A stretch of DNA of 64,000 nt, taken from the NCBI GenBank assembly GCA_036498725.1, contig DASYEY010000200.1, positions 9,401-73,400 of the forward strand, written 5' to 3'. This DNA is from Verrucomicrobiia bacterium (GTDB lineage: Bacteria; Verrucomicrobiota; Verrucomicrobiia; Limisphaerales; UBA11358). The notes beneath the pieces are model-generated. The model did no database searches. It was not told the origin of the DNA and was given only the letters and a program-made list of their open reading frames with translations. Below are positions 1-64,000 of the stretch, in pieces. The translations under genes and the position numbers were made by a program. Positions within the stretch are counted from its first letter, which is position 1. Each line of letters opens with the position of its first letter.

Positions 1-631
1 GATGTTCAGGGGCGATTTCTGCGCCGGTGGCGACTCGCCGGCCAAAACCGGCCAACGCGGCGACCGAGTTCCAGGGTTCGCCAACGCAGTAACCGTGCAA
101 ATGTCCCGCCTTAAGATTGGCCGCCATTTGCGGCGGCGGCACCACGACGCATTGCACGTCCGCCTTAAGATTGACGCCTTGTGACCGCAGCCACGCTTGC
201 AATAGAAAATAATGTGACGAATAAAGGAAAGGTACGCCAAAGACGAACGGAGCCTTCGGTTTGCCAGCGAAGAATGTCTTTAAACCGCCGACCTGTTCGC
301 TTTGCTCCCATAACGATCGGGACAGCGTGATCGCATTGCCGTTAGGGCTGAGCACCAATCCGGTCAGGCAATCAGACTGGATGGAACCGAGGCCAAGGCT
401 AGCGGCGAAAACCATGGGCGCCAGCGCATGAGCCGCGTCCAGTTCGCCATAAATGATCTTGTCCCGCACGGTTGCCCAGCCGACTTCCCGGCTCAACAAC
501 ACCGACACGCCATGTTTTTCAAACAGGCCAAGCTCTTGCGCCATCACCAGCGGGGCGCTGTCACACAAGGGAACAAATCCCAAACGCACCGGCCGGTTGT
601 CTCCTGATTTTTTATGGCGATAATTTGACAT
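1..631 (-). CDS. NrtA/CmpA/SsuA-type substrate-binding-like protein, N-terminal ~210 aa (3' end runs off the window). It has no signal peptide, so a NasS-like cytoplasmic sensor is as plausible as a transporter subunit.
   Basis: Absent from the ORF track because it is open to the window edge. My reverse-strand translation from the ATG at 631..629 reads MSNYRHKKSGDNRPVRLGFVPLCDSAPLVMAQELGLFEKHGVSVLLSREVGWATVRDKIIYGELDAAHALAPM...GHLHGYCVGEPWNS with no stop. The strings LGFvPL.DsAP, GELDaAH.l.PM and GyCVGEPWN are typical of the NrtA/NasS family. Confidence 0.7.
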   Translation of the reverse strand, partial: MSNYRHKKSGDNRPVRLGFVPLCDSAPLVMAQELGLFEKHGVSVLLSREVGWATVRDKIIYGELDAAHALAPMVFAASLGLGSIQSDCLTGLVLSPNGNAITLSRSLWEQSEQVGGLKTFFAGKPKAPFVFGVPFLYSSHYFLLQAWLRSQGVNLKADVQCVVVPPPQMAANLKAGHLHGYCVGEPWNSVAALAGFGRRVATGAEIAPEH

Positions 632-690
632 GTAATACGTTAACGAGCCGTACCCCTGCGTTTTGCGTGCCGTTGTGGGCGAAATTAACA

Positions 691-714
691 ATAAAAATTA
701 CTGATTATTTTTAT
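691..714. promoter_or_regulatory. Candidate LysR-type operator: inverted repeat ATAAAAAT-N8-ATTTTTAT
   Basis: The arms at 691..698 and 707..714 are perfect reverse complements. The repeat sits in the divergent intergenic region, 25 bp upstream of the LysR ATG, and has the T-N11-A-like architecture typical of LTTR boxes. Confidence 0.35.
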
Positions 715-738
715 GGAAATGATAGATTTAATTTATCT

Positions 739-1653
739 ATGGCTTTACCCATTGATAGCAGGCAGTTGCGCGTGTTCACGATCCTGGCCCGCAATGGCTC
801 TTTTACGCAGACCGCGAGGGAGTTGCACCTTTCCCAACCGGCGGTCAGCTCTTCCATTAAACTCCTGGAAGCGGAAATGCGCTGTCGCCTTTTAGACAGG
901 GTGGGCAAATCCGTGAGCTTGACCCAGGCCGGTGAGCAATTTCTGAATCATGCGAAACGAATCCTGGCCGAGATGGATTCGGCACGCGAACAATTGGGTG
1001 AACTGGGCAAGTGGGGGCGCGGACGGCTGCGCCTCGGCACGAGTTCCACCGCGTGCCAATATATTTTGCCATCCGTGCTGCGCGAATTTAAGGAAAGTTT
1101 CCCGCAATGCGTCATCCATATCGAACCGGGCGATACGCCGGATGCATTGGAATCATTGCGGAATAACCGGATTGATTTGGCGCTGACGCTGGAACCACAA
1201 AACCAGACGCAATTTGAATTCCGTCCGCTCTTCACGGATGAGCTGCAGTTTCTGGTCAGTCCGCTGCACCCCTGGGCGCAAGCCGGGCACGCTCAGCGCG
1301 ACGAGATCAAACAGCAAAATTTCATTCTTTATACCCGGACGAGTTATCTGTCGGAAATGATTGAAGATTATTTTCGCCGCGAACAGATCGTGCTGTCCAC
1401 GTCCATCGAACTGGGGAACATGGAGGCGATCAAGGAACTGGTGAAGCTGGGGCTGGGGGTGAGCATTCTGGCCCAATGGGTGGCCCGAAAGGAACTGGCG
1501 GAGAATTCATTGTGCATGCTGCCGTTGGGACGGCGAAAGTTGAAGCGGCGTTGGGGGATTCTTTTGCGCAAAGGCCAGCGATTGGCTCTGGCGCAGGAAA
1601 CTTTCATCGGCCTTTGCCGGGCGGTGGCGGAGAACTTTGCCATCCGACCTTAG
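739..1653 (+). CDS. LysR-family transcriptional regulator
   Basis: Taken from the internal ATG at 739 of ORF 472..1653. The N-terminal wHTH reads MALPIDSRQLRVFTILARNGSFTQTARELHLSQPAVSSSIKLLEAEMRCRLLDR, followed by an LTTR substrate-binding domain. It is divergent from the NrtA-like gene. Confidence 0.85.
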   Translation: MALPIDSRQLRVFTILARNGSFTQTARELHLSQPAVSSSIKLLEAEMRCRLLDRVGKSVSLTQAGEQFLNHAKRILAEMDSAREQLGELGKWGRGRLRLGTSSTACQYILPSVLREFKESFPQCVIHIEPGDTPDALESLRNNRIDLALTLEPQNQTQFEFRPLFTDELQFLVSPLHPWAQAGHAQRDEIKQQNFILYTRTSYLSEMIEDYFRREQIVLSTSIELGNMEAIKELVKLGLGVSILAQWVARKELAENSLCMLPLGRRKLKRRWGILLRKGQRLALAQETFIGLCRAVAENFAIRP

Positions 1654-1708
1654 AGCGTTTTAAATAATCCTGTCGCTCCTCGCGGCCATACCATTATTTA
1701 AAACGCTC
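1653..1708. repeat. Perfect 16-bp inverted repeat (GAGCGTTTTAAATAAT / ATTATTTAAAACGCTC) with a 24-nt spacer, between convergent genes
   Basis: Arms at 1653..1668 and 1693..1708, read directly. It overlaps the LysR stop codon. No T-run follows, so it is not a classic intrinsic terminator. Confidence 0.6.
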
Positions 1709-1818
1709 CAAAATCTTTCGATCAAATATGTCGCGAGGCGTTGAAAAAATTCTGGCAGTGCGGGTTTTTGGCCAATGCTCAGGCGCGGCATCCTTGCCGT
1801 TCGCGACGGGCCATGAAT

Positions 1819-4485
1819 TCAATGCGTCATGAAGGGCAATCCAGTCTTCGGCCAATGATTGACCTGGGCATTTTCATTCAAACCGATGGCCGCATCTGAG
1901 GTTGCCAGCGGGTTGACGGCTACGTTCCAGCCATCCACGGCAACCAATGGCGTCTGGCCTTGAAGATCGGTCGCTGCCGCCTCGATCGTGATTTTTTTTG
2001 TTTCTCCCGGCACCAGCGAAACGTAATTGTCCGAATAATAAACGGGCAATACGCGTTCGCCCGTATCCTTCCGGTGCAATTGCAAATGCGTCATCAATGC
2101 CATTTGTGAACCGGGATTGTGCAGCGTTACTTCGAGCAGACATTTTCCGGCCTGATCATGGCGTTTGATATTGGCGCTCAACGTCACTGTTGGCAGGGTT
2201 TGCAAACTGCGCAGATCGTCAATTTGGGCGGGCAACGCCTGCCAGTAAAAATTATCCGACAACAATTTGCCATGCTGATCTTGCAATTGAAGTTTTACGA
2301 AGTAGGTGGATGACAGGTTATCCGGCATCACGACCGGGCCAAGTGAGGTTTCTGCCGTTGGTGCGGCGTTGACGGTAAATTGCTGCTGCTGACGGATTGA
2401 ACCATCCAGATTGTAGATCGTGAGCGATGCCTGGGCCTTGGCCAATGGGGCGGGCAAATGGTTGATGACCTCCACGTCGCCATGCTTTTCGTTTAATTGG
2501 ATGTGGACCGGTTCGCAGGCCTTTTTCACGGCGAACAGCGAGGCATTCGGTTCCAGGTCATGGTGATATAATTGCCAGACAAAGCTGGGTTGCGCCGGGT
2601 TGCTCATCCAGGTGACGATACCGGTGCAAGGGTGGAACATTTTGGCATTGCGACCTTCATACATCGCGCGATAAGCCTCGTAGTTTGCGAGTTGCCCTTT
2701 GCGGGTAAAGTCCGCAAGGTTGGCGACCGCTCCGTAACGCCGGGCGATCATGCCGGGATATTGATCACCTTTTTGCGCGCCTTTGGCGAAGTCATGTTCC
2801 GCCCAGTCGTCGTTGATCACTTCCCAATCTTTTTGCGGCATCATGCCTTGAATGGACTCAAGCGTCGGGATGGACATGCTGCCGATCTCAGTCTTGAAAA
2901 TTTCGTTGGTGCCGAAAGCGTAATATTCACGCGGGGTGCGCCAACAATAGGGACCGTGCGAATACACTCCGCGCCCGGCGGTGGAGCTTGCCTGATACAA
3001 ACGCGTCGGCTCCAGTTGCTGCATTAATTGCCGCAACGCCGTGTCAATGGCCGGCGGCGGGTAGCCTTCATTGCGCGCACACCAGATGGCGATGGATGGG
3101 TGATTGCGGAAGCGAAGAATTTTATCGCGCACATTGGCAATGTAAGTGTTGAGATCTTCCGGGTTGGGGCCGTCACTGGGATTGGGTTGGGGGAATTCGT
3201 CCCAAAGCAACAGGCCATATTTATCGCATAAACTATAAAAATCTTCACTCGTACTTTGTCCGACCCAGTTGCGGATAAAATTGTAATTGGCAAGCTGATG
3301 CAAACGGATTTGCGCTTCCAAACGTTCACGCGGAATCCGTTTCATCGCCTCGTCCATGCCCCAATTGCCACCTTTGCAGAAGATGCGAACACCATTCACG
3401 GACAACGTCAGGTTTTCTGAATCCGGCACGGAATACGTGAGCTTGCGGATGCCGAAATTTACATCTTGTTGATCTGAAACGGCGCCGCCGGTTTCAAAGT
3501 CCAGATGCAATGCGTAAAGATTTTGCGGGCCGTAGCCATTTGGCCACCACAGACGTGGATTTTTGAAGTGCAACTGCGGCGTATTGGTAGTGTCCAAAAC
3601 CAGATTCTGGCTGGTATGCGCCGCCAAAGTAACGGGAACTTGAAATGAGGCCACTTTACCGATGGTTCCCCTAAGGATGCCATGTTGTGGTTGGTCGGTA
3701 ATATTCTCAACCGTGGCCTGAATGGCCAGGTCCGCAGTGTTCAATTTTGGCAGAGGCAGGTCACTTGTCACTAGTGGATCCTTGATGATGACCGGGCCGG
3801 TGGCGGATAAAAAAACGTTTTGCCAGAGGCCGCTATCGCGATCGCGGATGGCGGGCATCCAATCCCACCCGATCGTACACAGGAACGTCGGGCCATCAAT
3901 CGCCGTGATGCCGCCATTCAAGCCCATGCCTTTGGCGATGGTATGTTCATGGGGCTCGCCCGGATGCGGTTGCGGGGTGATGCACACGGCTACGACGGCG
4001 GTTTGGCCGGGAGTCACGAATCGGGAAACATCAAAAATTCCTCGCGCAAAAGCTCCGCGCATGGCGCCGATCTTCTGGCCATTCACCCAAATTTCCGCCG
4101 AATAATTAATGCCATCGAAGTTCAGCCAGATGGTTTTGCCCGCATAATCCGACGGCACGGTGAAGACCGACCGGTACCACCAGGATTCGCGGCAAAGTTG
4201 TTCGGGAATTTTATCCGGCCGGTTGTTCTCACCATATAATGGCTCGGGATAAACGCCGTCATTTACCAACGAGGTCAATACTGTTCCGGGCACGGTTGCG
4301 GAATGCCAGCCGTTGGTCGCAAACCCGGCTTGTGAGATGACTTCGCCCGTTTGCGTTGCCTGGCTTGCCGTCTGCAATTGCCAGCCCGTAGAGAGCGCCA
4401 GCGGTGCCGGTGCCGGCATGGTTTTACCAATCAGTTGGCTGACCCCAAGGGTCAGGATCAAGCAAAGCAGGAATCTCGGTTTCAT
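1819..4485 (-). CDS. Secreted glycoside hydrolase family 2 (beta-mannosidase / exo-beta-D-glucosaminidase-like)
   Basis: 888 aa with signal peptide MKPRFLLCLILTLGVSQLIG. It has the GH2 sugar-binding, Ig and TIM-barrel order, with NHPSIAIWCARNEG (acid/base NE motif) and TIGWDWMPAIRDRDSGLW. Confidence 0.8.
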   Translation of the reverse strand: MKPRFLLCLILTLGVSQLIGKTMPAPAPLALSTGWQLQTASQATQTGEVISQAGFATNGWHSATVPGTVLTSLVNDGVYPEPLYGENNRPDKIPEQLCRESWWYRSVFTVPSDYAGKTIWLNFDGINYSAEIWVNGQKIGAMRGAFARGIFDVSRFVTPGQTAVVAVCITPQPHPGEPHEHTIAKGMGLNGGITAIDGPTFLCTIGWDWMPAIRDRDSGLWQNVFLSATGPVIIKDPLVTSDLPLPKLNTADLAIQATVENITDQPQHGILRGTIGKVASFQVPVTLAAHTSQNLVLDTTNTPQLHFKNPRLWWPNGYGPQNLYALHLDFETGGAVSDQQDVNFGIRKLTYSVPDSENLTLSVNGVRIFCKGGNWGMDEAMKRIPRERLEAQIRLHQLANYNFIRNWVGQSTSEDFYSLCDKYGLLLWDEFPQPNPSDGPNPEDLNTYIANVRDKILRFRNHPSIAIWCARNEGYPPPAIDTALRQLMQQLEPTRLYQASSTAGRGVYSHGPYCWRTPREYYAFGTNEIFKTEIGSMSIPTLESIQGMMPQKDWEVINDDWAEHDFAKGAQKGDQYPGMIARRYGAVANLADFTRKGQLANYEAYRAMYEGRNAKMFHPCTGIVTWMSNPAQPSFVWQLYHHDLEPNASLFAVKKACEPVHIQLNEKHGDVEVINHLPAPLAKAQASLTIYNLDGSIRQQQQFTVNAAPTAETSLGPVVMPDNLSSTYFVKLQLQDQHGKLLSDNFYWQALPAQIDDLRSLQTLPTVTLSANIKRHDQAGKCLLEVTLHNPGSQMALMTHLQLHRKDTGERVLPVYYSDNYVSLVPGETKKITIEAAATDLQGQTPLVAVDGWNVAVNPLATSDAAIGLNENAQVNHWPKTGLPFMTH

Positions 4486-4620
4486 GTAGTGATGCCTGAT
4501 TGTAACCGATGATACCGTTTGTCATGTCATACATTTATGCGACTTTTGCAGGCCAGTATAAATGAGTTGGGATTGGCGCCCAACTTCGCCTGATTGTTCA
4601 CACAGCCGCTTGCGGCGAGA

Positions 4621-7600
4621 TTACGGCGAGATGACGCGATAAAAACGCATGGATTGACCAAGGATATTCGTCTCGATGAAGACCGCCGGATTGGTGTCAA
4701 AATGATCTGAAAGCAATACGTTCCAGATTTCGGTTGGCGACAAATTAGTGGTGGTCATCACGGTATAAGGCTGGCCGGCTGGCCCGCTGAATGTGAATTG
4801 AAAGTTTCCACCAGCCATTATTTTGCTTCCCGAAATGATCGGCGGTGTTTCCGCAATGACAAGCACTGTGCGGGTATTGGTGACCAGATCATTGGGCGGA
4901 TTGCCCGCCGTGTATTGCACAAAGTAAGTGCCAGGCAGGGTGGAATTTACGGTGGCATTGGTGGTCACGGGGATCAATCCGGCACAAAGATCAAAAGCAG
5001 TCGCGCCCGGGTCCATAAATACTGTGCCCAGCCAGTTGGTCATTGGATTGGCTCCGTTCAAGGTGATCACGGGCGGCGGCGCCAAAACCGATTGGCTGAG
5101 AACATTCGTCGCTGCCTGGTTGAGCATGTCGCCGGAATATTCGGCGCTGATCATGGTATCGCCACAACCCGGCATGATGGTGAAAGTGGCGATTCCATTG
5201 TTCAACAGCCCGGGTGCACCAGCGGGAACGTCGTTGGTCTTGAATTGCACCGTGCCAGTTGGAGTGCCGTAACCACTTTCAGTGAGAGTGAAGGTCACGC
5301 TATCGCCCAAAGCACTGGGGTTTTGCGAAGAGGCCAAAACCGTCGGTGCCGGAGTCATTTCGACGCGGCCTAGAAAGCGGCGGACAAAACTGCTGTCCGC
5401 ACTGGCCGTCACGGTGATGTCATAAAAACCATTGTTGGTTTCACTGCCAATGCTGACGACATTCGTGGCGTGGGCGGGAACGGTGTAGCTGCTGGAACCA
5501 TTCAGGCGATAACCGTTGGTGACGGTGAAAACCACCGAAGCAGTTGAGGTATTGGCAAGTTCGACTTTCAGTCCCGCAATGCCCGGATTTAAAACCGGCA
5601 CCGCTTCAATTTTTTGATAGTCTGAAGTAAGGTTTCCCGCAAACCGACGTTGGAAACCATTCGGACCGTAACAACTAAAATCATATTTTCCACTGCTGGC
5701 GGAAACGTCAAAGAGAGTACTGGTGGAATTGGTGGTATTCACATCGAATGGCCATGGCCCGTCATTGCGAAATGCGTTGGGATAAACTCCAAAATGAACG
5801 GAAGCCGCACCGGCATTGGTCATCGTGATGGCAAAACTATTCGCGCCCGGATTCAGCGTGCAAAAGGCGTTGGGCTGATACGGCAAAGGCATGGGGATGG
5901 GGGCGCCGCTTTCCTGCACCGGCATCGTTTGCGTCGCCGGTACGGAAGGCGTATCACCACTGGGACAACTGATGCCCGCCACGCCATTCAGGTAAGGATA
6001 ATCCGCGTTGGGATGTGCAAAATCAAATGCGCTGGTCAAGTCGCCGCAAACTTGCCGCCGCCACGCGCTAATGTTTGTATCTTTGACGCCCGTCCAGGTT
6101 TCGAGAAAGCGGATGACCGAGGTGTGATCAAACACTTGGGAACAAACACGCCCACCGCGCGTCCATGGGGAAACGATGATGGCAGGGACGCGCACGCCCA
6201 GGCCGATTGGCTGGCTGCCGACAAATTCATCCGGCGTTCCGGCCGGCGGTAAAATTGGCATGGCATGGTCGTAGAAACCATCGTTTTCATCGTAATCAAA
6301 AATGAAGACAGTGGATTTATAGACGTCGGGATTGGCCGCCAGTGCGTCCAATAATTGTTTCGTCAATAACTGGCCATTAGCCGGTGAATAGGGTGGATGT
6401 TCGGTATAAGCGGATGGTCCGATGATCCACGAAACGGAGGGCAGGGTATTGCTGATCACCGCGCCTTGAAACGCGTTGACGAGGGCGGCGATGGTCGGAC
6501 TGGCCGCGCGGCCGCGATCGTAGAGGGGTTGCCCCGCCTTGGCCTGCTTGAAAGCGGCGAACTGGGAAATGACGTTGTCGGAGCTATCGCCCGAGACCAG
6601 AAAAACTTTCCAATCAATGCCTGCGTCTTGCAAAAATTCCGGGTAGGTCTTCCAAGTGAAGCCGGTGACCAGCGTGCTGTTATCAATCTCCGGGCCACCG
6701 CCGGTGCTGTTGGGATCAATCATGCCCGTCATCAATGAAAAACGATTGGGATACGTCGAAGATAAAACCGAACAATGATATTCATCACAGATCGTATAGG
6801 CATCGGCCAGGGCATAATAGTAAGGAATGTCGTCGCGACTCATATAGGCCATCGTCTCCTTGCCTTTATTGGGAATCCATTGATCACTCTTGCCGCCGTT
6901 GATCGTGCTGTGGGTGACTGGCCAGCTATGATTCAAATCGGAGATGCATTGGATGGAAGTATGGAATGGCAATTCATAGCTTGAACCGGACGGCTGATAA
7001 AAAGCGTTATTTTTATTTGTAAACTGAATGGCGTTGCGGTCATTGAATCCACGCACCCCATGGAAGGTGCCGAAGTAATGATCAAATGACCGGTTTTCAT
7101 TCATCAAAATCACGACGTGCCGGACATCCGCGATCGTGCCGGTGATTCCGACGACGGGGGCGACAACCAATTGCAATTGCGTGCCGGTATCGTTTAACGT
7201 CGCTGTAAAGCCATTGGGCAGCAATCCTGGCGGCATGGTCAATTTGTAAGCGCCATTACCGCTTTTGGATCCGTATTGTAACAAGAGGTAGGTAGCGGCA
7301 TTCGTCTGGGAAATGGGGTTGGCGATGGCGACGTTAACAACACCAGTCAAGGAAATTGAACCGACAGTCAGAGGCGCGTTGGCGGTCAGATTCAATGAAC
7401 TATTGCCGGCCAATGAAATTGGACCGCCCACAGTGCCACTGCCTCCCAAGGTCGCCCCGCTCTGAACGGCAACCGAAGCCGTGTTGAGTGTGCCATTGAT
7501 GAGCAGCGTACCCTGGCTCACAGTAGTGTTGCCACTCACGTTGCCGGTGCCGGAAAAAGACAGGCTGCCGCTGCCAGTTAAATTAAGCGATACCGCACCA

Positions 7601-9300
7601 GCGCTATTTTTCAAGATGCCCGAGAACGTGGTGTTGGTGGTTTCAAGCACCGTCAAGGTCACATTACTGCTGATTATATTATCAACCCGGCCGGCGCCAG
7701 ACAGGTTGTTGACGGTGCAGCTATAGCCGGCAAGATTCAAGATGCCGTTCAGTGTGACGTCACCAAAACCAGTGCCGCCGGGAAGCGATTCGGACGAACT
7801 TAAGTTGACCGCCCCTTGAGAAATTACCGTATCGCCGGTGTAAGTATTGGTCGGGTTGAGCGTCAGTTGACCGCCGCCTTGTTTGGTCAGGCCGGTTGCC
7901 CCGGTAATGCTGCCATTTCCGTTGAATATAAAACTATGGGTGGCACTGGCCACGGTCACTGCAAAGGGAGCAATGGAAGTGGCGAGGTTCACGGTAAAGT
8001 TGGCGGCCGAGTCGTTAAAAATTGCCTGGCATCCGTCCACATAGTTGGCGGGCGTATTATTCGTCGTCAACCAGGCTAGATTATTCGCGAAGTCCCATTG
8101 GTTGGATGGTGAGCCCGACCAAAATAGTGAAGTGGAACCGGGTGTTGGGCCGGGAATATAGACGAACGACACGACGGCATCGGTGACTGAAAGATTTTGC
8201 AATTGCGGCGTGAAATCAGCCGTCAGGTCGCGCGTTTGAATATCCCAGCCATCTTGATTTACTTGATAGCTGACAATGTTGTCCAAATTTAAAGGTCCAC
8301 CGCCTTCAGCCGAAATAATCAACACCCCGTTGGCAGGATTCACATTGGGAATAGTCAGGTGATACGTGCCGAGCCCCGGATTTGTAACCTTGAACGGTTC
8401 GCTTTGCATTGCAATGCTGGCATTGCCAAGAAATTTGCCGGAAACCACCGTGTGATTTGTCAAGGGAACACAGACGAAAGCGATAGCGTCCTGCTCGTAA
8501 GCACCGCCATTAACGTTGTCATCGTGACAAAATATCGTCCACGTGCCATCGGCGTTGGTGGTGGACAGGGCAAAGTTCGCTTCGTTCTTGCCGCCTTCGA
8601 CTAGGAGGATGGCGTTGGTCCGGGAATCGAGTCCAAAAGCACGCAAATCAATCGTAGTTTTTCCACTGCCCTTATCGATGACGTGCGTGCCCAGCCGCAG
8701 GCTCGGATGGCCGATCAATTGGTTGTTCGCGCCGCCATTGCTCCCGGTGGCATTGTTCAGCCAACCGCCATACCAGCCGCCGGTGTAAGGAAAATAGGCG
8801 GCTGCGACATTAAAATTATATTCTGCATTTTGGGGCACTTGAAAAACCGGAATCCAAAATTCTCCGCTTGAACCGGGCGAGGTGCTGGCACTGCTGTCAA
8901 TGGCGCTGGTCCCATAATTTTTTCCCGGAAAGGCGAGTTCACCATTGTCGCGTCCGTTTTGGTCAATGGAAGTCATCAAAATTCCATTTGTCACATCATC
9001 CGTGGATAGTGCGCCGATTTGCACATCGTAATCGGCGCGATTGGAACCGGAACGGATCCGGAAATCATTGATCGAGAGACCGGTGGTGACGGTAACCGAA
9101 TCGGTGGTGTTATTGGTGTCGTTTTGCTGCACCAAAATATTGGCGGCGGAAATCTGGTCAGGTAACGCTGCCGCTTCAACTGCCTGACCGAAAGTGACCA
9201 GCCAAATTGCGGCGAGCATCGTCAGGACAAACTTCACAAGGAAATTATCCTTCGCAAACAAGTTAAAGCCTGGCCGGCTGGTTATGGATAATGTTTTCAA
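4621..9300 (-). CDS. 1559-aa secreted multidomain protein. Order: unknown N-domain, autotransporter-associated beta-strand (PATR) repeats, phosphoesterase/phospholipase C (PlcN/AcpA family) with DUF756-like repeats, Ig-like and DUF5011-like domains, then the FYRV C-terminal module.
   Basis: PATR strings: GLTKQGGGQLTLNPTNTYTGDTVISQGAVNL and GTLLINGTL. Phosphoesterase signature: RHVVILMNENRSFDHYFGTFHGVRGF ... GLGVRVPAIIVSPWTRGG ... DHTSVIRFLE (encoded roughly 5.9-7.15 kb). C-terminus: ...NFQFTFSGPAGQPYTVMTTTNLSPTEIWNV...MRFYRVISP. Confidence 0.8.
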   Translation of the reverse strand: MKTLSITSRPGFNLFAKDNFLVKFVLTMLAAIWLVTFGQAVEAAALPDQISAANILVQQNDTNNTTDSVTVTTGLSINDFRIRSGSNRADYDVQIGALSTDDVTNGILMTSIDQNGRDNGELAFPGKNYGTSAIDSSASTSPGSSGEFWIPVFQVPQNAEYNFNVAAAYFPYTGGWYGGWLNNATGSNGGANNQLIGHPSLRLGTHVIDKGSGKTTIDLRAFGLDSRTNAILLVEGGKNEANFALSTTNADGTWTIFCHDDNVNGGAYEQDAIAFVCVPLTNHTVVSGKFLGNASIAMQSEPFKVTNPGLGTYHLTIPNVNPANGVLIISAEGGGPLNLDNIVSYQVNQDGWDIQTRDLTADFTPQLQNLSVTDAVVSFVYIPGPTPGSTSLFWSGSPSNQWDFANNLAWLTTNNTPANYVDGCQAIFNDSAANFTVNLATSIAPFAVTVASATHSFIFNGNGSITGATGLTKQGGGQLTLNPTNTYTGDTVISQGAVNLSSSESLPGGTGFGDVTLNGILNLAGYSCTVNNLSGAGRVDNIISSNVTLTVLETTNTTFSGILKNSAGAVSLNLTGSGSLSFSGTGNVSGNTTVSQGTLLINGTLNTASVAVQSGATLGGSGTVGGPISLAGNSSLNLTANAPLTVGSISLTGVVNVAIANPISQTNAATYLLLQYGSKSGNGAYKLTMPPGLLPNGFTATLNDTGTQLQLVVAPVVGITGTIADVRHVVILMNENRSFDHYFGTFHGVRGFNDRNAIQFTNKNNAFYQPSGSSYELPFHTSIQCISDLNHSWPVTHSTINGGKSDQWIPNKGKETMAYMSRDDIPYYYALADAYTICDEYHCSVLSSTYPNRFSLMTGMIDPNSTGGGPEIDNSTLVTGFTWKTYPEFLQDAGIDWKVFLVSGDSSDNVISQFAAFKQAKAGQPLYDRGRAASPTIAALVNAFQGAVISNTLPSVSWIIGPSAYTEHPPYSPANGQLLTKQLLDALAANPDVYKSTVFIFDYDENDGFYDHAMPILPPAGTPDEFVGSQPIGLGVRVPAIIVSPWTRGGRVCSQVFDHTSVIRFLETWTGVKDTNISAWRRQVCGDLTSAFDFAHPNADYPYLNGVAGISCPSGDTPSVPATQTMPVQESGAPIPMPLPYQPNAFCTLNPGANSFAITMTNAGAASVHFGVYPNAFRNDGPWPFDVNTTNSTSTLFDVSASSGKYDFSCYGPNGFQRRFAGNLTSDYQKIEAVPVLNPGIAGLKVELANTSTASVVFTVTNGYRLNGSSSYTVPAHATNVVSIGSETNNGFYDITVTASADSSFVRRFLGRVEMTPAPTVLASSQNPSALGDSVTFTLTESGYGTPTGTVQFKTNDVPAGAPGLLNNGIATFTIMPGCGDTMISAEYSGDMLNQAATNVLSQSVLAPPPVITLNGANPMTNWLGTVFMDPGATAFDLCAGLIPVTTNATVNSTLPGTYFVQYTAGNPPNDLVTNTRTVLVIAETPPIISGSKIMAGGNFQFTFSGPAGQPYTVMTTTNLSPTEIWNVLLSDHFDTNPAVFIETNILGQSMRFYRVISP

Positions 9301-9453
9301 ATTAAATCAAATGGAAATAGTTTCGTCGTTCCCCAGTATTTTCGGCGTTAACTTTGAGCGCGAAATCATGGGAGACCCTCGGCGGGAACTCAACCCGCCT
9401 GAATATCCAAATCCTGTCAACTTCAGTCGTGTCATGGGCATTTTTGGCAATCA

Positions 9454-10842
9454 TCACAACGATTGTAAAAAGCGCAGCAGCGCCTCACGGTCGTTTTTCT
9501 TCAACCGGCGAAATTGTTCCTGGGAGTTTTCCGCTTCCCCGCCGTGCCATAAAATGGCTTCAGACAGGCCGGTGGCACGGCCATCGTGCAAAAAATAATT
9601 GTGATTGTTTACGGTCGAGACCAGTCCGATGCCCCAAAGCGGCGGCGTGCGCCACTGGCTGCCGCTGGCTTGGAAAATTTGCCGCCGGTCAGATAAACCC
9701 GGCCCCATGTCGTGCAAGAGCAAGTCGGTGTAAGGATGGATGAGCTGGTGCGATAATTCGGGAAAGCCCGCCATATTGCCGGTTTCCAATTCCGGCACAT
9801 GACAGGCGGCGCAGTTGAGCTGGCGAAAGAGTTTTTCACCGCGCAATACGACTTCATTAGTCCGGTCGCGCCGGGCGGGAACCGCGATCAGCTTGGCAAA
9901 AAGCACGGTGGCGGCCAGAATCTCATCACTGACTTCCGGCTGGCCGCCACTGGGTGAATTGGTGCAGATGTTCTCTGCGGCTGTGTAATTTTCCTGCGGA
10001 TACAGTGTGGTGGTCAAACCCATGTCGCCATTGAAGGCGGCGGCGCATTGCTGGCGCACGTTGGGTTGTTCGGCCTTCCAGCCAAAACGGCCGACGGCCA
10101 ACTGTTTTGCGGCGGCGTCCCAAACTATATTAAGCTGGCCTGAAATGCCGTCGGCGCGTTTTTGATCTTGGGCGGCAATCATTTTCAACGATTCTTCAGG
10201 CACGGCTTCAAGCAGCCCCAAGCCAATGATGGCAGGGGCCACGAGGGGTGAAATAACGGCATTCGTCTGCATCGGTCCATATCCCAGATCAGACAACAAA
10301 AAAGTTGGGCGACGCAAATAATAGGCCTCACCGTCATCGTAAGTGCCGCGGATCAATTGGTAGGCGCCCAGAATTTTTGCCTCCGGTTTGAAACCGGGCA
10401 GGGCATGTGTTTGTAATTGCAACCCATAAGTCGGCTCCGGTTTGGGGCCGCCATCCGGGCCCCGTCCGGGCACACTCAGCCGGACCACGACCGTTTCGGT
10501 CGGTACGAATGAATCCGGCGGTTGGCCGCGTCCGTTCCGGGTATGACACGCAAAACAGGAACGCGAGATGAACAAGGGGCCGAGGCCATCGCGATCGCTC
10601 GGCGTCAACGTTGCTGCCAGCCAGCTTTCATTGAAGAAAAAACTGCCGATCGTGTAAGGCGTATGATGTTCCAGCGTCAAATTGCGCGCTGAGAGGGAAA
10701 ACGCATTGCGGGTGGCATCAAAAGCCGTCGTGCCGCCACCGGCAAGCTCTGAATTGGTTGCTGATTCGTCGGCTCGAATCAGCCAGCCGGAAACGATAAT
10801 GAAAATGATGAGGAGAAACGTTTTCAATAATGCCCCGATCAA
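9454..10842 (-). CDS. DUF1111-family dihaem oxidoreductase (putative peroxidase)
   Basis: 462 aa with two CxxCH motifs in family-typical contexts (SRSCFACHTRNGRGQPP; FRQLNCAACHVPEL) and the C-terminal HGGEAENSQEQFRRL. The start is TTG and overlaps the upstream stop (TTGA). It is paired with an imelysin gene, as is usual for this family. Confidence 0.8.
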   Translation of the reverse strand: MIGALLKTFLLIIFIIVSGWLIRADESATNSELAGGGTTAFDATRNAFSLSARNLTLEHHTPYTIGSFFFNESWLAATLTPSDRDGLGPLFISRSCFACHTRNGRGQPPDSFVPTETVVVRLSVPGRGPDGGPKPEPTYGLQLQTHALPGFKPEAKILGAYQLIRGTYDDGEAYYLRRPTFLLSDLGYGPMQTNAVISPLVAPAIIGLGLLEAVPEESLKMIAAQDQKRADGISGQLNIVWDAAAKQLAVGRFGWKAEQPNVRQQCAAAFNGDMGLTTTLYPQENYTAAENICTNSPSGGQPEVSDEILAATVLFAKLIAVPARRDRTNEVVLRGEKLFRQLNCAACHVPELETGNMAGFPELSHQLIHPYTDLLLHDMGPGLSDRRQIFQASGSQWRTPPLWGIGLVSTVNNHNYFLHDGRATGLSEAILWHGGEAENSQEQFRRLKKNDREALLRFLQSL

Positions 10843-12068
10843 TTTTTCAGGTTCAAGCGCAGATGCAAGACCGCCGCGGCGTGCACAATGGAAGTGTTTT
10901 GTGCCTGCAAAGCGTCGAGTGCCTTTTTAACAGCCAGCCGTCCAGGCGTGGAATCATTGCCTAAAATCGCCTGATCAAACGGTGCCGGTATGGAACGGAT
11001 TGCCGCGATGGTTGTTTCCAATTGCTGTTGCAATATCGCCGCGAGTTTTGGATCGGCCTGTTCCAGCAACGTGATGAGTCCAGGTCCCGTAAGGATGGCA
11101 CCATCAGTGCGCGTATAACTGCCCAGCCAGACATCCTGGATGCCCATTTCGTTGCGCAACAAGTCCAGATGGGTTGAGTCGCTAAAGCAGCATTGTTCGT
11201 TTTCCTGGCTTTTGGTCGTGTAAGGCACGAGCATTCGTTCACCGGCCAGTTCGGAACTGCTCAAGTTGCCGGCACCCGTAATGATTTTTTCCAGGGCCGC
11301 ATCCGGGGGGGCGGATAAAAATCGGGCGCAATAATTAGTCGGATTGTTGGCCGCCCATTGATCGGCGACTGCTTGCAACTGGTCGGCCAGCAATTGCGTA
11401 AGCAATTGCAGATATTCCCGCCGCCGCCCGGCATTCCGGCCCGGCCCATTGGCGGTTTTTACGTAATCAGTATAAGCCCGGCGTCCCGGCGTGTCGGCGT
11501 ATAAATCCTGTCCCCACAAAAGAAATTCAATCGCATGAAACCCGGTGCTGACAGCTCTTTCCGCTTCCTGTTCGCTTTCATTTTCACCCTGTCTTTGGTT
11601 GGCGCCCAAAAGCAGGTTTTGCGTTAATTGCGGGTATAGATTGGTCTGGTTGATGATGCCTGAATCCGGCATGCCCACCGTGTAATCAATATAATTCAAA
11701 TCAATCGGCCAGGCATTGATATATTCTTCCAAAGGTTCGATCGGTCCGTCATAGAAACGCCCAACTTCGCTCTGCGAATACGACTGGCGGCTGGTGATCC
11801 ATTCGTTTCTTGCCGCAGTCAGACCATTGGCAGTTGGATTTTTCAAAAAAGTTTCGATGACATCGCGCAGCCGCAAAGCCGCCGTCACAGAATCGGAGTA
11901 TTGCGCCTCCATGATGTCCGCGTAGTGCTGGACAATGTCCGACTTCAAATTTAACACGGATTTTTCATCGGTGTTTGCCGCCGTTATTTGATATGGAATG
12001 GAAACAAGGCAAAGAAATAACAGCAGAATTTGTTTTAACGATATTCTCATGAAAAATTGCACCATCAT
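10839..12068 (-). CDS. Imelysin-family (peptidase M75 / IrpA-like) periplasmic protein
   Basis: 409 aa with signal peptide MRISLKQILLLFLCLVSIPYQITA. Three in-frame ATGs lie at 12068, 12065 and 12050. The imelysin HxxE motif GFHAIEFLLWGQD is present. It is translationally coupled to the DUF1111 gene. Confidence 0.75.
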   Translation of the reverse strand: MMVQFFMRISLKQILLLFLCLVSIPYQITAANTDEKSVLNLKSDIVQHYADIMEAQYSDSVTAALRLRDVIETFLKNPTANGLTAARNEWITSRQSYSQSEVGRFYDGPIEPLEEYINAWPIDLNYIDYTVGMPDSGIINQTNLYPQLTQNLLLGANQRQGENESEQEAERAVSTGFHAIEFLLWGQDLYADTPGRRAYTDYVKTANGPGRNAGRRREYLQLLTQLLADQLQAVADQWAANNPTNYCARFLSAPPDAALEKIITGAGNLSSSELAGERMLVPYTTKSQENEQCCFSDSTHLDLLRNEMGIQDVWLGSYTRTDGAILTGPGLITLLEQADPKLAAILQQQLETTIAAIRSIPAPFDQAILGNDSTPGRLAVKKALDALQAQNTSIVHAAAVLHLRLNLKN

Positions 12069-12196
12069 GGCGCCCGGACTTGGGCACTTTGACCAACCGC
12101 GTACAAGTTGGCTGCGCCGCGTTACAATTTGGCGGCAGCCATATCACAAAACAGTGACATTCAGGTGCTGCCAGTATGTCCGAATGAACAAAATCT

Positions 12197-12213
12197 ATTG
12201 CCGGACCGGCAAT
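12197..12213. promoter_or_regulatory. 17-bp palindrome ATTGCCGG-A-CCGGCAAT in a divergent promoter region
   Basis: Perfect 8-bp arms, read directly. It lies 60 bp upstream of the 12274 ATG, between the imelysin operon (-) and the dihaem-module gene (+). Confidence 0.35.
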
Positions 12214-12273
12214 TTGAAAATAGTGTTGCCACGGATACGGATACCGATGAATTAATATGTTGGCGGGAACTGA

Positions 12274-13635
12274 ATGATGTTCAAAGATTACGGTTTTATT
12301 TTGCGAGTCCTCGGCGGCGTGCTGGGCGGCGCATTATTGGTCCAGTCAAGCATGGCTGTTGGCATTGCGCCCCTTTATGAGGTCAACCAGCGGATGGAAG
12401 CGCCGGCCTTTTTATCCATGCCGCCACTGGCTGGCGGTGCGTTGCCCAAACTGCTTTCCCAGACGGGTGTCTTCAAAAACACCGCCGAACTTCAACCGCA
12501 GCCAGCGTTGATCCCTTATGATCTGATTGTTCCGTTTTGGTCGGACGGCGCAACGAAATTGCGCTGGATTGCTGTACCCGCAGGAAAAATACACTTCGCC
12601 CCGACCGGCGAGTGGGTTTTTCCGCGCGGAACCGTTTTCGTTAAAACGTTTGAACTGGCAACGAACGAGGCCGAGCCTGATTTGAAACGGCGTCTGGAAA
12701 CGCGGTTGCTGGTGTGCGATGCCGCCGGCGGGGTCTATGGTGCGACTTACAAATGGCGCCCGGATGACCGTGAGGCGGATTTGTTGGAGACCAATTTGAC
12801 GGAGCCGATCGAAATCAAAACGGCCACCGGCGTGCGCAAGCAGATGTGGTATTACCCGAGCCAGCAAGATTGTCTGACCTGCCACACTGCGAACGCAGGT
12901 TTGGTATTGGGCGTGAAAACGCGGCAGTTGAACCGGGATTTTAAATATCCATCCGGCGTCACGGATAATGAATTAAGTGTGTGGAGCCAGCTTGGGTTAT
13001 TCGATACAAACCTGACGGCCACGGATCTGAAAAATCTTCCCAAACTTGCTGCGGCCAATGATTTAAGCCGCAGCCTGGCCGACCGTGCCCGTTCGTATCT
13101 GGATGCCAATTGCGCGCAATGTCATCGCCCCAAGGGCACGGTTGCGTCGTTTGACGCACGTTTTGATACGCCGCTGGCGCGACAAAATTTAGTGGATGGC
13201 CGCGTATTGATTGATGAGCGGATTGATAGCCCGCGCATCATCAAGCCGAACGACATCTGGCGCTCAATTCTCTTCATGCGGGCGAACACGATCGAGCCTT
13301 TCAAGATGCCGCCGGTTGCCCGCAATACGATTGATACGCAGGGGATGAGTTTATTACGGCAATGGATCGAAAGTTTGCCCGGCCCGCCGGTGTTGCCGCC
13401 ACCAGCCATTTCTCCCCATGGCGGGAATTATCACCAGCCCCAAACCATCAGCTTGCAAAGTGACCCGGGCGTGACCATTCGCTATACACTAGATGGAACC
13501 GTGCCGACGACGTCCGATTTACTTTATGAAAAACCGATCCAATTGAGCGGTCCAACCATTTTGCGCGCCCGGGCATTTAAAGCCGGCTTCACCAAAAGCA
13601 TCACCGTCCAGGAAATCTTCCTTATTGGCGGCTGA
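12274..13635 (+). CDS. Secreted dihaem (2 x CxxCH) cytochrome-c-like protein with a chitobiase/hexosaminidase C-terminal (CHB_HEX_C) domain. It may belong to the HNE_0200/SO2930-type dihaem family (tentative, from memory).
   Basis: 453 aa. CLTCH is at 12871..12885 and CAQCH at 13111..13125. The CHB_HEX_C string is ISPHGGNYHQPQTISLQSDPGVTIRYTLDGTVPTTSDLLYEKPIQL. It is colinear with the C-terminal ~450 aa of the 2131-aa protein. Confidence 0.7.
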   Translation: MMFKDYGFILRVLGGVLGGALLVQSSMAVGIAPLYEVNQRMEAPAFLSMPPLAGGALPKLLSQTGVFKNTAELQPQPALIPYDLIVPFWSDGATKLRWIAVPAGKIHFAPTGEWVFPRGTVFVKTFELATNEAEPDLKRRLETRLLVCDAAGGVYGATYKWRPDDREADLLETNLTEPIEIKTATGVRKQMWYYPSQQDCLTCHTANAGLVLGVKTRQLNRDFKYPSGVTDNELSVWSQLGLFDTNLTATDLKNLPKLAAANDLSRSLADRARSYLDANCAQCHRPKGTVASFDARFDTPLARQNLVDGRVLIDERIDSPRIIKPNDIWRSILFMRANTIEPFKMPPVARNTIDTQGMSLLRQWIESLPGPPVLPPPAISPHGGNYHQPQTISLQSDPGVTIRYTLDGTVPTTSDLLYEKPIQLSGPTILRARAFKAGFTKSITVQEIFLIGG

Positions 13636-13660
13636 GGTTTTCTGGATTTGGCGCCGGTTT

Positions 13661-14752
13661 TTATTTTGCATTCGGCACGGCCACGATGCCCCACGGACTG
13701 CCGGGCGATTTGACGCGGGCAACTTCTTTTTCCGTCACCAGATCCACGACCGAGACATCATCAGACGGGCCATTGGCGGTGAAGAGATATTTTCCATCCG
13801 GCGAGAAGGTGATGCCCCATGGACGTTTGCCGACCTTGATCGTGTTCAGCACCGCGTAAGTATGGGCATCCACTACGCTGACGGTTCCGGCACGGCCGTC
13901 ACTGACGTAAATCTTTTTGCCATCCGGCGAAACCCTTACGCATTGCGGGCGCGAATGCGGCGGCAGCGTGATCACTTTCACCAGTTTCTGGCTGGCGGTA
14001 TCAATCACATTCAATTCACCGACGGATTCCGACGGAATAAACGCCCGTGAGCCATCGGGCAGGAAATCAACATTGCGCGGACGCGGATGGACTTGCAAAT
14101 GGCCGATGATTTTAAATGTCTGGGTATCAATCGCAAAAACATCTCCAGCCGTCTCGCAGGTGATGTAGAAAAATTTCCCGTCCGGGCTGACGCCCGTGCC
14201 TTCGGGTTCACGCGTGACGGGAATGAACGTAATGGTCTTTCCGGTGGCGGCCTCCAGCACTGTGGCGGTCCCCACATCTTCGTTGGCGATATAAAGCCGG
14301 GTGCCATCGGCACTCAGGCAAAATTGTTCTGGATCGGAACCAGCCGGAATTTTACGCAGGAATTTTTTTTGCGCCACATCCACGAGGCCGATGCCATCGG
14401 CCGCCTTGTCGGATTTGACATTATCATCGTCGTCATCGTCGTGGCCTTTTTCAAAGACCGGGTTGCCGTTGGCGTCTAATTTTGGCGGTGGTTCGATGGG
14501 GGTGCCACTCAAGGCGACATAAACCGTTTTTCCGTCTGGACTGGCGTGGATGCCGCGGGGGCGTTTGCCAACGGGAATGATGGCGACAACTTTAAAATCC
14601 TTGCCGCTGATGACGGTCAGGTTGCCGCTTTTTTCATTTGAGACAAAGATCTGATAGTCGCCGCCAGTCTGGCTGCGGGCAACCGTCGCCCCCAGGAAGA
14701 TTGTACCGCAGAAAATCACCATTCGTAGTGTGAGTCGGGGAAAAGCTTTCAT
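13661..14752 (-). CDS. YVTN-family (YncE/lactonase-like) beta-propeller repeat protein, secreted
   Basis: The start is taken at ATG 14752 (MKAFPRLTLRMVIFCGTIFLGATVARS signal). The longer ORF to 14917 adds a non-signal extension. It has repeated ~40-aa units (...GKRPRGIHASPDGKTVYVA..., ...REPEGTGVSPDGKFFYIT..., ...GKRPWGITFSPDGKYLFTAN...) and an acidic loop, KGHDDDDDDNVKSD. Confidence 0.75.
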   Translation of the reverse strand: MKAFPRLTLRMVIFCGTIFLGATVARSQTGGDYQIFVSNEKSGNLTVISGKDFKVVAIIPVGKRPRGIHASPDGKTVYVALSGTPIEPPPKLDANGNPVFEKGHDDDDDDNVKSDKAADGIGLVDVAQKKFLRKIPAGSDPEQFCLSADGTRLYIANEDVGTATVLEAATGKTITFIPVTREPEGTGVSPDGKFFYITCETAGDVFAIDTQTFKIIGHLQVHPRPRNVDFLPDGSRAFIPSESVGELNVIDTASQKLVKVITLPPHSRPQCVRVSPDGKKIYVSDGRAGTVSVVDAHTYAVLNTIKVGKRPWGITFSPDGKYLFTANGPSDDVSVVDLVTEKEVARVKSPGSPWGIVAVPNAK

Positions 14753-14934
14753 TGGAATGTACTTATAGCCAAAGCGTTTGCGGATTGTCAGCAAGAATAT
14801 TTTTTTGTCTGCCAAAATTAAATCTACAGATTGCTTTTGGCCGCTTTGCGGCTGACAATGCCCGGACTTTATTAGAGTCTTGCTTATTGGGCTGACGGCT
14901 TTGACGGCGCAACGCAAGTCCTAAGGCAGCACGC

Positions 14935-15660
14935 ATGAAGCAGATTCAACCAGCCAGCCACAGCTTGAGGAAGGCGTTTACGCTGATCGAGTTATTGGTT
15001 GTGATCGCGATCATCGCCATTCTGGCGGCCTTGTTGTTGCCGGCCTTGAATAATGCCAAACAAAAGGGCCAGCGCGCTGTTTGTCTGTCCAATCTCAAAC
15101 AGATTGGCCTGGCCTTCACGATGTATCTTGGCGACAACACCAGTCATTTTCCAGACCGGCGCGATTTAAAATCCAGTCTGCCGGGCGGTTATCATCCGTG
15201 GACCACCTGGCCGCCTTCGGATCCCCGCGGCGGCTGGGCGGCGTTGGTGTTGAAAGATCAGGGGGCCAGTTATGCGCTATGGTCGTGCCCGGCGGCGATC
15301 AATTCACCGGTTGGCAATGCTGTTCAGTCGGCTCAAACCTTCTCAACTAATACGGTTGATCCGTTATCGCGCTATTGGCTGTGGCGTTTTGATCGTCCGG
15401 ATGATCCAGTCGGGTTGGAAGATTTTTGGGGCAAAACTGAAACGGAAGCGGTGGCTGACCTGGCGTCCACAAATGATCCAACCGTCGGCATCATCAATGG
15501 CGCCGGCGATGTGGAACTGGTTGTGGATCCTTATTATCCGAATACTGTGCCGAGCATCACGGCAGATTTAAAAGGTTTTACCATCCATCCGGGCGGACGT
15601 TGCCGGGTATTTCTGGATGGGCATGTGCAATACATCAAGGATGCACGGACCCCGCGTTAG
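14935..15660 (+). CDS. Prepilin-type N-terminal cleavage/methylation protein, DUF1559 / H-X9-DG family (type II pseudopilin-like)
   Basis: It carries [26 protein letters not shown] and the C-terminal [12 protein letters not shown] (H-X9-DG) motif. Confidence 0.85.
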
Positions 15661-15679
15661 AACTCGCCTAATACGGGTA

Positions 15680-15784
15680 GGGCAAAGTTGCTGCTTTGCC
15701 CATTTATGAACCCGATGTGATCAAGTCTGGAAACGAGCCATTTCACTTGATCATTCCACTATCAGGCGGAGCCGCAGCTTCGCC
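15680..15784. terminator. Two stem-loops between convergent genes (possible bidirectional terminators or REP-like hairpins)
   Basis: The first is GGGCAAAG(15680..15687)-TTGCTG-CTTTGCCC(15694..15701), followed by ATTTAT. The second is GGCGGAGC(15765..15772)-CGCA-GCTTCGCC(15777..15784). Neither is followed by a strong T-run. Confidence 0.4.
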
Positions 15785-15812
15785 CTGCTATTTATGGAAT
15801 AACTTGTAGTGA

Positions 15813-16469
15813 TCATTTCATTAACGACGCGTTCGTCGCAAGCTGACTATTTTCTGCGACCAACGATAATTTCACCGCTGAATCCAATCCGGTGGCAAAA
15901 GCGCGGATGGTTTTTTTTACATCCGGGACGGGCAGGTAATCGTAATGTCCAGCGGGATAACCCATGATGACAACGTAATCAAAGGCTTTTACCTTCTGCC
16001 GCTTGGGAATATCGGTGAGATAAGCGAGGCCGACGCAGGGTGTGCCCGGCTCATTTAATTCCAAAATCGCCGGATTACGGGTGACCGTGACCGTGCCCGG
16101 AATGACCCAGGATTGCGTTAAAGGTGACCGCAACAGGTCAGTGTAACCGCTATCCACGACCAGTCCGGTGGGAAGAACTTTCAGCACTTTGCCACAAATA
16201 AGGCGGCGATTGCGGATGCAATCCGCCCTGACTTCTTCGGCGCGAACCGCCGCGCTGGCCGTGGCATCCAACATGGCTGGCGCGGCAACGGTGGGAGCCG
16301 GGGGGGCTGCTGGCGATGGCGAATCATTATGCGCGCAGCCAGCCAGCAACACAGAAATACCTGCCAAACAGACGCCGGCCTTCAAACGACCCGCATGAAT
16401 CCATTGACCGGGAGCGGAGTAAAAAGCGCGAAACATGAAACCTTGTAACATTTTTTGAAAATGGCGCAA
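15813..16469 (-). CDS. Hypothetical lipoprotein
   Basis: Up to 218 aa. It has a lipobox-like LLAGC followed by an Ala/Pro-rich linker (SPSPAAPPAPTVAAPA). I recognised no family. The start codon is uncertain (several in-frame Met). Confidence 0.5.
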   Translation of the reverse strand: MRHFQKMLQGFMFRAFYSAPGQWIHAGRLKAGVCLAGISVLLAGCAHNDSPSPAAPPAPTVAAPAMLDATASAAVRAEEVRADCIRNRRLICGKVLKVLPTGLVVDSGYTDLLRSPLTQSWVIPGTVTVTRNPAILELNEPGTPCVGLAYLTDIPKRQKVKAFDYVVIMGYPAGHYDYLPVPDVKKTIRAFATGLDSAVKLSLVAENSQLATNASLMK

Positions 16470-16532
16470 CGTGTTTCTCCCGTTTTATGGCTTTACGCCG
16501 GTTGCATTTGGGGCTTAGATAGCCTAGATTTT

Positions 16533-16577
16533 ACCCGCAGCCAACAATGATGAAAAAGGATTGGGCAGGCTGCGGGT
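16533..16577. promoter_or_regulatory. Perfect 10-bp inverted repeat ACCCGCAGCC-N25-GGCTGCGGGT in the leader of the 2131-aa gene
   Basis: Arms at 16533..16542 and 16568..16577, ending 37 bp upstream of ATG 16614. Confidence 0.3.
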
Positions 16578-16613
16578 TATTCGATTTGCACCAAAACATC
16601 TGACTTACCGATT

Positions 16614-19600
16614 ATGCGTAAAACCCTCAACCGCTGGCTTAATCGTTTATTGCCAGTTTTCCTCAGCGGCATGGCAACTTCTGCTCTGGCGCAATCAGCC
16701 CTGTCGGATTTTAATACGCCCGGCCAGCTCACGGCCAATTTTAGTTCCTGGAATGACGCTGGCGGGGTGAATGCCGGTAATTATGCGTTCGCAGAAAATA
16801 CCACCGACGGCGTCAATGGCAGCGGCGGGATCAATGTCGCTCAAAACACGGACACGACCGTAACCTATAAAAGCGGCAGTTGGAATTTTGCCACCAACGG
16901 GGCAAACCTCACGGTCTCCACGATGATCTATGCTGCCGGGGGTAATAATGGCGATAAGATTCAGTTGGGCATCATCAATTCAACCGCCAATGGGCTGAAT
17001 GGAAATGCCGGGGTGCAGTTTGAATCTTTCCGCTTCATTCCAGCCAGCGCAACGACCTGGACGGCCTATGAACAGTTCCGTTCGGGCGAGACGCTTACGA
17101 CTGGCGCCGCCCTGGGCAATGTGACGGTGACGGCTGGACATTGGTATAAATTCACGGTCAGCGCCACAAACATTTCCGGCGCCTCCGGCAATATGGCCGC
17201 CGCGTGCGCACTTTTTGATTATGGCATCAATGGGGTGACACCCGGAGCCAATCTCGTCACTTTTTCCACCGTGCAAATCCATGCAGCGCAGGACATCGCC
17301 ACCGACACAACCGTTTATCCCGCCTTCCGTTTGATCGCCAACACGGCCGTCAGCGCGTGGGATAACTTTTTAGTTTTCAGCTCAAATAACGCACCGATCT
17401 TCACGTCGAAACTTGCCAATACCACCGTGATTGCCGGCAGTCCAGCCACGTTCACCGCCCTGGCGGATGGGCCGGGAAATATCACCTATGCGTGGTTCAC
17501 CAATAATGTTCTGGCGGTCGGGGCAACGAATATCACTTATACGACGCCGTCGCTTAATGCCAGTTTCACCAACCTTGCAGTCGTGGCCAAAAATGCCAAC
17601 GGCTCCGTCACCAATGCCGCAGTCATTAACGTGGCGGCAACCACCAACATGACGCCGCTGTTGCTCACGGGATTCAATCTGGATGTTGTCGTGGAAAGCA
17701 ATGCGCCCGGCACCCCTTACAATAGCTATGCGGCAGAATTAAATCCGGGTGAAGGCACTGCCTTTTATCAGCAGGGTTTGGCGGGAACAGCTTATGGTTT
17801 GCCAGCCTCCGGCTCATTCAACAGTGTGATTGACGGCACTATTTTTCAATTCCAACCTTACACGGCCAATAACGCCTTGGTGATGAGCAGCGCGACCGGA
17901 ATTGCCACCGGCACGCTGACCTTGGTGAATCCGGCGACTTACAATGCAATCTCAATTCTTGCCAATTCCGCCAACGGGACTCCGACCAGCACGGGCACGC
18001 TGGCGGTGAATTTTGCCGACGGTTCCACCTTCACCACGAATTACGTTGCGTCAGATTGGTTTTTCAACACTGGTTTTGCGATCCAAGGCACAGGGCGGAT
18101 CAATTTGACCAGCGGCGCGGTTACCGGTACTCCCACTGATCCGCGTTTTTACCAGACGATCATCAATCTGGCGGCGTTGTTGGGCGCTGGAAACAAACCC
18201 ATTGCTAGCCTGACTTTCGGGCAGGCACCGGACGCCAATGTTACTGCGATTTATGCGGTCAGTGGCTACCTGAGCGCATCAAACACATTCACCCCAGCCA
18301 GCATGACCAATCTGCCGGCAACCGGAATCCAGCCAACTTCAGCCACCTTGTCCGGGCAAGTCGTATCCAGCGGTGGTTTTGCGCCCACCATCACCGTTTA
18401 TTACGGCACAGTCAATGGCGGCACCAATGCGGGAAGTTGGGCCAATAGCGTTAATTTGGGGGTACAGACGGGAGCTTTTAGCCAGTCGGTTTCCAATCTG
18501 CTGCCGGGAACGTTCTATTATTATACCGTCAACGGCGTCAATTATGCCGGTAATTCCTGGGCCGCACCATCGCAGAGCTTTTCAACTGCACCGCTTGCAG
18601 TGCCGCAAGTGACCACGGCTCCGGCAACCGCCATCAGTGCCAATACGGCGACGTTGAATGGCCAGGTACTTTCAACGGGTGGATCGCCGACCGGGGTGAT
18701 TCTTTTTTATGGCCTAACGGATGGCGGCACGAATGCCGGTACCTGGAGTAATCAATTTTCGCTTGGCCTGCAAAGCGGCGCTTTTTCGCAGACCATCAGC
18801 GGTTTGTCCTCGAACGCAGTTTATTATTTCACGGCCGAAGCCACGAATTCGCAAGGCGCCGCCTGGTCGGCACCTTCACAGACTTTCACCACGCTGGCGA
18901 CCAATCCGGTGTTTACCGGCGTTCCCGTATTGACCTACCACAACGATAATACGCGTTGGGGTGTAAATCCGAATGAAACAACGTTGACGCTGGCGAATGT
19001 GAATACCAACAGCTTTGGCCGGTTGTTTACCTACACGGTGGATGGCTTTGTGTATGCGCAACCGTTGATCATGACGAACGTGAACATTCCCGGCAAAGGC
19101 ACGCATAACGTGGTCTATGTCGCGACCGAGCATAACAGTGTTTATGCCTTTGATGCGGATGATAATTCAGGCGCCAACGCGTCGCCGCTCTGGCAGACGA
19201 GTTTCATCAATCCCGCCGCCGGCATCACGACCGTGCCCAACGGCGACGTTGGCACCACGGATATCACCCCTGAAGTCGGCATCACCAGCACGCCGGTCAT
19301 TGATCCCGTGACGGGCACGATTTATTTTGAAGTTAAAACCAAGGAGCCGGGGCCGGTGTATGTGCATCGTCTGCACGCCTTGGATATCGCCACGGGGTTG
19401 GAACGGACGAATTTTAACAGCCCTTCCGTCATCACCTGCACGAACTATCTGGGTTCGGGAAATGGCGACAACGACGGCAAAACTCCGGCGCACGTCTTGT
19501 GGAATCCAATGCGGGAACACAGCCGTCCGGCGCTCACTTTGCTGAATGGAGCGGTCTATATGTCGTTTGCTTCCCACGGTGATAATCAACCGTATCACGG

Positions 19601-22600
19601 CTGGATGTTCGCTTACAACGCGACCAATGTCGCGCAACAGGTCGGCGTTTACAACGCGACCCCCAACGGCGTCGAAGGCGGCTTCTGGGATGGCGGCGGC
19701 GGCCCATCGGTGGATGCCCAGGGCAATATGTATTTCCAGACCGGCAACGGCACGTTTGACGGTGGCACAACCCTTTCCACAACGGCGGATTATTCGATGA
19801 GCTTGCTCAAGCTGGCCACTACCAATGGCCTGACGCTCGTGGATTATTTTGCACCGAACAACGCCGTGGCCTTGAGCGGCGGGGACCAGGACCTGGGCTC
19901 GGCTTCACCGATCATCCTGCCGGATTCCGCTGGCAGCGCCGCGCATCCGCATCTGGTGGTGGGCGGCGGCAAAACCGCGCCGATTTATGTGGTGGATCGC
20001 GATAATATGGGACGGTTCCACGGCACGGGCAGCACCAACTGGATCGTGCAGCTATTCAACGGCGGCCCGGGCGGCGACCGCGATACGGCGCCGGCATTTT
20101 TCAATAATGCACTTTACACCATTGATTCCAATGGACGGATCGGCGCTTACAAGATCACCAACGCGGTGTTCAATACCACGCCGGTGGAAACGCCCGACAC
20201 TTTTGACAACAAAGGCGGCGCTACGGCCAGTATTTCAGCCAACGGCACGAGCAATGCGATCGCGTGGGTGATCTATAACACCGGCGGTCAAAGTCCGGCG
20301 ACACCATGTGTGCTGCGGGCTTATAATGCCACCAATCTTACCCAAAAACTTTATGCCAGCGACCAGGTCACCGCCCGTGATACCGCCGGCAGTGCGGTTA
20401 AATTTACGACGCCCACCATCGCCAACGGCAAGGTCTATGTCGGCGCGCAATACTCCCTGACCGTTTATGGCCTCGCCGCTGTGTTCGTGAGCACGCCGGT
20501 CATCAGCCCCGGCGGCGGTGTGTTCACTAATTCCGTGACGGTGACTTTGTCAGATGCGACGACGGGTGCGGTGATTTATTACACCTTGGACGGAACCGCG
20601 CCCACGACCAATTCCATTCGCTACACCGTGCCGTTTGTCTTGACCAACTCCGTGTCCGTCACCGCTGGGGCTTTCAAGACGGGCGCAGTGCCCAGCGGCA
20701 CGACCAGCACCAGCTTCATCAACAGCTCCGCCATCGGCAACGGAACCGGATTGCTGGGGCAATATTTTGCGAACACGACCAGCGGCGCATTTATCACTCC
20801 AGGATTCAATACCGCTCCCACGCTGACACGGGTTGATTCGACCATCAATTTTGATTGGAGCACCACCCCGCCGGCGGCCAACGTTGGCCCCAATACTTAT
20901 GTGGTCCGCTGGACCGGCGCCGTGGAGCCGCAGTTCAATGAAACGTATACTTTTTCGACGACCACGGATGACGGCGTGCGGTTATGGGTGAATGGCCAAT
21001 TGCTCATTGATGAATGGGTGGACCAAGGGGCGACGACCTGGAGCGGCCAAATCAACCTGGTGGCGCAGCAACGTTACAACATCGAGATGGATTTTTATCA
21101 GAATGGCGGCGGTTCACAGGCGCAACTGTTCTGGGGCAGTCCCTCGACGGGGAGCATGCTGATCATTCCCCAGACTCAACTCTATCCGGTGACGAATCCA
21201 CCGCCATCGGTCGTGTTGACCACCCCAACCAATGGTGCCAGCTACACCGCCAGTGCCAGCGTGACCATGAGTGCCGATGCGGCCGCGCAATATAATGACT
21301 TGAACCGCGTGGATTTTTATGCGGGAACGACGTTGCTGGGCAGCGTTAGTAATCTGCCCTGCACGCTGACTGCCAATGGCTTGGCGGCTGGCAGTTATGC
21401 GTTAAAGGCCGTGGCGGTGGATGCCACCGGGTTGAGCAGCACCTCGGCGCCGGTCAACATCACGGTCAATCCCGGCAGCGGCCTGCCTTATGGATTGACC
21501 AATGCGAACGTGACGCCGGCCTTCTTCAACATGCCGCCAGCCTTTGACGGCACGTCATTCGCTTCCATTCCGCAGCATCTGTCGCAAACGGGCGTTTTCA
21601 CGAACACACCGGCGATGCAGCCTTACCGTGGCTTGATTCCTTATCTGCCAAACACACCGCTATGGTCGGATGGGGCAGCAAAAATCCGTTATCTCTCCAT
21701 TCCGAATAACGGCAGTCCGTTCACACCCGATGAACAGATCACCTTTGCGCCGACGGGCAACTGGACTTTCCCGGCCGGTTCCATCTTTGTCAAAACCTTT
21801 GCCTTGCAGACCAACCAAAGCGACCCCAATTCGTTGCGCCGATTGGAAACACGGTTGCTGGTCCGTGACATCAATGGGACGGTTTATGGTGTGACTTACA
21901 AGTGGCGTTCTGACAACAGCGAAGCGGATCTGCTTACGACCTCGAGCAATGAAAACATCGCCATCACCACGCCGGGTGGCGTGACGACGCAGACTTGGTA
22001 TTACCCAAGTGTGTCGGATTGCTTGACCTGCCATACGCCTGCTGCCAATTACGTGCTCGGTTTGAGCACGCGTCAATTGAACGGCAGTTGCGCATATCCG
22101 TCCGGGGTGACGGACAATCAATTGCGAACGTTGAACCGGGTTGGCTTGCTGAATCCGGCGTTTAACGAAACCAGCCTCACCAATTTTGAAAAACTGTATG
22201 CCATCACGAATCTGACGGCATCGCTGGAAGATCGGGCGCGTTCCTATCTCGACGCCAATTGCGTGCAGTGTCATCAACCGGGCGGCAGTGGTCCGTCATT
22301 TGACGCCCGGTTTGAGACGCCATTAGCCAGTCAAAACCTCATCAATGGAGTGTTAAGCAAGGGCGATCTGGGATACGACCACGCTTTTATCGTGGCGCCG
22401 CGAGATGTCTGGCGGTCGGTGCTTTATGACCGCATGAACAGTGTGGATTCCACGATCAAAATGCCGCCATTGGCGCGGAATTTGATTGATACAAATGCCA
22501 TCTCCGTCATGGGTGACTGGATCAATAGTCTGGCAGGCACACCGGCCCAGGCGCCGCCGACGATCAATCCAGCCGGGGGAGTCTTTTCTGCGCCGGTTAC

Positions 22601-23009
22601 CGTCATCTTGCAGGCGCCGGATAATACTGCGACGCTTTATTACACACTCGATGGCACGTTGCCCTCCACCAATTCATTGCTGTATACGGCGCCTTTCACC
22701 TTGAACAGCAGCGTCACCTTGCAGGCGGTCGCCACGGAAACGAACTTCAATAACAGCGTTGCCACCACGGCTCAATTTACCATCATGCCGGTTTATTTCA
22801 CGGGCAACATCAGTTTCACCAACAATGTGTTCGCTCTGCAGATTTCCGGCACGGCGGGTTTAAGCTATGTCCTGCAATCGTCCACCAATCTGGTTGACTG
22901 GATCAATGTGAGCACGAATACGCCTTCGGTGAATCCTTTCTACCTGATGGATACGAATACGACCGGCATTCCCGCTCAATTTTTCCGGGCAATCCAATTG
23001 TCGCCGTGA
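16614..23009 (+). CDS. 2131-aa secreted multidomain protein. Order: N-terminal unknown domains, Ig-like, 2 x FN3-like, PQQ-like beta-propeller, CHB_HEX_C, PA14, Ig-like, dihaem (2 x CxxCH) module, CHB_HEX_C, then the FYRV-type C-terminal module.
   Basis: Signal peptide: MRKTLNRWLNRLLPVFLSGMATSALA. Propeller strings: VYVATEHNSVYAFDADD, GDNQPYHGWMFAYNA, GDQDLGSASPIILPD, ANGKVYVGAQYSLTVYGL. PA14: GLLGQYFANT...YVVRWTGAVEPQFNETYTFSTTTDDGVRLWVNGQLLID. CLTCH is at 22020..22034 and CVQCH at 22260..22274. C-terminus: ...FALQISGTAGLSYVLQSSTNLVDWINV...AQFFRAIQLSP. Confidence 0.85.
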   Translation: MRKTLNRWLNRLLPVFLSGMATSALAQSALSDFNTPGQLTANFSSWNDAGGVNAGNYAFAENTTDGVNGSGGINVAQNTDTTVTYKSGSWNFATNGANLTVSTMIYAAGGNNGDKIQLGIINSTANGLNGNAGVQFESFRFIPASATTWTAYEQFRSGETLTTGAALGNVTVTAGHWYKFTVSATNISGASGNMAAACALFDYGINGVTPGANLVTFSTVQIHAAQDIATDTTVYPAFRLIANTAVSAWDNFLVFSSNNAPIFTSKLANTTVIAGSPATFTALADGPGNITYAWFTNNVLAVGATNITYTTPSLNASFTNLAVVAKNANGSVTNAAVINVAATTNMTPLLLTGFNLDVVVESNAPGTPYNSYAAELNPGEGTAFYQQGLAGTAYGLPASGSFNSVIDGTIFQFQPYTANNALVMSSATGIATGTLTLVNPATYNAISILANSANGTPTSTGTLAVNFADGSTFTTNYVASDWFFNTGFAIQGTGRINLTSGAVTGTPTDPRFYQTIINLAALLGAGNKPIASLTFGQAPDANVTAIYAVSGYLSASNTFTPASMTNLPATGIQPTSATLSGQVVSSGGFAPTITVYYGTVNGGTNAGSWANSVNLGVQTGAFSQSVSNLLPGTFYYYTVNGVNYAGNSWAAPSQSFSTAPLAVPQVTTAPATAISANTATLNGQVLSTGGSPTGVILFYGLTDGGTNAGTWSNQFSLGLQSGAFSQTISGLSSNAVYYFTAEATNSQGAAWSAPSQTFTTLATNPVFTGVPVLTYHNDNTRWGVNPNETTLTLANVNTNSFGRLFTYTVDGFVYAQPLIMTNVNIPGKGTHNVVYVATEHNSVYAFDADDNSGANASPLWQTSFINPAAGITTVPNGDVGTTDITPEVGITSTPVIDPVTGTIYFEVKTKEPGPVYVHRLHALDIATGLERTNFNSPSVITCTNYLGSGNGDNDGKTPAHVLWNPMREHSRPALTLLNGAVYMSFASHGDNQPYHGWMFAYNATNVAQQVGVYNATPNGVEGGFWDGGGGPSVDAQGNMYFQTGNGTFDGGTTLSTTADYSMSLLKLATTNGLTLVDYFAPNNAVALSGGDQDLGSASPIILPDSAGSAAHPHLVVGGGKTAPIYVVDRDNMGRFHGTGSTNWIVQLFNGGPGGDRDTAPAFFNNALYTIDSNGRIGAYKITNAVFNTTPVETPDTFDNKGGATASISANGTSNAIAWVIYNTGGQSPATPCVLRAYNATNLTQKLYASDQVTARDTAGSAVKFTTPTIANGKVYVGAQYSLTVYGLAAVFVSTPVISPGGGVFTNSVTVTLSDATTGAVIYYTLDGTAPTTNSIRYTVPFVLTNSVSVTAGAFKTGAVPSGTTSTSFINSSAIGNGTGLLGQYFANTTSGAFITPGFNTAPTLTRVDSTINFDWSTTPPAANVGPNTYVVRWTGAVEPQFNETYTFSTTTDDGVRLWVNGQLLIDEWVDQGATTWSGQINLVAQQRYNIEMDFYQNGGGSQAQLFWGSPSTGSMLIIPQTQLYPVTNPPPSVVLTTPTNGASYTASASVTMSADAAAQYNDLNRVDFYAGTTLLGSVSNLPCTLTANGLAAGSYALKAVAVDATGLSSTSAPVNITVNPGSGLPYGLTNANVTPAFFNMPPAFDGTSFASIPQHLSQTGVFTNTPAMQPYRGLIPYLPNTPLWSDGAAKIRYLSIPNNGSPFTPDEQITFAPTGNWTFPAGSIFVKTFALQTNQSDPNSLRRLETRLLVRDINGTVYGVTYKWRSDNSEADLLTTSSNENIAITTPGGVTTQTWYYPSVSDCLTCHTPAANYVLGLSTRQLNGSCAYPSGVTDNQLRTLNRVGLLNPAFNETSLTNFEKLYAITNLTASLEDRARSYLDANCVQCHQPGGSGPSFDARFETPLASQNLINGVLSKGDLGYDHAFIVAPRDVWRSVLYDRMNSVDSTIKMPPLARNLIDTNAISVMGDWINSLAGTPAQAPPTINPAGGVFSAPVTVILQAPDNTATLYYTLDGTLPSTNSLLYTAPFTLNSSVTLQAVATETNFNNSVATTAQFTIMPVYFTGNISFTNNVFALQISGTAGLSYVLQSSTNLVDWINVSTNTPSVNPFYLMDTNTTGIPAQFFRAIQLSP

Positions 23010-23101
23010 GGCCGGGCAGGGGTTGGTTTTTTAGCCACGAAAGGACACGGATGAAACACGGAAAATGAGTGTCGCGCGCAGAACGCGAAGGGAAAAATTC
23101 C

Positions 23102-23161
23102 GTGGTGACTTTGGCCGCGCTGCGGCCAAAGTCGTCGCCGAGCGTAGCGTCAGGCGACGAA
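23102..23161 (+). repeat. Copy 1 of a 60-nt structured dispersed repeat (REP-like, two hairpins)
   Basis: The sequence is GTGGTGACTTTGGCCGCGCTGCGGCCAAAGTCGTCGCCGAGCGTAGCGTCAGGCGACGAA. By hand count, 53 of 60 positions are identical to the reverse complement of 50602..50661. Internal stems: TTTGGCCGC/GCGGCCAAA and GTCGCC/GGCGAC. Confidence 0.7.
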
Positions 23162-23197
23162 CCGTTGCGTATCCAATGTCTAATGCTCTAATTTGCC

Positions 23198-24214
23198 CTA
23201 ACCGGCGTTTTCAACAGGCTGGGCGGAAATCTGTAGCATCCGTTCAATGGGCAGGCGGGCGCGTTCCAGAATTTCCGGGGGCAATTCCACGCGCGGGGCG
23301 AGGTTTTTCATGCAGTCACGGACTTTTTCCAGCGTGTTCATCTTCATGAACCGGCATTCGCTGCAACGGCAATTATCGGTCGGTGCGCGCATCGCATCAA
23401 AAACCGGCGCGCAGAGAAATTCCTTGTCCGGGCACGCCTTCTGCATCCGGTGAATGATGCCGGATTCCGTCACGATGATGAATTGCTTTGCCGGATCATT
23501 TTTGCAGAACGTGATCATCTTTTCCGTGGAGCAGACGGCATCGGCCAGATCGCGTACTTCGCGTAGACTTTCCGGGTGGACGATGACTTTGGCCGCCGGA
23601 TATTGCGCCTTCAACTTCACGATGGCATCACGACGAAACTCGACGTGCGCATAACAGTTGCCTTTCCATAAGGTCATCTTGCGACCGGTCTGTTCCATCA
23701 CCCATTGGCCAAGGTTTTCATCCGGCACGAACAAAATATCCTTATCCTTTGGTGCCGCATTGACGATTTTTTCGGCATTGCCGCTGGTCACGATCACATC
23801 GCACAACGCTTTTACCGCTGCACTGCAATTGATATAGGCAATCGTCCAGAAATTGGGATTGGTGGCTTGCAAGGCTGCCAGTTTCGGTGCCGGACAGCTT
23901 TCTTCCAATGAACAACCGGCATCCTTGTCCGGCAACACCACGATTTTGTTTGGGTTTAAAATCTTGGCCGTTTCCGCCATGAAATGTACCCCGCAGAAAA
24001 CGATCACATCCGCATTGGTTTTGGCGGCTTCCTGCGCCAGCCCAAGGGAATCACCCACAAAATCCGCGATATCCTGAATCTCCGGCACTTGATAATTGTG
24101 CGCGAGAATGACGGCATTCAATTGCTTTTTCAGGGCGTAAATTTCTTTGGCCAGCGGCGTGAATTTTTCCTGGCTCATCACTGCGCGCGGCTGAATTTCG
24201 GCGACATCAATCAT
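23198..24214 (-). CDS. nadA: Quinolinate synthase
   Basis: It carries ILAHNYQVPEIQDIADFVGDSLGLAQ, VHFMAETAKILNP and the conserved Cys-containing segments. The alternative start at MSQEKF is 12 codons downstream. Confidence 0.9.
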   Translation of the reverse strand: MIDVAEIQPRAVMSQEKFTPLAKEIYALKKQLNAVILAHNYQVPEIQDIADFVGDSLGLAQEAAKTNADVIVFCGVHFMAETAKILNPNKIVVLPDKDAGCSLEESCPAPKLAALQATNPNFWTIAYINCSAAVKALCDVIVTSGNAEKIVNAAPKDKDILFVPDENLGQWVMEQTGRKMTLWKGNCYAHVEFRRDAIVKLKAQYPAAKVIVHPESLREVRDLADAVCSTEKMITFCKNDPAKQFIIVTESGIIHRMQKACPDKEFLCAPVFDAMRAPTDNCRCSECRFMKMNTLEKVRDCMKNLAPRVELPPEILERARLPIERMLQISAQPVENAG

Positions 24215-24259
24215 GGTGAAAAGTTACCGCCGAAAACTGCCAGCGTCAAACTCATCACT

Positions 24260-27200
24260 TCACTGCACGCCGACACGGTAGAAATATGAACTGGAGTTGG
24301 TCATCAAATAATTAGTAAAACTGGTGGTGCCAGCTCGACCAATAATATTATTTTGGATGGTAACGAAACCGTTTTTCAAATCTGAACAGTCTTGCAGGTA
24401 ATAATTCCGATTAGTGGTGCTTTGCCAGGTTAACACGACGCGACTTGGGTAATTAATGAAGACTGGCGGAGCCAGTTGAAGTACGGAAAGGGCGTTGGTG
24501 GGGCTGGTGCCAGCCAGCCATTCCTGCCAGTTATTCATATGATCGCCATCAGAATCCACATAGTTTGCCGAACCATCCGTGGGCAGGCCGTTCTGGCCGA
24601 GCCACGCAATGAATGGCTCCATGTTTATCACGTTTGTGACGCTCGCATCTTGAAATTCCGTAGCCCCAATATCGACTGCACCGCCAACAACACGAGGAAA
24701 ACCATCTAAATCCATCAAATTGACGACAAGGCTGCTGTCACCAGCGTTGATGCAGGGGGAATTGGTCGCCAGATGAAAAGGAGGTGGATTAGTCAGAGCA
24801 GAATATGATTCAATGAATAATGGTGCATTCGTAAAGTTGCCGGAGCCGCTGACCGAGAATGAAGTGCAGCAATGGTCAAAAAAACTTTGGCTGGCGGAAA
24901 GATGAGGGGAATTTGCTGGATAAAATCCATAAATGATGCTGTTTGTAGCCATGCAGTATTGTATTGGGGGATAAGTACTGCTTTGGAAGAATGGTAAAAT
25001 TATTGTGCAGTTGTTAAGCACGCCACTAATAATGAGATTGCCATTGGCCGCATTGAAAAATCCGTTGAATTGACAATTATCCAAAATATCCTGATAGGAT
25101 GACGTATTGGCATTGTAAATGCAACGACTCAGCTTGCTGCCATAGCTGGTATAGAAGGAGTAACCGTCTAATGTGCAGTTGACTGTGGTATTTGAATAGA
25201 TTGCACCACCGCTACCACCAACGGCATAATTGTTTGTTAATAAACAATCGTAACAAGTTCCAAAAGCGGTCCCACCACCGTAGTACGCAGTATTGAAAAT
25301 TATGGGGCAGTTTGTCAAATTGGCAAAAGCCGCGCCGCCACCATAGCTTGAGGCGGAATTAGATACCAAATAGCATCCGTTTAAAGTATTTGAATAGGCT
25401 CCCCCGCCGTAGGTAGCCAAATTATTGGCCAGCGCGCAACCGATGAGCAGACCAAACGCTGCCCCGCCGCCGTCGCCATTGGTCACGGCATTGCCAGCCA
25501 GCATGCAGTTTGTCAACGTACAGGAGTAAGCGCCGCCACCAGAAATTGGTAATTTGCTGGATAATGGACCGCTCAGCCAGTTGCTATTCAATATGCAATC
25601 AGTAAGTGAATTGGAGCAGGCTCCGCCGCCTTTGGAAAAGGAATAGTTTCGTGCCAGCAAGCAATTGGTTAAAATTCCTCCGGCTGCACCGCCACCAAAC
25701 TGGCTCGAATTATTATTTAACAACGTGCAGCCAGCTAATAAGCTGGAAAATGTACCGCCGCCAACCGTGGAGAAATTAGTTGTGACCATGCAGTTCAACA
25801 AAGTTCCGAAAGCAACGCCTCCACCAGAGTTATTGGCATGACTGTAGGAGATTGTACAAGCAACTAAAGTTCCCGAATAGGCGCCGCCGCCTTGATTGGC
25901 GGATGAACAGGTCGTGATCACGCAATTTGACAACGTTGCCAGGGGCGATTGGCACCAAACACCGCCGCCATTTTGATTCGTAAGATTGTCGCCGTTGAAC
26001 ATGGCTGCCCCATTGCTCAAGGTGAATCCGATGATTGACGCACCGTCGGCGACATAAGCGCAACGCACACCCGTTGGAGAACCTTGAATGGCGGTATATT
26101 TTGCTCCTGAAAGGCTAATCAGGGTAATGGGTTTATTGACGGTCACCCGATTGGTTACGAATCCATAAGCTGCCCGCCCGCCGGTGGCATAAATTCCATT
26201 GGAGACCACGATAAAGTCACCAGCGGCGGCAACGTCAATGGCGTCCTGAATATTCGTGGCCGCAGTCACCCAATTGGTATAGGGGGACATCACGTTAGTA
26301 TTGGCATTAAACGGGAAAGATATTGGCGGATGGACGTAATGCACCGTTTGCGTAAAATCCTGCTGATATTCATAGGCGCCCAGATCCACGGCACTGCCAA
26401 TAACGCGCGGATGGCTGGCCAAATCAACGTCACCGATATCAGCATTGGTCGTTCCATTATCAAGGCAGAACGACCACGGCATTAAGCGGAAATCGCCTCC
26501 GTCAGCATTGAAAAAACCAGGCGAATTAGTGATGTTTTTGCTGCCGCTCGCTAGATTGTTGGTCGGAATAGTACAGCAATTGACTGCGATAGACTGGGAG
26601 ATATTGGGACTAAATTGCGAAACCATTGAATTATTATAATAGATAATACAATTGGTTAAATTACCACCAACGATTCCGCCGCCGCTGCTGTAGTTGGCCG
26701 AATTATTTGCAATCGTGCAATTATTAAGGGCGGCAAGGCCAAGAGAGTAAACGCCACCACCACCGCCATTGGCATTATTATTGCCGCAATAATTGGCGCT
26801 CACAAGGCAGTTTCTAATTGAAGCCGCACCACAATTGATTCCACCACCATTACCTGAAGTGGAATTACTGCTAATAATGCAATTATAAATCCTTGCAAAA
26901 ATGCCGGATCCACTGGCGAAAACACCACCTCCACCATTGTTGCCGGAACAATTACCAATTATTACGCAGTTTGTGACCATGCCATTTATGCAGGTGACTC
27001 CACCGCCACTCTCATCAACAGTTGTCGCACCGCCCGTCAGAGTAAACCCAGATATTACGGTTGCAGCGCCAGAAATAGAGACACATCGGACAGCCGTACT
27101 CCCATTCGTAGTTACTGGCACTTGATAGCCGAGAATTGTTGTGACATTCGGCCCATTAACACTTTGGACAGTAATTGACTTATTGATTAATACCCGGTTA

Positions 27201-27442
27201 GTAGTGCTTGTTGAACTCGGATACGGCCGCCCACCAGTTTTATAAACTCCGTTGGTTACCAAAACGGTATCGTTTGCGCTGGCGGCATCAATCGCGTCTT
27301 GAATACTTGTTGCTGCCGTGTTCCAACTGCCGAAAGGTGACAGGGGAGTTGGGTTGTTGACGTTGACATATAAAACCGAGGCGGAAACGTGCGCGGCAAG
27401 AATCATCAAGGCGGCCAGGCCGTAAATCATTTTCGACTTCAT
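24260..27442 (-). CDS. 1060-aa secreted parallel beta-helix protein (Pmp-like GGxG repeats, choice-of-anchor-Q-like). It has two tandem cap + beta-helix modules, a Ca-binding-like DSDGD motif and the FYRV C-terminal module.
   Basis: After the signal peptide the sequence reads SVLYVNVNNPTPLSPFGSWNTAATSIQDAIDAASANDTVLVTNGVYKTGG. The second cap is MSPYTNWVTAATNIQDAIDVAAAGDFIVVSNGIYATGG. The modules end in DLASHPRVIGSAVDLGAYEYQ and DLDGFPRVVGGAVDIGATEFQ. C-terminus: DSDGDHMNNWQEWLAGTSPTNALSVL...VVLTWQSTTNRNYYLQDCSDL...YFYRVGVQ. Confidence 0.8.
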   Translation of the reverse strand: MKSKMIYGLAALMILAAHVSASVLYVNVNNPTPLSPFGSWNTAATSIQDAIDAASANDTVLVTNGVYKTGGRPYPSSTSTTNRVLINKSITVQSVNGPNVTTILGYQVPVTTNGSTAVRCVSISGAATVISGFTLTGGATTVDESGGGVTCINGMVTNCVIIGNCSGNNGGGGVFASGSGIFARIYNCIISSNSTSGNGGGINCGAASIRNCLVSANYCGNNNANGGGGGVYSLGLAALNNCTIANNSANYSSGGGIVGGNLTNCIIYYNNSMVSQFSPNISQSIAVNCCTIPTNNLASGSKNITNSPGFFNADGGDFRLMPWSFCLDNGTTNADIGDVDLASHPRVIGSAVDLGAYEYQQDFTQTVHYVHPPISFPFNANTNVMSPYTNWVTAATNIQDAIDVAAAGDFIVVSNGIYATGGRAAYGFVTNRVTVNKPITLISLSGAKYTAIQGSPTGVRCAYVADGASIIGFTLSNGAAMFNGDNLTNQNGGGVWCQSPLATLSNCVITTCSSANQGGGAYSGTLVACTISYSHANNSGGGVAFGTLLNCMVTTNFSTVGGGTFSSLLAGCTLLNNNSSQFGGGAAGGILTNCLLARNYSFSKGGGACSNSLTDCILNSNWLSGPLSSKLPISGGGAYSCTLTNCMLAGNAVTNGDGGGAAFGLLIGCALANNLATYGGGAYSNTLNGCYLVSNSASSYGGGAAFANLTNCPIIFNTAYYGGGTAFGTCYDCLLTNNYAVGGSGGAIYSNTTVNCTLDGYSFYTSYGSKLSRCIYNANTSSYQDILDNCQFNGFFNAANGNLIISGVLNNCTIILPFFQSSTYPPIQYCMATNSIIYGFYPANSPHLSASQSFFDHCCTSFSVSGSGNFTNAPLFIESYSALTNPPPFHLATNSPCINAGDSSLVVNLMDLDGFPRVVGGAVDIGATEFQDASVTNVINMEPFIAWLGQNGLPTDGSANYVDSDGDHMNNWQEWLAGTSPTNALSVLQLAPPVFINYPSRVVLTWQSTTNRNYYLQDCSDLKNGFVTIQNNIIGRAGTTSFTNYLMTNSSSYFYRVGVQ

Positions 27443-27594
27443 ATTTTAAAATCTTAAATCTTCTAAGTCGGAAAGATTTATCATGCCAGGCAAGACGGTT
27501 CAATTAAATACAACCGCACCTTGCAGACAAAAATTGCTGGCGCCGGTTGAAGTTGATTATGAGCCAAAAGCGGACGAACTCATCATCAACAATT

Positions 27595-30057
27595 TCATGG
27601 CTGAGTGATTTTAACTCGCAAGAAGCGACTGGCTTTCAGGCCAGCCAGGTCGCGGAGGGTGACACTTTCGTTCGGGAAACCGGTGCGTGAAATTTCCTGG
27701 ACCTGGGCGGTCAAAACAGTGTTGGAACCGGCATAGCTGGCGATTTCTGACCAATTGATCAAATTAGTGGAGGCTTGAACGTGATACGTCACGCCGCTTT
27801 CCGCCGGGCGATGGTTGAAGGTGATCTGGAAATAATGGGTGCTTCCGCTGGCAATTAGATTCGGCAAGGTCATCGTGTTCGTTTTCCAATATTGCAATAG
27901 TTGCACGAGGGCGATCGGTGAATTGGTTGGTACCGGACCATTGGCTTGGGTGATTTCGTTGATGCCATGGCAACTGGTACAGGTACGGATTTCGCCGGGG
28001 GCAAACGTCAGCCAATAACGTTCGCGAACGATCCCCACGCCATTGGTATCAGTCAATTGCCAGGTCATCGCCCGCCGGGCTGGAACAATGGCGGCCTGCG
28101 AACCATCGGCTGCCAATCGTACGCTGGCGAGCGGTGTTCCTTTGGCCGCCGGATTATCCACGGCCGGATCATGCAGGTATTGGGCAATCACCCGCCGACC
28201 TTCGCCGGGTTCATTGGTGTCGCCGTAATTCAGGCTGCGCAATTGATCGGCTTGAAAGAGTTGCAACCACGCGATGTCGTAAATTTTTCCTGACTTGCCA
28301 ATCGTTTCATGCCCCGTACCGGCAATGCGTAAATTGAAAGGCTGTTGAAAGTCGGCGTGGTCGCGCGTCGTAACATCGCGGCTGACGATGAGTGCCAAAT
28401 TGTGGGTGCGCAGATAATTTTGAAACGCGCCAATATCCACACCCGCTGTGGCAAAAGCGGCTTTTTCTGGCATATCAATGGGAACGGAAAAAGGCACCGG
28501 GCGGGGGCGGGCGATGACTTCGACGGGGTCAAATTCCCATAGCCGATTCGTCACTAAATTGAGCAAGTAACTGTTGGGATCGAAATAACTGGCGTTATTG
28601 GTCAGTCCAGAGGTGAGAAAAGTACCTGGCACATAATAACCGTTGGTGAATTGGAGAAACTTCAACCGAAAGTCATAGCTGGTCGTGGGATAATTTGTCT
28701 CGGGGAAATTCACCGTATCTCCATCCATTTCCGCCTGGGTGTTCGTCGTATGTGAGGCCAAAAAATAGCCGTCGGAAGTCATCAAGGGATTGCGGTAAAG
28801 TCCGGTGTGATCTGGCGGCACTTCGTCCGGTGAATCGGCGTAGGAGTGCGTTGAACGCGGGGTAAGATAATTGATGCGCATGTAAAACGCATTCAAGTTG
28901 GTGTTGCCAGTGAGCGAAACGATCTGTCCGGCACCATGTGTCGCAAATTCCGGGGCGTCAATGCCGTAGAATAATCCTTGAACTTTGGGGTCTTCGCGCA
29001 CTTCCAGAAAATTTTCAATCGTGTTCGTATTATAGTGGTCACCGAAGTAATAAAGCGCGTCCAGATTAGGATCATTGGTGAAAGATACTGAAGCGTAACT
29101 GCCGCCGATCTCATGGCGACCGATGTGATTTACCGTTTCTTCATCGGTGCCGTCCTGGTTGATCGCCCACGGAAAAAATTGATTAAATGAATTGCCGAGC
29201 AGGTCGGTGCCGGCCAACAGATCGGTGCGTACATCGCGCGGTTCGGGGTAAACTTCGGTGACGTCCCGGGTCGGGACAGAATTGGAAGATTCATCGCTCC
29301 AATTGAAAGGACCATAAACCACCTTGCCTTCTTCCCAATCCGTGTCTGCCTGCTGATCGCGTTGCAAATGATCCCAACGCACAAAAATAATTCTCCCGGC
29401 GCTGTCAACCAAAGGTGAAAACGCACCGCTCGGCGTATGGTTGACCATGAACAGATCGCCATTCGTCGGCTGCAAGCTCCAGATACCGGTCACCGTGGCA
29501 AGTTCTTCGTATTCGTCTAATTGCGGGTAGAGCTGGCGTTCACCATTGCGCGGCCGGTCGCTGGTGAAAATGATCCGGTCGTCCGAACCGTAAACCGGCG
29601 CGATATTGTTAAAGTTTGTTGGTTGATTCGAGACTTTCGTGATGACAGGAATGGAGTTGGGATTGGTGAAATTGGTAATTTCGTAAAGTTGCCAATAATG
29701 GTCGGTGGCGTCATTGATGTCCTTGGGCGTGCCGATCACCATGCTGAATACCGCCTTTTTCCCATCCCAATACATGCTGGGCTGCCGCACGGCGATGCCG
29801 TTCGGTTCCTGCGCGCCCCATTGGCCGTAACCGGCGGCGCGGGTCAAATTTTTGACGCTGCCATCAGGATATCGGATATACAGATCGCCCCCGCGTCCAC
29901 AGGATTCGGTGGTGCCGCGTTGATTGCCAAAAGTTGAGGCGATTGTCCCAAAATCAGCCGGAACGGGTACTTGGGTGACAAAAAGAATGGAGTTGGTTGG
30001 ACCCGCGAATCCGCTGAAGGCCGCGAATAGCAGCCCAAGTCGTACGAGAAACTTCAT
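27595..30057 (-). CDS. 820-aa secreted protein with TolB/PD40-like propeller signatures, a single C-terminal CxxCH, and the FYRV-type C-terminal module. It may be HzsA-related (tentative).
   Basis: Signal peptide: MKFLVRLGLLFAAFSGFA. It carries DDRIIFTSDRPRNGE and GRIIFVRWDHLQRD. The motif PGEIRTCTSCHGINE places its CxxCH at 27967..27981 on the minus strand. C-terminus: HYFQITFNHRPAESGVTYHVQASTNLINWSEI...SRFLRVKITQP. Confidence 0.65.
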   Translation of the reverse strand: MKFLVRLGLLFAAFSGFAGPTNSILFVTQVPVPADFGTIASTFGNQRGTTESCGRGGDLYIRYPDGSVKNLTRAAGYGQWGAQEPNGIAVRQPSMYWDGKKAVFSMVIGTPKDINDATDHYWQLYEITNFTNPNSIPVITKVSNQPTNFNNIAPVYGSDDRIIFTSDRPRNGERQLYPQLDEYEELATVTGIWSLQPTNGDLFMVNHTPSGAFSPLVDSAGRIIFVRWDHLQRDQQADTDWEEGKVVYGPFNWSDESSNSVPTRDVTEVYPEPRDVRTDLLAGTDLLGNSFNQFFPWAINQDGTDEETVNHIGRHEIGGSYASVSFTNDPNLDALYYFGDHYNTNTIENFLEVREDPKVQGLFYGIDAPEFATHGAGQIVSLTGNTNLNAFYMRINYLTPRSTHSYADSPDEVPPDHTGLYRNPLMTSDGYFLASHTTNTQAEMDGDTVNFPETNYPTTSYDFRLKFLQFTNGYYVPGTFLTSGLTNNASYFDPNSYLLNLVTNRLWEFDPVEVIARPRPVPFSVPIDMPEKAAFATAGVDIGAFQNYLRTHNLALIVSRDVTTRDHADFQQPFNLRIAGTGHETIGKSGKIYDIAWLQLFQADQLRSLNYGDTNEPGEGRRVIAQYLHDPAVDNPAAKGTPLASVRLAADGSQAAIVPARRAMTWQLTDTNGVGIVRERYWLTFAPGEIRTCTSCHGINEITQANGPVPTNSPIALVQLLQYWKTNTMTLPNLIASGSTHYFQITFNHRPAESGVTYHVQASTNLINWSEIASYAGSNTVLTAQVQEISRTGFPNESVTLRDLAGLKASRFLRVKITQP

Positions 30058-30135
30058 GATTTTCTTTAATCAAGCACTTGCCATGCCGCAAAACAGAATG
30101 TTTCCGGCATTGCGCGTGATCCGAAAACAATCAAA

Positions 30136-33100
30136 TCAGGGGGTCGTCGTCGCACTCACCCGATAAAATCTGGCCGCATTGGTCGCTGCCGGATCGCTTA
30201 TTTGAATGGTCCCACCTGGGCTATAATAGATATTTTGCAACATTTGCCAGGCCACAGGCGACTCGAGGTTGGTTGTGAATTGAATGAAGTAATTGGCATT
30301 CGTTTGGGCGATAAATTGGAATTGGAATTGGTTTGTCATCCACGTCATTGACTGTATTTGCGGCACCTTTAAGGGTTCCACATGCATGACGATGTCGCTG
30401 GAAACCCCGCTGGGATTGTCATTGTTATAAACCGTGAAGCTAACGGTATAATCACCTGAATTTGTCCAAGTATGCCAAGCCCCGCTATTGGTGGCCGTAG
30501 TCCCATCATCAAATGTCAAAACCGTACTCGCTGCCCGTCCGCTATAAAATCCGTAAAAATAGACCGAACGATTCACCAGCGCGTGATCTTGATAAGAAAT
30601 GCTGTCGATTGATAGCGGGCCGATGAGATTGGCCGCAATGACTTCATCACACCCCATTGAAGGCGGGTTCGTCCAAATTTCACCGTCGATATCGGTGCCA
30701 TTGGCATAAAGTCCATTGCCGGCGCCTCGACAAGGCGAAGCGATGCTGAGATGGAACAAATCCAAGATTTGCGGATCTACATTTATATTATTTGCGCCAG
30801 ATAAACCTAAAGTCGGTGAGGTGCAGGAAGAGTAATATTTATCTGTTCCAACCAACCCCATAATTGGGTCGTGATTATCTAGCTGATTAATTGGCGGCTG
30901 TGCATGGTTATTCACCACAATACTATTTCTAACAGTACTTCCGTAGGTTCCGGCTCCGCTGTGAGTTTGGAGTGTCAAATTATATTCCACAGTACAATTA
31001 TTTAGCAACGTTTCGAAAGCGCCTCCGCCCATTTGCGTTGCCCAATTATCAACCACCACAGAATTATTCAATGTTCCATAGATGATTCCTCCACCGTAAA
31101 TCGCACTGTTATTGGAAAGCATGCAATTAGCAGCAATTCCATTGAAGGCCGGATTGGGATTACAAAAAATGGCACCGCCGCTTTCCAAGGGGCCGGCAGT
31201 AGAAATATCGCCGGTCGCGCGGGTCGCGCCATCCTGTAAAGTGAAACCTGTTAACATGGCGCCATTCGCCAGCAGGTACGCACAACGCACGGCGCCCGGT
31301 CCATTTGTCATGATGGGATCCCAAGCACCTTGAATGATGGTTTTTGACCAGCCATTGACACTAATCACGGTGATGGCTTTATCCAAAACAACGCGATTGG
31401 TCAGATTGCCATCCACGATTTTCCCGCCCGTCGCATAAATACCGTTAGTCACCAATACGATATCTCCGGACGATGCAGTATTGATCGCATCTTGAATGTT
31501 GGTTGCAGCCGTCGTCCAAGTGGCGTAAGGGACAGTCGGATTTGGGCTGGCTAAATTCACGACATGGATGGCCACCTGCGTCACCACACTGGTCGCAATG
31601 CCAAAAGCATTGCTTACCACAACTTGATAGAGTCCGGCATCTTCCGGGCCAAAATTATTTACGATCAGGGCAGAGGTGCTGGAATGATCGTGGTGCCCAT
31701 CATCCTGCATTGGTATGCCATCTTTGTTCCAGAAATAAGTCAACGGGGTCTGCCCGGCGGCGATGACATTGAAAGTTAATCCATGTGCCGGTGAATCAAT
31801 CTGAAAGCCGGGTTGGAAGCCGATAACAGGAATGGAGTGCCATTCATCACAACCGATGGCGGGTGGGTTGTTCCAAGGTTGGCCATCAATATCCACACCG
31901 GAAACCACGTTGCTAAGGCCGGCGCCAATGCACGGGGAAGTGGCTGACAAATGAAGATTGTCACCGATGAGTTGCGGATTTAGCCCGATGTTTCCAATTC
32001 CTGACGGCAACGGATCAGCACAACAGTAGGCCATTGTGCAATTAGCATAGTTAGTGTTTGGATAAAGAGATAATTGGGAAAAATTGCCAAAAACGATGCA
32101 GTTGGTCAGTTTTGCCCCATAAACGGCTGCCCCATAGCCTGTACTGGAGCTGAATGAAGTATTGGCGGTCAGGGTACAATTAATTAGAGTTCCACCGTTT
32201 GCTCCGCTGCCATAACTGAATGAGGAATTTTGTCCCACGAAACAATTTTTTAAGTTACATTGATCTGCCCCTCCGCCAGTGAATCCACCGGTATTTGCAA
32301 CAGTGCCATAGCCGGCAGTATTGGTAGTGATGATGCAATCATTCAAATTACAGCTTGCTGCACCGCCACCTGTACCACTGGCTCCCACAGCCCAATTGCC
32401 AGTTATCAGGCAATTGTTCAGGGTCACATTGTATGCGCCGCCCCCGCTGGTTGCCGCAAAATTTTGGGCAATCGTGCAACCGTAAACCGTTGCATTATTT
32501 GAACTTCCCAAGACGCCCCCGCCTTTCATGGATGAGTTGGGCGAGCCGGTGGCTGTGCGCGTGGCACCGCCATAAAGAGTGAATCCACTTATAATGGCGT
32601 TGTTTGTCATCCAAACGCAGCGGATGGCTCCCGGCCCATTGGTGGAAGTCGAATCCAAAGCCCCTTGAATGATTGTGGCATTCGCGCCATTGACGCTTTG
32701 CACCAAAATTGCCTTATCAATGGAAACCCGGTTGGTGATGATACTATCCATGGATTTACCACCGCTATTATAAAGGCCATTGGTCACTAAAACGATGTCG
32801 TTGACCGCCGAGGCCGCGATGGCATCCTGGATGTTAGTCGCAGCTGTGCTCCAATTTAAATAAGGGGAAAGCGGATTGGCGCCGGCGGCACCTACGCAAT
32901 GTACGACCACTTTCACAGTCGAACTCAAGACCGTACCCAAAGCATTGCTGACCATCACTTGATAAATACCAGCATCAGCCAGTTTGGCGCCGATTGCCGT
33001 TAAAGTTGCCGTTTGCGTGGAACTGAAATGTCCGTCGTCTTGCAATAGCACACCGTCCTTAAACCAGAAAAAGCTGCAAGATAATGAGCTTTGCAGGGGG

Positions 33101-34095
33101 AAATTTCCAATGGTAAAACCGGCAGGATTACCCGTCAGGTTGAACTGGGGCACGCCAATAAGCAGTGCTGCCGACCACTCGGCGCAACCAACCGAAGGAG
33201 GATTCGACCACGTTGCACCAAAAAGATCTGTCCCGGTTCCAATATTGACACCTGTTCCGATACACGGCGAATTACTGGAAAGATGTATGCCATCTGCGAA
33301 TAATTGTGGTGGACTGGTAAAATTGCCTGTGCCGACAATTGCCGGCGTAGTGCAACAGTGGGAAAAAGAACCGCCGATGAGCTAATAATTACCGTAGGAA
33401 CCACCGTTAAAATAAAGGATGGAATTCGTCATGGCCACCGGATAGATGGCACCTACGGCTATATTACTTACAATGGTGCAATTATTGAGCACTGATTGAT
33501 AAGTTGCCCCGCCAAATGGAGTTGGAGTCCCGTTACTGACAATAAGGCAGGCATTAGCCGTTCCCTGATAAATGCCGCCACCATACTGGCCAGCAACATT
33601 CGATGCGATCAGGCAGTTGCTGACCAAAGCATTGGAAGAGGCGCACCAAGCTCCACCGCCAGCCTCTAAACTGAAGGCATCTCCGGAACTCCGCGTTGCT
33701 CCGCCCATCAAAGTGAATCCAATCAAAGCAGCTTTATTAGTCAACCACGCGCAACGGATAGCGGTATTTCCGTTGGTGGCGCCGATTCCTAAAATACTGG
33801 TCATTTGCGGGCCGTTGACGCTTTGCACAATCACTGGCTTGGTCAAAGCCACGCGGTTGGTCAAATCTCCCGCCATAACTTTTCCGCCAGATTGATAAAC
33901 CCCGTTGGTCACCAAAATTTGATCACCATTTGTGGCCACATCAATCGCATCCTGGATGTTGGTGGCGGCAGTATCCCATGTCTGAAAAGGCGGCAGGGGA
34001 GTCGGATTGCCGAGATTGACATAAAGAACCGAGGCCGAAGCCAATGCTGTGGCCAGTTTGAGGCAGAACAACGTGAAAATGATTTTGACCTTCAT
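30136..34095 (-). pseudogene. Parallel beta-helix protein of about 1319 codons with three (cap + beta-helix + Ig-like) modules, interrupted by one in-frame TAG at 33382..33384. The ORF track splits it into 33382..34095 (237 aa) and 30136..33153 (1005 aa).
   Basis: The two ORFs are in the same frame (33384-33153 = 231 = 77 x 3). My translation across the gap has no other stop: ...GGSYGNY*LIGGSFSHCCTTPAIVGTGNFTSPPQLFADGIHLSSNSPCIGTGVNIGTGTDLFGATWSNPPSVGCAEWSAALLIGVPQFNLTG.... This is colinear with the intact module ends ...YCCADPLPSGIGNIGLNPQLIGDNLHLSATSPCIGAG...DIDGQPWNNPPAIGCDEW. Only the 237-aa piece has a signal peptide. The 1005-aa piece begins at a GTG in the linker just upstream of its first Ig-like domain. 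Confidence 0.7.
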
Positions 34096-34257
34096 AACTT
34101 GAATTGAAGAAACGTATTAAGACATGCCGAATAATTTTAATAATTTTGACGGTTTTCTGGGTGTAAAACCAGTCATTTTCTGGCTCGGTTCGTGGCCGGT
34201 TTTTAAACTCATAATCGCAGGGTCGAAATCAACGGGGAGTGCGTGTCAAAGATTGCC

Positions 34258-34827
34258 TTACCTCTTGCCAAGAACCAGTTTGCTTTCGGCCGTGGCCAAA
34301 GCCCGCCACGTTCCTGCTGGTAAATCGCCCAGCCAAAAATTGCCGATGCGCACGCGCATCAAGCGCAGGGTTGGATGCCCGATGGCCGCCGTCATGCGCC
34401 GCACTTGCCGGTTTTTGCCTTCCACCAATTCCAAGCCGATCCAGCAATCAGGAACGCTCTTGCGCACCCGAATGGGGGGAGTCCGCGGGGCAATTTCCGG
34501 TTGCGGCTCCAATAGCCACGCCTGGCACGGCAACGTTTTGTGGTCTTGGATCACTATTCCACGTTGCATTTTATCCAAGACATCGCGCGTGGGAATGCGC
34601 TCGACTTGGGCCCAATATTCGCGTTCGTGAGCGTGGCGCGGATTCAGCAATTTATCGTTCCAGAACGCTTCATCACTCAGTAGCAATAAACCTTCAGAAT
34701 CAGCATCAAGCCGGCCAATGGCATAGACATTTTTCGGAAACCCGAATTCCGCGAGTGGACGGTTGGGCGAACCATCACTCGTGAATTGCGATAGCACTCC
34801 GTAAGGTTTATTAAAAGCGATGAGCAC
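34258..34827 (-). CDS. rluE: RsuA/RluE-family rRNA pseudouridine synthase
   Basis: It carries MLIAFNKPYGVLSQF... and the catalytic-Asp motif AIGRLDADSEGLLLLSDE. At 189 aa it has no S4 domain, as in RluE. Confidence 0.75.
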   Translation of the reverse strand: MLIAFNKPYGVLSQFTSDGSPNRPLAEFGFPKNVYAIGRLDADSEGLLLLSDEAFWNDKLLNPRHAHEREYWAQVERIPTRDVLDKMQRGIVIQDHKTLPCQAWLLEPQPEIAPRTPPIRVRKSVPDCWIGLELVEGKNRQVRRMTAAIGHPTLRLMRVRIGNFWLGDLPAGTWRALATAESKLVLGKR

Positions 34828-34833
34828 GATGAT

Positions 34834-35580
34834 TCAGGCGGCCGGCTTTTGGACGATGAAATAATCGTTAAAATAACGCGCGCCCCATTCGCCATGGCCG
34901 CAGTTCTCAAAATGTTTTAACTCGCCGCCTGCCGCTGTGATCAGGCGTCGCACTTGGTCCGTCGGCACGCCGTAAAGCGGGATGAACGGTTGACCGTGAC
35001 TGCGTTGTTTGCGGATGAAGTCAGCCACAGAATGCGGGATGAATTTTCGCCAGCCGCGGGCATGGACGGTTTGAAAATAAGCCACGCCTCCTGGCTTGAG
35101 CAGACGTAGAAAATCACGGATATATTTTTCCTGAAAATTGGGCGGGATATGTTGCAGCACAATCAACGAACAGATGAAATCATAGCTGGCCGCAGGAAAG
35201 CCGGCGAGATCATCGCGTGAATTGACGTGATAGGTCACCCGGTCGGAAAATTGATTGAATTCCTTGGCCTGCCGGATCATTGAAGCGGAAATATCCACGC
35301 CATCCACCAAAGCAAAACGCGCAGCCAATGCCTGCGACAGCCGGCCAAGTCCGCAGCCGAAATCCAATACGCGACCGGATAAGGGTGAAACCCCGGCTTG
35401 TTGAAGTTTGGTGAAAACGTCCGCAATCTCACGCTGGCCGGTGGCAAAAAAGTCTTCGCGTTTCCAGCGGTTGCCTTTTTTATCCGGATCGGTCAGAACG
35501 ACCCACATCGCGTCGTGTTCGCCGAGCGCCGTCCAGTTCTTTTGCGTCTCATCAAAATTCACGCCCGTTGCATAGGGCAA
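34834..35580 (-). CDS. Class I SAM-dependent methyltransferase
   Basis: Motif I is RVLDFGCGLGRLSQ and post-I is VDGVDIS. It lies 6 bp upstream of, and co-directional with, the rluE-like gene. Confidence 0.75.
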   Translation of the reverse strand: MPYATGVNFDETQKNWTALGEHDAMWVVLTDPDKKGNRWKREDFFATGQREIADVFTKLQQAGVSPLSGRVLDFGCGLGRLSQALAARFALVDGVDISASMIRQAKEFNQFSDRVTYHVNSRDDLAGFPAASYDFICSLIVLQHIPPNFQEKYIRDFLRLLKPGGVAYFQTVHARGWRKFIPHSVADFIRKQRSHGQPFIPLYGVPTDQVRRLITAAGGELKHFENCGHGEWGARYFNDYFIVQKPAA

Positions 35581-35728
35581 AACGGTGCAACCGTCAAATG
35601 CTTAAGGGCAGGGGAGACCGGCTGGCGGCTGAAGCTAAAATTGTTGGGTAAAAACTTCGATGCCGGTGAATCGTTTGGTTTGGTGCAAAATTTCTTTATC
35701 TTGCCGGCTGGCCGGTTAAATTCCGTGC

Positions 35729-36880
35729 GTGATCCGTAATATCATTTTCGACTGGTCGGGAACTTTGGTGGACGATTTGCCCGCCGTGTTGCAGGCATCC
35801 AACTTTGTGCTGACCCAGGCTGGCAAATCAGCGATGTCGCTGGAACAATTTCGCGCAGAATTTTCCCTGCCCTTCACTAAATTTTACGATCGCCATACGC
35901 CGAAAGTGCCGATGGCGCAACTGGAAGAATGGTTCCATGCGGAATTTAAACGCTCGCAAGGTTCGGTGGTGGAACTGCCGCATGCGCGCGATTTTTTGAA
36001 GTTTTGCCGCGCCAATAAAATTCGCACCTTTCTCCTGAGCACCGTGCATACGGATCATTTCAAAGTGCAATGCGGTGTCACCGGCTTTGATGTTTATCTC
36101 GACCGGCCTTACACCGATGTTTGGGACAAGCGCGAAAAGATCCATGCCATCCTGGAGGAAAATAATCTTAAGCCGGATGAAACGATTTTCATCGGTGACA
36201 TGGAACATGATATCGAAACCGCGCATCATGGCGGCGTCCATTCCTGCGCGGTGCTGACCGGCTATAATACGCTGTCACAATTACAAAATGCCCGGCCGGA
36301 CGTGATCGTTGAACATCTTTCAGAACTGCGCGAGCAGCTCGAAAAAAATAACTTTAGCCTGATGCCCTGGCGGACGGCGCGGGCAAATTCTGACGTCAAA
36401 TTAGCCAAGCCGATTCCGCTCGCCACCGTTGGCGCTTTGATCTTCAACGCCAGGGGCGAGGTGCTGCTGATTCGCACCCATAAATGGTCGCATAAATGGG
36501 GCATTCCCGGCGGGAAGATCAAATGGGGCGAAAGCTCTGAAGCCGCGTTACGCCGTGAAATCATGGAAGAAACGGCCTTGAAAATTTCCAACATCAAATT
36601 TGTGCTGGTACAGGATTGCATCCATTCCAAGGAGTTTTATCACGACGCACATTTTGTTTTGTTAAATTATACCTGCCAGTGTGTGGCGCGAAATCCGGCG
36701 GTGACTTTGAACGACGAAGGCCAGGAATTTCGCTGGCTTAAACCAGAGGATGCCAAAAAATTAAAGTTGAATAAGCCGACCAAAATCCTGCTGGATGCGG
36801 TGATAAAAAATTCGCTGCCAAAACCACGCCGCACCGGCAGTGCCAAAAAGAAATCCTCATCCCGCAAACATCATGGCTAA
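35729..36880 (+). CDS. HAD-superfamily hydrolase fused to a Nudix hydrolase
   Basis: GTG start. HAD motif I is IIFDWSGTLVDD (note D-x-S, not D-x-D), motif II is FLLST and motif IV is IGDMEHDIETA. The Nudix box is GGKIKWGESSEAALRREIMEETAL, in the C-terminal half. The C-terminus is a basic tail. Confidence 0.8.
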   Translation: MIRNIIFDWSGTLVDDLPAVLQASNFVLTQAGKSAMSLEQFRAEFSLPFTKFYDRHTPKVPMAQLEEWFHAEFKRSQGSVVELPHARDFLKFCRANKIRTFLLSTVHTDHFKVQCGVTGFDVYLDRPYTDVWDKREKIHAILEENNLKPDETIFIGDMEHDIETAHHGGVHSCAVLTGYNTLSQLQNARPDVIVEHLSELREQLEKNNFSLMPWRTARANSDVKLAKPIPLATVGALIFNARGEVLLIRTHKWSHKWGIPGGKIKWGESSEAALRREIMEETALKISNIKFVLVQDCIHSKEFYHDAHFVLLNYTCQCVARNPAVTLNDEGQEFRWLKPEDAKKLKLNKPTKILLDAVIKNSLPKPRRTGSAKKKSSSRKHHG

Positions 36881-37223
36881 AATTTCCCTGGTTGATCTGG
36901 AAGTGTTTTATCGGGTTGGCGTTCCGGATGAAGAGCGCGCACACCCGCAACGCCTGCTCTTGACGGTGGAAATCGAATCCGATTTCACCGCGGCGGCGAA
37001 AACCGATTCCATTGCGGACACGATTAATTATTTCGCCGTCACCCAGCGGCTTTTGAAATTTGGCGAAGGCAAGAGCTGGAAATTGATCGAAAAACTGGCG
37101 ACCGATATCGTTGATTTAATTTTGACTGAATTCAAACCCCAAGCCGTTTCGGTGGAAGTTAAAAAATTCATCATCCCGCAGGCCAAGCACGTTTCGGTAA
37201 AAATTGAAAAGGCGGCAACTTAG
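36873..37223 (+). CDS. folB: Dihydroneopterin aldolase
   Basis: Taken from ATG 36873 (MAKISLVDLEVFYRVGVPDEERAHPQRLLLTVEIE...DTINYFAV...WKLIEKLATDI...VEVKKF). It overlaps the last 8 nt of the HAD-Nudix gene (ATGGCTAA). Confidence 0.85.
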   Translation: MAKISLVDLEVFYRVGVPDEERAHPQRLLLTVEIESDFTAAAKTDSIADTINYFAVTQRLLKFGEGKSWKLIEKLATDIVDLILTEFKPQAVSVEVKKFIIPQAKHVSVKIEKAAT

Positions 37224-37248
37224 AGCGCTCGACTTTTGAAAACACGCC

Positions 37249-39567
37249 CTAAGGATATAGCTCGATTTCACTGATTTGCGCAGCGTTCACGTAGGCTGGA
37301 TTGGCCGAAGCCCGAATCGTCAGGCGAAACGAATCCATCAACACCGGTTTTATTTTTGTCCGGTAAACTTGTGATTCCCGATTATCATTCACATTGATGA
37401 CTGACTGTTGGTGGCCATTAGCTTGGGCCGTGCCTTCGAAGCTGACTGGATACCCCGCTGGATCGGCAAAGTGGATCACCACGGTGGAAATCTTTGCCGG
37501 CTTGGCCAGATGCACTTCAATCCAATGCGGATGCGGCTGATTGAGTGACGAGTGCCAGCGGTTTGAAAAATCTTCCGGCGTGGCGATCACGCCATCAATC
37601 ACTTTTGCTGTGCCCCCCGGTTCCTGGGAGTATTCACTATCCGAAGTTGCCCAGGCTCCGTTTCGGGCGAGCGCCAAATCGTTCATCTGATTTTCCACGT
37701 GCGGCCGGGGTTTGGGTGGATTTGTCCACGTTGGCGCATGCGTCAAGGTCTGCCATGTTTGGCCGGTATCATAGGCTGTTGCCAAATTGAGCGGCTGTGG
37801 CAGCCAGGTGCGAAATATGTTTGTTTCACTGAAGCCATTGCCGGCGGAGGCATAGTCACAAAATGTTACTCCTCCTACATCAAACGCCATCCAGGCGCCG
37901 ATTTTTTTCGCGGCAGCGGGATTGGGTTTTAATTCTAAATTTCCACCTAACGCGATCTGCCGGGCGACGGGGGGGGTGAGCCGGTTATCCAAGGATAAAA
38001 CCACCGGGCCACGCTGCAACGCGACGCAGCCATTGAGTTCGACCAACCTGGCGTGCATGTCAAAGGTGATTTCCACCCGGTCACCCTTGTGCCATGTCCG
38101 GCGAATCTTTGCGTAACCCGGGGTAACCGGCAGGCTTTGTCCATTCACTTTCAACTGCGTGGTTTCGCTCCAGGCAGGTATGCGCAGTGTCAGCGTGAAT
38201 TCTTCGGGTTTGATGGGCGTCACCCGAATTTGGATTTTATTACTGACGGGATAGTCCCCGGTTAGCTCCAACTTGACGGTGCCAACCTGTGCATTTCCGG
38301 GGGCATACAGGTTTATAACCGGGCCATCGGCATTTTTCATGAATGCCCAGAATGGGGTTAGCATCAAGCCACGCGGGCCATTGACGACACAGCAACTCAA
38401 GCCGACGTCGGCGTGCTGCACATAACTCGGCACGCGCACGCCCATCAAACCATCAAAGTAAGCCCACCAGGCACCGTCTGGCATCATGGCGCCGAGCAAT
38501 CCGTTGTAGAGATTTCTTTCCAACTCATCTGCGTAACGCACATCGCCGGTCAGGCGCAGCAATTGATCGCAGAGCTTCATCCACGTCACGGTCACGCAGG
38601 TTTCCATCGGCTTTTCAATGACGCCCGTCTGCTGTTTGGCCCCGTCATACCAGACTTCATTATGCGTTCCTACCCCGACCAAAGTTGTTTCATTATGAAA
38701 GATGCCATCGGCGAGTTTTACGGAGGCTTTGAGATATTGGGATTGGCCGGTGGCCCGATAGAGTTCGCACAAGCCTTCGAAGCAGGACATCATTTCGTAG
38801 GCTTTGGGCGCACACATGGCGGCGGGATTTGTCCCGGCCAACGCATCTTCAACCAATCTCATGCCGGCGGGCAGACGTTGGGACGGCGCGCTCCAACAGG
38901 CGACGATGTGTTCGGCAAAATCCAAATATTTTTTGTCGCCGGTCCGTTCGTAGAGCAATACCACGGGCTCCAATACGGATGACGCCGGCAAACCATTCCA
39001 TTCGCCGACATCGGCAATATCCTTTTTGCCTGGACCAAGTTCTTCGATCAAAACATCCGCTTGTCGCCGCGCTGCCGTCAGCACGGTTGCATCCTGCGTT
39101 CGATCGTAATCCGCCAGCAAACCCAACAAAGCATACTTGCAGCCCCAAACATCCCAGCCGGCCAGGCGATGTTTCGGCGTACGCGTGCCGAGATAACCAT
39201 CCGGGGCAGCGGTTGCGATCAGTGCTTTCACGGCTTCATCACGCAAGGTTTGGGTCGCGGGCGTAGAGTGGTATGCATCCGCCAGCGTCAAGGACGTGAA
39301 CCATTTGCCCCAGTATTCACAGCGCCAATCAGCGCCACCGATCTCCGTTTTAGCGCAATAGGGCGCGATCATGGGTTCCAGATCCTGTGCCAAAATTCGA
39401 TGGTCCACGCATAGGGCAAGCTTCTCTCCCAGGCGTCCGCCAATCTGCACTGATCCGGGAATTGCGGGCGCAAAAACATCGGGGCCATTGGTTTGGGCGA
39501 AAGCGAACCCAGCTGTGCCGGCATAATTAAAAGCCAGTATCAGGCCAAAGATAAATTTGAAGTTCAT
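37249..39567 (-). CDS. Glycoside hydrolase family 127 (beta-L-arabinofuranosidase-like, DUF1680) with a C-terminal F5/8 type C (discoidin) domain, secreted
   Basis: 772 aa with a signal peptide. The GH127 Zn/catalytic Cys signatures PMETCVTV and GLSCCVVNGPRG are present. The C-terminal domain reads ...RWHSSLNQPHPHWIEVHL...VVIHFADP...AQISEIELYP. Confidence 0.75.
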   Translation of the reverse strand: MNFKFIFGLILAFNYAGTAGFAFAQTNGPDVFAPAIPGSVQIGGRLGEKLALCVDHRILAQDLEPMIAPYCAKTEIGGADWRCEYWGKWFTSLTLADAYHSTPATQTLRDEAVKALIATAAPDGYLGTRTPKHRLAGWDVWGCKYALLGLLADYDRTQDATVLTAARRQADVLIEELGPGKKDIADVGEWNGLPASSVLEPVVLLYERTGDKKYLDFAEHIVACWSAPSQRLPAGMRLVEDALAGTNPAAMCAPKAYEMMSCFEGLCELYRATGQSQYLKASVKLADGIFHNETTLVGVGTHNEVWYDGAKQQTGVIEKPMETCVTVTWMKLCDQLLRLTGDVRYADELERNLYNGLLGAMMPDGAWWAYFDGLMGVRVPSYVQHADVGLSCCVVNGPRGLMLTPFWAFMKNADGPVINLYAPGNAQVGTVKLELTGDYPVSNKIQIRVTPIKPEEFTLTLRIPAWSETTQLKVNGQSLPVTPGYAKIRRTWHKGDRVEITFDMHARLVELNGCVALQRGPVVLSLDNRLTPPVARQIALGGNLELKPNPAAAKKIGAWMAFDVGGVTFCDYASAGNGFSETNIFRTWLPQPLNLATAYDTGQTWQTLTHAPTWTNPPKPRPHVENQMNDLALARNGAWATSDSEYSQEPGGTAKVIDGVIATPEDFSNRWHSSLNQPHPHWIEVHLAKPAKISTVVIHFADPAGYPVSFEGTAQANGHQQSVINVNDNRESQVYRTKIKPVLMDSFRLTIRASANPAYVNAAQISEIELYP

Positions 39568-39617
39568 TGAATTGCGTCGCTCGTTTTATGGGGATAAAGT
39601 CATTTTGCCAAGCGCAT

Positions 39618-42059
39618 TCATCGTTTTGAATACCCCAAGGCTTGTCCATCCGGGCTTTGCAGCTTCCAATCGTTTTTATTGATGACAATTTTAACCGCGC
39701 CAACGCTGCTGGTATAAATCACCGGCACATTTTTTTCGGCCAGCCGGTCTTTGAGTTCGCGTTTGGCACGGCGATTGGCGGGCAGTTCGGAATCGGCGAT
39801 AATGATGAGTTTAGGTTGGATGGCGGCGAGGAGGGCATCGCAGAGCGGTTCGCCTTCATTGGGCAAACCGGTGACAACAATATCTGCGTGTAAATCCGTG
39901 GTGGCAGCCAGCAATGCACTTTGCCCGGCGCGGCTTAGATCCGATAGGAGCAAAACTTTGCAGCCGGGGAAATTGCCCTGCAAAACCAGCGCATTATCGT
40001 CGGCATGCGAAAGATTCTTCCCGGCGATGGGATATAACATTTGCCAGTCATCGATGGTTTTCCCGGCGTCAAAGATTTTATGACGTGATGGTTTTGAGCC
40101 GGACGGCTGGCGATTTGTTTCAAAGGCGGTGACCGTTTCCCGATATGTCGGTGACCGGAATTTTACATTGCTGGTCCACAATTCACCGACGCCAAAGAGT
40201 TTATCCAATAAACTCGCGCCGCCGATGTTGCGTTTATCCCCCTCGGTTAAAACGAGGCGGGGAATTCGATTCACGCCTTGCGCATGCAGATAGTTTTTGA
40301 GTGTGAAATCAACGGAAGTTTCGTCGCCACAATCCACGAGCCAATCGTTGGCTTGCCCAGTGGCATCCACATAAATGGCGTGGCCGCCATTCAAGGGCAG
40401 GACAGTCAGGTCAACCTCGGCACGGGTGTTTTCCCATTGGACAAAATAAATCGTGGCAACAAAAAGCAATATGACGCCACTGATGATTTTGTGGCGTGAC
40501 GTTTTGAGCCATCCGCAAAAAAACGCGACGACGGCGAGATAAAAGAAACCGACCGTGAACCAGGAGATTTCTGGGACATAGAAATAAGCGCCCGGAATCC
40601 GGCTAGATTCAACGCTGACCCACGTCATGGCAGTCATGAAAAACCAGGCGGCGTGGTTGAATAATTCCGTGGCCAGCGTAAACCAGTTGCCGCAGATGAT
40701 GGCGCCAAGATTCGCCATGAGCGCCAAAGTGCCCAAGGGCACGGCCAGCAGATTAGCAGGGGTTGAGATCAGGCTGAATAGGTGGAAATACTTGATCGAA
40801 AGCGGCAGTGAACCGATCCAGGCCGTGAAGGAGAGTGCACAGAAACGGGCAAAGTAACGGGTTTGCCGTAGAAAAAATTTTCGACGGTCGGAGATCAATA
40901 CCTCCGGCAACAAAGGATCATGCTGCAAGATCCGGTCCAGGAAATCATTCAACGGCGGCAACATGACCGCGATGATGAGCATGACAAAAAAAGATAGTTG
41001 AAAACTGGCCTCAAACAGTTGGCGTGGTTCCCAGGCGAGAATAATCGAGGCAGCCACGGCCAGGGAATTTAACAGATCACTGGGACGTTTCAGTGCCCAG
41101 CCGCCGATGACGACGCTCATCATCACGGAGGCGCGGACGGCGGGGGATTCCCAACCGGTGGCAGCGGTATAAAACCAGATGAGCGGAATGGCAATAACAC
41201 CGCACCAGGCCCGGGAGACTTGTAGTGTGCGCAGCAACGCCACGAGTATGCCGGCGATCAAGGCAATGCGTAAGCCATCAATCGCGAACATGTGCATGGT
41301 TCCGGCCCGCAGGAAAGGTTCGCTGATGTCATTCGAAAAAGCAGTGCGCCAGCCCAGCGTCATGGCCCAGAGTAATCGCAGCGGTTCATCTTCTGCCGGC
41401 AGGCCACGCGCCAAAACCTGTTTCGACCAGGCGAGAAAACGATCGGTCAAGGGTGGTCGCGATCGGGTCGCCCCGGATAATTTCCAGTCGTTGGTGGATT
41501 GTGTCTTGAGTTCGTAATAAACATCATGCAACCGCAAATATTCACGGTAGTCAAAAAGCCCTTCCGCCTGAAGCGATGGCGGGCAGGCGATGACGCCGGA
41601 AATCTCAACGTTTTGGCCGGCAAAGTAATCCGACGCCAGGGCGTTGGGGGTGGCGACGATAATTTTGCCGGAGGCCGGCTGCCATTGTCCGTCGTGTTGC
41701 CAGGCGGTGACTTCAACCTGGGCCAACGAATGTTCGGTTTCAATATCATGGCGTTCGACCAGCTTGATATGCGGAGTTTCAATCAATCTCCCCCGCACGT
41801 TGACAATGGCGGGTTGGCTGCCAAGCAATAAACGCAGGTCGCAGGGTGAAAGGATGGCCGTGTGAAAAACCAGATTGGTCCAGCCGGTAAAAGCGAGCAG
41901 GGCGCATAGCAAATAAGGACGAACTTTTTCGAACGCCAGGGCGAAACCAAGCAGGCAGAATGTGATCGAAAAAAGCGCCGTCAGCGGCGGTTGAAAGCAT
42001 TTCCCCAGCAACAATCCCATCGCGTAAAACAATACTACGATGATGAACGGACGATTCAT
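39618..42059 (-). CDS. comEC: ComEC/Rec2-family DNA internalisation channel protein
   Basis: The start is taken at ATG 42059 (MNRPFIIVVLFY), which gives an ATGA overlap with the vanZ-like stop. It has a polytopic core with AGTMHMFAIDGLRIALIAG (the G..HllAiSGlH motif) and a C-terminal metallo-beta-lactamase-like domain with a degenerate first motif (LPLNGGHAIYVD). Confidence 0.8.
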   Translation of the reverse strand: MNRPFIIVVLFYAMGLLLGKCFQPPLTALFSITFCLLGFALAFEKVRPYLLCALLAFTGWTNLVFHTAILSPCDLRLLLGSQPAIVNVRGRLIETPHIKLVERHDIETEHSLAQVEVTAWQHDGQWQPASGKIIVATPNALASDYFAGQNVEISGVIACPPSLQAEGLFDYREYLRLHDVYYELKTQSTNDWKLSGATRSRPPLTDRFLAWSKQVLARGLPAEDEPLRLLWAMTLGWRTAFSNDISEPFLRAGTMHMFAIDGLRIALIAGILVALLRTLQVSRAWCGVIAIPLIWFYTAATGWESPAVRASVMMSVVIGGWALKRPSDLLNSLAVAASIILAWEPRQLFEASFQLSFFVMLIIAVMLPPLNDFLDRILQHDPLLPEVLISDRRKFFLRQTRYFARFCALSFTAWIGSLPLSIKYFHLFSLISTPANLLAVPLGTLALMANLGAIICGNWFTLATELFNHAAWFFMTAMTWVSVESSRIPGAYFYVPEISWFTVGFFYLAVVAFFCGWLKTSRHKIISGVILLFVATIYFVQWENTRAEVDLTVLPLNGGHAIYVDATGQANDWLVDCGDETSVDFTLKNYLHAQGVNRIPRLVLTEGDKRNIGGASLLDKLFGVGELWTSNVKFRSPTYRETVTAFETNRQPSGSKPSRHKIFDAGKTIDDWQMLYPIAGKNLSHADDNALVLQGNFPGCKVLLLSDLSRAGQSALLAATTDLHADIVVTGLPNEGEPLCDALLAAIQPKLIIIADSELPANRRAKRELKDRLAEKNVPVIYTSSVGAVKIVINKNDWKLQSPDGQALGYSKR

Positions 42060-42595
42060 GCCTTGCGTCCAGGCAGCCAGCGTCCGATCAACCACAGGAT
42101 CAACAGTGCCAGGGCGCCGCCCGCGGTATCAATCAAGACATCGGAGAACAATGCCGTGCGGGTGGGTACAAAAACCTGATGAAATTCATCGGAGCATGCG
42201 AAGCAAAAAACGATGGCCAGTGCCAGCGCGGCATGGTTCCAACACCACGGCCGGGGTTGACTTTTCTGTGGTTTGGCCACCGCCCGCCACACCAGCAAAG
42301 TAAGGATGGCATATTCGGTAAGATGGCAGCATTTACGAAACAAATGATGGATCTCCAGAATCTGCGGGGTCGGCATATGGGGAAACAGCCAGCGCAATAG
42401 CGGTTCAAAAAGAGTGGAAGAATGCTGGTAGGATTTGGCATCGGAAGAAAAACCAAAGATCAAGGTCATCCACACCAGCACCACCAGCCAGTATCGCAGG
42501 AAATTATTCGTTTTCGACACGCAGGCAAAAAAACAGATTTTTCGCGCGGGGCAATAAGAAAGTGCCTGGCGGATGAATTGAATGGACCTGGGCAA
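42056..42595 (-). CDS. VanZ-family membrane protein
   Basis: It carries WLVVLVWMTLIFGFSSD and the motif SDEFHQVFVPTRTALFSDVLIDTAGGALA. The start is uncertain: TTG at 42595, or an internal GTG giving MSKTNNFLRYW. Confidence 0.7.
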   Translation of the reverse strand: MPRSIQFIRQALSYCPARKICFFACVSKTNNFLRYWLVVLVWMTLIFGFSSDAKSYQHSSTLFEPLLRWLFPHMPTPQILEIHHLFRKCCHLTEYAILTLLVWRAVAKPQKSQPRPWCWNHAALALAIVFCFACSDEFHQVFVPTRTALFSDVLIDTAGGALALLILWLIGRWLPGRKA

Positions 42596-42660
42596 CGCGT
42601 CTTGACTGGCATTTTGAATGTTAAATCAATTTGCCAAAAGGGCTGGATTTTGGCACAGAG

Positions 42661-44271
42661 ATGCGTTCGATGAAGAAATTATTTATCTTTGGTGCGTGGA
42701 TGTTGGCGGCGGTGGTCAGCCGGGCGGCCTTGCCGCAACCGGATTTGATCGCACAAATTCATTTTGCGGGCGCGCAACAGATTTCCCACGGCAAGGATTT
42801 TTCCGCGTTCACGAACGAATTTGCCTCGGACGAAGCCCATGCTCTGGCCAGCCAGACATTTGACAAACTTTCCCGGGCCCCGGGCGCATGGTTAAAAAAC
42901 AAGCTGGCCGCCGGCGCCACTGACGGTGCGGCGCAATTGCGCCCGTTGCTCGACGATTTACTGGTATCCGAATGGTTTTTTGAAGCGCGTGACACGGCCA
43001 GTGGTTCGCCGGAATATGTGCTCGCTGTCCGTTTATCCAATGAACGCGCGGAATTGTGGAGCAAAAACCTGGCGTCAGTTTTGTCGGGCTGGACCGGCAT
43101 TGGGATCACTCAGGGCAAGCCGGGAGCATGGTCATTGAAAAAGCACGAAGCCCCGAATTTATTTCAGTTCAGCCGGGTGGGTGATTGGGTGTTGATTGAT
43201 TGCGGACAGAACAGCCTGTCATTGGTCGAAAAAGTAATCGGGTCCATTAAGTCACAGACTATGGGGACCAATTGGCTGGCGGCCGATTTGAATTGGCCGC
43301 GCCTGGCGCAGCTGGTTCCGGGTTTCAAGGGTTGGGATCTGCCGGAAGCAAAATTCACCGTATCCGCCGCCGCCGAAAATTTGCATATCAACGGAAAACT
43401 TCTTTTGCCGGAAAATTTTACGGGCGCTTTGCCGAATTGGCAGATCCCCACGAACACGATCCATCAACCCTTCGTGAGTTTTACCGCCGCCCGCGGCCTG
43501 GGCGCGTGGTTGAATGCCCAGCCATGGGCGAAGACGTATGAGATTGCGCCCGCCCCAAACCAGTTTTTCATCTGGGGGCTGGCAAATGTCCCTTACCAGA
43601 CATTCATGGCCACGCCGGTGGCGAACGCGGCGGGAGCCTTGGCACAAAGTTACGCCCATTTGAGCCCAGTCTTCAATTCACCGGTCGTCGTGGGTAATTT
43701 TTTCTCACACATCAAACTTGAGAAGACCAACGATATCATCCGTTTTACCGGCATCCCGTTTATTTCAGCATATTTGCAAGCCGTGACGGAAAAGAACGGG
43801 CAATTTTTACTGGCAGGGGCCTTTCCCAATACACCGCGTTCCAAGCCGTTGCCACCGGAATTATTTACCCGCCTCGCGCAAAAAAACCTGGCGTATTATC
43901 ACTGGGAAATCACGGCCGAACGTTTTCCGCAACTGCTTAACCTGACGCAATTGGGCATGGTATTGAGTGACCGCCAGCAGTTGGCGGCGAATTCAGTGGC
44001 GCTGAAATGGATGCAAAAAACCACACCGGCACTGGGCAACACCATCACGGAAGTTTTTCAAACGGGACCAGATGAATTGACGTTCAATCGCTTGGCTCCC
44101 GGTGGTTTAACGGCTTTTGAATTGATTGCCTTGGGACATTGGTTGGAGGCAAAAAACTTTCCGGGTTGCGATCTGAAATTGCCGCCCCGCCCCAATTTTA
44201 ATAATCGGCGTTTGCATCCCCCGGGCGCGATGCGGGTGCCGACCTCGCCAGCGGTGCCTGTGGCGCATTGA
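42661..44271 (+). CDS. Hypothetical secreted protein
   Basis: About 536 aa from ATG 42661 (MRSMKKLFIFGAWMLAAVVSRA signal). I recognised no family. It ends 4 bp before pdxJ. Confidence 0.55.
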   Translation: MRSMKKLFIFGAWMLAAVVSRAALPQPDLIAQIHFAGAQQISHGKDFSAFTNEFASDEAHALASQTFDKLSRAPGAWLKNKLAAGATDGAAQLRPLLDDLLVSEWFFEARDTASGSPEYVLAVRLSNERAELWSKNLASVLSGWTGIGITQGKPGAWSLKKHEAPNLFQFSRVGDWVLIDCGQNSLSLVEKVIGSIKSQTMGTNWLAADLNWPRLAQLVPGFKGWDLPEAKFTVSAAAENLHINGKLLLPENFTGALPNWQIPTNTIHQPFVSFTAARGLGAWLNAQPWAKTYEIAPAPNQFFIWGLANVPYQTFMATPVANAAGALAQSYAHLSPVFNSPVVVGNFFSHIKLEKTNDIIRFTGIPFISAYLQAVTEKNGQFLLAGAFPNTPRSKPLPPELFTRLAQKNLAYYHWEITAERFPQLLNLTQLGMVLSDRQQLAANSVALKWMQKTTPALGNTITEVFQTGPDELTFNRLAPGGLTAFELIALGHWLEAKNFPGCDLKLPPRPNFNNRRLHPPGAMRVPTSPAVPVAH

Positions 44272-44275
44272 TCCT

Positions 44276-45022
44276 ATGTTAAAATTAGGCGTCAATATTG
44301 ATCATGTTGCCACCCTGCGGGAGGCGCGTTATCGCGGCGGCCTTTCGGGCGAGCCAAGCCCGGCCATGGCGGCGGAAGTTTGCGAAGCGGCCGGAGCCCA
44401 TGGGATCACAGCCCATTTGCGCGAAGATCGCCGGCATATCCAGGATCGTGACGTTTGGGAATTGCGCCGGGTGGTCAAAACCCGATTGAACCTTGAGATG
44501 GCGAATACGCCGGAGATGGTTGAGATCGCATTAAAATTAAAACCCGAGATCGTCTGCATCGTGCCCGAGCGACGCCAGGAATTGACGACCGAAGGCGGGC
44601 TGGATGTGGTGGCAGCGGAAAAATCCCTGGCCGAAATGCGTCAGCGCCTGAATGATGCGGGGATTGAAGTGAGTTTGTTTATCACGCCGGACGAAGCCCA
44701 GATCGCCGCCAGTGCACGCACAGGCAGCCAGTTTATCGAACTGCACACGGGAAAGTTCGCTGAAGAATTTTCAAAAACGGAAGGCGAAAAGCGAAAAACG
44801 GAATTATCACGTCTGATTGCCGGTGCTGAGCAAGCACATGCCCTTGGCTTGAAGGTGAATGCCGGCCACGGATTGAATTGCGCCAATCTGCCGGCACTGT
44901 TTCAGGTGCCGCATATGGTGGAATTAAACATCGGTCACAGTCTCATCAGTCGCGCGGTTTTCATCGGGCTGGAAAATGCCGTCAAGGAAATGCTGGAGCT
45001 GATGAAAGCGTATCGCGGCTAA
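44276..45022 (+). CDS. pdxJ: Pyridoxine 5'-phosphate synthase
   Basis: It carries MLKLGVNIDHVATLREARYRGG..EPSP...GITAHLREDRRHIQDRDV...LNLEMA...ELHTG.FA...VNAGHGL. Confidence 0.9.
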   Translation: MLKLGVNIDHVATLREARYRGGLSGEPSPAMAAEVCEAAGAHGITAHLREDRRHIQDRDVWELRRVVKTRLNLEMANTPEMVEIALKLKPEIVCIVPERRQELTTEGGLDVVAAEKSLAEMRQRLNDAGIEVSLFITPDEAQIAASARTGSQFIELHTGKFAEEFSKTEGEKRKTELSRLIAGAEQAHALGLKVNAGHGLNCANLPALFQVPHMVELNIGHSLISRAVFIGLENAVKEMLELMKAYRG

Positions 45023-45023
45023 A

Positions 45024-45401
45024 ATGATTCTAGGCACCGGCATTGACATCATCGAAGTGGCGCGAATTGCGTCGTCGTTTGAGAAATTTGGCGACCGGTT
45101 TGTGAACCGGATTTTGTTGCCGGATGAGATTGCCTATTGTGTCTCGCATCGCAAACCGGCTGCCTTCCTGGCGGTGCGGTTTGCCGCCAAGGAGGCGATC
45201 TCCAAGGCATTTGGCACGGGCATTGGGGCTTCGCTGGGGTGGCTGGACATGGAGATCAAGCGCAAGGAATCTGGCGAGCCGTTTGTGGTTTTACATAATA
45301 AAGGGAAAACCCTCTTTGAATCACGGGGCGCCCGGCAATTGCTGGTCAGTTTGAGTCACACTGAAAACTACGCGGCGGCCACGGCGATTTTGGAAGGATA
45401 G
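45024..45401 (+). CDS. acpS: Holo-[acyl-carrier-protein] synthase
   Basis: It carries MILGTGIDIIEVARI...RFAAKEAISKAFGTGIG...SLSHTENYAAA. It shows the classic pdxJ-acpS adjacency, with a 1-bp gap. Confidence 0.9.
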   Translation: MILGTGIDIIEVARIASSFEKFGDRFVNRILLPDEIAYCVSHRKPAAFLAVRFAAKEAISKAFGTGIGASLGWLDMEIKRKESGEPFVVLHNKGKTLFESRGARQLLVSLSHTENYAAATAILEG

Positions 45402-45486
45402 GGGGAGTTTTCGCCGCCGAATATGCCAAAGGCGTGAAACTTGGGTGAATTTGAACCGTTTCAGCCATTTTTACGAGCTTCATTCA

Positions 45487-45514
45487 TTGACTACCGGCCT
45501 TACTTTGGTAAATT
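45487..45514 (+). promoter_or_regulatory. Candidate sigma70-like promoter for ppdK (TTGACT-N16-TAAATT)
   Basis: Hexamers at 45487..45492 and 45509..45514, about 42 nt upstream of ATG 45556. This is a pattern match only. Confidence 0.35.
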
Positions 45515-45555
45515 CACCGCTCGTTTTCACCGATTAATTTCCGTTGATACAATTT

Positions 45556-48303
45556 ATGGCCAAAGCAACTAAATCAAACAAATACGTTTACACCTGGGGC
45601 AACAAAAAAGCTGACGGCGACGGCAGCATGAAAGCCCTCCTCGGCGGCAAAGGCGCGAATCTCGCTGAAATGACGCGCATCGGCCTGCCGGTGCCTCCCG
45701 GTTTCACGATCACCACTGAAGTCTGCACGTACTTTTACGCGAACAAACGCACGTACCCGGCGGTTCTGCAAGCGCAGATGGAAGCGGGTGTGGCCAACAT
45801 GGAAAAGATCATGGGCACGAAGTTCGGTTCAACCAGCGGCATGCCGTTGCTCGTGGCCGTCCGTTCTGGTGCGCGTGATTCCATGCCGGGCATGATGGAT
45901 ACGATTTTGAACCTCGGTTTGAACGACCAATCCGTGATCGCTCTGGAAAAAGCGACGAACAATGCGCGTTTCGCGTGGGATTGCTACCGCCGTTTCATCC
46001 AGATGTATGGCGACGTCGTCCTCGGCGTGCAGAAGCGCGAAGGTGAAGATCACGAACCGTTTGAAACGATCATCCACGAATTCAAACACGAAAAATATCA
46101 CAAAGACATCGTGGACAGCGAATTGACCGCCGAAGATCAGGCGGAACTCGTGAAACGTTTCAAGGCCCTCGTCAAGGAGCGCACCGGCAAGGTGTTTCCG
46201 AATAATCCGTGGGATCAATTGCGCGGCGCTGCCGGCGCTGTGTTTGGTTCCTGGATGAATGATCGGGCGATTGTTTATCGCCGCAAATATAATATCCCCA
46301 CCGAATGGGGAACCGCCGTCAATGTTCAAGCGATGGTGTTCGGTAACACCGGCGCGGATTCCGGTTCCGGTGTCGCGTTCACGCGCAATCCCGCGAACGG
46401 CACGAATGAATTCTACGGCGAATTTCTTATCAACGCGCAGGGCGAAGACGTCGTCGCCGGTGTCCGCACCCCGGAACCCGTGTTGAAATTGAAGGACGAA
46501 ATGCCGAAGTCCTACGCGGAACTCATGGCCGTGCGCAAAACTTTGGAAAAACATTTCAAAGACGTGCAGGACATCGAATTCACCGTGCAGAGCGGCAAGT
46601 TGTTCATGCTCCAGACACGTAACGGCAAGCGCACCGCCGCCGCCGCGCTGAAGTTTGCCGCCGACATGGTGAAAGAAAAATTAATTGATTGGGAAACCGC
46701 GATTCTCCGCAATCCGGCCGATCAATTGGAACAATTGCTCGCCCCGATCTTTGATTTGAGCGAAGTCAAAAAAGCGAAAGTTATCGCCACCGGTCTCCCG
46801 GCTGGTCCAGGTGCGGCTACCGGCAAGATTTATTTCAATGCCGAACGCGCCGTCGAAGCAGAAAACAAGGGCGAAAAAGTGTTGCTCGTCCGCGTCGAAA
46901 CGTCGCCGGAAGATTTGCGCGGCATGATCGCAGCGGAAGGCATCTTGACCGCTCGCGGTGGGGTGAGTTCCCACGCGGCACTCGTTGCTCGTCAAATGGG
47001 CAAAGTCTGTGTCTGCGGCGCCGCCGGCGTTCAGATCGACTATGACAAGAAAACGACGACCATTGACGGCCAGACCTTCAAGGAAGGCGATTTCCTCTCG
47101 ATTGACGGTACCTCCGGTCTCGTCTATGCGGGCCAGATCAAAACTGCTCCGTCAGAAATCATCACCGGTTTGTTGAACAACGATAAAGCCGCGCAGAAAA
47201 CCGAGAAATATAAAAACTACGTCCTGTTGATGAGCTGGTGCAAAAAAGCGACGAAACTCGCTGTCCGCACCAATGCTGATACGCCGGAACAAACATCGCA
47301 AGCCATTGCGTTCGGCGCTGAAGGCATCGGCCTCACCCGCACGGAACACATGTTCTTTGAAGGTGATCGCATTGATGCAATGCGTGAAATGATTCTCGCG
47401 GACAATCTCGCGACGCGCGAAACCGCACTGGCGAAATTGCTGCCATATCAACGCGACGACTTCTTCGGCATCTTCAAGGCGCTGAAAGGTTATCCGGCCA
47501 CAATCCGTTTCCTAGACCCGCCATTGCATGAATTCCTCCCGAACACGAAGGAAGCGCAAGCTGATCTCGCGAAGAAATTGGGCATTGCCGTTGAAAAAAT
47601 CGAACAGCGCGTGCACGAACTCCATGAGTTCAATCCAATGCTCGGTTTCCGCGGCTGCCGCCTCGGCATCAAGTATCCCGAAATCACCCGCATGCAGGCG
47701 CGCGCTGTGCTCGAAGCCGCCGCTGATGCGACAAAAAAAGGTTTCAAGGCCAAACCGGAAATCATGATCCCGCTCGTCGGTTTCAAGAAGGAATTGGACT
47801 TGCAAGTCGCCATCGTTCACGAAGTCGCTGCCTTGGTGCAGAAGGAAAAGAAAGTGAAGATCGCCTACAGCGTCGGCACGATGATCGAAATCCCGCGCGG
47901 TGCCCTCACCGCTGATGAGATCGCGCAGACGGCTGAGTTCTTTAGCTTCGGCACGAACGACCTCACGCAGACCTGCCTCGGCATGAGCCGTGACGATTCC
48001 GGTTCGTTCCTCGGTGCTTACACCGAAAATGAAATCGTGAAGAAAAACCCGTTTGCCTCGATTGATCAGACCGGCGTCGGCCAGCTCATCCAAATCGCGG
48101 CCGAGAAGGGGAACAAAACCCGTCCTGGCATCAAGCTCGGTATTTGTGGCGAACACGGCGGCGATCCTGATTCCGTCAAGTTCTGCCACCGCGTCGGTCT
48201 CACCTATGTGAGCTGCTCGCCGTACCGCGTGCCCGTCGCCCGTTTGGCTGCCGCACAAGCCGCCATCGAAGAAAAACGTAAGGCAACGGCCAAGAAAAAA
48301 TAA
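45556..48303 (+). CDS. ppdK: Pyruvate, phosphate dikinase
   Basis: About 915 aa from ATG 45556 ([15 protein letters not shown]). It carries [26 protein letters not shown], the phospho-His loop [19 protein letters not shown], and a PEP-utilising C-domain with [10 protein letters not shown]. Confidence 0.92.
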
Positions 48304-48349
48304 TTAAACGATGGCAGGGCTGGCCTGCCTCGATCTAAAAAATCAAAAA

Positions 48350-48378
48350 CCGCTCCGGGAAACCGGAGCGGTTTTTTT
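48350..48378 (+). terminator. Rho-independent terminator downstream of ppdK
   Basis: CCGCTCCGG(48350..48358)-GAAA-CCGGAGCGG(48363..48371), followed by T7 (48372..48378). The stem is preceded by an A-run. Confidence 0.85.
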
Positions 48379-48492
48379 ATGCAGTGGAATAAATGCCCTA
48401 TTCCAAACTGGCTTCAGTTTTGGAATGGTTTTTTCCTTGTAGAACCGGCGATCGGCGTTCACAGTCGCAGCAGGTTTAAAAATAATCAACTT

Positions 48493-49497
48493 ATGGGAAC
48501 TATATTCTTCGGTTGTGTGGTTGGTTTCGTTGCCTGGTTTCTCGTCCGCTATCTCGCCGCTGGATTTTATACGGTGGACCAAAATGAACGCGCGGTGAAA
48601 ACCTGCTTCGGCCGCGCTGAACGCGTTGGTACGGCAACAACCTTGGATGACCCGATCTCCGTCGCATTGAACGCCGAGGAACGCGACCGGTATAATTATC
48701 CGCAAGTGCGTGTCATTCCGCCGGGCGGCCCTTATTTCAAATGGCCGTGGGAAAAAGTTTATAAGGTTACGGTTGCCACACAGACGATGAACATGGCGTT
48801 GGATTTGGAGGATGCCTCGGCCAATTACGGTGGGACTATCCTGGAAGCGGTCACGAAAGATCAACTGAACACCGGACTGAAAGGGCAGATCCGTTGGCGG
48901 GTTTCGGAACGAAATCTGTATGCGTATGTTTTTGGCGTAAAACAACCGATCGTTCACGTCATGGGTTATTTCATTTCGATCCTGCGCGAACGCATCGCAA
49001 ATTTTGAAGCGCCACCGGCGGTTAAAAATCCGGCCGACACGGCGCCCCATAACATCGCAGCCACGGCGGTGATCGGCATTTCCATCAACGACCTGCGGAA
49101 AAATCTGCGGGATATCAACGAACACATGGATCGTGAATGTGTGGGTTCGGCGGCGCGTTATGGTATCACCTTGGATGCCTCATTGATCACCGGCATTGAT
49201 CCGCCACCGGAAGTTGAGTCGGCGCTCGCGGCGATCAACACGGCTTACAATGAAGTTTCCTCCAGCATCAGCCTGGCGCAGGCCAGTGCGGATCAAAAAA
49301 TCGTGCAGTCAAAACGCGCGGTGGAAATCGAGACGCTTAAGGCGCAAGCCGAAGTCCAGCCACTGGTTGCTCTGGCTGACCAATTGACAGACTTGAAGAA
49401 GAATGGAACCGGAGCCCTTGACGCGTACGTTCGCAACGTGCGGCTCAAATTATACAGCGAAGCCAAAACCGTGATTGTGGAGGCTAATCGTGAATGA
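48493..49497 (+). CDS. SPFH/Band-7 domain membrane protein (HflK/C- or stomatin-like), first of a pair
   Basis: Taken from ATG 48493: MGTIFFGCVVGFVAWFLVRYL (TM) followed by FYTVDQNERAVKTCFGRAERV... and a C-terminal coiled-coil-like region (SLAQASADQKIVQSKRAVEIETLKAQAE). Confidence 0.75.
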   Translation: MGTIFFGCVVGFVAWFLVRYLAAGFYTVDQNERAVKTCFGRAERVGTATTLDDPISVALNAEERDRYNYPQVRVIPPGGPYFKWPWEKVYKVTVATQTMNMALDLEDASANYGGTILEAVTKDQLNTGLKGQIRWRVSERNLYAYVFGVKQPIVHVMGYFISILRERIANFEAPPAVKNPADTAPHNIAATAVIGISINDLRKNLRDINEHMDRECVGSAARYGITLDASLITGIDPPPEVESALAAINTAYNEVSSSISLAQASADQKIVQSKRAVEIETLKAQAEVQPLVALADQLTDLKKNGTGALDAYVRNVRLKLYSEAKTVIVEANRE

Positions 49498-50428
49498 TAA
49501 TCCTTTGAATACTCCCGTCGGACATTTCCTGCTCGCAGCGATCATTACGTTTGTCGGCATGTTCATCTTGCTGCCGATTTTATTCGGCATTGCGCGGGCA
49601 TTCGGCATTTACACCATCGTCGAAGAGCGTCGGTGCAAAGTGTATATGCTGTTCGGCAAAGTCGTTACCGTGATTGACCAGCCGGGATTGCATTTCTTGA
49701 TCTTTAAAATTGGCCTCAAGGCGCCACTGATCAGTTTTCTTGGCAAATGCTTTACCCTCGATCTGCGGCTGGATCAGGAATATCTCCGGAGCACGCCGGT
49801 GAATTCCGAGGAAGGCGCGCCGATGGGCATTGGGGTCTGGTATGAAATGGTCATTTGCGATCCGGTGGCGTACCTTTTCAAAAATGCCGACCCGCGCGGA
49901 TCACTCGCCGCGAATGTCGGCAATTCCACCGTGCGTTGCCTGAGCAATTTGAAACTGGCAGACATGCTGGAAAATCGCCACCCCATGAGCCAGACCGTGC
50001 GCACCGAAGTGTCGCCGCAATCCGCAGAATGGGGTTATAGTCTGGGTTCGACCTACATCCGCAAAGTGCATTTTCGCGACGAAGGCATGATCAAGCAGAT
50101 CGAAGAAAAAGTTGTGAACCGTTTGCGGCAGGTGACGTCGGCCATCAAGCAGGATGGCACGAATCAGGTGAACATCATCGCCAGCACGGCGGAACAACAG
50201 GCGGCGATTGAGTTTGCCAAGGCGGCGGCGATGCGGCCGCAGATTGTGGGATTGGCCCTGCAAAAGATTTCGCAAGACCCGGATGTTTCACGGGCATTGT
50301 TCGAAGCGCTGGAAACGCAAAATATTATTGATGGTGAAGCTGTAATCACGTTGGTGCCAAAGAACTCCAGTTTGCTGGGACAGCTTGTGGCCGCGACCCA
50401 AGGAGTGAAACCGGGTGCGGGAAAATGA
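49475..50428 (+). CDS. SPFH/Band-7 domain membrane protein, second of the pair
   Basis: A TM helix (FLLAAIITFVGMFILLPILFGIA) is followed by IYTIVEERRCKVYMLFGKVVTVIDQPGLHF...YIRKVHFRDEGMIKQIE. The start is TTG 49475 or GTG 49490; both overlap the end of the upstream gene. Confidence 0.75.
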   Translation: MWRLIVNDNPLNTPVGHFLLAAIITFVGMFILLPILFGIARAFGIYTIVEERRCKVYMLFGKVVTVIDQPGLHFLIFKIGLKAPLISFLGKCFTLDLRLDQEYLRSTPVNSEEGAPMGIGVWYEMVICDPVAYLFKNADPRGSLAANVGNSTVRCLSNLKLADMLENRHPMSQTVRTEVSPQSAEWGYSLGSTYIRKVHFRDEGMIKQIEEKVVNRLRQVTSAIKQDGTNQVNIIASTAEQQAAIEFAKAAAMRPQIVGLALQKISQDPDVSRALFEALETQNIIDGEAVITLVPKNSSLLGQLVAATQGVKPGAGK

Positions 50429-50601
50429 AGCGAATTAAAAGCTGCCTCCAGCATAACGCTGTTTTTTTCCGGCATAATCACGATAGTGTTTCATAATGCC
50501 ATTGGCAGATAACTACGCTGGGTGGAATTGGTCGCGCGGCGACTGATTTTGCCTGCACCGCAGGCACTTTGTGGCTGTCATGGTTGCTGGATGGACTCTT
50601 T

Positions 50602-50661
50602 TTCGTCGCCTGACGCTACGCGCAGCGACGGCTTTGACCGCAGCGCAACCAAAGCCACCAC
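50602..50661 (-). repeat. Copy 2 (inverted orientation) of the 60-nt REP-like element seen at 23102..23161
   Basis: The reverse complement is GTGGTGGCTTTGGTTGCGCTGCGGTCAAAGCCGTCGCTGCGCGTAGCGTCAGGCGACGAA. It is embedded in a hairpin-rich 500-bp intergenic region. Other stems there are TGCCTGC-ACC-GCAGGCA at about 50549..50565 and GTTTGGCG-N14-CGCCAAAC at about 50680..50709. Confidence 0.7.
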
Positions 50662-50766
50662 CTGTACCAGCGTTGTTGTGTTTGGCGATCGTGTATCACT
50701 GCGCCAAACCGTTTTAAAACGCGATAAAATTTCCCGTTTGTGCTTAAAATAGTTTCGCTGGCAAAT

Positions 50767-50790
50767 ATGCCTCCAAACATGCCTCCAAAC
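50767..50790. repeat. Perfect tandem duplication of the 12-mer ATGCCTCCAAAC
   Basis: Units at 50767..50778 and 50779..50790, about 145 bp upstream of the actA ATG. Confidence 0.8.
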
Positions 50791-50828
50791 GCAAATTAAA
50801 ATCTAAGTGAAATTTTTCACAAACTTTC

Positions 50829-50858
50829 TTGCGAGGCAGGCGGCAATTTAATTAGTAT
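50829..50858 (+). promoter_or_regulatory. Candidate promoter of the act operon (TTGCGA-N18-TAGTAT)
   Basis: Hexamers at 50829..50834 and 50853..50858, about 75 nt upstream of actA. This is a pattern match only. Confidence 0.25.
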
Positions 50859-50932
50859 TTGTTGCGACACGGAATTTGAACCCATCCGTGTGGCTTTAAC
50901 TTTAGGAATAGGCCGGATTCCGGTCATTCGAA

Positions 50933-51601
50933 ATGTCAGCAATTTTTCCGAAGTGGACAAACTGGTTGCCGTTAGCGTTAGGCGTTGGAGCCGCGCTGAC
51001 GGGTGTTGCCGTGGCGGCAGGCGTGACGATTTATCTCACGCCTAAATACACGCGTGCCGGTTATCAGCCAGTGCAACCGGTGCCGTTCTCGCACAAGATT
51101 CATGCGGGACAACTTGGCGTTGATTGCCGCTATTGTCACAGTGGCGTGGATAAATCCTGGGTTGCCAATATCCCGTCCGCTTCCACCTGCATGAATTGTC
51201 ATAATCAGGTGTTGAAAGATGATCCTCGCCTGGCCTTGGTCCGGGAAAGTGCGACCAACAATACGCCCATTCCGTGGGTGCAGGTGCACATTACGCCCGA
51301 CTACGTTTATTTCAACCATTCCGTTCACGTCACTCGTGGCATCAGCTGCGTGGAATGTCACGGTCGCGTGGATCAAATGGATGAGGTCCGCCACGTCAAG
51401 TCGTTTAGCATGAGTTTCTGTTTGGATTGTCACCGCGATCCGGCGGCGCATATCCGTCCGACGGACAAAGTCACTGATTTGGGTTGGAAATGGGATGCCG
51501 ATCCCGCCAAAGCTGCCCAGTTGCAAGCCGTCAATGGCGCGAAATTCGTGCACGACTGGAAAGTGGAATCGCTGCAAAGCTGCTCGGCCTGTCACCGATG
51601 A
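50933..51601 (+). CDS. actA: Alternative complex III subunit ActA (pentahaem cytochrome c)
   Basis: 222 aa with an N-terminal TM anchor and five CxxCH motifs (CRYCH, CMNCH, CVECH, CLDCH, CSACH). Confidence 0.85.
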   Translation: MSAIFPKWTNWLPLALGVGAALTGVAVAAGVTIYLTPKYTRAGYQPVQPVPFSHKIHAGQLGVDCRYCHSGVDKSWVANIPSASTCMNCHNQVLKDDPRLALVRESATNNTPIPWVQVHITPDYVYFNHSVHVTRGISCVECHGRVDQMDEVRHVKSFSMSFCLDCHRDPAAHIRPTDKVTDLGWKWDADPAKAAQLQAVNGAKFVHDWKVESLQSCSACHR

Positions 51602-54600
51602 AAACTATTTTGAAATACGCACCCGCGCCGACGACTGGCCGCCGCTACTGGCGCAGCTTGGACGAATTGTCCGATACGCCGGAGTTCAAGGAATGGTTGC
51701 ATCGTGAATTTCCTGCCGGTGCCAGCGAGATGGAAGACGGGCAGACCCGCCGCAGTTTTCTCAAAATCATGTCAGCGTCATTCGCGTTGGCGGGTTTGGG
51801 ACTGGCTGGAGCCGGATGTCGTCGCCCGGAAGAAAAACTGGAACCGTTTGGCAAGCAGCCTGCCGATTATGTTTTTGGTGAGCCGGAATACTATGCCACC
51901 GCGATGCCGACGCGTACTGGCGCGATGCCGCTTGTCGTCAAGTCTTACGAAGGTCGTCCGGTCAAAATTGAAGGTAATGCGCTGTATCCTGGCAGCAACG
52001 GCAGCACGGACCGTTACGCGCAGGCTTCGATCCTGAATCTTTACGATCCGGACCGCGCCCGCAATTTCACGCAGGATGGCAAGGCGGTTTCCCGTGAAAC
52101 GGCATTGAGTTCTTTGGATGAGCTTTCCAAAAAAATCACCGCCAATGGCGGTGAAGGTCTGGCGTTCCTTGCCGAAAGCAGCACGTCGCCCTCGCGCGCG
52201 CGCCTGCAAAAAAACATCGCGCTGAAATTTCCGAACTCGAAATGGTTCACTTACGACGCGATTGATTCCGGCATCCATCAACGCGCGGCGACGCAGGCAT
52301 TTGGTCAATCAGTGCGTCCGGTTTTTAACTTTGACAAGGCGAAGGTTATTCTGTCGCTCGACTGTGATTTTCTCGGCGGCGAAGATGATGTGCATAATCA
52401 CATCCGCAAATTTGCCGCCGGTCGCAAAGCGGGCGAGGGGATGAATCGTCTTTATGCGGTTGAATCGCTTTACACGCTTACGGGTGCGGGCGCAGATCAT
52501 CGTTTGCGGATTCCCGCTTCCCAAGTCGTCAAGACAGCCGCGGAAATTTTGGGTCAGGTTATGGGCGGCGCAAGTGCGTCCACACCTTGGGCGGCGGAAT
52601 GCGCCAAAGATTTGATCGTGGCTGGCAAAAACGCCTTGGTCGTTGCTGGCCACCGGCAGCCGATCGAAGTCCATCTGCTCGCCCACGCCATCAACACCGC
52701 GTTGAATGGTATCGGCAATACAATTTCTTTGCTGCCGGTCGAAAAGACAACCAATGAAGATTTAAAAAATCTCGATGGTGCCGCGACGGATACGCTGGTC
52801 ATTCTCGGTGGTAATCCAGCTTACAATCTGAATTGGTCGCCGAAATCGAAGACGGTGGTCCGACTGGGGTATTATCCGGACGAAACGGCCGAGAAATCAT
52901 TCTTGAATTTTCCGGCGGCGCATTATCTCGAATCGTGGAGCGACGCGGTCACGAGCGATGGCTCGGTTGTCCCCGTTCAGCCATTGATTCAGCCGTTGTT
53001 CAACGGTTTGCAGGAATTGGAATTTCTGGCCCGCCTCGCTGGCGAATCAGAAACCAGCGCTTACGAAATTGTCCGGACAACCTCCGGTCTTTCCGAAGCG
53101 GCCTGGAAACAATTTTTATTCAATGGTTTTGCCGCGTCAAAAACGGAGTCCTTGACCGGCGTGAAGATGGTTCAATCATCCAATGATTTGAATCAATTAC
53201 TGGCGAACGTGAAAAGCATCACGCCTTCCGCCTCTAATCTCGAAGTTGTTTTCTTCCGTGATGCGAAAGCCGACGACGGCGCACTGGCCAATAACGGCTG
53301 GATGCAGGAATTGCCCGATCCCATCACCAAGATGACGTGGGACAATGCCGTGCTCATCAGCCGCAAGACGGCGCGTGACTTGGGCGTGCAAAACGGCGAT
53401 GTCGTGGAGATTTCGTTGAATGGCAAAACGGTGAGCGGTCCGATTTGGACCCAGCCGGGCATGGCGGATTATTCGCTTGGCCTCGCGCTTGGTTATGGCC
53501 GTGAAAAAGCCGGTCGCGTCGGCAACGGTGTCGGTTTCAACGCTTATAAAATTTTCAGCGGCAAATTTATCGAAGCCGGAGCGACGGTTAAGAAGACCGG
53601 CGCCACTTATACCCTGGCCTGCACGCAGCATCACTGGAGCATGGAAGGCCGTCCGGCCGTGCGTGAAGCGAACCTTGAAGAATTTCTCAAAGAACCAACG
53701 TTCGCCGAGGAAAATTTCCATGGCGTCGAGCCGCCGGTTGTCAAATCGCTTTATCCGAACCCGCTGGATGAGGCAAAGAAGACGGCTTTGCATCAATGGG
53801 GGATGTCCATTGATTTGAACGCATGCGTCGGTTGCGGCACGTGCATCATTGCCTGCCAAAGCGAAAACAACATTCCGATCGTCGGCAAAGACCAGGTCTT
53901 GCGCGGGCGCGAAATGCACTGGCTGCGGGTGGATCGCTATTTCACGTCGGATCCGAAACGTAAAAACAATAAAAGCCCGTTTGATTTCGGCGCGGACGAA
54001 AATCAGAGCGATGAAAATCAGCAGTTCGCCAAATGGATTGATGACGTGCAGGTTGTCAATCAGCCGATGCCTTGCCAGATGTGCGAATCGGCGCCATGCG
54101 AAAGCGTTTGCCCGGTCAACGCCACCGTTCACGACCAGGAAGGTTTGAACGTGATGGCTTACAACCGCTGCATTGGCACGCGGTATTGCTCGAACAACTG
54201 CCCTTACAAGGTTCGTCGTTTCAATTTCCTGGATTACAACAAACGCCCGCTGACGGAGCTGAATGGCACGACAAAATTTGGGGTAACAGCTTATTCCACG
54301 ACGCTCACGCACAAGACGGATGGCGAAGCGGATATTTTACGCTGGTGGAAAGACCCGAACAGCGGGATGCGCACCGAAGACGAGTGGGACTTGATCAAGC
54401 TCTCGAAGAACCCGGATGTGACCGTGCGTATGCGCGGGGTCATGGAGAAGTGCACCTATTGCACACAGCGCATCGAGCAGGCAAAAATTTCGCAAAAAGC
54501 CAAAGCCGGCGGCAGTGATAATGTCCGGCTTACGGAGGCGGCGGGAACGGTTCCCAAGACCGCATGCCAGCAGGCATGTCCGGCCGGGGCCATCGTCTTC

Positions 54601-54807
54601 GGTGATATCAGTGACGCGGCGAGCACAGTTTCGACCTTGAAAAAATTGCCGCACAATTATTCCGTCCTCGGTGACTTGTTGACCAAGCCGCGCACGACCT
54701 ATCTGGCGCGCATCCGCAATCCGAATCCGGCGATGCCCGATTATCATGTGCCGTTCAGTACGGAAGAATACGAAAATGCAAGTCTGGCGAAGAAAGGCAA
54801 CAGCTAA
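51598..54807 (+). CDS. actB: Alternative complex III subunit ActB (molybdopterin-oxidoreductase-like domain fused to an FeS domain)
   Basis: The start is taken at ATG 51598 (ATGA overlap with the actA stop). The ORF-track start at 51484 lies inside actA. The Tat motif is TRRSFLKIMSASFALAGLGLAG. FeS clusters: CVGCGTCIIACQSENN, CQMCESAPCESVCP, CIGTRYCSNNCPYKVRRFN, CTYCTQRI and CQQACPAGAIVFGD. Confidence 0.88.
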   Translation: MKTILKYAPAPTTGRRYWRSLDELSDTPEFKEWLHREFPAGASEMEDGQTRRSFLKIMSASFALAGLGLAGAGCRRPEEKLEPFGKQPADYVFGEPEYYATAMPTRTGAMPLVVKSYEGRPVKIEGNALYPGSNGSTDRYAQASILNLYDPDRARNFTQDGKAVSRETALSSLDELSKKITANGGEGLAFLAESSTSPSRARLQKNIALKFPNSKWFTYDAIDSGIHQRAATQAFGQSVRPVFNFDKAKVILSLDCDFLGGEDDVHNHIRKFAAGRKAGEGMNRLYAVESLYTLTGAGADHRLRIPASQVVKTAAEILGQVMGGASASTPWAAECAKDLIVAGKNALVVAGHRQPIEVHLLAHAINTALNGIGNTISLLPVEKTTNEDLKNLDGAATDTLVILGGNPAYNLNWSPKSKTVVRLGYYPDETAEKSFLNFPAAHYLESWSDAVTSDGSVVPVQPLIQPLFNGLQELEFLARLAGESETSAYEIVRTTSGLSEAAWKQFLFNGFAASKTESLTGVKMVQSSNDLNQLLANVKSITPSASNLEVVFFRDAKADDGALANNGWMQELPDPITKMTWDNAVLISRKTARDLGVQNGDVVEISLNGKTVSGPIWTQPGMADYSLGLALGYGREKAGRVGNGVGFNAYKIFSGKFIEAGATVKKTGATYTLACTQHHWSMEGRPAVREANLEEFLKEPTFAEENFHGVEPPVVKSLYPNPLDEAKKTALHQWGMSIDLNACVGCGTCIIACQSENNIPIVGKDQVLRGREMHWLRVDRYFTSDPKRKNNKSPFDFGADENQSDENQQFAKWIDDVQVVNQPMPCQMCESAPCESVCPVNATVHDQEGLNVMAYNRCIGTRYCSNNCPYKVRRFNFLDYNKRPLTELNGTTKFGVTAYSTTLTHKTDGEADILRWWKDPNSGMRTEDEWDLIKLSKNPDVTVRMRGVMEKCTYCTQRIEQAKISQKAKAGGSDNVRLTEAAGTVPKTACQQACPAGAIVFGDISDAASTVSTLKKLPHNYSVLGDLLTKPRTTYLARIRNPNPAMPDYHVPFSTEEYENASLAKKGNS

Positions 54808-56243
54808 TGTCTGACTCCGTGACCAATCTGGAAGAGTTGAAAAAACTCGTGCCGCCGGCGGAACTCCGCCGTGCGCCGGTCGTTGAGGGCAATAAAGGTC
54901 TTGGCTGGCTGACGGATAAACTGGCCGCGTTCGCCGAAGGCAAAACGCCGCTCTGGTGGTGGATTTTTTTCATCCCGGCCGCGTTTGCTGCAACAGTGAT
55001 CTTTCCGGTGTGTCTGTTTTATCAAGTGTTCACCGGCGTTGGGGTCTGGGGTAACAACCATCCCGTGATGTGGGGCCTGGACATCGTGAATTTCATCTGG
55101 TGGGTCGGCGTCGCGCATGCGGGCACGTTGATTTCTGCGCTCCTGTTTTTGACCAAACAACATTGGCGCACAACCATTGGACGCATGGCGGAAGCCATGA
55201 CGGTTTTTTCCGTGATGATGGCCGGGCTTTATCCGGCGATCCACGTCGGGCGTGCCTGGTTCGATTGGTTCATGTTCCCCGTGCCGAATTCCAACGACCT
55301 GTGGCCGCAATTTCGTTCGCCGTTGATGTGGGACGTGTTCGCCGTGAACACTTACCTCGTCGTCTCGATGTTGTTCTTTTTCATGGGCATGATCCCGGAC
55401 TTCGCAGTGTTGCGCGACCGCTCGACCACGCGTGTCCGCAAGGCGATCTTCAGTATCTTGGCAATGGGTTGGACGGGTTCCGCGCGGCATTGGCATCATT
55501 ATGAAAAAGCCTATGTGGTGATGTGCGGCCTTTGCACGCTGTTGGTGTTTACGGTGAGTTCCATCGTCGGTCTCGACTTTTGCACCGCGCAAATCGCGGG
55601 CTGGCACGCGACGATTTTTCCGTTGTATTTCGTCATCGGCGCGGTGTTCTGCGGTTTCGGCATGATGCTCGTCCTCTTGATTCCGTTGCGCAAATGGTGC
55701 GGACTCGAAAACGTCATCACCAAGAGTCACATTGATAAAGTGGCCAAGCTTGCCTTGGTCAGCGGTCTGATCATTGATTACATCTATTTGATGGAATTTT
55801 TCATCGCCTGGTACAGCGGCGATCCTTATGAACGCTGGGTGTTCGGTCATCGCCTGTTCGGTCATACATATTTCGTCATGGGCTGGATCTTGATCGGCAT
55901 CAACGTCTGCGTGACACAGTTGCTTTGGTTCAAAAAAGTCCGTTCCAATTTGGCCATGCTGTTTGTCATCGGCATTTTGATCAACATCGGCATGTGGAGC
56001 GAACGCTTCGTCATTGTCGTCGGCTCGTTGTATCAGGAATTTTTGCCGGCGAACTGGGGCAAATATATGCCGACGATTTGGGACGTCGGTCTTTACATCG
56101 GCACCCTCGGCGCCTTTTTCATGCTGTATCTGTTGTTTGTGAAATTCCTGCCAATGATCGCTATTTCTGAAGTGAAAGGTGTCATGCCGGAAGCGGACCC
56201 GCATCACAAACTCGGTGGGGCCAAAACCGGAGGTGACAAGTGA
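54807..56243 (+). CDS. actC: Alternative complex III subunit ActC (NrfD/PsrC-like quinol-interacting membrane subunit)
   Basis: 478 aa, polytopic, with GVWGNNHPVMWGLDIVNFIWWVGVAHAGTLIS. There is a 1-nt TAATG overlap with actB. Confidence 0.85.
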   Translation: MSDSVTNLEELKKLVPPAELRRAPVVEGNKGLGWLTDKLAAFAEGKTPLWWWIFFIPAAFAATVIFPVCLFYQVFTGVGVWGNNHPVMWGLDIVNFIWWVGVAHAGTLISALLFLTKQHWRTTIGRMAEAMTVFSVMMAGLYPAIHVGRAWFDWFMFPVPNSNDLWPQFRSPLMWDVFAVNTYLVVSMLFFFMGMIPDFAVLRDRSTTRVRKAIFSILAMGWTGSARHWHHYEKAYVVMCGLCTLLVFTVSSIVGLDFCTAQIAGWHATIFPLYFVIGAVFCGFGMMLVLLIPLRKWCGLENVITKSHIDKVAKLALVSGLIIDYIYLMEFFIAWYSGDPYERWVFGHRLFGHTYFVMGWILIGINVCVTQLLWFKKVRSNLAMLFVIGILINIGMWSERFVIVVGSLYQEFLPANWGKYMPTIWDVGLYIGTLGAFFMLYLLFVKFLPMIAISEVKGVMPEADPHHKLGGAKTGGDK

Positions 56244-56791
56244 ACGCACCCGCTGGAGAAAAAATTTACGGCATCATGGCGGAATTTGATTCGCCGGCCG
56301 CGATTTTGCGTGCTGCGGAACAAGTCCGTGACGCTGGTTATCGTCGCTGGGATACCTTCACGCCGTTCCCGGTTCACGGCATGGACAAGGTCATGAAACT
56401 CGGCAATTCGCTGGTTGGCTGGGTCGCTTTGGCGGGTGGCGCATTCATGTTTCTCAATGTCGCCGGACTCATCTGGTTCAGCAATGCGTTTGATTATCCG
56501 CTGATTGTTGGTGGCAAACCGATGTTCAGCGTACCGATGACGTTCGTGCCCTCGTACATTATGCTCATCATGGGCGGGGCAGTAGGGGCATTGATCGGCA
56601 TGTTGGGTTTGAATCAATTGCCGCGCTTGCACCATCCACTCTTGAAAAAGCCCGCTTTTGAAGCCGTTTCACGCGATAAATTTATCCTGCTGATTGGTGC
56701 GACGGATGAAAAGTTCTGCGCCGCGGAAACCCGCAAGTTGCTGGAGCAAGCCGGCGGCGTGCAAGTCACCATCGTGGAGGACGAAGACTGA
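56240..56791 (+). CDS. actD: Alternative complex III subunit ActD (DUF3341)
   Basis: It carries IYGIMAEFDSPAAILRAAEQVRDAGYRRWDTFTPFPVHGMDKVM. The GTG start overlaps the actC stop (GTGA). Confidence 0.85.
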   Translation: MNAPAGEKIYGIMAEFDSPAAILRAAEQVRDAGYRRWDTFTPFPVHGMDKVMKLGNSLVGWVALAGGAFMFLNVAGLIWFSNAFDYPLIVGGKPMFSVPMTFVPSYIMLIMGGAVGALIGMLGLNQLPRLHHPLLKKPAFEAVSRDKFILLIGATDEKFCAAETRKLLEQAGGVQVTIVEDED

Positions 56792-57447
56792 TGCGTTACG
56801 TTATTTCCATTTTATTGATCAGTACGGCCATCGGCGCCGCGACCTTTGGCATGTTGGGATGGCAAGGCGGCTTGATGCGCAAACCGCCGTTTGAATTATT
56901 CCCCGACATGGACCGGCAGGCGAAATTACGCCCGCAGAAGCCGTTTGCGTTTTTCACCAACGGCCTCAGTTCACAATTGGCTCCGGCTGGCACCATTGCC
57001 CGCAGTGTCCCCATTGAGACGAGCAATGGCCCGGTCTATCGTTTTGAAGATTCGCCCGTCAACACGGGGATGACAACGGGTACCACAAACTTTATTGAAA
57101 ACAATCCGTTGCCAGTGACCGGTGTGTTGCTGGCACGCGGCCATGAACGCTTTGATATCTATTGCGCACCCTGCCACGGCAAAATGGGGGATGGCAATGG
57201 CATCACCAAACGGATCGGGGCCATGCCCGCCGTGGCGAACCTGCACGATGCGCGCATCGTGGAGATGGCCGATGGCGAGATTTTTAACACCGTTACCCAC
57301 GGCAAAGGCTTGATGGGCGCCTATGGCCCGATTGTGCCGGCGGAAGATCGTTGGGCGTTGATCGCTTATTTGCGCGCATTGCAATTGAGCACGCTCGGCT
57401 CGACCGATGATTTGACGCCCGAGCAACAGGCCGCTTTGAATAAATGA
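56791..57447 (+). CDS. actE: Alternative complex III subunit ActE (monohaem cytochrome c)
   Basis: It has a single CxxCH in ERFDIYCAPCHGKMGDGNG and an N-terminal hydrophobic anchor without a lipobox Cys. There is a TGATG overlap with actD. Confidence 0.8.
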   Translation: MRYVISILLISTAIGAATFGMLGWQGGLMRKPPFELFPDMDRQAKLRPQKPFAFFTNGLSSQLAPAGTIARSVPIETSNGPVYRFEDSPVNTGMTTGTTNFIENNPLPVTGVLLARGHERFDIYCAPCHGKMGDGNGITKRIGAMPAVANLHDARIVEMADGEIFNTVTHGKGLMGAYGPIVPAEDRWALIAYLRALQLSTLGSTDDLTPEQQAALNK

Positions 57448-58706
57448 CCATGAGTTCAAACCACGCAAAAAATCAATTGCCGCCGCTGGATCTTTCCAAG
57501 TGGCGCGGCTTGCCGAAGGTTTTGATGGTCATCGGCGGAATTTTATCGGTGGCCGGATTGGCCGTCAGCGGTTACAAAAATCACTTTCAGGAATTCGGAT
57601 TTTCCTGGCTGCTGGCGTTCATGTTTTTTTACAGCCTCGCGCTGGGCTCATTGTTTCTCGTGATGATCCATCACTTGACCGATGCCGGTTGGTCGGTTGG
57701 CATCCGCCGCTTTTGTGAACATCTGGCGTCATTGCTGGGCTGGCCGTTGATCGCCATGTTCCTGCCGGTTGCAATTTTTGCGAAAGATATATACAGTTGG
57801 ATGAAGTTCAGCCCGGAGACCAATAATTTGGTCGCGGCTAAATTGCCGGTGTTCACTCAGACGGGATTTTACGTCACTTCCGCGATTTTCTTCGGTTTCT
57901 TGTGGTTTTTATCTTGGCGTCTGAGTTCGTTGTCGTTGCAACAGGACAAGACGGGTGCGGCGGAGCAAACGTACAAAATGCGTTTTTATTCGGGGTGGGG
58001 GATTGTTGCCCTCGCGTTGGTGATCACTTTTTCCGGCGTGTTATGGATGAAGGCCGTTCAGTATGAGTGGTTTTCCTGCATCTATGGCGTCTATTTCTTT
58101 TCCGACTGCGCATGGATCGCATTGGCAACGGTTTATATGATTGCTGCGATCTTGTACCGCCAGCGTATTTTGGCCGGATTATTGCAGGAAAATTATTTCT
58201 ACTACATCGGATTATTGTTCTTTGGTTTCACGTTGTTTTCGGCGTACACGGAGTTTGCGCAATACTTTGTCGTTTGGAACGCCAACATGCCGCAGGAAAC
58301 ATTCTGGTACCTTATCCGTGAAAACGGTAATTGGTGGACCTTAAGCCTGATATTGATTCTGGGACATTTCTTTGTGCCGTTTTTTATCCTGTTGCCGGTC
58401 AAGGTTAAGAGCAGCTTCAAAGTCGTCATCCCTGTCTGTCTCTGGGCCTGGTTGATGCACGCGCTGGACCTGGCGTTCAATATTTTCCCGACGTTGCACA
58501 ACGACGGTTATCATTTTAAATGGATTTGGCTGCCGCTCGGTACGATGCTTTTCATGGGCGGATTTTTGGCGCAGATTTTCCTGAATAAATTTAATGCCAA
58601 TCCGCCGTATCCGCAGCGTGATCCCCGCCTGCTCGAAGCGATGGGCGTGAACGCAAACCTCGTCAATGATCTGACGCCGGCCACCAATACGGGAGGCAAC
58701 CAATGA
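57444..58706 (+). CDS. actF: Alternative complex III subunit ActF (second NrfD-like membrane subunit)
   Basis: 420 aa, polytopic, in the canonical position after actE. There is an ATGA overlap with actE. Confidence 0.8.
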   Translation: MTMSSNHAKNQLPPLDLSKWRGLPKVLMVIGGILSVAGLAVSGYKNHFQEFGFSWLLAFMFFYSLALGSLFLVMIHHLTDAGWSVGIRRFCEHLASLLGWPLIAMFLPVAIFAKDIYSWMKFSPETNNLVAAKLPVFTQTGFYVTSAIFFGFLWFLSWRLSSLSLQQDKTGAAEQTYKMRFYSGWGIVALALVITFSGVLWMKAVQYEWFSCIYGVYFFSDCAWIALATVYMIAAILYRQRILAGLLQENYFYYIGLLFFGFTLFSAYTEFAQYFVVWNANMPQETFWYLIRENGNWWTLSLILILGHFFVPFFILLPVKVKSSFKVVIPVCLWAWLMHALDLAFNIFPTLHNDGYHFKWIWLPLGTMLFMGGFLAQIFLNKFNANPPYPQRDPRLLEAMGVNANLVNDLTPATNTGGNQ

Positions 58707-59071
58707 GTCTTGAAAATACCAATCGCGCTTCCGGTGCCGTCATCGCCTTCATCATCGGCAGTTTGATTTTTATCGTGCTGTCCGTCGTGGCAAAATTTGC
58801 GGTCACCGTGCCGGATATAGACGCCGACCCGGGTGCGCTCCGCAGCCGGGCACTGGTCCAGATGCGGGCCGTGGAATCTACCAATTTGACCGAACTCGGC
58901 TGGGCTGATGTCTCCCGCGGACTGGTGCGTTTGCCGATTGAAACGGCGATGCAGAAGGCCGAAAAGTTGTGGCAAAATCCGGCGCAAGCCCGCGCTGAAT
59001 TGATTGCGCGTGAAAAGAAGGCGGTCGCGCCCGCGCCGACGCGTCCGGTCAAACCCAGTGCCTTTGAATGA
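58703..59071 (+). CDS. Small single-TM protein of unknown function. Its position is compatible with an ActG/ActH-type accessory subunit, but I did not recognise any homology.
   Basis: 122 aa with one TM helix (GAVIAFIIGSLIFIVLSVVAKF) and a soluble tail. There are ATGA overlaps on both sides. Confidence 0.6.
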   Translation: MSLENTNRASGAVIAFIIGSLIFIVLSVVAKFAVTVPDIDADPGALRSRALVQMRAVESTNLTELGWADVSRGLVRLPIETAMQKAEKLWQNPAQARAELIAREKKAVAPAPTRPVKPSAFE

Positions 59072-60486
59072 ACGTGAACGAAAAATCTAACGCTGCTGAT
59101 GTCTCCCCGGGCCAGATCGACGCCTCGTGTCGTGTGCCTTTGCTCGCGCTGTTTGGCGGCGCAGCCCTGTGGCTGGTCGTCGGCCTCGTGCTGGCCTTGA
59201 TCGCTTCGATCAAATTTCATCAGCCCGAGTTTCTGGTAAATTGTTCGTTGCTCACTTACGGTCGCGTTCAAGCGGCGGCGAATGATCTGATTCTTTACGG
59301 CTTTGCCATTCCTGCCGGGCTGGGCGTGATGCTCTGGATCTTTGCCCGTTTAAGCCAGGCTGAACTCATCCTGCCGCTGGTGCCGGTTGTCGCTGCCAAT
59401 ATCTGGCATGCCGGCGTCTTTATCGGCTTGGTGGCGATTTTGATCGGCGAAACTTCTGGCTTTGCGTGGTTGGAATTTCCGCGCGCCAGCTTCGCCTTGA
59501 TGCTCGCGGCGTTTATTTTGATCGCCCTCTCTGCGGCCGGTACTTTTGGACAACGCCGGGAGCGCGAGCTTTATCCCTCGCATTGGTTTCTCCTGGCGGC
59601 GTTGCTGTGGTTCCCTTGGATTTATTCCACCGCCAATATTTTCCTTTTAATCTGGCCGGTGCGCGGCGTCGCGCAGGCGGTCATCAACTGGTGGTATGTG
59701 AACAATCTGATCTTTGTCTGGCTGACCCTTGTCGGCCTTGGCGTCGCCTTCTATTTCCTGCCGAAATTGGGCGGCAAGCCATTGCACAGCCGCTTTTATG
59801 CGCAATTTGCTTTCTGGACTTTGACGTTGTTCGGAACGTTCCTCGGCATTCCTCAGGGTGCACCGGTGCCGGCCTGGTTTCCGGCCGCCAGCACGCTGGC
59901 TTCAGTGTTATTGATCATTCCACTGATCGCCGTCGCCATCATTTTTGTCAAAACCGTTTGTGGAGCAGGCGCCAATTGCAAAGGCGGACCTTTCTGCCAG
60001 GTCAAATTTGGCACGGTTGTATTCCTATTGTCCGGCCTGATGCTGATCGCCATCAGTTGCCCGCACTTCAGCCAGATCACCCGTTATACCTGGTTTGAAA
60101 CCGCGCAAACCCAGTTGCAAATTTTTGGCTTCTTCGCAATTGTGATTCTCGCTGGCGCCAATGAAATATTGCCGCGCATCATGGCTTCGGCGCTGCCATT
60201 TCCGAAATTTGTCCGCGTGCAGCATTGGTGTTTTATGCTCGGCACCCTGTTGCTGGTCGGTTCACTGGCGGTCAGCGGCATCGAACAAGGTCTGAATAAT
60301 TACAGCTTCGCGACGGCCTTGCCGGCGTTGCGTATCAGCACCTTGGGTCTGTTTTTATTATTGATCGGCAGTCTGTTGTTTGCCGCCAATGTTTTTGTGA
60401 TGACGATCAAGTGGAAACTCGGTTTGGCCAAGGTGGTATTTACGACCGTGACGGCGCCATTGAAAACGGCGGAGGTGAAATCATGA
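59068..60486 (+). CDS. CcoN-like (cbb3 oxidase subunit I fold) polytopic membrane protein lacking all canonical haem and CuB histidine ligands
   Basis: 472 aa. It is colinear with CcoN signature blocks, but the ligand positions are substituted: YGRVQAAANDLI, WWYVNNLIFV, LGIPQGAPV and ETAQTQLQIFGF (see finding). Conserved non-ligand blocks are retained (FYFLPK, VQHWCFMLG). Confidence 0.75.
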   Translation: MNVNEKSNAADVSPGQIDASCRVPLLALFGGAALWLVVGLVLALIASIKFHQPEFLVNCSLLTYGRVQAAANDLILYGFAIPAGLGVMLWIFARLSQAELILPLVPVVAANIWHAGVFIGLVAILIGETSGFAWLEFPRASFALMLAAFILIALSAAGTFGQRRERELYPSHWFLLAALLWFPWIYSTANIFLLIWPVRGVAQAVINWWYVNNLIFVWLTLVGLGVAFYFLPKLGGKPLHSRFYAQFAFWTLTLFGTFLGIPQGAPVPAWFPAASTLASVLLIIPLIAVAIIFVKTVCGAGANCKGGPFCQVKFGTVVFLLSGLMLIAISCPHFSQITRYTWFETAQTQLQIFGFFAIVILAGANEILPRIMASALPFPKFVRVQHWCFMLGTLLLVGSLAVSGIEQGLNNYSFATALPALRISTLGLFLLLIGSLLFAANVFVMTIKWKLGLAKVVFTTVTAPLKTAEVKS

Positions 60487-61280
60487 AAAACGGCTTTACA
60501 GTTTTCCTGGCATCCTTCTTTGTGCTCGGCAGTTCGTGGACGGCCTTCGTGCTCGGCTCGGCAATCCAGCTTGGCCATGAAAAGCAGACCACGGTGCTGA
60601 ATGGCTCGGATGCTTATCCGGTTCAACGTGCTGGTGAGGCCACCCTTGGGTTGCAAGTATATCGTGCCAGTGGGTGTGCAGCTTGCCACACTGAACAGGT
60701 TCAACAAAATGGCATGGCGTGCGATGTGATCCTGACTGCGGCGGGAAAGAATGCGGCTGCAGTTTCCAATCTGGTCGCCAAGCTGAAACTGAGCGATCTT
60801 TCAGAAGAGGAAGCGGCGGCAACGGCTGATAAAATCACGGCGGCTGGCGGAAAAGTGGAAACCCGCATCATTGCCACCGGCGGCGACATTGCCCGTGGCT
60901 GGGGTATCCGGCATAGCGTTGCTGCTGACTACCTTTACGATTATCCGGTTCAACTTGGCAGTCTTCGCGTCGGGCCTGACTTGGGAGCGATCGGGGTTCG
61001 CATGGCCGATGTAAATCTGCAATTGCAACATCTTTACGCCCCGAAGAGCGTGAATGCTGCTTCGGCCATGCCGCCGTTCAGGTTTTTATTTGAAGTTCGC
61101 AAGGTGGGCACCGTGCGTTCGCCGGAAGCTTTGAATTTGCCCAAAGAATTTGCGCCGGCGGATGGCTACGAGGTCGTGCCCAAACCGGAAGCCAGACAAC
61201 TCGTGGCGTATCTTTTGAGCCTGCGCGCTGATGTGCCGTTATATGAAGCGCCGTTCACGCCTGCCACTCCCAAAAAATGA
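60483..61280 (+). CDS. CcoO-like monohaem cytochrome c (cbb3 subunit II homologue) with an insert of about 58 aa after the haem motif
   Basis: Taken from ATG 60483 (ATGA overlap). It has a TM anchor; GLQVYRASGCAACHTEQV (CxxCH at 60675..60689); DYLYDYPVQLGSLRVGPDLGAIG; and HLYAPKSVNAASAMPPF (the Met ligand region). Confidence 0.78.
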   Translation: MKNGFTVFLASFFVLGSSWTAFVLGSAIQLGHEKQTTVLNGSDAYPVQRAGEATLGLQVYRASGCAACHTEQVQQNGMACDVILTAAGKNAAAVSNLVAKLKLSDLSEEEAAATADKITAAGGKVETRIIATGGDIARGWGIRHSVAADYLYDYPVQLGSLRVGPDLGAIGVRMADVNLQLQHLYAPKSVNAASAMPPFRFLFEVRKVGTVRSPEALNLPKEFAPADGYEVVPKPEARQLVAYLLSLRADVPLYEAPFTPATPKK

Positions 61281-61879
61281 GCGACGAATCCAAATCCTGT
61301 TCCACTCCGTCCAACGCTGAACCCAAGGCGACGCGTTCGACTGTGCCCATGTGGATTTTTTCAGCGATGCTCGTGCTGATTTATCTGGGTACGGTTTATT
61401 TCGATCACCACAGCGGCTGGTTCAGTGCGAAGGTCTATTCCCCTTACGGCAACGTGGATGAATTGGAATTGTACCAGCCGAAGTCCGGCGCTGCCGCGCA
61501 GTTGGCGCGTGGTAAACAAGTTTACGAACAGGTCTGCGGCCTCTGTCACGGCGTGGACGGCATGGGTAAACCCGGGCAGGCGCCGCCGCTGGCCGGCTCC
61601 GAATGGGTCATGGCGAAGGGAACCACCCGCCTGACGCACATTCCTTTGCTTGGAGTCACGGGCACGATCAAAGTACAGGGCAAAGATTGGAACATGTCCA
61701 TGGCCGCAATGGGTGCTTCCTTGTCAGACTCAGACCTGGCATCGGTACTGACTTATATCCGTGGCTCTTGGGGCAATAAAGCTGAAGCGGTGACGGCTGA
61801 CGATGTGAAGGCGGTCCGGGCTGGCATCAAATCACCGGTGCCGATGACCGGTGAACAGATGATGAAGATGCCGGAATAA
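61277..61879 (+). CDS. Membrane-anchored monohaem class I cytochrome c (CcoP-like single domain)
   Basis: 200 aa with a TM helix (MWIFSAMLVLIYLGTVYF) and GKQVYEQVCGLCHGVDGMGKPGQAPPLAGSEW...SMAAMG. There is an ATGA overlap with the CcoO-like gene. Confidence 0.8.
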   Translation: MSDESKSCSTPSNAEPKATRSTVPMWIFSAMLVLIYLGTVYFDHHSGWFSAKVYSPYGNVDELELYQPKSGAAAQLARGKQVYEQVCGLCHGVDGMGKPGQAPPLAGSEWVMAKGTTRLTHIPLLGVTGTIKVQGKDWNMSMAAMGASLSDSDLASVLTYIRGSWGNKAEAVTADDVKAVRAGIKSPVPMTGEQMMKMPE

Positions 61880-61898
61880 ATCGTTTCTCTTTTAATCT

Positions 61899-61926
61899 AA
61901 AAGGCGTCCATTGTGGACGCCTTTTT
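61899..61926. terminator. Bidirectional Rho-independent terminator between the respiratory operon and queG
   Basis: AAAA-GGCGTCCA(61903..61910)-TTG-TGGACGCC(61914..61921)-TTTTT(61922..61926). The A-run and T-run flank the stem symmetrically. Confidence 0.8.
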
Positions 61927-62996
61927 CATTTTTGACGCGACACGATTTGCGTCATTGCCCAGCGTGCATGTTCGACAATCAAAGGCTCGGCGTCGGTAGC
62001 TGCGCGTTGCAAATGGGGCAGGGCAGTTGCATCCCCGATATTTCCCAGGGCGACACACACGTTTCGCAAAAGGCCGCGCCGCTTCGTCCGTAGAATCGGA
62101 CTATTTTTGAAACGCGCTTTGAAACCAGCGTTATCAAGTTGGAGCAATCCAATCAGATCCGGCGCGGCCAGGTCTGCCTGCGCGTGCGATTTCATTAAAT
62201 TTCCCGCACGCGCAAATTTATTCCAGGGGCAGGCGGCCAGGCAGTCATCACAACCGTAAATACGGTTGCCGATGGCGGGACGCAGATCAATCGGGATGGA
62301 GCCTTTCAGTTCAATTGTCAGATAAGAAATACACTTGCGCGCATCCAATTGAAACGGTGCCGGAATGGCGTTCGTCGGGCAGGCGGTCAGGCAGCGCGTG
62401 CAACTGCCGCAGCGATTTTTCTCCGCGGCATCCGGTTCAAGTTCCAATGTGGTGATGATCTCCGAAAGAAAAATCCAGTTGCCGAGCTTGCGGCTGATGA
62501 GATTGGTATGCTTGCCAACAAAGCCCAAGCCGGCTCGTTGGGCAAGATCGCGTTCCAATAGCGGTCCGGTATCCACATACCACAGTGACTCCGTCGGTTG
62601 GCCGCCAACATGATTCACAAAGTCTGTCAGTGATTTCAATCGTTCGCCCAGGATGTCATGGTAATCATCATAACGAGCGTAGCGGGCGACGACACCGGAA
62701 AAATGTTGAGTCTGCGGGAGCGGGTGACTGGATGACTGGTCCACAGAGTCCATTTCCCGGGAAAGTTCAGCTTGTTCATAACTGGTTGCCAGGACAATGA
62801 CGCTTTTGGCCCCCGCCAGAACCCGTTGCGGTTCAATGCGTTTTTCCGCATTGCGTTCAAGCCACGCCATTTCGCCATGTTTTTTTTCGGCGAGCCAGGA
62901 TTGAAATTTTTTGGCACTGGCCGGGGCGCTGGCCGAAGTGAAACGACAATCATCAAAGCCCAGCTCCAACGCTCGCTCGTGGATGGCCGTTTTCAT
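61926..62996 (-). CDS. queG: tRNA epoxyqueuosine(34) reductase
   Basis: Ferredoxin-type motifs CGSCTRCLTACPTNAI and CDDCLAACPWNKF are present, with a C-terminal HEAT-like ALGNIGDATALPHLQRA. Confidence 0.85.
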   Translation of the reverse strand: MKTAIHERALELGFDDCRFTSASAPASAKKFQSWLAEKKHGEMAWLERNAEKRIEPQRVLAGAKSVIVLATSYEQAELSREMDSVDQSSSHPLPQTQHFSGVVARYARYDDYHDILGERLKSLTDFVNHVGGQPTESLWYVDTGPLLERDLAQRAGLGFVGKHTNLISRKLGNWIFLSEIITTLELEPDAAEKNRCGSCTRCLTACPTNAIPAPFQLDARKCISYLTIELKGSIPIDLRPAIGNRIYGCDDCLAACPWNKFARAGNLMKSHAQADLAAPDLIGLLQLDNAGFKARFKNSPILRTKRRGLLRNVCVALGNIGDATALPHLQRAATDAEPLIVEHARWAMTQIVSRQK

Positions 62997-63538
62997 TTTT
63001 GTCCGCTGACCGCCAGCCGGAATTGATGCGCCACTTGCTGGGCCATTTCCCGGACGGTGCGGATTTCCGTATTCATCAAAACGTCAGCCTGCTTGTAAAA
63101 CGGTTCGCGGGCAGCCAGTAATTCGCGAATTTTTTTCTGCGGATCCGCATCATGTAACAGCGGACGATGCGACTGGTTGCGCACGCGTTCCCAGATTTTT
63201 TCCGGCGACGCCCACAGACAGACCGTCAAGGCATGGGTTTTTAAACTGGACAGATTCTCCGTATTGGCCGGGAGGCCGCCGCCGGTGGAAATCACGGTTT
63301 GAGTGCGGGTGGCCAGTTCAGCCACGACACTTTTTTCCAAAGCGCGAAAGGCGGCTTCGCCATCGGTTTTGAAGATGTCAGCGATCGTCCGGCCGGTGTG
63401 AGTCTGGATCAAGTCATCCGTATCAACGTAGTTAAAGCGCAATTGCTCGGCCACCAGCCGGCCCACGGAAGTCTTGCCCGTGCCCATGAAACCGATGAGC
63501 GCAAGATTCGAGATGTGGCGGCCGTTTTGCATGGGCAT
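62993..63538 (-). CDS. aroK: Shikimate kinase
   Basis: It carries the Walker A motif LIGFMGTGKTSVGRLVA, plus DTDDLI and STGGG. There is an ATGA overlap with the queG start. Confidence 0.88.
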   Translation of the reverse strand: MPMQNGRHISNLALIGFMGTGKTSVGRLVAEQLRFNYVDTDDLIQTHTGRTIADIFKTDGEAAFRALEKSVVAELATRTQTVISTGGGLPANTENLSSLKTHALTVCLWASPEKIWERVRNQSHRPLLHDADPQKKIRELLAAREPFYKQADVLMNTEIRTVREMAQQVAHQFRLAVSGQK

Positions 63539-63583
63539 GAATTACCGGATTTTCAAGGATAACGCACGTTTCAAATTTGTAAT

Positions 63584-63612
63584 TTGACAAAAGAACGGTT
63601 CGGTTTTATAAG
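63584..63612 (+). promoter_or_regulatory. Candidate sigma70-like promoter (TTGACA-N17-TATAAG)
   Basis: Hexamers at 63584..63589 and 63607..63612, about 50 nt upstream of ATG 63663. Confidence 0.4.
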
Positions 63613-63662
63613 AAGATGCGGCTATCCTTACTATTTAATTGGAGTTCAGAGCTACTAACTGC

Positions 63663-64000
63663 ATGAAAATCATTTTTTCTGCCTTGGTTATTTTATTGAC
63701 GGTGATTGCCGGTCATGGCCAGACGTTACGGACCGCAACGGCCACAGCGGTTATCTCTGGCGGATTTGTGGTCGGGATAACGGTGACCGATGGCGGCAGT
63801 GGCTATACCAATGTGCCGCCGGTCCATATCAATCCCACGGTCACCGATGGGGGCGGTACCAATGCGACCGCCACCGCATCGGTTAGTGGCGGGGTTGTCA
63901 CCGCGATCACCATTAACAATCCAGGTTCAGGTTACGGTGCCGTACCCGCTGTCAATATTGCGCCACCGGTCGTGCCCATTCCACAACTGACCGTCGCACC
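63663..64000 (+). CDS. Secreted repeat protein, N-terminal fragment (continues beyond the window)
   Basis: Absent from the ORF track because it has no stop in the window. My translation reads MKIIFSALVILLTVIAGHGQTLRTATATAVISGGFVVGITVTDGGSGYTNVPPVHINPTVTDGGGTNATATASVSGGVVTAITINNPGSGYGAVPAVNIAPP.... It has a signal peptide plus two copies of a GG.V..IT(V/I)..(G/P)GSGY...P.V unit. Confidence 0.6.
   Translation, partial: MKIIFSALVILLTVIAGHGQTLRTATATAVISGGFVVGITVTDGGSGYTNVPPVHINPTVTDGGGTNATATASVSGGVVTAITINNPGSGYGAVPAVNIAPPVVPIPQLTVA

Follow-up and report, generated by a model that had tools for sequence, protein, structure and literature searches.

A predicted ten-gene operon joins alternative complex III to a cbb3-like module with a ligand-less CcoN in Verrucomicrobiota

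What could the catalytic subunit of a haem-copper oxidase do in a respiratory operon if it binds neither haem nor copper? This question is raised by a gene cluster in the window, the whole stretch of 64,000 nucleotides analysed here, whose lineage is Verrucomicrobiota of the Pedosphaerales/Limisphaerales type (a soil or peat Verrucomicrobium). The explanation of the whole that we favor, and consider somewhat more probable than not, is that one operon encodes an alternative complex III (ACIII) together with a degenerate cbb3-derived module serving as its electron exit.

Ten open reading frames on the + strand span positions 50933-61879. The original prediction was titled as an eleven-gene operon, but both the sequence and its own gene list contain ten genes and nine junctions. 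Judged by homology, the first six are a complete ACIII, ActABCDEF, because ActB, ActC and ActF match the Rhodothermus marinus chains, ActD matches its Pfam family, and ActA and ActE carry five CxxCH motifs and one, respectively. The first gene in the conserved order, actA (50933-51601), encodes a membrane-anchored pentahaem cytochrome c of 222 aa with hits to the Pfam cytochrome c7/c3 families. The product of actB (51598-54807; 1069 aa) is a Tat-exported, molybdopterin-like subunit with 4Fe-4S domains, matching R. marinus ActB (6f0k_B) with 743 bits; it exceeds the cut-off of the TAT-variant signal model TIGR04519, and Fer4 domains were found in it. Two NrfD-type membrane proteins are encoded by actC (54807-56243; 478 aa; quinol-binding subunit; Pfam NrfD; 498 bits to 6f0k_C) and actF (57444-58706; 420 aa; 196.5 bits to ActF, 6f0k_F). 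Between them lie actD (56240-56791; 183 aa; GTG start; Pfam ActD PF11821, 184.6 bits) and actE (56791-57447), coding for a monohaem cytochrome c of 218 aa with a CAPCH motif (Pfam Cytochrome_CBB3 and Cytochrom_C).

All nine junctions are overlaps of 1 or 4 nt, and those quoted in the original prediction are all present: ATGA at 51598, 57444, 58703, 59068, 60483 and 61277, TAATG ending at 54807/54809, GTGA at 56240 and TGATG at 56789-56793. On an identical Logan contig, the last four genes were called independently with the same starts. The 4-nt overlap is kept in related loci between the CcoN-like and CcoO-like genes (71/71), between orf122 and the CcoN-like gene (67/73) and between actF and orf122 (49/54); therefore, the overlaps exceed chance expectation. 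No Shine-Dalgarno sequence is visible upstream at four junctions (ActB, ActF, CcoN-like and the last cytochrome c), which is compatible with termination-reinitiation coupling. Within the operon, promoter-like matches (8 versus 7.9) and terminator-like matches (21 versus 18) stay at the level of shuffled sequences. From the gene arrangement, the ten genes would form a single transcript.

The claim of a 500-bp structured leader is not supported. The 504-bp spacer upstream of actA does fold better than its shuffles (z = -4.2), but an Rfam search of the spacer gave no match and conservation among relatives is confined to the final ~130 nt. It is not a conserved structured RNA; the bulk of the spacer is probably untranscribed intergenic DNA. 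The core of its sole conserved block is the palindrome GTGAAATTTTTCAC (aGTGA-N6-TCACa; 50807-50820), a candidate operator of the CRP/FNR-family type. The block with this palindromic core is carried by about 28 of 30 related loci, and the window holds one exact copy of the palindrome. In the alignment of upstream regions, a 'CTTGCG' plus 'TTaAa.a' element with fixed spacing is conserved, corresponding in the window to the promoter-like hexamers TTGCGA (50829-50834) and TAGTAT (50853-50858) on the + strand; these would imply a 5′ UTR of ~65 nt. Expression is probably controlled from a promoter with the conserved CRP/FNR-type operator candidate ~115 nt 5′ of actA. At the other end, the predicted clean bidirectional terminator was borne out: a hairpin at 61899-61925 (12-bp stem, 6 GC pairs, 3-nt loop, A-run 5′ and T-run 3′) is the best-scoring match of the terminator scan and, as an intrinsic terminator, occupies the 46-bp gap that separates the operon from the convergent queG.

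The puzzle lies in the CcoN-like gene (59068-60486, + strand). Its product, 472 aa long, has the 12-TM fold of haem-copper oxidase subunit I (Pfam COX1, 120 bits); its AF2 model superimposes on 3mk7_A with a TM-score of 0.83 and 2.7 Å rmsd. Aligned to solved cbb3 structures, the protein retains neither the cross-linked tyrosine nor any of the six metal-binding histidines: H60 is replaced by Ala, H207 by Asn, Y251 by Gly, H345 and H347 by Gln, and H257/H258 by Pro-Gln or a gap depending on the alignment, with a 2-residue deletion at this CuB His-His site. The same holds across the family. Among 89 homologues from related loci, H60 is replaced by Ala in 87, H345 by Gln in 88 and H347 by Gln in 82; 220 of 237 database members have no histidine in any of the six ligand columns, and 127 of 132 representatives at 50% identity have histidine in fewer than three of the seven columns (six His plus Tyr251). 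We found no other His, Met, Cys, Tyr or Lys conserved at ≥80% across the family. In the wide family, the former ligand positions are freely variable; within the clade, Gln-x-Gln is near-invariant at the old haem-ligand positions, and clade-specific conserved cysteines are also present. The gene is nevertheless under purifying selection of about the same strength as the Act genes (dN/dS ~0.10-0.15 versus 0.02-0.24 in the same four pairs, values that are approximate at a dS of ~1 or higher).

The two genes that follow have kept their haem sites. The CcoO-like protein (60483-61280, +; 265 aa; Pfam FixO, 57 bits; aligned to cbb3 CcoO chains) is a membrane-anchored monohaem cytochrome c with a CAACH motif. 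CxxCH is conserved in 74/74 homologues and the Met-Pro ligand motif is retained; a conserved insertion of ~52 aa follows the CAACH and is missing from ligand-bearing relatives. The last gene (61277-61879, +) encodes a membrane-anchored monohaem class-I cytochrome c of 200 aa with CGLCH, in which the Met ligand and, among relatives, CxxCH are likewise retained. Its best PDB matches are the cytochrome c domain of a Cu-nitrite reductase (70 bits) and Thermus c552 (54 bits), compared with 33 bits for CcoP, so that it resembles a c552-like carrier rather than CcoP. The original prediction of a non-catalytic cbb3-like module, with a ligand-less catalytic subunit and retained c-type haem subunits, therefore agrees with the window and with the family at large.

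The remaining gene, orf122 (58703-59071, +), encodes a protein with one N-terminal TM helix and occupies the slot of actG in other act clusters. It has no match in Pfam, NCBIfam, PDB or Foldseek, and all its 57 homologues are annotated as 'hypothetical'. Its AF2 model (pLDDT 70.6) combines the TM helix with a small helical/hairpin domain.

The ten-gene order was found again in ~90 related loci. Where the contig is long enough, the neighbours of the CcoN-like gene are retained almost throughout (ActF in 58/59 loci, orf122 in 78/80, the CcoO-like gene in 76/77 and the last cytochrome c in 60/65). Since both synteny and overlapping junctions are conserved, the objection that the distal four genes might not be conserved beside act genes in relatives fails, and these genes do belong with the act genes, as was proposed. 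In Telmatocola, ActA-F are followed by a small TM ORF (a weak homologue of orf122 in the same position), after which come FixS, a fully liganded CcoN, FixO, a cytochrome c and a P-type ATPase. Homologues of FixS or CcoI were found neither in the window nor in the 95 other loci. The ligand-bearing relatives, Telmatocola and an Opitutales MAG, also have the module directly after actF and are basal in a neighbor-joining tree rooted with Pseudomonas CcoN; in the same tree, 125 sequences, all ligand-less except P0130, form one derived clade (the tree carries no support values). This basal position behind actF, together with ccoS and ccoI in Telmatocola, indicates that the module descends from an ACIII-cbb3 operon and has degenerated while staying conserved.

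The last four genes would thus derive from a genuine cbb3 oxidase that an ancestor had already joined to its act operon, a state surviving in Telmatocola. On the way to the window's lineage, CcoN would have lost both haems and CuB, with ccoS and ccoI gone from the locus, while purifying selection retained it as a 12-helix membrane protein that is redox-inert. In the way that CcoN supports CcoO in cbb3, it may be a scaffold or anchor, placing the CcoO-like haem domain and the tethered c552-like cytochrome in the periplasm beside ActA/ActE. Electrons would pass from menaquinol through the ActC site, the FeS clusters of ActB and the haems of ActA/ActE to the CcoO-like haem, then to the tethered cytochrome c and finally to a terminal oxidase or reductase whose genes would lie elsewhere; the 64 kb window contains no terminal oxidase gene. 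The electron exit or relay role originally suggested is consistent with these data. In Flavobacterium johnsoniae, ACIII is described as delivering electrons even without ActE (PMC8552683), so an extra haem relay is not obviously required. A scaffold-only role would not easily account for dN/dS at the level of catalytic subunits, nor would it explain the near-invariant Gln-x-Gln and the clade-specific cysteines.

Another possibility, unlikely but not negligible in our view, is that the CcoN-like protein persists because it conducts ions or couples energy as a subunit, its cofactor-free fold forming a pathway of H+ (or Na+) for ACIII, with the cytochromes secondary. Selection equal to that on ActC and ActF, the complete 12-helix fold, the Gln-x-Gln of the clade and the conservation of structural residues common to true CcoN (including W35, G65, R66, W113, E136, R163, W209, Y229 and P232) would all suit it; moreover, pumping by ACIII itself is under debate (PMC8498564) and half-channels in ActC/ActF have been proposed (PMC5928083). 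However, proton movement in haem-copper oxidases is powered by redox chemistry at the metal centres lost here, the old ligand positions are free to vary in the wide family, none of the acidic or basic residues buried in the membrane is invariant family-wide, save loop residues also present in canonical CcoN, and a coupling partner cannot be named.

Much less credible are the two extremes. That the module is a working O2 or NO reductase, its cofactors bound by unconventional ligands, is highly improbable. The public annotation of the CcoN-like protein, 'cbb3-type cytochrome c oxidase subunit I', and the intact electron-entry subunits speak for it, but the protein reaches 93.7 bits in the ccoN equivalog model TIGR00780, whose cut-off is 583. 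With all seven residues lost, the deletion at the CuB site, variable replacements, no alternative ligand conserved, and no ccoS or ccoI nearby, unlike in the ligand-bearing relative, we infer that the module is unable to reduce O2 or NO. At the other extreme, the loss of catalytic residues and the drift of ligand positions could mark a decaying, functionless remnant awaiting deletion. We give this hardly any credence; it appears already contradicted by frames intact in ~90 loci (55-83% identity) and 310 clusters (50% identity, E ≤ 1e-30), by dN/dS of ~0.1, by the retained 4-nt overlaps, by the conserved haem sites of both partner cytochromes and by the insertion acquired in the CcoO-like protein. 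Since no haem or copper ligand is left in the CcoN-like protein, which yet stays strictly conserved, oxygen is almost certainly not reduced by the products of genes labelled "cbb3 oxidase" in this lineage. We found no paper in the literature noting this ligand loss in CcoN.

A hinted link to other CxxCH proteins of the window receives no support: these are encoded 20-40 kb off on the opposite strand, amid housekeeping and glycoside-hydrolase genes. One of them, the DUF1111 protein, is paired with an imelysin.

Compared with cbb3 oxidase (Pseudomonas stutzeri 3MK7/5DJQ, P. aeruginosa 8SMR), the module shares the fold of subunit I and a CcoO homologue with a His/Met haem c, but at 20% sequence identity it lacks the ligands of haem b, haem b3 and CuB, the tyrosine, a dihaem CcoP and CcoQ. 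ACIII-cbb3 gene clusters are known in Verrucomicrobia and Planctomycetes, for example in Methylacidiphilum and Opitutaceae, according to Refojo et al. 2010 as cited in PMC8498564. Such clusters, including that of Telmatocola sphagniphila (locus L011), likewise have the act genes, a small TM ORF after actF, and then ccoN, ccoO and a cytochrome c on the same strand. In Telmatocola, whose cluster was the one compared for ligands, CcoN is fully liganded and flanked by ccoS (FixS) and a ccoI-type P-type ATPase, whereas in the window no ligand remains, neither ccoS nor ccoI is present, CcoO is enlarged by an extra domain and a monohaem, c552-like protein forms the third subunit. In the ACIII-aa3 of F. 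johnsoniae (6BTM) and the ACIII-caa3 of R. marinus (6F0K), adjacent genes, physical association and direct haem-to-haem transfer are described (PMC5928083, PMC8552683). The Act subunits encoded in the window match these structures, but their partner there is an active A-type oxidase, while the putative partner in the window is a C-type derivative unable to bind its metals. The core 1/2 proteins of mitochondrial bc1 derive from a processing peptidase and are inactive relics serving as structural subunits. Although they belong to a different protein family and provide an analogy only, the CcoN-like protein may be a similar case: a former enzyme that has kept its fold, lost its catalytic residues and stayed under selection as a predicted member of a respiratory assembly.

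ORF reading at 50933-61879 gives ten genes on the + strand, rather than the eleven of the original prediction: actA (50933-51601), actB (51598-54807), actC (54807-56243), actD (56240-56791), actE (56791-57447), actF (57444-58706), orf122 (58703-59071), a CcoN-like gene (59068-60486), a CcoO-like gene (60483-61280) and a last cytochrome c gene (61277-61879). The overlap expected at every junction was found at 9/9, being either 4 nt (ATGA, GTGA) or 1 nt (TAATG, TGATG). The mechanical ORFs of actB and the CcoO-like gene extend upstream of the overlapping ATG, which is nevertheless preferred as the start because identical spacing is kept in related loci. The overlap starts of the last four genes are favoured because an independent gene call on an identical contig agrees with them. 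A GGAGG-like motif precedes five of the nine junctions (at actC it is the weaker GAAAGG) and no such motif is found upstream of the other four, those of actB, actF, the CcoN-like gene and the last cytochrome gene. Motif-free junctions are what termination-reinitiation coupling would predict. Within the operon, both promoter-like matches (8 vs 7.9) and terminator-like matches (21 vs 18) stay at shuffle level. The clean bidirectional terminator also proved real: the single outstanding match of the scan, a 12-bp hairpin (61899-61925) between a 5′ A-run and a 3′ T-run, occupies the gap between the operon and the convergent queG. Two antisense ORFs on the - strand, of 481 aa (54804-56249) and 205 aa (50978-51595), exactly shadow actC and actA, respectively; they are most likely codon-composition artefacts, not genes.

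Judged by sequence and profile matches, the proximal six genes encode a complete alternative complex III (ACIII). On sequence reading, ActA has five CxxCH motifs (CRYCH, CMNCH, CVECH, CLDCH and CSACH) and a hydrophobic N-terminus, and it falls into the c7/c3 cytochrome families in Pfam, corresponding to the pentahaem ActA with N-terminal membrane anchor of ACIII. ActB scores 743-744 bits against the ActB chains 6f0k_B (R. marinus) and 8k9e_B, and 61.8 bits against the TAT-variant signal model TIGR04519 (cut-off 20.6); Fer4 domains were also found. It appears to combine the Tat signal, the molybdopterin-like domain without cofactor and the FeS domain of its ACIII counterparts. The two NrfD/PsrC-like membrane subunits are represented by ActC (498 bits to 6f0k_C) and ActF (196.5 bits to 6f0k_F), accompanied by ActD (Pfam PF11821, 184.6 bits). 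ActE is monohaem, as in ACIII, with one motif, CAPCH, and a match to the Cytochrome_CBB3 domain. The order actABCDEF is kept in all loci of sufficient reach.

The CcoN-like protein (472 aa) is a true CcoN homologue with the 12-helix fold of haem-copper oxidases. It matches Pfam COX1 with 120 bits and cbb3 CcoN chains with a phmmer E-value of 8e-18. Its AlphaFold model (pLDDT 78, pTM 0.82) superimposes on CcoN of 3MK7, 8SMR and 9G6B with a TM-score of 0.83 and 2.7 A rmsd over ~455 columns (Foldseek). Against the ccoN equivalog model NCBIfam TIGR00780 it reaches 93.7 bits vs a cut-off of 583.15. As the original prediction had it, the catalytic subunit is ligand-less: in the alignments all six His of canonical cbb3 CcoN and the active-site Tyr are replaced. 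H60 (haem b) is Ala, H207 (CuB) is Asn, H345 (haem b3) and H347 (haem b) are both Gln, and H257/H258 (CuB) lie beside a 2-residue deletion where, depending on the alignment, there is Pro-Gln or a gap, not His. The cross-linked Tyr251 is Gly here and Gly or Ala across relatives. The columns themselves were computed; the metal belonging to each His is presumed from the P. stutzeri structure. The protein also carries four cysteines, C59 (59242-59244), C304 (59977-59979), C310 (59995-59997) and C331 (60058-60060), which 74-86 of the 89 close relatives share but the wider family does not. The topology would place C59 and C331 on the periplasmic side and C304 and C310 in a cytoplasmic loop; the four could form a disulfide or metal site.

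The c-type haem motifs of the oxidase partner are retained, as had been claimed. The CcoO-like protein matches FixO (PF02433, 57 bits), aligns with CcoO chains and has the character of a membrane-anchored monohaem cytochrome c, with CAACH and a Met-Pro axial-ligand motif conserved; its score against the curated ccoO model is 55.7 bits, under the cut-off of 200.65. Right after CxxCH it contains an insertion of ~52 aa (~60690-60917, residues ~70-145), which measures 52-86 aa across loci. The insertion is present in the ligand-less loci, where CcoO-like proteins have 260-306 aa, and absent from three ligand-bearing loci (190-210 aa). In a profile search against PDB, C-terminal domains of ribosomal protein L7/L12 rank first with only E = 0.075; Pfam PF00542 gives E = 0.15 and BLASTP a match of 15 residues. 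These matches are colinear yet below threshold, and a possible L7/L12 C-terminal-like domain is a lead, not a finding. The last cytochrome is a membrane-tethered monohaem class-I protein that keeps one CxxCH. Its best matches are the cytochrome domain of Cu-nitrite reductase (70 bits) and Thermus c552 (54 bits), while CcoP gives 33 bits. The score against the ccoP model TIGR00782 is 25.9 bits vs a cut-off of 179.95, and the dihaem CcoP of cbb3 oxidases has no equivalent here.

Comparison with relatives bears out the association of these genes. Scanning a single genome for each species yielded nine loci, all from Verrucomicrobiota MAGs; the act genes are directly upstream in the same order within contig reach, except in one locus starting inside the CcoN-like gene. 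A metagenome scan with an 8-sequence alignment gave eighty loci, close relatives only (54-76% identity), and the context of distant members rests on seven individual look-ups, down to 31% identity. Both sets have the same gene order as the window. Among loci of sufficient contig reach, the CcoN-like gene is accompanied by ActF in 58/59, orf122 in 78/80, the CcoO-like gene in 76/77 and the last cytochrome in 60/65. The main exception to the synteny is L012, a related locus with a free-standing ligand-bearing cbb3. The 4-nt overlap is kept in 71/71 cases between the CcoN-like and CcoO-like genes, in 67/73 between orf122 and the CcoN-like gene, and in 49/54 between ActF and orf122. Taxon names are those of MAG records, and mis-binning is probable for some of these (such as 'Baltobacteraceae' and 'Binatia'). 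One metagenome contig (L095:4234-12529) has fusions: ActC, ActD and ActE form one protein of 910 aa, a Tn5-type transposase gene separates this fusion from actF, and the CcoN-like protein and FixO domain share a single 842-aa product.

Directly after actF, in the place of actG in other act clusters, orf122 encodes 122 aa, with one TM helix at the N-terminus and a small soluble part that is conserved and contains the motifs DAD and G-x-VRLPI. No relative was found in Pfam, NCBIfam or PDB sequences (phmmer, E <= 10), and no credible one by Foldseek, for which the query was an AF2 model with pLDDT 70.6 and pTM 0.29. According to PMC5928083, ActG is an optional ACIII subunit that has a single TMH and no cofactor. 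In its position, its size and its one helix, orf122 is compatible with this, the likeness being one of position and topology only. The planctomycete Telmatocola has a weak orf122 homologue in the same place (23% identity, pairwise E = 4e-5).

Upstream of actA, the "500-bp structured leader" of the original prediction did not stand. The 504-bp spacer does fold better than its shuffles (z = -4.2). However, an Rfam search of 50380-50980 at E <= 1 returned no match, and only the last ~130 nt are conserved in relatives. The G+C-rich part at 50510-50700, with long predicted stems, contributes much of the z-score and is conserved in no relative. The conserved block at 50807-50858, found upstream of actA in about 28/30 related loci, holds three elements: the palindrome GTGAAATTTTTCAC (50807-50820; aGTGA-N6-TCACa type), TTGCGA (50829-50834) and an A/T-rich -10-like hexamer (50853-58). 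We take this type of palindrome to be the one used by CRP/FNR-family regulators. It has one exact copy in the window, and no further copies above chance were found there. The block suggests a regulated promoter and a dedicated regulator; the 5′ UTR would then be short, about 65 nt rather than a leader of 500 nt.

We reject the hinted link between the operon and the window's other CxxCH proteins, which are encoded far away, on the opposite strand and in unrelated gene neighbourhoods. At 9454-12068 (- strand), a DUF1111/di-haem oxidoreductase (PF06537) directly adjoins an imelysin (PF09375), which gives this cytochrome a partner of its own, and nothing was seen to connect it with the act operon. 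At 24260-33153 (- strand), three large secreted-looking proteins are in tandem: one of 1060 aa without a Pfam match, one of 820 aa whose sole match is the hydrazine-synthase-alpha middle domain (E = 1.7e-8), and one of 1005 aa with Ig/PKD domains.

What could such a module do? It combines the CcoN fold and two intact c-haem proteins with a lack of metal ligands, and it is tightly coupled to ACIII genetically and under purifying selection. In the reading to which we somewhat incline, the distal module would be unable to reduce O2, the CcoN-like protein would stay as a membrane scaffold needed by CcoO, and the two tethered c-haems would lengthen the haem wire of ActA/ActE in the direction of a terminal enzyme with its gene elsewhere. 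The 64-kb window has no terminal oxidase gene. In an all-against-library search the CcoN-like family comprises 310 clusters (50% identity) at E <= 1e-30. The full ligand set is kept in only 3/132 full-length representatives, with varied residues at these positions in the rest, and 220/237 family members retrieved by two word-index searches have zero His in the six ligand columns. Across the family, no alternative His, Met or Cys reaches 80% conservation. The ligand replacements are fixed in the close clade: Ala occurs in 87/89, and the two Gln of Gln-x-Gln in 88/89 and 82/89. That catalysis continues through odd ligands is highly improbable.

The dN/dS of the CcoN-like gene against four relatives is 0.10-0.15, within the range of the Act genes, these values being approximate since dS is ~1-2, near saturation. 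A functionless remnant is hardly to be expected. In the main rival to the scaffold and haem-wire reading, the core without haem would be retained because it conducts ions or acts as a coupling element. This rival would better explain why selection on the CcoN-like protein is as strong as on catalytic subunits, but we consider it rather unlikely. More broadly, a haem-copper oxidase subunit I may have become a redox-inert, functionally essential ACIII subunit, a "pseudo-oxidase" with a role beyond cytochrome anchoring (for example, as ion pathway or conformational coupling element), which we offer as a tentative possibility. If true, an order-level lineage of abundant soil/peat Verrucomicrobiota would run ACIII as a new ten-subunit machine, without the high-affinity cbb3 oxidase credited to it by genome annotations.

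The closest named ligand-bearing relative of the CcoN-like protein is CcoN of the planctomycete Telmatocola sphagniphila. In that genome (CP074694.1; L011:1007-15828) one strand encodes ActA, ActB, an ActC-D fusion, ActE, ActF, a 153-aa TM protein, FixS/CcoS, a ligand-complete CcoN, FixO (210 aa), a cytochrome c and a CcoI-like P-type ATPase; we regard it as an ancestral-type locus. An ACIII-linked CcoN is found in the same order as in Telmatocola in an Opitutales MAG (JBBDUJ010000067.1; L094:5791-7251). It keeps the four haem-ligand His, whereas the CuB His-His is Gln-Tyr and the active-site Tyr is Ala. Judging by these residues, it resembles an intermediate, with haem only, between an active cbb3 and the ligand-less state. 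FixS/CcoI homologues were not found in the window or the other 95 loci. Rooted on Pseudomonas CcoN, a neighbour-joining tree without support values places ligand-bearing sequences at the base; the ligand-less representatives fall in a derived clade of 125 sequences, in which one three-His member is nested. Most simply, an ancestral operon with ACIII and a cbb3 oxidase would have lost the oxidase chemistry a single time while its proteins were retained.

Among known systems, the operon belongs to the ACIII family because every ACIII feature tested is present, and it is not a cbb3 oxidase in the functional sense because it lacks the ligands, the active-site Tyr and CcoP and falls short of the curated scores. 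In PMC8498564 (citing Refojo et al. 2010), ACIII adjoining a C-type oxidase in Verrucomicrobia is taken as a working cbb3, and PMC6688271 treats the ACIII-linked C-type oxidase of this group likewise. Metabolic reconstructions of Verrucomicrobiota read such genes as high-affinity oxygen respiration; PMC13608581 and PMC7914226 exemplify the practice, with genes that may or may not belong to the CcoN-like family. Every named family member examined is annotated as "cbb3-type cytochrome c oxidase subunit I". Full-text literature searches, with many subscription papers outside their coverage, yielded no mention of ligand loss in ACIII-linked CcoN, and as far as we could find, a 12-helix oxidase core kept very long without any metals is undescribed. 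If the module cannot reduce O2, the microaerobic respiration inferred for peat/soil Pedosphaerales/Limisphaerales-type bacteria needs revisiting. The ligand-less protein is, in a sense, a natural experiment on non-catalytic roles of the haem-copper oxidase scaffold, and it bears on electron hand-over from ACIII and its possible coupling to ion movement. Three states can be compared: Telmatocola has all the ligands, the Opitutales MAG only those for haem, and the ligand-less clade none. As a series they give a testable order of events for the decay of an enzyme into a structural subunit.

Follow-up and report, generated by a model that had tools for sequence, protein, structure and literature searches.

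A CcoN-like protein without haem and copper ligands behind alternative complex III in Verrucomicrobiota, most likely a structural relic of a cbb3 oxidase

The window analysed here, a stretch of 64,000 nucleotides from a Verrucomicrobiia bacterium, carries on its forward (+) strand an operon of ten genes, actABCDEF-s122-N-O-cytc, in which stop and start codons overlap at 9/9 junctions. The operon is headed by actA (50933..51601), which encodes the pentahaem cytochrome c of alternative complex III (ACIII): it has five CXXCH motifs, and its homologues at loci L081-L090 have multihaem Pfam matches. The second gene, actB (51598..54807), encodes the Fe-S / molybdopterin-like subunit, and its orthologues match Fer4; the probable start is ATG 51598, in an ATGA overlap with actA. 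Then come actC (54807..56243), for the NrfD-like quinol-interacting membrane subunit, whose orthologues (58-94% identity, 70 loci) match PF03916 NrfD; actD (56240..56791), which has a GTGA overlap with actC and orthologues matching PF11821 ActD; and actE (56791..57447), a monohaem cytochrome c with one CXXCH and a match to Pfam Cytochrome_CBB3 at E = 1.2e-12. Gene actF (57444..58706), with ATGA overlaps at both ends, has no Pfam match, and is assigned to the second NrfD-like membrane subunit by its position and length, which are those of ActF in all loci. The order of the six genes, the haem motifs of ActA and ActE, and the NrfD and ActD matches of the orthologues together identify the cluster as that of ACIII.

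Behind the act genes lies s122 (58703..59071), a small single-helix protein with no Pfam match, present at this place in 80/80 loci and homologous, through the motif G.VR[LI]P[IV][ED], to small proteins of L082-L086 and of the canonical Telmatocola operon. The CcoN-like gene that is the subject of this study occupies positions 59068..60486 and is an uninterrupted reading frame of 472 amino acids, with ATGA overlaps at 59068 and 60483; an earlier reading, made from the sequence alone, had described the frame as intact and coupled on both sides, and it is. Next is a CcoO-like monohaem cytochrome c of 265 amino acids (60483..61280), which matches Pfam FixO at E = 3.2e-15 and aligns with the CcoO chains of cbb3 structures. 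Its start is most likely ATG 60483 rather than GTG 60411: both the ATGA overlap and a GGAGGTG upstream support this choice. The haem site consists of CAACH (60675-60689) and Met196 (61068-61070), and the residues C65, C68, H69 and M196 are invariant in 56/56 sequences. Immediately after the CXXCH is an insertion of about 61 amino acids (60702..60884), a feature of 57 close-clade loci that is absent elsewhere. The insertion shows a faint match (E = 0.14) to the L7/L12 C-terminal domain, and a single-sequence model of the protein reaches a pLDDT of only 38.

The last gene (61277..61879) encodes a membrane-anchored, CcoP-like monohaem cytochrome c with the motif CGLCH at 61535-61549. It matches Pfam Cytochrom_C at E = 9e-12 and NCBIfam ccoP at E = 5.6e-6, the latter far under the cut-off. 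The CcoN-like gene is thus followed by the partners of a cbb3 operon, a CcoO-type and then a CcoP-like cytochrome c, this third subunit having one haem domain, not two. A hairpin resembling an intrinsic terminator, with a 12-bp stem and a T run (61899..61925), ends the operon. The order actA-F, s122, N, O, cytc is found in 80/80 close loci and in every distant member examined whose upstream sequence was available (L081, L082, L084, L085, L086, L087 and L090). No further respiratory genes were found in the window, the rest of which encodes glycoside hydrolases, a phospholipase C-like giant protein, ComEC, PPDK and similar proteins. A conserved tie to two upstream SPFH/Band-7 genes was rejected, since they are present at only 1/80 loci.

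The CcoN-like protein belongs to the haem-copper oxidoreductase superfamily by homology: it matches Pfam PF00115 (COX1) with E = 1.5e-34 and 120.1 bits, for a cut-off of 34.8. Its score against NCBIfam TIGR00780 ccoN, in turn, is 93.7 bits where the equivalog cut-off is 583.15. The closest solved relatives are nevertheless the CcoN chains of cbb3 oxidases (E about 1e-17). The AF2 model (pLDDT 96, pTM 0.94) has 12 long helices and predicts the 12-transmembrane-helix core of the superfamily; in Foldseek it superposes on 3mk7_A with a TM score of 0.85, cNOR and ba3 ranking next (E = 1.2e-17 for CcoN, 4.5e-10 for the lower-ranked NorB). A profile of 129 family sequences, compared by hhalign with a profile of 27 canonical CcoN sequences from the PVC group, aligns over 454 columns with Prob 100, E = 2.5e-145 and 34% identity.

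Six His, which ligate the low-spin haem, the high-spin haem and CuB/FeB, are regarded as a near-invariant signature of the haem-copper superfamily. We placed the corresponding columns by phmmer against 3mk7_A, by MAFFT alignments of 120 and about 130 homologues, and by hhalign profile-profile comparison; the three methods concur on every ligand column, which rules out that His residues are masked by misalignment. The column of P. stutzeri His60 (haem b) holds Ala71 (codon 59278..59280), an Ala in 121/121 close homologues, and that of His207 (CuB) holds Asn212 (59701..59703), where close homologues have Asn in 85 sequences, Asp in 34 and Gly in 2. The segment 59833..59856 runs from Gly256, in the column of the cross-linked Tyr251 of helix VII, to Pro262-Gln263, in the region of the CuB ligands His257 and His258. 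Depending on gap placement, these last two columns correspond to Pro262/Gln263 or to a 2-residue gap, and in the profile alignment they are a deletion. We considered whether this deletion could be the 2-aa Verrucomicrobia signature of PMC3444138; it is not, that signature being an insert. Finally, the columns of His345 (haem b3) and His347 (haem b) hold Gln347 and Gln349 (60106..60114).

The sequence-only reading had proposed exactly this: a colinear CcoN homologue with all six metal ligands gone, Pro-Gln in place of the CuB His pair, and no Tyr at the cross-link position. The phmmer, MAFFT and hhalign alignments bear it out, with the 2-residue gap as an alternative placement of the His pair, and the blocks FYFLPK and VQHWCF, said to survive, align with 3mk7_A as claimed. 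All six His that the protein does have (51, 114, 172, 240, 333 and 386) fall off the ligand columns. A nitric oxide reductase of the cNOR or qNOR type, which has two haems and an FeB held by three His and one Glu, is not found here either: His is absent from all six shared columns. Judged by its sequence, the protein cannot reduce O2 by the known mechanism.

The Cys-rich loop CGAGANCKGGPFC (aa 298-310, 59959..59997), predicted by the model to be cytoplasmic and to join helices 8 and 9, had been pointed out as a new feature replacing an ordinary loop. It is indeed present, with C304 kept in 119/121, C310 in 121/121 and C298 in 75/121 sequences of the close clade, but the survey of orthologues did not find it in the wider family alignment. 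The close clade also keeps C21 (121/121), H51, H114, H172 and H386.

Ligand loss, by comparison, is spread across the family, which comprises at least 120 ligand-less clusters at 50% identity. Among 131 full-length representatives, the number of His at the six ligand columns is 0 in 77, 1 in 40, 2 in 9, 3 in 1, 4 in 1 and 6 in 3, and together with the alignments these counts support the earlier description of a 'dead' haem-copper core. The residues that substitute for the ligands drift across the family without pattern, being Ala, Gly, Pro, Gln, Leu and similar, and in the family alignment no replacement His, Met, Cys or Lys is kept throughout. The Tyr column holds Gly or Ala in most members. 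Canonical PVC relatives retain all seven residues, six His and the Tyr. What the family does conserve is of another kind: the fully invariant positions hold Trp or Gly, the near-invariant ones mainly Trp, Gly, Pro and Arg, and the charged or polar residues kept family-wide are D18, R22, R94, E136, R163, R199, Q203 and K233.

Genes for copper maturation were searched by linkage, in the 64-kb window and in the flanks of the loci: no linked ccoS/fixS and no ccoI/fixI P-type ATPase was found in the window or up to 10 kb on each side of 80 ligand-less loci. The two canonical operons that we inspected, L083 and L088, both have a CcoI-type P-type ATPase, and L083 also has FixS. In Telmatocola, the genes of a live cbb3 oxidase follow those of ACIII and are arranged in the same way, with an s122-like protein among them. 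A metagenome-assembled genome of subdivision 3 has a canonical cbb3 operon alone, unlinked to ACIII, and since the live operon stands separately there, the ligand-less and live forms seem to be distinct paralogues with distinct roles.

In the Verrucomicrobiaceae, an aa3 oxidase operon is found directly 3' of the module, an arrangement seen in just 3 of the about 90 loci examined. At L087, from the cultured Phragmitibacter flavus, a complete aa3 operon of COX1, COX3, COX4, COX2, CtaA, CtaB and SCO1 directly follows cytc on the same strand; at L081 the core operon COX1, COX3, COX4, COX2, CtaA does so, and L025 has a similar aa3 operon 3' of the module. The COX2 proteins of L081 and L087 have the CuA motif and no CXXCH, and thus no fused cytochrome c.

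How should such a protein be understood? Most likely it is no oxidase but a structural relic, because its haem and copper ligands are all lost while its gene is strongly conserved and tied to the ACIII operon. We think it probable, with some reserve, that it is a non-catalytic, cofactor-less descendant of CcoN, a pseudoenzyme that serves as a scaffold. The sequence-only reading had offered a scaffold or an ion channel. Genomic context points to a scaffold that would dock the two cytochromes on ACIII, and this is the best-supported reading, because the module lies behind ACIII at every locus whose upstream sequence was available, the haem c ligands of its partner are invariant, and copper-maturation genes are absent from the linked regions. 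For the ion channel, no specific support emerged.

The least credible alternative is that of a pseudogene in decay, or of a sequencing or assembly artefact. Decay would yield the loss of all catalytic residues, and also a score far under the NCBIfam ccoN cut-off. However, the frame is uninterrupted in 81/81 orthologues and the dN/dS ratio of the gene is 0.09-0.19, not near 1 and in the range of those of actD, actE and actF; the same ligand substitutions are seen in 120 independent database proteins, the ligand-less clusters are numerous, and 189 species genomes have close-clade relatives. Together with the overlaps on both sides and the quality of the model, these observations refute decay and artefact alike. 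The gene is kept by purifying selection, as the earlier description of a maintained gene had it, and the invariant synteny agrees.

Another alternative, which we consider unlikely, is that the protein has been repurposed as an ion or proton translocator (H+ or Na+), or as a conformational coupling module working in step with ACIII turnover. Whether ACIII itself translocates protons is unresolved according to a review (PMC8498564), which leaves room for such a part. Purifying selection spans the whole 12-helix body, beyond any docking surface, the fold is predicted with very high confidence, and the eight charged or polar residues listed above are kept family-wide. But most of these residues are at helix ends or in loops, outside the membrane core, and a subunit devoid of redox chemistry has no evident driving force. 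The columns of F228, A245, A248, G256, F319 and M325, which we take to be the proton-pathway positions of P. stutzeri CcoN, moreover hold mostly hydrophobic or small residues and vary in the family.

We judge it quite improbable that the protein has remained a redox enzyme or carries a cofactor, holding haem or another metal on non-canonical ligands, which in the window's clade would be C21, C298, C304, C310 or conserved His. The conservation of these Cys and His in the close clade speaks for it, as does an equivalent of His60 retained in 118/118 Verrucomicrobiaceae sequences. The superfamily also offers precedents: His/Met in nNOR, His/Lys in some eNOR, and Asp for His in gNOR (PMC11214002). 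However, the candidate residues are not kept in the wider family, which would make any site of this kind secondary and confined to a clade; the canonical columns hold patternless replacements, the Cys loop is predicted on the cytoplasmic face, far from where the periplasmic partners carry their haem c, and Cu and haem b maturation genes are not linked. The clade-conserved C21, C304, C310, H51, H114, H172 and H386 could form a new site, and the His60 equivalent of the Verrucomicrobiaceae is unaccounted for by a pure scaffold model. A role beyond anchoring is possible, because a strongly constrained protein of 12 helices seems to exceed what is needed for two cytochromes with membrane helices of their own.

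Returning to the scaffold reading, the following history may be proposed. The ancestor would have been a PVC-type operon with a functional cbb3 oxidase encoded behind ACIII, as persists in Telmatocola. In the Verrucomicrobiota, the CcoN copy left behind ACIII would have shed haem b, haem b3, CuB and the cross-linked Tyr, and retained the 12-helix fold; the ligand-less family would then be a large Verrucomicrobiota radiation out of a functional PVC ACIII-cbb3 operon. The protein may now be a membrane platform that ties the CcoO-like and CcoP-like monohaem cytochromes c to ACIII. Electrons would pass from menaquinol through the Fe-S centres of ActC/ActB to the haems of ActA and to ActE, then to the haem c of the CcoO-like protein and to the anchored cytochrome c, and on to a separate terminal acceptor. 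In the Verrucomicrobiaceae this acceptor would most likely be the aa3 oxidase encoded immediately 3'; in the window's clade it would be encoded elsewhere. We infer the association with ACIII from gene order, and with it a physical complex, the direction of electron flow and the identity of the acceptor.

More speculatively, and with odds that we would put below even, the CcoN-like protein, the CcoO-like protein and the anchored cytochrome c might form a built-in adaptor. An ancestral ACIII-cbb3 supercomplex would have become an ACIII-(pseudo-cbb3)-aa3 chain, in which the former core bridges and wires another oxidase family, perhaps with an added clade-specific Cys/His site on the cytoplasmic side, regulatory or metal-binding. 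If this were true, it would be an oxidase-to-scaffold transition within a supercomplex. The gene cluster points to an unexplored exit module of ACIII, and one that is open to direct test, since a carrier, Phragmitibacter flavus, is in culture.

The ligand-less proteins are annotated by JGI and NCBI as 'cbb3-type cytochrome c oxidase subunit I'. Verrucomicrobiota genome papers take such genes, which we know by their annotation, as a sign of high-affinity, microaerobic respiration (PMC7914226, PMC13608581, PMC8498564). For the large ligand-less clade this inference is probably wrong, which affects what is concluded about the oxygen niche of the Verrucomicrobiota that abound in soil and freshwater. 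The full-text literature searched does not describe a CcoN without ligands, although the family may overlap with PF00115 sequences to which PMC5492636 refers as an 'unknown group' and which go back to Muntyan et al. 2015. Strongly constrained as it is, this radiation would be the first haem-copper oxidase pseudoenzyme branch found in that literature, and a natural experiment on the haem-copper fold without its chemistry.

Compared with the CcoN of cbb3 oxidases (P. stutzeri 3mk7, Opitutaceae TAV1, Telmatocola), the protein shares the 12-helix fold and the colinear columns, and its gene is likewise followed by those of a CcoO-type and a CcoP-like cytochrome c; it differs in lacking the ligands of haem b, haem b3 and CuB, the cross-link Tyr and linked ccoS/ccoI. 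In Flavobacterium johnsoniae, no soluble carrier stands between ACIII and the aa3 terminal oxidase, which are coupled directly (Sun et al. 2018, cited in PMC8498564 and PMC8552683). As in that supercomplex, L081 and L087, seen here as gene arrangements, have ACIII genes beside a haem-copper oxidase. Unlike it, they have, between the genes of ACIII and those of the A-family oxidase, a ligand-less C-family subunit with two anchored cytochromes c, a module that stands alone at other loci. The solved supercomplex is not known to contain an intermediate module of this kind, and the comparison with PDB chains found none.

The ActB subunit of ACIII has a molybdopterin-free MopB-like domain. Other redox modules, too, have kept their fold within a larger electron-transfer complex after the loss of a cofactor: the NorC-like domain of qNOR is without haem, and subunit II of cytochrome bo3 and of gNOR is without CuA (PMC11214002). 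In all these cases one cofactor is lost, from an accessory domain, whereas the CcoN-like protein is a core catalytic subunit that has lost all three metal centres. The recently defined families gNOR, sNOR, eNOR, nNOR and NOD (PMC11214002), whose active sites are altered, likewise diverge within the superfamily: they have no cross-linked Tyr and do not reduce O2, and gNOR is described as the first member in which even one active-site His is replaced (Murali et al. 2024, PMC11214002). These families keep both haems and a metal site with three or four ligands; the CcoN-like family replaces all of the ligand His, and it derives from the C family and not from the B family.

The CcoN-like gene (59068-60486, forward strand) is an intact reading frame of 472 amino acids, and both fold and homology put its product in the haem-copper oxidase superfamily. 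This protein matches PF00115 with E = 1.5e-34 (Pfam), and the closest solved structures are the cbb3 CcoN chains 9g6b, 8smr and 3mk7 (phmmer, E ~1e-17). The AlphaFold2 model, computed from a 129-sequence alignment of the family, has twelve long helices, with a mean pLDDT of 96 and a pTM of 0.94; its top Foldseek match is 3mk7_A (TM 0.85, 20% identity), and NorB and the ba3/aa3 subunits I rank lower. The NCBIfam ccoN equivalog scores 93.7 bits on this protein, versus a cut-off of 583.

In order to locate the ligand columns, residues 22-454 of Pseudomonas stutzeri CcoN were rebuilt from the phmmer alignment: His60, His207, Tyr251, His257/258 and His345/347, which we take from the 3mk7 literature to be the ligand and active-site residues, match the crystal-structure numbering. 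Both phmmer and MAFFT, the latter run on 120 close and on about 130 distant homologues, place Ala71, Asn212 and Gly256 at columns 60, 207 and 251, Pro262 and Gln263 or a gap at columns 257 and 258, and Gln347 and Gln349 at columns 345 and 347. A profile-profile comparison of the family with 27 canonical CcoN sequences from Verrucomicrobiota and Planctomycetota (Prob 100, E = 2.5e-145, 454 columns) agrees with this assignment, and sets the canonical CuB His-His pair against a two-residue deletion. The six histidines of the protein, at positions 51, 114, 172, 240, 333 and 386, all lie outside the ligand columns. The sequence-only reading, which had described every haem and CuB ligand as replaced, was thus right on every substantive point, by phmmer, MAFFT, profile-profile comparison, and AlphaFold2 with Foldseek. 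Judged by its residues, the protein fails the defining chemical features of C-family oxidases and of NORs, and consequently ought not to be annotated as one of the cbb3 oxidases.

The loss extends across most of the family. When 1.84 billion cluster representatives were searched, 310 matched with E <= 1e-30. The 131 best that reach 400 amino acids were scored at the six ligand columns: 77 have no histidine there, 40 have one, nine have two, a single representative has three and another four, and three have all six. The substitutes are mixed within a column (Ala, Gln, Ser, Phe or Gly at 60; Leu, Gln, Arg or Val at 345): these columns behave as unconstrained. In the broad alignment, the sole invariant residues are W35, G65 and G78, the near-invariant positions are Trp, Gly, Pro and Arg with one Tyr and one Phe, and no alternative axial ligand (His, Met, Cys or Lys) is conserved family-wide. 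On a neighbour-joining tree, which is a rough distance tree rather than a tested phylogeny, the three canonical sequences and protein P0182 are basal, and the ligand-less proteins form one large radiation.

A sister clade of Verrucomicrobiaceae type (L081, L087; P0241, P0298-P0416) keeps the equivalent of His60 in 118/118 sequences and that of His207 in most, and has lost His257/258/345/347; its lone axial histidine has no partner.

Within the close set, formed by the query and 120 database proteins with at least 64% identity, Ala71 is kept in 121/121 sequences, Pro262 and Gln347 in 120/121 each, and the column of residue 212 holds Asn or Asp. With one genome scanned per species, close relatives turned up in 189 species genomes; 80 loci were fetched, nearly all labelled Verrucomicrobiota (subdivision 3, Limisphaerales), with a few MAG labels naming other taxa. 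The gene is intact in 80/80 of these loci, with pairwise Nei-Gojobori dN/dS values of 0.09-0.19, a range identical to that of ActD, ActE and ActF and below that of s122, the small protein gene 5' of it. The suggestion of a maintained gene is borne out by these values, which indicate purifying selection and refute decay; the recurrence of the substitutions in 120 other proteins likewise speaks against sequence error.

The order actA-B-C-D-E-F, s122, CcoN-like, CcoO-like, cytochrome c holds in 80/80 loci, as far as contigs reach. At all nine junctions in the window, from actA to the last cytochrome, the stop codon of one gene overlaps the start codon of the next (ATGA, TAATG, GTGA, TGATG); this includes both sides of the CcoN-like gene, as had been noticed earlier. 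A terminator with a 12-bp stem follows at 61899-61925, then queG and a shikimate kinase gene on the opposite strand. Two tandem SPFH/Band-7 genes (48379-50428) lie immediately 5' of actA; such a pair recurs in one other locus, L013, and its adjacency is probably incidental. Farther away, an 820-aa frame (27595-30057, reverse strand), surrounded by large secreted or Ig-domain proteins, weakly matches the hydrazine synthase alpha middle domain (PF18582, E = 1.7e-8), and its 1060-aa neighbour (24260-27442) has no Pfam match.

The CcoO-like gene (60483-61280) most plausibly starts at ATG 60483, with GGAGGTG upstream, giving 265 amino acids rather than the 289 of a GTG frame. Aligned to CcoO of the solved cbb3 enzymes, its product has GCAACH opposite GCYVCH, and SAMPPF opposite the Met-Pro ligand region; C65, C68, H69 and M196 are invariant among 56 aligned homologues. 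The product of the last gene, a monohaem cytochrome c (CGLCH) anchored in the membrane, matches ccoP weakly. Since the partners keep their haem c ligands beside a ligand-less CcoN-like protein, selection kept haem c ligation in the periplasmic partners and gave up every metal site of the membrane subunit. The CcoO-like protein also carries an insertion of about 61 amino acids straight after its CXXCH (60702-60884), kept in 57 of about 80 close-clade loci, sometimes in longer variants. Neither canonical CcoO nor the CcoO-like proteins outside this clade have the insertion; it weakly matches the ribosomal L7/L12 C-terminal domain (Pfam, E = 0.14), and its single-sequence model has a pLDDT of 38.

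Outside the close clade we looked up nine ligand-deficient members (L081, L082, L084, L085, L086, L087, L090, L091 and the partly degenerate protein of L082). The CcoN-like, FixO and cytochrome c genes are consecutive in every one, and the small protein and ACIII precede them wherever upstream sequence is available. Telmatocola sphagniphila, whose canonical CcoN has seven of seven residues, shows the same arrangement, with FixS 5' of CcoN and a P-type ATPase 3' of the cytochrome. Homologues of these two genes adjoin canonical operons only; none was found in the window or the 80 loci. The small single-helix protein s122 (58703-59071), with homologues in L081-L087, always lies 5' of the CcoN or CcoN-like gene; it belongs to no Pfam family. 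Its motif G.VR[LI]P[IV][ED] is conserved, and many of the homologues end in a C-terminal tail KPS[AD][FY]E. Since it is homologous in all operons, including the functional one of Telmatocola, it is an ancestral component of the ACIII-cbb3 unit; it may be an undescribed ACIII/cbb3 accessory subunit.

Comparison of canonical and ligand-deficient relatives and their loci indicates that live and dead forms are separate lineages, the dead form retaining the ACIII-linked position. Two 'Verrucomicrobia subdivision 3' MAGs (L088, L089) have a canonical ccoN-ccoO-cytochrome c-P-type ATPase operon on its own, unlinked to ACIII; its neighbours are sulfur-related genes (DsrE, DsrC-like) and an ECF sigma/anti-sigma pair, with a catalase nearby. 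P0182, from an Opitutales MAG (L082, 5791-7251), still lies 3' of ACIII and reads HHAQYHH at the seven columns: haem ligands are kept, Tyr and two CuB histidines are lost. Among its closest relatives, 114/120 are canonical (HHYHHHH), including Opitutaceae bacterium TAV1 and a protein from one of the subdivision 3 MAGs with the stand-alone operon. The CuB site of this lone degenerate member of a canonical clade seems to have been lost independently and more recently.

Phragmitibacter flavus, a cultured species, has an A-family oxidase operon on the same strand directly after the cytochrome c gene (L087): COX1, COX3, COX4, two small genes and COX2, then CtaA, CtaB, SCO1 and DUF420. Its COX1 has the motifs GHPEVY, HHMY and GHFHYV. 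This core COX order recurs on the Prosthecobacter-like contig L081, with a 274-aa protein 5' of COX1, then CtaA, which CtaB, SCO1 and DUF420 do not follow. COX2 has a CuA-type CxxxCxxxHxxM motif and lacks CXXCH, so the oxidase depends on cytochrome c from outside as its donor. Among the 80 close-clade loci, such aa3-type adjacency occurs in L025 only.

The leading hypothesis is a pseudoenzyme scaffold on ACIII, supported by homology and fold, ligand loss, purifying selection, operon architecture, the haem c of the partners and the lack of linked Cu-maturation genes; we infer the complex, the electron path and the acceptor. The former catalytic subunit would be kept as a structural platform, holding the CcoO-like and CcoP-like cytochromes c assembled on ACIII, and the module would be the electron exit of ACIII to a separate terminal acceptor, aa3 where it is encoded alongside. 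A haem-less fold with an ion or coupling function is possible, but the positions that we take to be the cbb3 proton pathway are mostly hydrophobic in the query. A rival proposal is a cofactor site of non-canonical type, with candidates among the residues that the close clade conserves: C21, C304 and C310, which are predicted to face the cytoplasm, and H51, H114, H172 and H386. None of these is conserved family-wide. On the model, the cytoplasmic-face cysteines (C21 at 59128-59130; C298, present in 62%, C304 and C310 within 59959-59997) could form a metal site, and C59 (59242-59244) and C331 (60058-60060), likewise conserved in the close clade specifically and predicted periplasmic, a disulfide.

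In reviews and genome papers, Verrucomicrobia 'cbb3' genes, including ACIII-adjacent ones, have been treated as a real C-type oxidase (PMC8498564, PMC13608581, PMC7914226). The new superfamily branches of Murali et al. 2024 lack the Tyr, and gNOR is presented there as the first case of a replaced active-site His; none of the branches described is ligand-free (PMC11214002). In the full-text papers searched, we found no description of a family like the CcoN-like one; it may overlap with an 'unknown group' that goes back to Muntyan et al. 2015. What emerges is a branch of the cbb3 lineage that is large, under constraint and cofactor-less, and that is fixed in ACIII operons. This branch bears on annotation and ecological inference, provides a test case for oxidase evolution, and is testable in a cultured organism. 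The molybdopterin-free domain of ActB is a cofactor-less relic in a respiratory complex. Relics of this kind are the nearest conceptual precedents; others are the NorC-like domain of qNOR, which has no haem, and subunit II of bo3, which has no CuA (PMC11214002).
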